64,000 nt of DNA from Macrostomum lignano (lineage: Eukaryota): contig NIVC01000834.1 in assembly GCA_002269645.1 (NCBI GenBank), positions 1-64,000 on the forward strand, written 5' to 3'. Within the stretch, counting starts at the first letter, position 1, and every line of letters begins with the position of its first letter. The notes under the pieces were generated by a model that had not been told where the DNA came from, ran no database searches, and saw only the letters and a list, made by a program, of their open reading frames with translations. Position numbers and translations under genes: made by a program. Below, piece by piece: positions 1 to 64,000 of the stretch.

Positions 1-60
1 ATGTTAAGTGACTTTAATAAAATAAGTTTTGATTTCCATTTATCCCATCTCCTTCGCCAG

Positions 61-33252
<33,192 letters not shown>

Positions 33253-33784
33253 TTCGCGAAGAAGGCGATAGATCCGATTCCAGTGTTAACAAGAGAAATA
33301 TTTCCACTTTCGAAGGCGTGTACATGTATGTACATACGATATCAAAATGTCGGCATCACTGACCGTTTATCTGACACAAATACTCCGCCCCAGCAGGTTT
33401 CGTACACCTACTACATGTACATTCAACATGCAAACAGCCCATTGCAATAAGTCGCAAAACCAACCCGTGTTTCGCTGTTAATTTTTATCAATTTCCAATG
33501 GAGCCATTTTTAAGAAAAAAATTTGAATTGTATTTTGGTAATAAAATAATGCTATTGTTGATCAATGCTATTGGTTATACAAATACATGTATTAGTATAT
33601 CTTCAAGTACCTTTTAGCACCTGTAGTGTACTTGAATGTACACTAATTTTATATTAATTACGAGTATTATGACAACATGAGCGGTTTACACACTGCAAAA
33701 TTTTGAAATTGTTTAGATTTTTATATTATTACATGTAGCTCCATCCTGGCCTCAGAAGCTAGTGGCGCTGTATGAAGGACATCA

Positions 33785-34926
33785 GGTTGTGGCTCCTGAA
33801 GGCACTGAAGAGATAGTGGCGCTACCTGAAGGAACTGAGGAGAAAGTGGCGCTACCTGAAAGAACTGAGGAGAAAGTGGCGCCACCTGAAGGAACTGAGG
33901 AGAAACTGGCGCTATCTGAAGGAACTGAGGAGAAACTGGCGCTATCTGAAGGAACTGAGGAGAAAGTGGCGCTACCTGAAGGAACTGAGGAGAAACTGGC
34001 GCCACCTGAAGGAACTGAGTGGCGCCTGAAGGAACTGAGGAGAAAGTGGCGCTACCTGAAGGAACTGAGGAGAAAGTGGCGCTATCTGAAGGAACTGAGG
34101 AGAAAGTGGCGCTACCTGAAGGAACTGAAGAGGTAGTAGCGCCTCCTGAAGGAAGTGAGGAGGTAATGGCGCTATCTGAAGGAACTGAGGAGAAACTGGC
34201 GCTATCTGAAGGAACTGAGGAGAAAGTCGTGCTATCTGAAGGAACTGAGGAGAAAGTGGCGCTATCTGAAGGAACTGAAGAGAAAGTGGTGCTATCTGAA
34301 GGAACTGAGGAGAAAGTGGCGCTATCTGAAGGAACTGAAGAGAAAGTGGTGCTATCTGAAGGAACTGAGGAGAAAGTGGCGCTATCTGAAGGAACTGAGG
34401 AGAAACTGGCGCTATCTGAAGGAACTGAGGAGGTAGTGGCGCCACCTGAAGGAACTGAGGAGAAAGTGGTGCTATCTGAAGGAACTGAGGAGAAAGTGGC
34501 GCCACCTGAAGGAACTGAGGAGAAAGTGGCGCTATCTGAAGGAACTCAGGAGAAAGTGGCGCTATCTGAAGGAACTCAGGAGAAAGTGGCGCTATCTGAA
34601 GGAACTCAGGAGAAAGTGGCGCTATCTGAAGGAACTCAGGAGAAAGTGGCGCTATCTGAAGGAACTGAGGAGAAAGTGGCGCTATCTGAAGGAACTCAGG
34701 AGAAAGTGGCGCTATCTGAAGGAACTGAGGAGAAAGTGGCGCTATCTGAAGGAACTGAGGAGAAACTGGCGCTATCTGAAGGAACTGAGGAGAAACTGGC
34801 GCTACCTGAAGGAACTGAGGAGAAATTGGCGCTACCTGAAGGAACTAAGGTAGTGGCGCTATCTGAAGGAACTGAGGAGGTAGTGGCGCCACCTGAAGGA
34901 ACTGAGGAGAAAGTGGCGCTTCCTGA
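33785..34926. repeat. Intergenic 30-bp minisatellite GCGCTATCTGAAGGAACTGAGGAGAAAGTG
   Basis: About 38 copies between the convergent MPDZ and PSMA5 3' ends. Confidence 0.95.
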
Positions 34927-35544
34927 AGTTAAGCTACCGTTAATCTATGCAGCAGGGTCATGAAATTACCAAGACAGAAAACAGGCAAAGTTTTTTTGAA
35001 AACAATTACTCAACAAATTGCGCCCGATAACAACAAGTAGCTTCACTTACTCGTATCTTCAGTATCAGTATATTGTTATTAAGGAGCAGCAATGTTGAGA
35101 ATCAAACGTTAGAGAGAACGAATACAAGCAACAAAGGTTATAGTTGATCATACTATTACTTAGTAAACATATATGGATGTAAAGATATAGAGAAAATTAG
35201 GCTAACTATAGGCTTGCTATTCTGACCGAGTGTATTACAAAAGCACTGGGTACCGGATGTGTCGCTGATAGTAGTATTAACAGCGTATTTTTATTACCTA
35301 TTACTCGTAGAAAATAATTGGCTGCAAAAGCTACCGGGGTGCTTTTTTATCGCACTGAACATAAGAAGGCCTGCTGCTGATGCTGGATAATTAAATAATA
35401 AATTGTCACATTTTATTTGATAGGATAATTGCAAATTTGAAGGGCGCTTTGCCTATTAACATTGCCCAGATTTAGATGATCCTGCATTAAACACTTTAGA
35501 TAAACTATTAAGATTTATATATGTATATTATCTACGCTCGTATA

Positions 35545-35818
35545 GACGCCGTTAGGACATCTATAGACATCGTTACGACGATCTATAGACACCGCTAGGG
35601 TTACCTTACCTATAGACACCGTTAGGGTGATCTGTAGACACCGTTAGGCTGATCTATAGACACTATTAGGGTGATCTAAAGACACCGTTAGGATGATCTA
35701 TAAACACTTTTGAGGTGATCGATAGACACCGTTAGGATGATCTATAAACACTTTTGAGGTGATCTATAGACACAGTTAGGGTGATCTATAGACACTGTTA
35801 GGATGACCTAAAGACACC
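35545..35818. repeat. 22-bp minisatellite ATCTATAGACACCGTTAGGGTG
   Basis: About 12 degenerate copies. Confidence 0.88.
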
Positions 35819-35938
35819 CATATCAATAATTATTTTGCACATAATTTCTTAAACTCACAGTTTACCTTAGAATCCCAAAAAGCACCCAAAACCGTATCCC
35901 TCCCAACTGTTCTCGAGAACCTTGTCGTTGAACTCAGC

Positions 35939-38228
<2,290 letters not shown>

Positions 38229-39079
38229 GATGCCAATAAATTGCTGATTTCACAATTGCTAATAACTGACTCCCGAAAGATCGGCGCGCGCACCTTCTGG
38301 CTGAAAGCGTTTGAAAATTAGTTGAATCGTTATCATAATTCTTGATAAAATATACAACACTCTTAATAAGCTACTTATCAAGTAGAAATATAGGCTAAAT
38401 ATAATTTTTTTTAAAATGACGAACAAAATGTATTTTCAAAATTAAGAAATGCCGTCCAGGAAAAGAGATGTTATTATTGCTGATCAAAGTCAAACAGTGT
38501 GTGTGTTTTAGCTGCGCCACGACAAATTTGGCAGACGATTGAGCGCATAATAATAATGATAATAATAATAGTAATAATATAAAAATTGCTTTTACAATCA
38601 GAGCGTGGGGGCTGAGCGCACAGACAAAAATGACTGAGAGAAAAAAATCGAAAAAAAATAACAAAGAACAGTTGGGAGTTCCGGGAGGGGGAGGAGGATT
38701 TGGCGAACTCGAACTAATTCGACACAAAAACCTTATAAAAGCGCAAAGACTCGAGAGAATAAATGTGACTGAAAAGTGTTTGCAAGCCAGAAAAGTACAT
38801 TCATAAAACATAAAGCATAGGCAGTTCCGGTCAGATGTTTTCGAATGTTAATCGGGTACTTAAAAAAACTTTTTTATTTCTGTGTCAATTTTGTCAAGAG
38901 CAGAACTTTCAAATAGATGGAAAACGCACGGGGTAGAGCAGAGTATTAAAGATAGCTGGATAACAAAATAAACGCAAATGCGCGAAAAACTGCATCTAAA
39001 AGCATCGTAGACTGGATTTGAGCACGGAGTATTGATTTTTTCTTATCGGAGCATTTTTAGAAAAACTTGTGCATTTTTT

Positions 39080-39806
39080 ATGGAGACTTGATCGGCTCAT
39101 TGGGGAGACTTGATCAGCTCATTGGGGAGACTTGATCAGCTCATTAGGGAGACTTGATCAGCTCATTGGGGAGACTTGATCAGCTCATTAGGGAGACTTG
39201 ATCAGCTCATTAGGGAGACTTGATCAGCTCATTAGGGAGACTTGATCGGCTCATTTGGGAGACTGAAAAATTAGTCAATTAGTGACACTTGGACTATTTT
39301 ATTAAAGGGAGTAAGAACAGTCTATTAGGGAGACTAAAACCAGTCCATTAGGGAAACTCAGACCCGTCAATTAGGGAGACTAAGACCAGTCAATTAGGGA
39401 GACTAAGACCAATTCATTAGGGAGACTAAGACCAGTCGATTAGGGAGACTAAGACCAGTTCATTAGGGAGACTAAGACCAGTACATTAGGGAGACTAAGA
39501 GCAGTCCATTAGGGAGACTAAGACCAGTTCATTAGGGAGACTAAGACCAGTCCATTAGGGAGACTAAGAGCAGTCCATTAGGGAGACTAAGAGCAGTCCA
39601 TTAGGGAGACTAAGAGCAGTCCATTAGGGAGACTAAGACCAGTCCATTAGGGAGACTAAGAGCAGTTCATTAGGGAGACTAAGACCAGTCCATTCGGAGA
39701 CTAAGACCAGTCCATTCGGAGACTAAGACCAGTCCATTCGGAGACTAAGACCAGTCCATTCGGAGACTAAGACCAGTCCATTAGGAGACTAAGAGCAGTC
39801 CATTAG
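39080..39806. repeat. Two related 22/23-bp arrays (GGAGACTTGATCAGCTCATTAG; TTAGGGAGACTAAGACCAGTCCA) between the nucleoporin and PSMA5
   Basis: 39080-39262 and ~39330-39806. Confidence 0.92.
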
Positions 39807-39919
39807 GGAGATCAACCTATTAGAGATAATTAGAGTAGTCAATGATTAGACAAAATTTCAGCCTTAAAAGTCAGTCGAAGTGAGTGAACACGATCATAAA
39901 AGGTATTCATGTTTGCTTT

Positions 39920-42900
39920 TCACCGCCTTCGGCGCGGTTTAATCGGCGCCCGTCGAGTCGCTTCGCCAGCGCCGCCACCAGCCGCAGAGAAGTTGAAATT
40001 TGGCGCCGGCGCTTGCGGCGCAGCTCCAGCGACGGCCGCGCCAAGAGAGAAATTGAAGCTGGAACCACTGGATGACTGCTGCTGCTGATTCTGCTGTTGT
40101 TGCGGCGGCTGCTGTCCGAAGCTGAACAAAGAGCCGCCAGTTGAAGAAGTCGATCCAGCGGTAGCTGCCGACTGGCCAAACGTAAAGCCGGTGCCGGCGC
40201 TGGTTGAAGATGGTGGCGCATTTGGCGCGGCATTTGCAGCGCCGGAATTATTAGCGCCAAAACTAAAGCTGGGATTTGAGGCTGATTTGCCGAAACTGAA
40301 CGGATTGGGAGAAGCGGCGGCAGCCGGTTTTGCCACGGTGGACTGGTTGCTGCTCGCTGATTGGCCGAATAGGGTACCGGCTGATGACGTGTTCGAAACT
40401 GATTGGCCGAAAAGTAGACCAGTGGATGAGTTGCTCGAAGCTGATTGGCCGAAGACTGGAGCAGCGGATGACGTGTTCGAAGCTAATTGGCCGAAGACTG
40501 GAGCAGCGGATGACGTGTTCGAAGCTGATTGGCCGAAGACTGGAGCAGCGGATGACGTGTTCGAAGCTGATTGGCCAAAGACTGGAGCAGCGGATGACGT
40601 GTTCGAAGCTGATTGGCCAAAGACTGGAGCAGCGGATGACGCGTTAGAAGCTGATTGACCAAAAAGCGACGTTCCTGAAGACTTACTGACAGTGGAGGCA
40701 GCATGACCAAACAAATTATTGGCAGATGCGGTAGTGGCAACGGTCTGTCCGAAAACGGAGGAGCTCGATGATGCAACCGAAGATGCTTTACCAAAGGTGA
40801 ATGCACCGGATGTTGAAGATTTAGAAGCAGAGTAACCAAATGCGGAAGCCGTGGAAGCTGTAGTGGCAGCAGGTTGGCCAAATACGGAACTTGTGGAAGA
40901 AGCACTTTTACTAAATACGAATCCTGAACTAGCAGATGACACATTTGAACCCGACTGGCCGAAAATTGGTGCGGCAGATGACGCATTTGAAGCTGATTGG
41001 CCAAACACCGGACCAGCTGATGACGTGTTGGAAGCCGATTGGCCAAAGATTGGACCATTTGATGACGTGTTAGCAGCTGATTGGCCAAAGATCGGAGTGG
41101 CAGATGACGCATTTGAAGCTGATTGCCCAAACACTAGACCAGCTGATGACGCATTGGAAGCTGATTGGCCAAAGATTGGACCAGCCGTTGGCTTACTAGA
41201 AGCTGATTGGCCAAAGATTGGACCAGCTGATGACGTGTTGGAAGCTGATTGGCCAAAGATTGGACCAGCCGTTGGCTTACTAGAAGCTGATTGGCTAAAG
41301 ACGGGACCAGCTGATGACGTATTAGAATTTGATTGGCCGAAGACTGGAGCAGCAGATGACCTATTAGAAGCTGATTCGCCGAAGACTGGAGCAACAGATG
41401 ACGTGTAAGAAGCTGATTGGCCAAAAACTGGAGCAGCAGATGACGTATTAGAAGCTGATTGGCCAAAAACAGGAGCAGCAGATGACGTATTAGAAGCTGA
41501 TTGGCCGAATGCTGGAGCAGCAGATGACGTATTAGAAGCTGATTGGCCGAAAGCTGGAGCAGCAGATGACGTGCTCAAAGCTGATTGGCTGAACACAGGA
41601 GCAGTAGTAGAAGTTTGACCAAAGCCTGTAGCTGTAAAACTTGCAGAAGCATTATTATTAAAAGAAGAGTTTGAAGCAGCCAGGTTTAAACCTGATGCAG
41701 TAGTTGAGCCTAAAGCTGGTTGACTAATCACTGGAGCTACAGATGCAGCAGTAGACGCAGTGTTGGAAGCTGCCTGACCAAATGTTACAGCGGCAGACGG
41801 AGTGTTGGAAGCTGCCTGACCAAATGTTACAGCGGCAGACGGAGTGTTGGAAGCTGCCTGACCAAATGTTACAGCGGCAGACGGAGTGTTGGAAGCTGCC
41901 TGACCAAATGTTACAGCGGCAGACGGAGTGTTGGAAGCTGCCTGACCAAATGTTACAGCGGCAGACGGAGTGTTGGAAGCTGCCTGACCAAATGTTACAG
42001 CGGCAGACGGAGTGTTAAAAGCCGTTACAGTTGTCACAGGAGCTGACGTGTTCGAGGCTGCTGTAACTGACACGGAGTCTGCAGACGGGGTCTTGGAAAC
42101 TGTTTGGCCAAAGCTCACTGCTGCGGATGAAGTGTTGGTAGCTGTTATATTACTAGCAGTAGTTGGAGTTTCAGAAAAAGCGGTCCCCAGCACGGGAGCG
42201 TTGAGAGACGAAGTGTTAGAATCCGGCTTACGAAATTCTGCCAAAGGCGTTGCCGAAGCGGCAAGGTTCAGCACAGGTGCAGCGGCGGCAGCGGGCGTGC
42301 TAGGACTGCTATTCAACGAATTATTCGCCGCAGCTGCAGATTCTCCCGCAAGCAGGCGACGAATTCTTTCCCGACGACTGGCTCTGGCCTGACGGTCGCG
42401 TTCGCGAGCTTGCCGAGCGGCGGCCAGTCGGTCTATCGGTGAGGCGCCGCTCGGCATCGTCGACGAAAATTCCTCGCCGACGGTATCGCTGGCCGATACG
42501 GCGGCATCATCCCGACGCCTGCCGGAGCGCTCCAGGTTGGCGACCAGAGCGGAGACGGTAGCCCGAGCTGACGACTGCTGCTGGTGGTGCCTGCGACGCG
42601 CCGATGCCGACAATATCGAAGTCGACGAAATCGACGGCGAAGGCGAAACCAAACCGACATTGGTCGCTTCATCGACGCCGACTGTCGCAGTTGGTTCGGT
42701 ACTGGGCGTAACTGCCGCTAGTTGAAGCGGCGCGGCAGCAGGTCCGGAAGTATCTCGCTGCTCCGACGGCGCCGGCTCCGTCGCCGGAAGCGGCGGCGGC
42801 AAAATCCGCCTAGGCGCCACCGGAAGCCGAATTGGCCCGCCGCCGAGCACTTCGCGCAGCGACGTCGCTTTGAATTTGCCGCCGTCTAATCCGCCGCCAG

Positions 42901-43534
42901 ATTCCGACGTTGGTCCGGCTGCCGCGGCGGCGCCGCCACTAGACGAATCACCTAGGATGTCGTCAAGAGCAGCGGCGGCTGCTGCGTCGGCAGCGGGTGT
43001 CGCAGCGGCGATGCTGACACGTCGTCGCTTTTTCTTTGTCGAAAAAGAAGTCGCCGACGCGTCTTCAAAGTCGGCCCTATTCTCCACGTCCGGATTGACG
43101 TCCTCAGCAATGTCGGCTGCTTCCCCGCCGCCTTCTGCATCGTCGTTGTTGATGCTGGGCGGCGCCAGGGAGCGCCGTTTCCTGGTCTCGATGATGCGCA
43201 GGGCGCGCAGCACGCTGGTCTGCTCGTCCTCGTCTCGAAGCACTGGCTGCTGCTGCTGCTGCTGCTGCTGATGCGGCCTCGGCGGCAGCGGCATGGTGCA
43301 CCTACTGGGCGGTCCACGTTGAAACGGCGACTTCTTTGCCGACACTGATAGCTCTGTTGACGCCAACTGGCGGCTGGTGAGCACCGACGAAGTTGGCCGG
43401 CTGGCTGCAGTCGAAGAGGGCAGCAGGCCGACTGAGATGCTCGCCGGCGATTTGGTCGTCGCCGCGGCGGCGGCATCGGCAGCGGCGGCGGACCGCTTCG
43501 AGAAGCTGTAGTAGCCGGAGGCTCTCGGACGCAA
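39920..43534 (-). CDS. FG-repeat nucleoporin, nuclear-basket type (Nup153/POM121-like); single large exon with no own initiator ATG
   Basis: Stop-free 1204-codon frame. About 40 FG motifs (mostly [V/I/A/L]FGQ in 14-aa S/A/T/N-rich units; FSFG/FTFG near the end), an NLS-like KKKRRRVS, and a basic C-terminal tail RRAPIKPRRRR*. It begins right after a TTCCAG acceptor. No RanBP2-type zinc fingers or transmembrane segment seen. Confidence 0.8.
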   Translation of the reverse strand: MRPRASGYYSFSKRSAAAADAAAAATTKSPASISVGLLPSSTAASRPTSSVLTSRQLASTELSVSAKKSPFQRGPPSRCTMPLPPRPHQQQQQQQQPVLRDEDEQTSVLRALRIIETRKRRSLAPPSINNDDAEGGGEAADIAEDVNPDVENRADFEDASATSFSTKKKRRRVSIAAATPAADAAAAAALDDILGDSSSGGAAAAAGPTSESGGGLDGGKFKATSLREVLGGGPIRLPVAPRRILPPPLPATEPAPSEQRDTSGPAAAPLQLAAVTPSTEPTATVGVDEATNVGLVSPSPSISSTSILSASARRRHHQQQSSARATVSALVANLERSGRRRDDAAVSASDTVGEEFSSTMPSGASPIDRLAAARQARERDRQARASRRERIRRLLAGESAAAANNSLNSSPSTPAAAAAPVLNLAASATPLAEFRKPDSNTSSLNAPVLGTAFSETPTTASNITATNTSSAAVSFGQTVSKTPSADSVSVTAASNTSAPVTTVTAFNTPSAAVTFGQAASNTPSAAVTFGQAASNTPSAAVTFGQAASNTPSAAVTFGQAASNTPSAAVTFGQAASNTPSAAVTFGQAASNTASTAASVAPVISQPALGSTTASGLNLAASNSSFNNNASASFTATGFGQTSTTAPVFSQSALSTSSAAPAFGQSASNTSSAAPAFGQSASNTSSAAPVFGQSASNTSSAAPVFGQSASYTSSVAPVFGESASNRSSAAPVFGQSNSNTSSAGPVFSQSASSKPTAGPIFGQSASNTSSAGPIFGQSASSKPTAGPIFGQSASNASSAGLVFGQSASNASSATPIFGQSAANTSSNGPIFGQSASNTSSAGPVFGQSASNASSAAPIFGQSGSNVSSASSGFVFSKSASSTSSVFGQPAATTASTASAFGYSASKSSTSGAFTFGKASSVASSSSSVFGQTVATTASANNLFGHAASTVSKSSGTSLFGQSASNASSAAPVFGQSASNTSSAAPVFGQSASNTSSAAPVFGQSASNTSSAAPVFGQLASNTSSAAPVFGQSASSNSSTGLLFGQSVSNTSSAGTLFGQSASSNQSTVAKPAAAASPNPFSFGKSASNPSFSFGANNSGAANAAPNAPPSSTSAGTGFTFGQSAATAGSTSSTGGSLFSFGQQPPQQQQNQQQQSSSGSSFNFSLGAAVAGAAPQAPAPNFNFSAAGGGAGEATRRAPIKPRRRR
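41764..42018 (-). repeat. Coding 42-bp tandem repeat (TPSAAVTFGQAASN) x6 within the nucleoporin ORF
   Basis: Near-identical copies at the DNA level. Confidence 0.93.
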
Positions 43535-43574
43535 CTGGAATACGGAAATTTGCTTACGATTTATGATTGTGCTC

Positions 43575-44266
43575 AGCTAGGGATCAAAGAGACTCAATGG
43601 GAGTTACTCGGCTAGGGATCAAAGGGACTCAATGGGAGTTACTCAGCTAGGGATCAAAGGGACTCAATGGGATTTACTCAGCTAGGGATCAAAGGGACTC
43701 AATGGGAGTTACTCAGCTAGGGATCAAAGGGACTCAATGGGATTTACTCAGCTAGGGATCAAAGGGATTCAGTGAGATTTACTCAGCTAGGGATCAAGGG
43801 GATTCAATGGGATTTACTCAGCTAGGGATCAAAGGGACTCAATGGGATTTACTCAGCTAGGGATCAAGGGGATTCAATGGGATTTACTCAGCTAGGGATC
43901 AAAGGGACTCAATGGGATTTACTCAGCTAGGGATCAAAGGGACTCAATGGGATTTACTCAACTAGGGATCAAAGGGACTCAAAGGGATTTACTCAGCTAG
44001 GGATCAAAGGGATTCAGTGGGATTTACTCAGCTAGGAATCAAAGGGACTCAATGGGATTTACTCAGCTAGGGATCAAAGGGAATCAATGGGATTTACTCA
44101 GCTAGGGATCAAAAGGACTTAATGGGATTTACTCAGCTAGGGATCAAAGGGACTCAAAGGGATTTACTCAGCTAGGGATCAAAGGGATTCAGTGGTATTT
44201 ACTCAGCTAGGAATCAAAGGGACTCAATGGGATTTACTCAGCTAGGGATCAAAGGGATTCAATGGG
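43575..44266. repeat. 35-bp minisatellite ACTCAGCTAGGGATCAAAGGGACTCAATGGGATTT between rps3 and the nucleoporin
   Basis: About 20 copies. Confidence 0.96.
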
Positions 44267-44460
44267 GTACTAAGCATAATAGGACACGCCTACTAGTCGA
44301 TAGAATAACAAAGACAAACTATTAAACAAAGATTCCAAGCCAACAAACTTCCAGTCGCCAACTGCAATCAGTCTCTTTGCTCACAGAGACAAGCAAATTT
44401 ACTAATTTTAACCATAGTATTCATTGAAAGGTCCTCCAACGCAATCCTTCAACAGGCTGT

Positions 44461-47400
44461 TTAGGCCACGGCCATGACTTCAGCCTGAGGCTTCTGCTGC
44501 TTATTCTCCGAATAAGGCTCGGCCGGCACCGGCTGCTCTTTGGGATCGGCGATGGTCACGTGATCCGGCAGGGGCTTGCGGGGCGCGACGCCTCCAGCCG
44601 GGGCCTCCCAGTTCTGCATGATCTTCACCTGAGAGGAATTGAGATTGGAGTTAGTGAGTCGTACAGCGGTTCATACAGTGAGTCATACAGGAGTCATACA
44701 GTGAGTCAGACAAGAGTCATACAGTGAGTCATACACGAGTCATACACGAGTCATACACGAGTCATACAGTGAGTCATACAGTGAGTCATACAGTGAGTCA
44801 TACAGTGAGTCATACACGAGTCATACAGGAGTCATACAGGAGTCATACAGTGAGTCATACAGTGAGTCATACACGAGTCATACAGAAGTCATAACTGATA
44901 CAGTGAGTCAGATCAATAAGCCTCACCTGGATGCCCAGTACACCCTGCCGGAGCTGTACGTGCCGCACAGACCGGTCAATGAAGCGGACAGACGGCTCGC
45001 CGCTGTGGATCATGAAGCCTTCAGTGAATTTCATCGATTTGGCGCGCTGACCGCGCAGCTTGCCGCTAACAATGACTTCGGCGCCTTTGGCGCCAGACTC
45101 CATAATGAAGCGCAGCACGCCGTAGCAGGCGCGACGGACAGCCAGGCCACCGAGAAGCTTGTAGCGCAGGGACTCGGCCTGCATGGTTGGGTTGGCAGTT
45201 TGTTTTAGTAAAGAGGATTGGATTCTGCTAGTAGAGTGCAAGTTAGTTATGCCGTTTGGGGCAACATGACGGTAAATCGGTGACGCTGATTGATCTGGCG
45301 CCATCTGACGCTGATTGTTGATCTGGCGCCATCTAACACTGATTGATCTGGCGCCATCTGACACTGATTGATCTGGCGCCATCTGACGCTGATTGTTGAT
45401 CTGGCGCCATCTAACACTGATTGATCTGGCGCCATCTGACGCTGATTGTTGATCTGGCGCCATCTGACGCTGATTGTTGATCTGGCGCCATCTAACACTG
45501 ATTGATCTGGCGCCATCTGACGCTGATTAATCTGGCGCCATCTGACACTGATTGATCTGGCGCCATCTGACGCTGATTGATCAGGCGCCATCTGACGCTG
45601 ATATATCTGGCGCCATCTGACACTGATTGATCTGGCGCCATCTGACACTGATTGATCTGGCGCCATCTAACACTGATTGATCTAGCGCCATCTGACACTG
45701 ATTGATCTGGCGCCATCTAACACTGATTGATCTAGCGCCATCTGACACTGATTGATCTGGCGCCATCTAACACTGATTGATCTAGCGCCATCTGACACTG
45801 ATTGATCAGGCGCCATCTAGTACTTATGTTTGCTTTTAATTTAGTCTTGGCATCATACTTTTCTTAAATAGCTGTCGTCATAAGTTGGTACGAATGTGAA
45901 CAGCAGATATAGATGTTAAAATCATTGCCATTAGTACTAAAACTTAAAATTATTGGCTTATGAATTTACGAGTACATGTATGTTTGTAGTCAAGGACTGA
46001 ATGATGAGATTGGGATCGGGGGTGGGACTGAACTGAAGATGGTATCAGATAAGAGACTTAAGATGTGCTCATACAAAGCATGTTGCTGTCGTCATAGCTC
46101 AAATCTTTAAGGCTAACGAATGTGAACAGCAGTAATGCAATTTAATCATAGCTGCTCATATAAAACAACAAAATCATATTTTATGAAATCAATTCCAGTT
46201 GGCATCATACTGAACAATATGTTGTCGGCATAACTTGTACGAATGTGAACAGCAGAATGGTTATAATCACTGCCAACTTGGGAATTCACGGGAGATGGGA
46301 CTCGGGATGGGTCTGAGGATGGGACTGAGGATGGGTCTGAGGATGGGTCTGTGGATGGGACTGAGGATGGGTCTGAGGATGGGTCTGAGGATGGAACTGA
46401 GGATGGGACTGTGGATGGGACTGAGGATGGGTCTGAGGATGGGACTGAGGATGGTCTGAGGATGGGTCTGAGGATGGGACTGAGGGTGGGTCTGAGGGTG
46501 GGACTGAGGATGGTCTGAGGATGGGTCTGAGGATGGGACTGAGGGTGGCTCTGAGGGTGGGACTGAGGATGGGACAGAGGATGGGTCTGAGGATGGAACT
46601 GAGGATGGGTCTGAGGATGGGACGGAGGATGGGTCTGAGGATGGGACGGAGGATGGAACTGAGGATGGGTCTGAGGATGGGTCTGAGGATGGGTCTGAGG
46701 ATGGGACGGAGGATGGGACGGAGGATGGAACTGAGGATGGGTCTGAGGATGGGTCTGAGGATGGGACTGAGGATGGGACTGAGGGTGGGACGGAGGATTG
46801 GTCTGAGGATGGGACTGAGGGTGGGTCTGAGGGTGGGACTGAGGATGGGACAGAGGATGGGTCTGAGGATGGAACTGAGGATGGGTCTGAGGGTGGGACT
46901 GAGCATGGAACTGAGGATGGGTCTGAGGATGGGACGGAGGATGGGACGGAGGATGGGTCTGAGGATGGGACTGAGGATGGTCTGAGGATGGGTCTGAGGA
47001 TGGGACTGAGGGTGGCTCTGAGGGTGGGACTGAGGATGGGACAGAGGATGGGTCTGAGGATGGAACTGAGGATGGGTCTGAGGATGGGACGGAGGATGGG
47101 TCTGAGGATGGGACGGAGGATGGGACGGAGGATGGGTCTGAGGATGGGACTGAGGATGGTCTGAGGATGGGTCTGAGGATGGGACTGAGGGTGGCTCTGA
47201 GGGTGGGACTGAGGATGGGACAGAGGATGGGTCTGAGGTTGGAACTGAGGATGGGTCTGAGGATGGGACGGAGGATGGGTCTGAGGATGGGACGGAGGAT
47301 GGGACGGAGGATGGGTCTGAGGATGGGACTGAGGGTGGGACGGAGGATGGGACTGAGGGTGGGTCAGAGGATGGAACTGAGGATGGGACAGAGTTACAAA

Positions 47401-47751
47401 TGATAAAATCTGTCACCAAGGCAACGCTCAACCCACCTGTGCCACAGCGGACAGACCCCTGTTGGCCATCTTCTCCGCGTAGATTTCAATCTGGCCATCC
47501 TCGAAGCCGAATCGTTTCTGCAGCACAGCGGTGAGCTCGCGAACCTTGCGGCCCTTCTCGCCCAGCACGCTCTGGGTGCGGGTGGCCAGCACGATCACCT
47601 CGATCTTGGCCGGGGTCACGCGGAGCTCGATGCCCGAGTACCCGTCCTCGGCTAGTTCGCGCTTCAAGAATTCGTCCAGTTCGGCGCGGAACACGCCGTT
47701 GGCAACGAATGCCCGCTTCTTGCTCATCACAGCATTCTTGCTGGCGGCCAT
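44461..47751 (-). CDS. RPS3: 40S ribosomal protein S3 (uS3)
   Basis: Exons 47751-47437 ([29 protein letters not shown]...), 45178-44927 ([32 protein letters not shown]...), 44628-44461 ([19 protein letters not shown]). Phase-0 GT-AG introns; 244 aa. Confidence 0.97.
44668..44910. repeat. 12-bp repeat GAGTCATACAGT filling rps3 intron 2
   Basis: Direct inspection. Confidence 0.93.
45285..45819. repeat. 25/28-bp minisatellite TGATTGATCTGGCGCCATCTGACAC in rps3 intron 1
   Basis: About 21 copies. Confidence 0.95.
46066..46296. repeat. 231-bp dispersed cassette, copy in rps3 intron 1
   Basis: 2 mismatches seen versus 51811-52041 in the SIAH intron; both copies are followed by GAGGATGGGACT-type arrays. 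Confidence 0.85.
46290..47392. repeat. 12-bp repeat GAGGATGGGACT/GAGGATGGGTCT in rps3 intron 1
   Basis: About 90 units with higher-order block duplications. Confidence 0.96.
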
Positions 47752-47789
47752 GCTTGCATGCGGACAGTGGATACTCTTATTTAACCTGA

Positions 47790-48400
47790 CTCTTATCTCC
47801 CTACTGACTCTCCTTATTTCACTACAGACTGTTCTCATCTCTCCCCCTCCTGACTATCCCCCTACTGACTCTCCCCCTACTGACTATCCCCCTACTGACT
47901 CTCCCCTTACTGACTCTACCCCTACTGACTCTCCCCCTACTGACTCTCCCCCTACTGACTCTCAACTACTGATTTTGGTCTACTTACTCTCCTCATCTCC
48001 CTACTGACTCTCCTCATCTCCCTACTGACTCTCTCCCTACTGATTCTCCCCCTACTGACTATCCCCTACTGACTATCCCCTACTGACTCTCCCCCTACTG
48101 ACTATCCCCTACTGACTCTCCCCCTACTGACTATCCCCTACTGACTCTCCCCCTACTGACTATCCCCTACTGACTCCCCCCCTACTGACTATCCCCTACT
48201 CACTCATCCCCTACTTACTCTCCCCCTACTGACACCCCCTACTGACTCTCCCCCTACTGACTCTCTTCCTACTGACTCTCCCCCTACTGACTATCCCCTA
48301 CTGACTCTAACCCTACTGACTACCCCTACTGACTACCCCCTACTGACTCTCCCCCTACTGACTCTCCCCCTACTGACTCTCCCCAACCGACACTACCCCC
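47790..48400. repeat. 14-15-bp repeat CCCCCTACTGACTCT upstream of the rps3 ATG
   Basis: Direct inspection. Confidence 0.95.
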
Positions 48401-49461
48401 TACAGCCTGACAAGTGGCAGTAAAGGAGCCAAGAACCAAGTGTTGTCGCATAATGCAGAGCTTATAAATCTGCACTAGTTACTAAAAACAATTGCAACTT
48501 AAAGATTTAGGCGACAGCTTAACTGAAGACGCGTCTCGTTTTATTAAAAAATATTTTTCATATTTCCACTTCATATATAGAAAGTAAAAGGAGGGTTGCG
48601 GCTGTCAGATGTCTTAAGTCAAACAAAATGATATTAAGGGTCAAATTTAGGGAGAAAATAAGACGGTGACAGCTTCAGACACTGAATTGGTTTGCAGATA
48701 AGAGAGTTATTTAATAACAAAAAAGGCATTAACGATACAATGGGTTTGTACAACAGGATTAAAAGTAATAAACTACTGCCAGTAGCCGGGTTATAAGCTA
48801 TATATATTGCTACAGCACAAAGCAAAGACGAGACCCAAAGAAAATGTGCGAGTTCTGCCGCCCCACCCACGGACCGAAGCACCTGCACTCGCGCTGCACA
48901 CGCTCAATAGTGAATAATTAATAATCCGATTAATACATTTTTGCATACATTCTGTTCGAAAAACAACTTAATAAACACACGGCAGTGACACAAAACATGT
49001 GCGATAAACTATTATTGTACACAGAAGCAAACTAAATTAATATAGAGAGTAAATTTATAAATAAACATACAATCAATCACAATTTCTGTTGACAAATAAA
49101 GATTCTTAGCGGGGTCGCTAACCAGCGTCTGCGTGTTTCTAATAAAGTTGTCTAGCTAGAGAATGGACAAAGAAAAAAATTGACCTTGTTCGATGCACGT
49201 CTCAAGTTTTGTTCTCAATAGGAAAAAAATTGTCTCATGACGCTACTATTGAAGGGCTTCTACACGGATAAGTAGTGAGTTTAGGTGACGAGCTGAATAT
49301 TAATTCAATTTGTGTATTTTTTACAATGCAAAGCAAGAAGTCCACGAAATTGTACGATTTGGATGGCAGAGTGCGCGAGAAATATGCCGAAATAAAAGTA
49401 CTCATTGGAGTACGCGCGAACTCTTCACTGTCACATTTACAAGCATTTTGAGGGCCATGCT

Positions 49462-50182
49462 TATGGTGATTTGTGGGCGATTCTTATGGTGATTTGTGGG
49501 CGATTCTTATGGTGGTTTGTGGGCGATTCTTATGGTGATTTGTGAGCGATTCTTATGGTGGTTTGTGAGCGATTCTTATGGTGATTTGTGGGCGATTCTT
49601 ATGGTGATTTGTGGGCGATTCTTATGGTGATTTGTGGGCGATTCTTATGGTGATTTGTAGGCGATTCTCATGGTGGTTTGTGGGCGATTCTTATGGTGGT
49701 TTGTGGGCGATTCTTATGGTGGTTTGTGGGCGATTCTTATGGTGGTTTGTGAGCGATTCTTATGGTGGTTTGTAGGCGATTCTCATGGTGGTTTGTGGGC
49801 GATTCTTATGGTGATTTGTAGGCGATTCTCATGGTGGTTTGTGGGCGATTCTTATGGTGGTTTGTGGGCGATTCTCATGGTGGTTTGTGGGCGATTCTTA
49901 TGGTGGTTTGTGAGCGATTCTTATGGTGGTTTGTAGGCGATTCTCATGGTGGTTTGTGGGCGATTCTTATGGTGATTTGTAGGCGATTCTCATGGTGGTT
50001 TGTGGGCGATTCTTATGGCGGTTTGTGGGCGATTCTCATGGTGGTTTGTGGGCGATTCTCATGGTGGATTGTGGGCGATTCTCATGGTGGATTGTGGGCG
50101 ATTCTCATGGTGGATTGTGGGCGATTCTCATGGTGGATTGTGGGCGATTCTCATGGTGGATTGTGGGCGATTCTCATGGTGG
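49462..50182. repeat. 23-bp minisatellite GGTGGTTTGTGGGCGATTCT(C/T)AT between SIAH and rps3
   Basis: About 31 copies with a gradient of variants. Confidence 0.95.
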
Positions 50183-50401
50183 ATTTTTGGCGAGTCTCAT
50201 GGGTTGTTTTTTTCAGGCTTGGAAGGAAGGTGATACAGTTCGGTTTTAGGGAGGAGATTCCTACGACAGTTTTTTCACACAGTTTCAAAGCAATCAATCA
50301 GTTTTGGTAAAAAAGCAATTTTAAGTGAAATCAGTGACTTCTTACAAAGCAATAGATGTATGCATATATTATCATTAGCTTATCAACGGTCGCTAATTGC
50401 A

Positions 50402-53339
50402 TCAGCCAATCTGCATGCCCTGACCGCAAATGGACGAACTCTGCTGCTGCTGCTGAGGCAAATCAGACGAAGAGTTTAATGATCCCGTAGCAACAGCGGC
50501 GCCTGTTGCCATGCTGATAGTCACGCTAATGCCCAGGTTGCCAGTCTCAGCGAACAGGGAGGCAATATTGGAATCGAATACCAGGCAGTCCGAGTTCGCA
50601 ATGGCGGCGTGCACGCCGTCGTGAATTGACCGCGGCGTCGCTTCCCAGGTGAGTCGGCGGCGTTGGCCATTGAGCTCGAGTCTGTAGGCGAACTGCTCCG
50701 CTTGCTTGCGGGTGCCAATGAGCTGCACGATGGCGTAGAACATCACCTGCAGTATAGGCGGGGTGGAGATGCTATTTGAGAAGATGAAAAGTTGGACAGT
50801 GGTGGTTAAGCTAGCTAACATCATGCTGTTGTGTAAATGAAGAAGAAACATAATGTAATGAGATGGGACTGGAGATGGGATCGGGTATGGGACTAGAGAT
50901 GGGATCGGGTATGGAACTGAAGATAGGATTAGGTTTGGGACTGGAGATGGGATCGGGTATGGGACTAGAGATGGGATCGGGTATGGGACTGAAGATGGAA
51001 TCGGGTATGGGACTGGAGATGGGATCGGGTATGGGACTGGAGATGGGATCGGGTATGGGACTGGGGGATGGGATCGGGTATAGAACTGAAGATGGGATCG
51101 GTTATGGAACTGGAGATGGGATCGGGTATGGGACTAGAGATGGGATCGGGTATGGGACTAGAGATGGGATCGGGTATGGGACTGGAGATGGGATCGGGTA
51201 TAAGACTGGAGATGGGATCGGGTATGGGACTGGGAGATGGGATCTGGGATCGGGTATGGGACTGGGAGATGGGATCTGGGATCGGGTATGGGACTGGAGA
51301 TGGGATCGGGTATAAGATTGGAAATGGGATCGGGTATGGGACTAGAGATGGGATCGGGTATAAGACTAGGGATGGGATCGGGTATGGGACTGGAGATGGG
51401 ATCGGGTATGGGACTGTAGATGGGATCGGGTATGGGACTGGAGATGGGATCGGGTATGGGACTGGAGATGGGATCGGGTATGGGACTGGAGATGGGATCG
51501 GGTATGGGACTGGAGATGGGATCGGGTATGGGACTGGGAGATGGGATCTGGGATCGGGTATGGGACTAGGGATAGGATCGGGTATGGGACTGGAGATGGG
51601 ATCGGGTATGGGACTGGGAGATGGGATATGGGATCGGGTATGGGACTGGGAGATGGGATCTGGGATCGGGTATGGGACTGGAGATAGGATCGGGTATGGG
51701 GACTGGGAGGTGGGATCTGGGATCGGGTCTGAAGATGGGATCTGGTATAGTATGGGAATGGAGAAAGGATCTGCAATGAGATCAGGTATGGGACTGAATA
51801 ACCTATTATTTGCTCATACAAAGCATGTTGCTGTCGTCATAGCTCAAATCTTTAAGGCTAACGAATGTGAACAGCAGTAATGCAATTTAATCATAGCTGC
51901 TCATATAAAACAACAAAATCATATTTTATGAAATCAATTCCAGTTGGCATCATACTGAACAATATGCTGTCGGCATAACTTGTACGAATGTGAACAGCAG
52001 AATGGTTATAATCACTGCCAACTTGGGAATTGACGGGAGATTTAGGATGAGACTGAGGGTGGGACTCAGGATGAGACTGAGGGTGGGACTCAGGATGGGA
52101 CTGAGGATGGAACTGAGGATGGAACTGAGGATGGGACTCAGGATGAGACTGAGGGTGGGACTCAGGATGAGACTGAGGGTGGGACTCAGGATGGGACTGA
52201 GGGTGGGACCGGGTATGGGACTGGAGATGGTATCGGGTATGTGACTGAAGATGGGATCGGGTATGGCACTGGAGATAGAACTAAAGATGGGATCGGGTAT
52301 GGCACTGGAGATGGGATCGGGTATGGGACTAAATATGGGATTTGGTATGGGACTGAAGATGGAATCGGGTATGGGACTGGAGATGTTGTCGGGTATGAAA
52401 CTGGAGATGGGGTCGGGTATGCGACTAAATGCATGACCAATCATCTGCTCATACAAGGCATGTCACTGCTATCATGGCTAAAATATTTTGAAAAGGAACA
52501 CACCGGATTGCGAGAGAGAAGAATGGCCCACTCACCTGACTATCCATTCTCTCCTGTTTCTCCAGCACAAGCATGAAATGATAGCCGAAGCAATTCTGCA
52601 TCATGACCCAATCCACCGCGCCGGGCAAATTAATATCAGTAGCTAAAAAGATGATATCTTCTCCCTGCAAAGTGGTGATGCTCTTGTGCTGCTGCGTGAG
52701 GTGCTGCATGACATTCTCAAGTGAGCCCTGCCATTTACAGCTGGCGCCAGGACAGGGACAAACGTACGGCCGGAACTCGCAGATCTCCTCGTGCTCAGCC
52801 TTAGCCGTGTGGTGAAACGCCGCCAGACAACCATTGCTAGCGTATTTGCACGGGAACTGTACCTGGGCGGCTAGGCGCTCCATAGCCAAGTTGCGAATAT
52901 TGGCCAGAGGCCCGCGACAGCTCGGACAGCTGGTGAGTTTAGCCCGGCAGTTTGAGCACACAATGTGACCAGCCTGGCACTGGATTACAGGGGGCAGGGC
53001 GTAGTCAAAGCACACTGGGCACTCGAATAGCGAGGCCAGTTCCATATTGTGCGCGGCCGAGTCTGCGGCGCTAGCGCCGGCGCCAACTAAAGACGCGGCG
53101 CCGGGCGTTAAGCCGGACGAAGAAGGCGAGGCGGCGAGGGCGGCGGCGGCAGCTGCGGCGGCGCCAATCATCTGCGGCAGCACTGGCACGGATTTGGCGC
53201 CGGCGCATCCAGCGGCGCTATCAGACTGTAATGGCGCCGGCCGACCAATTGGGGCGCCGGTGGTAGCGGCGGCGCTGCTGTTGCTATTCCTATAGTGAGC
53301 CGAGGCCTTCGACGAAGGGTGAACTTTGTTGCCATTCAT
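50402..53339 (-). CDS. SIAH1: E3 ubiquitin ligase SIAH/seven in absentia, full-length copy
   Basis: Exon 53339-52536 has the RING ([29 protein letters not shown]), zinc fingers and [21 protein letters not shown]. Exon 50746-50402 reads [55 protein letters not shown]. 382 aa from the first in-frame ATG. The paralog number cannot be assigned for an invertebrate. Confidence 0.93.
50860..52425. repeat. SIAH intron arrays: 24-bp GGGATCGGGTATGGGACTGGAGAT (50860-51796) and 12-bp GAGGATGGGACT-type/24-bp mix (52045-52425)
   Basis: Separated by the 231-bp cassette. Confidence 0.95.
51811..52041. repeat. 231-bp dispersed cassette, copy in SIAH intron (third copy 57884-58114 via the duplication)
   Basis: Starts TGCTCATACAAAGCATGTTG and ends GGAATT(C/G)ACGGGAGAT, as in 46066-46296. 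Confidence 0.85.
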
Positions 53340-54388
53340 TGTTGGCACTGGCAGTGTGCTCAATTATATAGGGCTGATTACTACTCGCAAAGCAGGAATG
53401 GTGGATTACACCACAGCATCCTGCATTTGGACCATGAGTTCTAAATTGGCACTCTGTATTTTATTCACTGTTTTTTTTTAATTTGAAGTATCAATAATTT
53501 TAAAATTATTAGGACTCTTGCAAGTTTAATACTTCAATCAATTGTCAAATCTATAAATATGTAAACTTCACTAGGTTTGAGGTATAGTAATATAAAATGA
53601 TAGGGCAAATATTTTATTTAATTTTAAAGTTTTGACTGCACCAGCAAGCAAGTTAGGTTTGAATTCGCCATCCTGACTTTGGACCTAAGATGCCAAATGT
53701 CACAGTGATTCTCAATGCTTAAATGGTGATTTTTGTAAATATCCAACATATATTGATCATTTGTTATGCAAGTAATACCTTGTAATACATTACAACCTTA
53801 TAGAGGTCAAGTTATTCTATACAAAAAACGGAATATAGGATTATAGTTTAATAATTGGATAGTTAAAATATTAAAAAATTATGGATAGAATTACTCATAG
53901 GAATATATACACTCAGTTAGAGTCAATATAAGAGTCAATAAAAGAAAACTTAGAACAGTATCCAGACTCCTTGGCATATAATAAATAGCAATGCTCGAAG
54001 TTAAACTATGAATTCTAGTAAAATATTGAGTGAATTAGTAGGATTAAATAACTGATTTAAACCTATGATAACACTGGTTGTAACATTAAAACAAAATTAT
54101 AAATAGTTAGACATGTCTTAATTACAAATAGTTAATACATAAATAACCCATTGGACAATATGATTTAATAAACCAATAGAATCAAGACTGTTACTCTTTT
54201 AATTGTGAGATTTGCATTGTAATTTATTAATCTTCTTTTCATTATCTAATTTTAAGATTTTAGGAATTTAAATCAAATGCAAATGCAGTCTTGCATTTAA
54301 GTTGGTAACCATCTAGGAAGAAATGTATTAAACCTGGCCAGTCCACTTAGCTTTAAATATAAGATTATAGAAATATATGTTACACATA

Positions 54389-55186
54389 TTATGAGACCTC
54401 ATTTGTATGCCAGAACTAAAAAATGTGTCATTGACATAATATTTTCACTGTGTTGACACAGTCACATAATTTGTCATGAAAAATGACAAATACCTTTATT
54501 GTATACTGGGAAATCCTGGCATATATGTTGTCTCACTCTCATATATGCCCAACCTCAAAATTTCACCCATGCAGTGCAACTTAGTTTTGTCCAGATTTGC
54601 AACTTAGTTCCTCCCAATTATGACTTAGTTCCTCTTGATTGCAACTTAGTTCCTCTAATTGTGACTTAATTTTAAATTTGTATATGATTTTTCTTGCCTT
54701 TTCTCTTTTTTTCTCTTTTTCTTTCTTTCTCCTCTTTCCCTTCACTCTTTTCTCCCTCTATTTTTTTCCTTTTCTCTTCCTATCCTTTCTTTCTTTGCCA
54801 ATTTTTTGTTTTTTGCATTTTTAATTTTGTGACTTACCATGGCCAATAGCCATTTCACCTGTCTAGTTTGGATGGGTCAGTTGGACAGGTGTTGGGCATG
54901 TATGTGTTGTCTTCCAAACTATGGCAAATGAAAGAAGTACCAATGTAATAATATAATGTTATGTAATAATTATGCATAATGTAATAATGCAATGTAATAA
55001 TGTAATATACATAATTAGTACTTCTTTCATTTGCCATAGTTTGGAAGACAACATATATGCCAGGATTTTCTAGCATACAACAAAGGTACTTGCCATTTTT
55101 TAGCATACATCAGCATATATAACATAGCAGAAACATTATGTCAATGACACATTTTTAAGTTCTGGCATACAAATGAGATCTCATAA
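54389..55186. mobile_element. Foldback/MITE-like element with ~145-bp imperfect inverted arms and an internal 36-bp perfect hairpin (second copy 60467-61288)
   Basis: 54389-54533 is the reverse complement of 55046-55186. 54905-54940 is the perfect reverse complement of 55018-55053. No transposase ORF. Confidence 0.6.
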
Positions 55187-56251
55187 TTTTTTCTAACATT
55201 AGACCTGGCATACACAAATATATAATCCAAACTATGGTTCAGTTGTTAGTCATAACCATTTTTAATATATGGATTTAGTATATTTGGATATAATCTTAGA
55301 AATGTATACTTTTGTTCCAGAAACTAGAACATATTTATACCAATTTTCAAATAGTTTAGACTTTTGTATGACAATTTTTTAATTAGGACCTACATGATAA
55401 AATTTATAAATTGTATATTAACAACATCTATTATCAAGACAATACTATATGGCTTCTCTATATTTGAAAATTCTGGTGTGCATAACTAAATTTTTTAGTC
55501 TTAGGCCTTGAATTTTACATTGAAGTCCAAAAATGCTTTTGTAAAATTGGTTTATATGATCTATTAAAACTAATTAGGCTAGTCAATAGGCAATAAGCAA
55601 TAGGCAGGCCTATAGATAAGCAATAGGCCTATATTTTATTATATCATAACATAAAAAGCCACAAGCAACTGTCTGGATTATGCTAAATGCACACCCAAAC
55701 AAAATTTAAATAGTTACAAATGTATATCAAAAAAAATTATTGAATATATGCCTAGTCTAAAATTTAGGCCAGTGTTGCAATAATAAATGATCTTTTTTTG
55801 CATTGCGACTAGGGATTAAAAAATCCTAATTTTTTGTGATCCCAGGATCCTAGGATTTAATCTTGGAATTTGGCCAATCCTGGGATTTAATCTTGGGATT
55901 AGAAACACAGATTTTTAAGCTTTTAGGTAGAAATTTTGGCATTCCTTTGGTTTACAATTATCCCAAACAGTGACAATCACCTTAAATAGTGATAATCACC
56001 ACAAAAAAACAGTTGTAAGACATAAAATCCATAGTTTCCAATGAAATGAAATCAAATGTTGGCAAATTGACTTTGTTTATTTCAAAAGATAGTAAGATTG
56101 TCATAGCACCTTATATTTCACCTTTGGTTTACAATCACCCAAATGTATGTTGCCCATTAAAATGATTGTGAACCGAAGCTAGCTGTAAAAAAGTATACTA
56201 AGGGTTGACATGCTTTCCTGAAAATGGTTTTGCCTTTTTAGTTAGTTAGCC

Positions 56252-59200
56252 TTATTTTAGTTGAGTATAATTAAAACAATATAAGCCCCTAGGATTTTGG
56301 TCTAAAAAACTGCTTTTTAGATAGGAAAAATTAGATAGGTCGTGAATTGACCGCGGCGTCGCTTCCCAGGTGAGTCGGCGGCGTTGGCCATTGAGCTCGA
56401 GTCTGTAGGCGAACTGCTCCGCTTGCTTGCGGGTGCCAATGAGCTGCACGATGGCGTAGAACATCACCTGCAGTATAGGCGGGGTGGAGATGCTATTTGA
56501 GAAGATGAAAAGTTGGACAGTGGTGGTTAAGCTAGCTAACATCATGCTGTTGTGTAAATGAAGAAGAAACATAATGTAATGAGATGGGACTGGAGATGGG
56601 ATCGGGTATGGGACTAGAGATGGGATCGGGTATGGAACTGAAGATAGGATTAGGTTTGGGACTGGAGATGGGATCGGGTATGGGACTAGAGATGGGATCG
56701 GGTATGGGACTGAAGATGGAATCGGGTATGGGACTGGAGATGGGATCGGGTATGGGACTGGAGATGGGATCGGGTATGGGACTGGGGGATGGGATCGGGT
56801 ATAGAACTGAAGATGGGATCGGTTATGGAACTGGAGATGGGATCGGGTATGGGACTAGAGATGGGATCGGGTATGGGACTAGAGATGGGATCGGGTATGG
56901 GACTGGAGATGGGATCGGGTATAAGACTGGAGATGGGATCGGGTATGGGACTGGGAGATGGGATCTGGGATCGGGTATGGGACTGGAGATGGGATCGGGT
57001 ATAAGATTGGAAATGGGATCGGGTATGGGACTAGAGATGGGATCGGGTATAAGACTAGGGATGGGATCGGGTATGGGACTGGAGATGGGATCGGGTATGG
57101 GACTGTAGATGGGATCGGGTATGGGACTGGAGATGGGATCGGGTATGGGACTGGAGATGGGATCGGGTATGGGACTGGAGATGGGATCGGGTATGGGACT
57201 GGAGATGGGATCGGGTATGGGACTGGGAGATGGGATCTGGGATCGGGTATGGGACTAGGGATAGGATCGGGTATGGGACTGGAGATGGGATCGGGTATGG
57301 GACTGGGAGATGGGATCTGGGATCGGGTATGGGACTGGGAGATGGGATCTGGGATCGGGTATGGGACTGGAGATGGGATCGGGTATAAGATTGGAAATGG
57401 GATCGGGTATGGGACTAGAGATGGGATCGGGTATAAGACTAGGGATGGGATCGGGTATGGGACTGGAGATGGGATCGGGTATGGGACTGTAGATGGGATC
57501 GGGTATGGGACTGGAGATGGGATCGGGTATGGGACTGGAGATGGGATCGGGTATGGGACTGGAGATGGGATCGGGTATGGGACTGGAGATGGGATCGGGT
57601 ATGGGACTGGGAGATGGGATCTGGGATCGGGTATGGGACTAGGGATAGGATCGGGTATGGGACTGGAGATGGGATCGGGTATGGGACTGGGAGATGGGAT
57701 CTGGGATCGGGTATGGGACTGGGAGATGGGATCTGGGATCGGGTATGGGACTGGAGATAGGATCGGGTATGGGGACTGGGAGGTGGGATCTGGGATCGGG
57801 TCTGAAGATGGGATCTGGTATAGTATGGGAATGGAGAAAGGATCTGCAATGAGATCAGGTATGGGACTGAATAACCTATTATTTGCTCATACAAAGCATG
57901 TTGCTGTCGTCATAGCTCAAATCTTTAAGGCTAACGAATGTGAACAGCAGTAATGCAATTTAATCATAGCTGCTCATATAAAACAACAAAATCATATTTT
58001 ATGAAATCAATTCCAGTTGGCATCATACTGAACAATATGCTGTCGGCATAACTTGTACGAATGTGAACAGCAGAATGGTTATAATCACTGCCAACTGGGG
58101 AATTGACGGGAGATTTAGGATGAGACTGAGGGTGGGACTCAGGATGAGACTGAGGGTGGGACTCAGGATGGGACTGAGGATGGAACTGAGGATGGAACTG
58201 AGGATGGGACTCAGGATGAGACTGAGGGTGGGACTCAGGATGAGACTGAGGGTGGGACTCAGGATGGGACTGAGGGTGGGACCGGGTATGGGACTGGAGA
58301 TGGTATCGGGTATGTGACTGAAGATGGGATCGGGTATGGCACTGGAGATAGAACTAAAGATGGGATCGGGTATGGCACTGGAGATGGGATCGGGTATGGG
58401 ACTAAATATGGGATTTGGTATGGGACTGAAGATGGAATCGGGTATGGGACTGGAGATGTTGTCGGGTATGAAACTGGAGATGGGGTCGGGTATGCGACTA
58501 AATGCATGACCAATCATCTGCTCATACAAGGCATGTCACTGCTATCATGGCTAAAATATTTTGAAAAGGAACACACCGGATTGCGAGAGAGAAGAATGGC
58601 CCACTCACCTGACTATCCATTCGCTCCTGTTTCTCCAGCACAAGCATGAAATGATAGCCGAAGCAATTCTGCATCATGACCCAATCCACCGCGCCGGGCA
58701 AATTAATATCAGTAGCTAAAAAGATGATATCTTCTCCCTGCAAAGTGGTGATGCTCTTGTGCTGCTGCGTGAGGTGCTGCATGACATTCTCAAGTGAGCC
58801 CTGCCATTTACAGCTGGCGCCAGGACAGGGACAAACGTACGGCCGGAACTCGCAGATCTCCTCGTGCTCAGCCTTAGCCGTGTGGTGAAACGCCGCCAGA
58901 CAACCATTGCTAGCGTATTTGCACGGGAACTGTACCTGGGCGGCTAGGCGCTCCATAGCCAAGTTGCGAATATTGGCCAGAGGCCCGCGACAGCTCGGAC
59001 AGCTGGTGAGTTTAGCCCGGCAGTTTGAGCACACAATGTGACCAGCCTGGCACTGGATTACAGGGGGCAGGGCGTAGTCAAAGCACACTGGGCACTCGAA
59101 TAGCGAGGCCAGTTCCATATTGTGCGCGGCCGAGTCTGCGGCGCTAGCGCCGGCGCCAACTAAAGACGCGGCGCCGGGCGTTAAGCCGGACGAAGAAGGC

Positions 59201-59412
59201 GAGGCGGCGAGGGCGGCGGCGGCAGCTGCGGCGGCGCCAATCATCTGCGGCAGCACTGGCACGGATTTGGCGCCGGCGCATCCAGCGGCGCTATCAGACT
59301 GTAATGGCGCCGGCCGACCAATTGGGGCGCCGGTGGTAGCGGCGGCGCTGCTGTTGCTATTCCTATAGTGAGCCGAGGCCTTCGACGAAGGGTGAACTTT
59401 GTTGCCATTCAT
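56252..59412 (-). pseudogene. SIAH1: Duplicated SIAH copy truncated in exon 2 (open frame, last 71 aa replaced by 28 unrelated aa)
   Basis: Exon 59412-58609 translates identically to copy 1. Exon 2 starts at 56467 and breaks after TPRSIHD at 56339, then reads LSNFSYLK...TQLK to a stop at 56252. Confidence 0.8.
56581..58498. repeat. Duplicated SIAH intron arrays, 352 bp longer than in copy 1
   Basis: The offset between copies jumps from 5721 to 6073 across the array. Confidence 0.93.
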
Positions 59413-62400
59413 TGTTGGCACTGGCAGTGTGCTCAATTATATAGGGCTGATTACTACTCGCAAAGCAGGAATGGTGGATTACACCACAGCATCCTGCATT
59501 TGGACCATGAGTTCTAAATTGGCACTCTGTATTTTATTCACTGTTTTTTTTAATTTGAAGTATCAATAATTTTAAAATTATTAGGACTCTTGCAAGTTTA
59601 ATACTTCAATCAATTGTCAAATCTATAAATATGTAAACTTCACTAGGTTTGAGGTATAGTAATATAAAATGATAGGGCAAATATTTTATTTAATTTTAAA
59701 GTTTTGACTGCACCAGCAAGCAAGTTAGGTTTGAATTCGCCATCCTGACTTTGGACCTAAGATGCCAAATGTCACAGTGATTCTCAATGCTTAAATGGTG
59801 ATTTTTGTAAATATCCAACATATATTGATCATTTGTTATGCAAGTAATACCTTGTAATACATTACAACCTTATAGAGGTCAAGTTATTCTATACAAAAAA
59901 CGGAATATAGGATTATAGTTTAATAATTGGATAGTTAAAATATTAAAAAATTATGGATAGAATTACTCATAGGAATATATACACTCAGTTAGAGTCAATA
60001 TAAGAGTCAATAAAAGAAAACTTAGAACAGTATCCAGACTCCTTGGCATATAATAAATAGCAATGCTCGAAGTTAAACTATGAATTCTAGTAAAATATTG
60101 AGTGAATTAGTAGGATTAAATAACTGATTTAAACCTATGATAACACTGGTTGTAACATTAAAACAAAATTATAAATAGTTAGACATGTCTTAATTACAAA
60201 TAGTTAATACATAAATAACCCATTGGACAATATGATTTAATAAACCAATAGAATCAAGACTGTTACTCTTTTAATTGTGAGATTTGCATTGTAATTTATT
60301 AATCTTCTTTTCATTATCTAATTTTAAGATTTTAGGAATTTAAATCAAATGCAAATGCAGTCTTGCATTTAAGTTGGTAACCATCTAGGAAGAAATGTAT
60401 TAAACCTGGCCAGTCCACTTAGCTTTAAATATAAGATTATAGAAATATATGTTACACATATATAAATTATGAGACCTCATTTGTATGCCAGAACTAAAAA
60501 ATGTGTCATTGACATAATATTTTCACTGTGTTGACACAGTCACATAATTTGTCATGAAAAATGACAAATACCTTTATTGTATACTGGGAAATCCTGGCAT
60601 ATATGTTGTCTCACTCTCATATATGCCCAACCTCAAAATTTCACCCATGCAGTGCAACTTAGTTTTGTCCAGATTTGCAACTTAGTTCCTCCCAATTATG
60701 ACTTAGTTCCTCTTGATTGCAACTTAGTTCCTCTAATTGTGACTTAGTTCCTCTTGATTGCAACTTAGTTCCTCTAATTGTGACTTAATTTTTAATTTGT
60801 ATGACTTTTCTTGCCTTTTCTCTTTTTTTTCTCCTCTTTCCCTTCACTCTTTTCTCCCTCTATTTTTTCCTTTTCTCTTCCTTTCCTTTTTTTCTTTGCC
60901 AATTTTTTGTTTTTTTGCATTTTTAATTTTGTGACTTACCCTGGCTAGTAGCCATTTCACCCATCCAGTTTGGATGGGTCAGTTGGACAGGTGTTGGGCA
61001 TGTATGTGTTGTCTTCCAAACTATGGCAAATGAAAGAAGTACCAATGTAATAATATAATGTTATGTAATAATTATGCATAATGTAATAATGCAATGTAAT
61101 AATGTAATATACATAATTAGTACTTCTTTCATTTGCCATAGTTTGGAAGACAACATATATGCCAGGATTTTCTAGCATACAACAAAGGTACTTGCCATTT
61201 TTTAGCATACATCAGCATATATAACATAGCAGAAACATTATGTCAATGACACATTTTTAAGTTCTGGCATACAAATGAGATCTCATAATTTTTTCTAACA
61301 TTAGACCTGGCATACACAAATATATAATCCAAACTATGGTTCAGTTGTTAGTCATAACCATTTTTAATATATGGATTTAGTATATTTGGATATAATCTTA
61401 GAAATGTATACTTTTGTTCCAGAAACTAGAACATATTTATACCAATTTTCAAATAGTTTAGACTTTTGTATGACAATTTTTTAATTAGGACCTACATGAT
61501 AAAATTTATAAATTGTATATTAACAACATCTATTATCAAGACAATACTATATGGCTTCTCTATATTTGAAAATTCTGGTGTGCATAACTAAATTTTTTAG
61601 TCTTAGGCCTTGAATTTTACATTGAAGTCCAAAAATGCTTCTGTAAAATTGGTTTATATGATCTATTAAAACTAATTAGGCTAGTCAATAGGCAATAAGC
61701 AATAGGCAGGCCTATAGATAAGCAATAGGCCTATATTTTATTATATCATAACATAAAAAGCCACAAGCAACTGTCTGGATTATGCTAAATGCACACCCAA
61801 ACAAAATTTAAATAGTTACAAATGTATATCAAAAAAATTATTGAATATATGCCTAGTCTCAAATTTAGGCCAGTGTTGCAATAATAAATGATCTTTTTTT
61901 GCATTGCGACTAGGGATTAAAAAATCCTAATTTTTTGTGATCCCAGGATCCTAGGATTTAATCTTGGAATTTGGCCAATCCTGGGATTTAATCTTGGGAT
62001 TAGAAACACAGATTTTTAAGCTTTTAGGTAGAAATTTTGGCATTCCTTTGGTTTACAATTATCCCAAACAGTGACAATCACCTTAAATAGTGATAATCAC
62101 CACAAAAAAACAGTTGTAAGACATAAAATCCATAGTTTCCAATGAAATGAAATCAAATGTTGGCAAATTGACTTTGTTTATTTCAAAAGATAGTAAGATT
62201 GTCATAGCACCTTATATTTCACCTTTGGTTTACAATCACCCAAATGTATGTTGCCCATTAAAATGATTGTGAACCGAAGCTAGCTGTAAAAAAGTATACT
62301 AAGGGTTGACATGCTTTCCTGAAAATGGTTTTGCCTTTTTAGTTAGTTAGCCTTATTTTAGTTGAGTATAATTAAAACAATATAAGCCCCTAGGATTTTG

Positions 62401-64000
62401 GTCTAAAAAACTGCTTTTTAGATAGGAAAAATATAAATATAGGTTGGTGCCATTTGACATAAGGGCACTAGTATAGTTTTCTTTATGAAATTGTGCAAGG
62501 CCCTTCCCGATTTCTTTATAAAATAGTCACTGTTTAGTCAATTTGAATTTACGCCAAAACTAAGAAACATATTTTGTTTTAATACTCATATTTTCTATAA
62601 TATTTTGTGCTAATGAATTTTTGTTTAAAACTGTAGCAAATTTTAGTATAAATAGAAGCGTTTTTGGCGGAGGAGAGGCCAACCTCGCGCATTGCGGTTT
62701 CGCAATAAGTGATTGATAGCAAATAGTAAGAGTTCCAAGAAAATAAGAATTGAAAAAATGTTTTCTGTGTTAATTCCTTTTACAAAGTAAGAGTGAAATA
62801 GACTGAAACGTATACAGTAGATACTATTAAGAAGCAGTAGTATTGAGTAGTAAGAGTATACGAAGTAGATCTGAAGTGATATGTGTAATAATAACTGGAG
62901 GCTGTGACCCTCTGATCTCGGTAACACCCAAGGACTTGCAAAGTACATGGAATACATATACTAGTATAGCCAATAGACCACTCAGGCCAAAAGTACAATA
63001 AACACTACTGGAATAACAGAAGTAAAATCTTTCAGGGCTAATAGTTTTCTAAGAATAATACTCAGACTAAATACTCAGACCTATTCTAAGAAATATTCTT
63101 AGACTTATTCTAAGATTAATAAACTCATAATTTATTAATAGAATAGTATTGGTGGCAGCTACCAACATTTATAAACAGGAGTTTAGCCCTTTAACAACTT
63201 TAGTGACAGCTGTGGAATCATTTGAAGAGACAGAAGAATCAGCCCTTTGACAACTTGGTTGCAGCAATGGGATAATTTCAGTGAGAGCAATTACGCCTTT
63301 GACAACTTTAGTGTCAGTGGTTGAGATTTCTAGAGAGAGCTGAAAGGCCTTTGACAACTTGGTGGCAGCGGTGAGATCTCATATCGTATAGGAAAACCCA
63401 CTGTTACAACTTTGGTGGCATAACAGTGGGATTTTGTATCGTACAGGAAGGTATCCAGTCAATCTGGCAACAAGACAATCCAGCGACAGACAATCCGGCA
63501 ACAGTCAATCCGGCGACAGACGATCCAGCGACAGATATTAAATCAACATATATCAGCATATTTATGGATTAGTTGAGCTATTATTTTTAGCTTTTTATTA
63601 TTACCTATTAATACTTAAATAATTAAATAACAATTACATAAACTATAATTGTTGCAGTTATATTTTTAGAGCTCTACGTAGCTGTTGATTTTCAATATGT
63701 TATTTTCAAAGACAATCAATCAATTTAATCTGCTTGGAAAGCAAGTTTCTATGACTATGATCAATATTGTTGTATATATTGTATTTGCGACAATATTCAA
63801 GAGTCAAAGAACCAAAAAATTGCTATTCGCACAGCAACTTGTACGTGTTATTTTTAACACGTACACGTAACCTGCATTTAAAGTAACAAATACTGCATGG
63901 ACATACATGCGCAACCTTGGGAATCACTCGGCCGTTTCTATTGGCAACACACACATGTAAGTCGCTATTGGACGGAATAGTACTCACGTGACTGCTCTCC

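What the first reader, a model, noticed from the sequence alone, without database searches (positions are those of the whole stretch)
43500..44461. 1204-codon ORF that lacks an ATG and opens exactly at a splice acceptor: spliced-leader AUG as start codon?
Seen: ...CAAATTTCCGTATTCCAG|TTG CGT CCG... The frame is phase 0 from the first base after AG. The first in-frame Met is ~80 codons later, and an out-of-frame ATG comes first. Upstream there is only a 35-mer array and the rps3 3' end, where I found no ATG-containing exon with a phase-0 donor. Known: flatworm spliced leaders end in AUG, and in Schistosoma this AUG can act as the initiator Met. Inference: SL addition gives M-LRPRASGYY..., making translation dependent on trans-splicing. 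Alternative: both rps3 donors (47437 and 44927) are phase 0, so cis-splicing to 43534 would give an in-frame Rps3-nucleoporin fusion.
Basis: partly seen in the sequence, partly recalled or inferred. Interest (0 to 1): 0.82.

Follow-up and report, generated by a model that had tools for sequence, protein, structure and literature searches.

The report
Flatworm nucleoporin gene started by spliced-leader AUG
In the flatworm Macrostomum lignano, a nuclear-pore protein gene just downstream of ribosomal protein gene rps3 has no start codon of its own and most likely borrows the AUG at the end of the trans-spliced leader, which is a known flatworm mechanism, so this is a clean new example and not a new phenomenon.

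Summary
On the minus strand, TTCCAG|TTG at 43534 opens a 1204-codon FG-nucleoporin ORF. The first in-frame ATG is codon 81, and an out-of-frame ATG (43476) comes before it. Upstream lie only a 35-mer array and the end of rps3.

The window is Macrostomum lignano Mlig_3_7 contig NIVC01000834.1. This species' 35-nt spliced leader ends in ATG. Its trans-splice acceptor motif, [T/C]TNCAG, sits exactly at 43540-43535. The deposited annotation starts the nucleoporin CDS at 43534, with no Met. That is the start expected for a transcript model cut at an SL site.

The new evidence is a diverged paralogous locus (33% protein identity). It keeps the rps3-nucleoporin pair, keeps the acceptor, and has a genomic ATG exactly where the window has TTG: MRRRATGYYSFSKRSA against LRPRASGYYSFSKRSA. 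The differences are mostly synonymous. So the extreme N-terminus is translated, and Met81 is very unlikely as the start.

SL trans-splicing with the SL AUG as initiator is therefore well supported, in an operon-like rps3-nucleoporin pair. I saw no SL-junction read and no protein evidence.

The mechanism is already known (Cheng et al. 2006, Schistosoma). I rate this a new member of a known kind, of modest interest.

The parts
47437..47751 (-). rps3 exon 1 (ATG at 47751-47749; phase-0 donor CAG|GTGGGT)
   Evidence: The spliced product has KH_2 and Ribosomal_S3_C domains. It is 100% identical to NCBI BOX15_Mlig008787g3.
44927..45178 (-). rps3 exon 2 (phase-0 donor CAG|GTGAGG)
44461..44628 (-). 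rps3 exon 3, with stop TAA at 44463-44461
   Evidence: The annotated CDS ends at 44461.
44398..44403 (-). AGTAAA, the only poly(A)-signal-like hexamer before the array. This is the likely 3' end region of rps3.
   Evidence: That it acts as a poly(A) signal is inferred, not shown.
43572..44266 (-). 35-nt minisatellite (19.9 copies) filling 695 of the 926 nt between rps3 and the nucleoporin. It contains no ATG.
   Evidence: The repeat-adjusted intergenic distance is 231 nt.
43577..43579 (-). In-frame TAG, 14 codons upstream of the acceptor
43535..43540 (-). TTCCAG, the trans-splice acceptor. It matches the M. lignano SL-acceptor motif [T/C]TNCAG.
   Evidence: The motif is from PMC8629364. It is conserved as TTTCAG in the paralogous locus.
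39920..43534 (-). Single-exon 1204-codon ORF encoding an FG-repeat nucleoporin with an orphan N-terminal ~450 aa. The annotated CDS has these same limits.
43487..43534 (-). Codons 1-16 (LRPRASGYYSFSKRSA), the most conserved block between the two paralogues. Codon 1 is TTG here and ATG in the paralogue.
43495..43497 (-). AG|C of TTCTCGAAG|CGG, a second phase-0 acceptor-like site. It is equivalent to the annotated CDS start of the paralogue.
   Evidence: Its use in this copy is not indicated by the annotation.
43474..43476 (-). First genomic ATG after the acceptor. It is out of frame and opens a 174-codon ORF.
43292..43294 (-). First in-frame genomic ATG (codon 81)
44413..44424 (-). ATGAATACTATG followed by GTTAAA, the only upstream ATG with a phase-0 GT. 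Judged to be a chance match.

Best explanation
rps3 and the FG-nucleoporin gene form an operon-like, same-strand pair. Transcription reads from rps3 through the minisatellite-filled spacer. The nucleoporin mRNA is then made by trans-splicing the 35-nt M. lignano spliced leader onto the acceptor TTCCAG| at 43534.

The leader ends in AUG and the exon starts in phase 0, so the mature mRNA reads ...UUGCAUG|UUG CGU CCG.... The SL AUG is the first AUG on the mRNA and is the initiator, giving M-LRPRASGYYSFSKRS....

The gene itself has no usable start codon. The codon after the acceptor is TTG, where the paralogue still has ATG. Translation of the full protein therefore depends on trans-splicing.

Shown here: the anatomy, the species, the acceptor motif, the annotated 5' limit, and protein-level conservation of the N-terminal peptide.

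Inferred: the polycistronic precursor, actual SL addition at this base, and initiation at the SL AUG.
For: 1. Species and leader. The window is GCA_002269645.1 contig NIVC01000834.1. The SL ends in ATG (PMC8629364), and Macrostomum workers have noted that ATG as a start codon (PMC10468722). A Logan RNA contig shows ...TACTGCGAAGACTCAATTTATTGCATG joined to an rps3 5'UTR.
2. Acceptor. TTCCAG fits the [T/C]TNCAG motif enriched at 9551 SL acceptors.
3. Annotation. Both assembly copies (L001, L002) carry a CDS starting at the first base after AG, with no Met. The other CDS ranges in the locus (PSMA5, rps3) show that these are CDS limits. An in-frame TAG lies 14 codons upstream, so in my reading of how such ORFs are called, an ATG-less ORF starting here requires a transcript model that begins at 43534-43536. 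That is what the authors' SL-peak-based TBONE cutting produces.
4. Paralogue L003/L005. rps3 has diverged by K of about 0.53 at 4-fold sites and the nucleoporin is 33% identical. Yet TTTCAG|ATG CGG CGC CGC GCC ACA GGC TAT TAC AGC TTC TCA AAG CGG aligns codon for codon with the window. The result is 8 identical, 5 synonymous (including AGA/CGC Arg) and 3 non-synonymous codons. 7 of the 11 base differences are at third positions. The 60 nt upstream align only at the acceptor.
5. Codon usage is positive from the acceptor onwards and negative upstream.
6. A scanning ribosome that skipped the SL AUG would meet the out-of-frame ATG at 43476 before Met81.
7. Operon criteria. The genes are on the same strand, and the repeat-adjusted spacer is 231 nt, under the 1 kb threshold of PMC8629364. 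The rps3-nucleoporin synteny is kept in the old paralogous locus, whereas the annotated flanking genes differ.
8. Precedent. In S. mansoni the SL AUG is in frame in 28% of trans-spliced transcripts, and more than 40 cDNAs need it as start codon (Cheng et al. 2006, as summarised in PMC9851317).
9. TTG is not an assembly error. L001 and L002 are identical over 1527 nt here. The independent ML2-based model P0001 reads ...D-C-V-R, that is GA|T TGC GTC CGA, which requires T at 43534.
Against: - I saw no read, cDNA or contig with the SL joined at 43534. Exact look-ups for M+ORF products found nothing, and homology searches returned only the fused model P0001.
- The SL AUG has a weak context (U at -3, U at +4).
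- In the paralogue the annotated CDS starts 13 codons further down (AAG|CGG, 11747). That start would drop the conserved motif, so site usage may be heterogeneous. The equivalent site exists here at 43495.
- The annotated product is 1120 aa, not 1204, so the deposited model has an unexplained 252-nt gap in the FG repeats.
- The third-position excess is only about p = 0.04 (my own binomial calculation on the sequences).
Confidence: 0.78

Rival explanations
1. Translation starts at the first genomic in-frame AUG (codon 81, 43294). Codons 1-80 are 5'UTR that merely happens to be open.
For: This is the only in-frame genomic ATG in the first 370 codons. An 80-codon open stretch in roughly 65% GC sequence is not rare by itself.
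Against: Codons 1-16 are the best conserved block between paralogues that share only 33% identity, and the substitution pattern is mostly synonymous. Codon usage is coding-like in this frame only. The SL AUG and the out-of-frame AUG at 43476 both precede Met81. The paralogue has no Met at the aligned position.
Confidence: 0.07
2. The SL is added mainly at the downstream phase-0 site AAG|CGG (43495), as annotated for the paralogue. The SL AUG still initiates, but the protein begins M-RSAAAAD... and lacks the GYYSFSK motif.
For: The paralogue's deposited CDS begins at the equivalent AAG|CGG in two assembly copies. The same AG|CGG is present in the window.
Against: Both annotated copies of this gene start at 43534, not 43495. 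AAG does not fit [T/C]TNCAG. The motif upstream of that site is under protein-level constraint.
Confidence: 0.08
3. The acceptor at 43534 is used in cis from an rps3 donor (47437 or 44927, both phase 0), giving an Rps3(N-terminal)-nucleoporin fusion as the functional product.
For: All three sites are phase 0, so fusions would be in frame. An older gene model (UniProt A0A1I8FFD9, P0001) fuses rps3 to this ORF at the same acceptor. Parasitic flatworms often share acceptors between cis- and trans-splicing (PMC12582326).
Against: P0001 comes from a frameshift-ridden assembly. It uses a donor inside rps3 exon 3 that is not GT in this sequence (GA|AGTCAT; my reading). The current annotation keeps two separate genes in all four loci. 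rps3 has its own complete three-exon CDS and stop. Phase-0 agreement is expected by chance about one time in three.
Confidence: 0.03
4. A conventional 5' exon with its own ATG lies upstream (for example ATG|GTTAAA at 44415-44413, or beyond rps3) and is cis-spliced to 43534.
For: One ATG followed by a phase-0 GT exists in the spacer.
Against: Its donor does not fit GT[G/A]AG. It sits inside the probable rps3 3'UTR. The rest of the spacer is an ATG-free satellite. The paralogue has nothing equivalent and instead has ATG directly after the acceptor. The annotation has no such exon.
Confidence: 0.02
5. Near-cognate initiation occurs at the UUG codon itself (43534-43532), on a trans-spliced or unspliced RNA.
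For: UUG is the most used non-AUG start in SL-bearing nematode mRNAs (PMC9851317). The bacterial-code tools here list this ORF as TTG-started, but that is an artefact of translation table 11.
Against: On the trans-spliced mRNA an AUG sits immediately 5' and in frame, so it would normally be used first. On the precursor the UUG is internal, about 3-4 kb from the cap.
Confidence: 0.02

Closest known systems
Flatworm SL 3'-terminal AUG used as initiator methionine (Cheng, Cohen, Ndegwa & Davis 2006, J Biol Chem 281:733; Schistosoma mansoni). Also called 'slORFs' (PMC9851317).
   Same: The SL ends in AUG. The acceptor is in phase 0 with a long ORF that has no genomic start codon. The SL AUG becomes the first, in-frame AUG of the mRNA.
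   Different: The species is a free-living, early-branching macrostomid. I found no systematic description of SL-AUG-dependent ORFs in Macrostomum, only a figure-legend remark (PMC10468722). This case also has an internal control: a paralogue with a genomic ATG at the same codon. Translation from the SL AUG is not demonstrated here, whereas Cheng et al. tested it experimentally.
M. lignano operons resolved by SL trans-splicing (Wudarski et al. 2017, PMC5730564; Ustyantsev & Berezikov 2021, PMC8629364)
   Same: Same-strand neighbours. The spacer is dominated by simple repeats, and the repeat-adjusted distance is under 1 kb. The downstream gene begins at a [T/C]TNCAG acceptor.
   Different: I could not see the polycistronic precursor or the authors' own operon call for this pair. 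The shared 'Mlig008787' prefix is a sequence-cluster name, not an operon identifier.
FG-repeat nucleoporins (Pfam PF13634)
   Same: About 750 residues of xFGQ-type repeats score 4.3e-28 against Nucleoporin_FG. There is a short basic C-terminal tail (...RRAPIKPRRRR). From memory, that tail resembles the Nup153 C-terminus; I did not test this.
   Different: The N-terminal ~450 aa has no detectable relative outside M. lignano: phmmer against 1.84 billion representatives, Pfam and a PDB profile search all found nothing. No zinc fingers, beta-propeller or coiled-coil domain was detected, so no orthology to a named nucleoporin can be claimed.

Membership tests
SL-AUG-initiated flatworm mRNA (slORF) | The organism's spliced leader ends in AUG | tested here: met
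   The species was identified as M. lignano. The published SL ends in ATG. The same SL 3' end is seen on a Logan RNA contig.
SL-AUG-initiated flatworm mRNA (slORF) | The SL is actually spliced onto the acceptor at the first base of the ORF | tested here: inconclusive
   The evidence is indirect. The motif matches. The deposited CDS, from a pipeline that cuts at SL-read peaks, starts exactly at 43534 in two assembly copies. No junction read or cDNA was seen.
SL-AUG-initiated flatworm mRNA (slORF) | The SL AUG is in frame with the ORF, with no intervening stop | tested here: met
   SL...ATG + TTG CGT CCG translates as MLRPRASGYY....
SL-AUG-initiated flatworm mRNA (slORF) | There is no genomic in-frame AUG upstream of conserved coding sequence, so the SL AUG is required | tested here: met
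   The first in-frame ATG is codon 81. Codons 2-16 are conserved at protein level in a paralogue that is 33% identical overall.
SL-AUG-initiated flatworm mRNA (slORF) | Translation initiates at the SL AUG | not testable with these tools
   This needs ribosome profiling, N-terminal proteomics or a reporter assay.
M. lignano SL-resolved operon | Adjacent same-strand genes with a repeat-adjusted intergenic distance under 1 kb (criterion of PMC8629364) | tested here: met
   926 nt minus the 695-nt array leaves 231 nt.
M. lignano SL-resolved operon | The downstream gene is SL trans-spliced | tested here: inconclusive
   Same indirect evidence as above.
M. lignano SL-resolved operon | A polycistronic precursor spans both genes | not testable with these tools
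   No RNA-seq coverage or long-read cDNA is available here. Conserved rps3-nucleoporin adjacency in the paralogous locus is consistent with it but is not proof.
FG nucleoporin | FG-repeat region recognised by PF13634 above the gathering score | tested here: met
   98.4 bits against a cut-off of 32.2, in 8 stretches.
FG nucleoporin | Orthology to a named nucleoporin through a structured or anchoring domain | tested here: not met
   There were no hits for the N-terminal 450 aa.

The most novel reading that the evidence does not exclude
After an old duplication of the rps3-nucleoporin pair, one nucleoporin copy lost its own ATG (ATG to TTG at the first codon after the acceptor), or the other copy gained one. 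The cause would be that the in-frame SL AUG made the genomic start codon redundant. The window copy would then be strictly dependent on trans-splicing for translation of a conserved N-terminal motif (GYYSFSKRS) in a lineage-specific nucleoporin. That nucleoporin may be the trans-spliced, neoblast-enriched 'Nucleoporin FG repeat region' gene listed in PMC5816591, but this identity is unverified. If so, it would be a natural experiment on start-codon transfer from gene to spliced leader, testable in a transgenic flatworm model.
Probability: 0.55. Interest if true: 0.42.

Novelty: new member of a known kind. Interest (0 to 1): 0.3.

Why it matters
SL-AUG initiation has been demonstrated in schistosomes. 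It is generally treated as a possibility in other flatworms, and annotation pipelines, including the one used for this genome, simply leave such genes as '5'-partial' proteins without a methionine.

This locus is a clear example from a free-living, genetically tractable flatworm. It comes with a built-in evolutionary control, a paralogue that keeps ATG at the same codon. It shows that ATG-less 'partial' CDSs that start in phase 0 at SL acceptors should be completed with the SL methionine.

It does not reveal a new mechanism.

Tried and rejected
- Exact look-ups of the ORF, of M+ORF, of the paralogue's ORF and of P0001 in the gene-position and protein collections found nothing.
- A homology search with low-complexity stretches masked as X returned nothing, not even P0001, and was wasted.
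- phmmer of the N-terminal 450 aa against 1.84 billion representatives and a two-sequence profile against the PDB gave no relatives. The nucleoporin could therefore not be assigned to a named family.
- No SL RNA gene is present in the window.
- I tried to reconstruct the annotated 1120-aa product as a single 252/294-nt gap common to L001 and L002. This gave 141 candidate sequences and no GT-AG solution, and I abandoned it.
- My first codon-usage run used mis-framed rps3 exons, and the next included a mis-framed PSMA5 exon. Only one search should be used.
- I first read 'Mlig008787g3' as 'third gene of a transcriptional unit'. That is wrong: the prefix is a 95%-identity cluster name, so the names say nothing about operon membership.
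- SIAH was checked as a possible second ATG-less gene. It has an ordinary ATG.
- Supplement searches for this locus' gene identifiers found nothing. The 'Mlig006501.g1/Mlig031049.g1' FG-nucleoporin entry could not be tied to this locus.

Full report
**What is in the sequence.**

Everything relevant is on the minus strand. A three-exon rps3 gene occupies 47751-47437, 45178-44927 and 44628-44461, with KH_2 and Ribosomal_S3_C domains. A 926-nt spacer follows. Of that spacer, 695 nt is a 35-nt minisatellite at 43572-44266 with 19.9 copies.

The spacer ends in ...ccgtaTTCCAG|TTG CGT CCG. From 43534 a single frame stays open for 1204 codons, down to a TGA ending at 39920. The protein has an N-terminal ~450 residues with no repeats, followed by ~750 residues of FG repeats (Nucleoporin_FG, E = 4.3e-28).

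The first in-frame ATG is codon 81 (43294). The only earlier ATG, at 43476, is out of frame and opens a 174-codon ORF.

- The frame is already open for 14 ATG-less codons before the acceptor. The in-frame TAG is at 43579-43577.
- One ATG with a phase-0 GT does exist in the spacer (ATGAATACTATG|GTTAAA, 44424-44413). Its donor does not fit the species consensus, and it lies just past the rps3 stop.

**Is it more than chance?**

Among 408 YTNCAG sites on both strands of the window, 43534 is the only one followed by a phase-0 ORF of more than 300 codons.

I built a codon-usage log-odds score from 807 codons of rps3, SIAH and the middle of this ORF. For codons 1-80 it gives +6.0 bits in the ORF frame, against -23.7 and -11.6 in the other frames. 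None of 2000 shuffles reached the observed value. The 240 nt upstream of the acceptor score between -76 and -91 in all frames. The coding signal therefore begins at the acceptor.

**Whose genome.**

The N-terminal region found a single database protein, UniProt A0A1I8FFD9 of Macrostomum lignano. A search with the rps3 product then found NCBI proteins BOX15_Mlig008787g3 (100% identical) and BOX15_Mlig030908g1 (95%).

Fetching their loci showed that the window is contig NIVC01000834.1 of GCA_002269645.1 (Mlig_3_7), reversed, with L001 position 14215 equal to window 43534. A second assembly copy (L002, NIVC01001502.1) is identical over the spacer and the first 600 nt of the ORF. It differs by one 42-nt FG repeat unit.

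**What is known about this species.**

- M. lignano has one 35-nt spliced leader, CGGTCTCTTACTGCGAAGACTCAATTTATTGCATG, which ends in ATG.
- Operon spacers are often inflated by simple repeats, and the authors use a repeat-adjusted distance under 1 kb as their criterion.
- The top motif at SL acceptors is [T/C]TNCAG, and cis donors are GT[G/A]AG (PMC8629364).
- The annotation pipeline (TBONE) cuts transcriptional units at peaks of SL-trimmed reads and then calls ORFs with TransDecoder (PMC5730564).
- Workers on other Macrostomum genomes noted in a figure legend that the SL's final ATG is a translation start codon (PMC10468722).
- All reported flatworm SLs end in AUG (PMC12582326).
- In S. mansoni the SL AUG is in frame in 28% of trans-spliced transcripts, and more than 40 cDNAs need it as the start (Cheng et al. 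2006, as summarised in PMC9851317).

I could not read Cheng et al. itself.

**How the locus fits.**

The acceptor TTCCAG matches [T/C]TNCAG exactly. The repeat-adjusted spacer is 231 nt.

The deposited annotation lists four same-strand genes: SIAH, rps3, the nucleoporin and PSMA5. The nucleoporin range is L001 14215-17829, which is window 43534-39920. The PSMA5 range starts at its ATG and the rps3 range ends at its stop codon, so these are CDS limits.

An ATG-less CDS that begins exactly at 43534 is informative because an in-frame TAG lies only 14 codons upstream. In my reading of how such ORFs are called, the transcript model must start at 43534-43536, which is the position of an SL cut. This is indirect evidence that the authors' SL reads pile up at this acceptor. 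I did not see the reads.

A Logan RNA contig (SRR30276804) carrying the last 27 nt of the SL joined to an rps3 5'UTR shows what such junctions look like in public data. No contig for the nucleoporin 5' end could be retrieved.

**The paralogue, the most informative result.**

The second rps3 type lies in a different locus (L003, NIVC01001130.1). An identical copy is L005, on NIVC01000087.1. The two rps3 types differ at 38% of 4-fold sites (K of about 0.53), so the duplication is old.

There too, rps3 is followed on the same strand by an FG nucleoporin. The spacer is 353 nt and has no array. The annotated flanking genes differ between the two loci.

The two nucleoporins are only 33% identical overall, with a few conserved islands. 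The best conserved island is the extreme N-terminus:
- Paralogue: tcaTTTCAG|ATG CGG CGC CGC GCC ACA GGC TAT TAC AGC TTC TCA AAG CGG TCA GCC (MRRRATGYYSFSKRSA)
- Window: TTCCAG|TTG CGT CCG AGA GCC TCC GGC TAC TAC AGC TTC TCG AAG CGG TCC GCC (LRPRASGYYSFSKRSA)

Of the 16 codons, 8 are identical, 5 differ synonymously (including AGA/CGC for Arg) and 3 change the residue. 7 of the 11 base differences are at third positions (binomial p of about 0.04, my calculation). The 60 nt upstream align only at the acceptor itself.

The peptide is therefore under protein-level constraint and must be translated. The acceptor position is conserved. The window copy has TTG exactly where the paralogue has ATG.

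With the SL attached, the paralogue would read M-M-R-R-R... and the window copy M-L-R-P-R.... The SL AUG makes the genomic ATG dispensable, and in the window copy it is the only AUG available upstream of the conserved peptide.

The T at 43534 is not an assembly error. Two Mlig_3_7 contigs agree. The older ML2-based model reads ...D-C-V-R, that is GA|T TGC GTC CGA.

**Complications.**

- The paralogue's deposited CDS starts 13 codons further down, at AAG|CGG (also phase 0 and also ATG-less). That start would remove the conserved motif. If TBONE cuts at every SL peak, a gene with two SL sites would be annotated from the downstream one, so both sites may be in use there. The equivalent AG|CGG exists in the window at 43495, but the annotation does not use it.
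- The annotated products for L001 and L002 are 1120 aa, not 1204 and 1218. This implies 252-nt and 294-nt gaps inside the 42-nt FG repeats. I could not reconstruct them, and no GT-AG solution exists. A collapsed de novo transcript mapped to the genome is my guess.
- Neither complication affects the 5' end.

**Rivals.**

- *Initiation at Met81.* This is contradicted by the conserved N-terminal peptide, the codon-usage signal, the two AUGs that precede Met81 on the trans-spliced mRNA, and the absence of a Met at the aligned position in the paralogue.
- *A cis-spliced Rps3-nucleoporin fusion.* It is in frame from either donor, and a fused model exists (P0001). But that model comes from a frameshift-ridden assembly and uses a donor that is not GT in this sequence. 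The current annotation separates the genes in all four loci. A minor fusion isoform cannot be excluded.
- *A conventional upstream ATG exon.* The only candidate is a weak chance-level match.
- *UUG initiation.* This is unnecessary when an in-frame AUG sits immediately 5'. The 'TTG start' and the 'M' printed by the ORF listing and align_proteins are artefacts of the bacterial code.

**What the protein is.**

It is an FG nucleoporin by its repeats. Its N-terminal 450 residues have no detectable relative outside M. lignano.

The conserved islands between the paralogues are GYYSFSKRS, SVLRxLRIxExRKR, FKATSLxEVL, TVSALVA and RQARERxRQ...RIRRLLA. They mark a lineage-specific anchoring region.

A supplementary table of neoblast genes lists a 'non-conserved', TRANSSPLICED gene pair whose only Pfam match is Nucleoporin FG repeat (Mlig006501.g1/Mlig031049.g1, PMC5816591). 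It may be this gene, but I could not link the identifiers.

**Verdict.**

The mechanism has been known since 2006, the SL ATG has been remarked on in Macrostomum, and the public annotation already places the CDS start at this base.

What this work adds is the identification of the locus, the paralogue comparison (ATG against TTG at the same codon under a conserved acceptor), and the exclusion of Met81. I rate it a new member of a known kind, of modest interest. It would gain somewhat as a tractable natural experiment on start-codon loss under cover of the SL.

Noticed in passing
window 47746-47760 (rps3 5' end); P0002, P0122: The deposited rps3 CDS (BOX15_Mlig008787g3, 'partial') starts at GCC 47748, immediately after the genomic ATG, although no AG precedes that base. 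A second model (g1) starts one codon before the ATG. The genomic ...aaGCATG|GCC shares GCATG with the SL 3' end, and a possible acceptor is caAG|CATGG. Over-trimming of a repeated GCATG in SL reads would explain the odd boundary. If the SL joins at AG|CATGG, the SL AUG is out of frame with rps3.
   Followed up: partly
L003 9990-10010 and 10310-10940: The paralogous rps3 is annotated from CAC ATG, just after CTTCAG|C. There the SL AUG would open a 5-codon uORF (MPHGN*) overlapping the real start. This copy also lacks the second intron, and its first intron begins GCAAGT, which looks like a GC-AG intron.
   Followed up: partly
window 52449-53363 and 58522-59436: There are two identical copies of the first exon of a SIAH (seven-in-absentia) E3 ligase gene, about 6.07 kb apart, with identical flanking minisatellites. 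This is either a tandem duplication or an assembly duplication. L002 shows only one SIAH gene within the fetched 10-kb flank.
   Followed up: no
window 39098-39811, 44653-44893, 45281-45818, 46294-47393, 47839-48403: Nearly every intron and spacer around these genes is filled with its own minisatellite: 23-mer x31, 12-mer x21, 25-mer x21, 12-mer x92 and 15/29-mer x39. The paralogous locus lacks the intergenic array and has a much shorter rps3 gene, 1354 nt against 3291 nt.
   Followed up: no
window 43678-44238: 16 of the ~20 copies of the 35-mer array carry AGTAAA, a poly(A)-signal variant, embedded in GA|GTAAAT, which also looks like a 5' splice site. Whether this matters for 3'-end formation of rps3 or for processing of the outron is unknown.
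   Followed up: no
window 39920-43534 vs L002 14203-17859: The two assembly copies of the nucleoporin differ by one 42-nt FG repeat unit. Both are annotated with the same 1120-aa product, 84 and 98 codons shorter than the uninterrupted ORFs. This suggests the deposited model carries an artefactual gap in the repeats.
   Followed up: partly
window 38228-38310: PSMA5 (proteasome alpha subunit, ATG at 38228) is preceded by cgcTTTCAG|CCAGAAGG about 75 nt upstream. That is a motif-perfect SL acceptor. An SL AUG there would open a 14-codon uORF ending before the real ATG. About 0.8 kb of AT-rich non-repeat sequence upstream could equally hold its own promoter.
   Followed up: no
L004 1-60 (Logan SRR30276804): An RNA contig from another Macrostomum sample or paralogue shows the SL 3' 27 nt joined to an rps3 5'UTR. 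The SL AUG there is followed by AGG GTC TGA, a 3-codon uORF. So rps3 itself is trans-spliced with a non-initiating SL AUG.
   Followed up: partly
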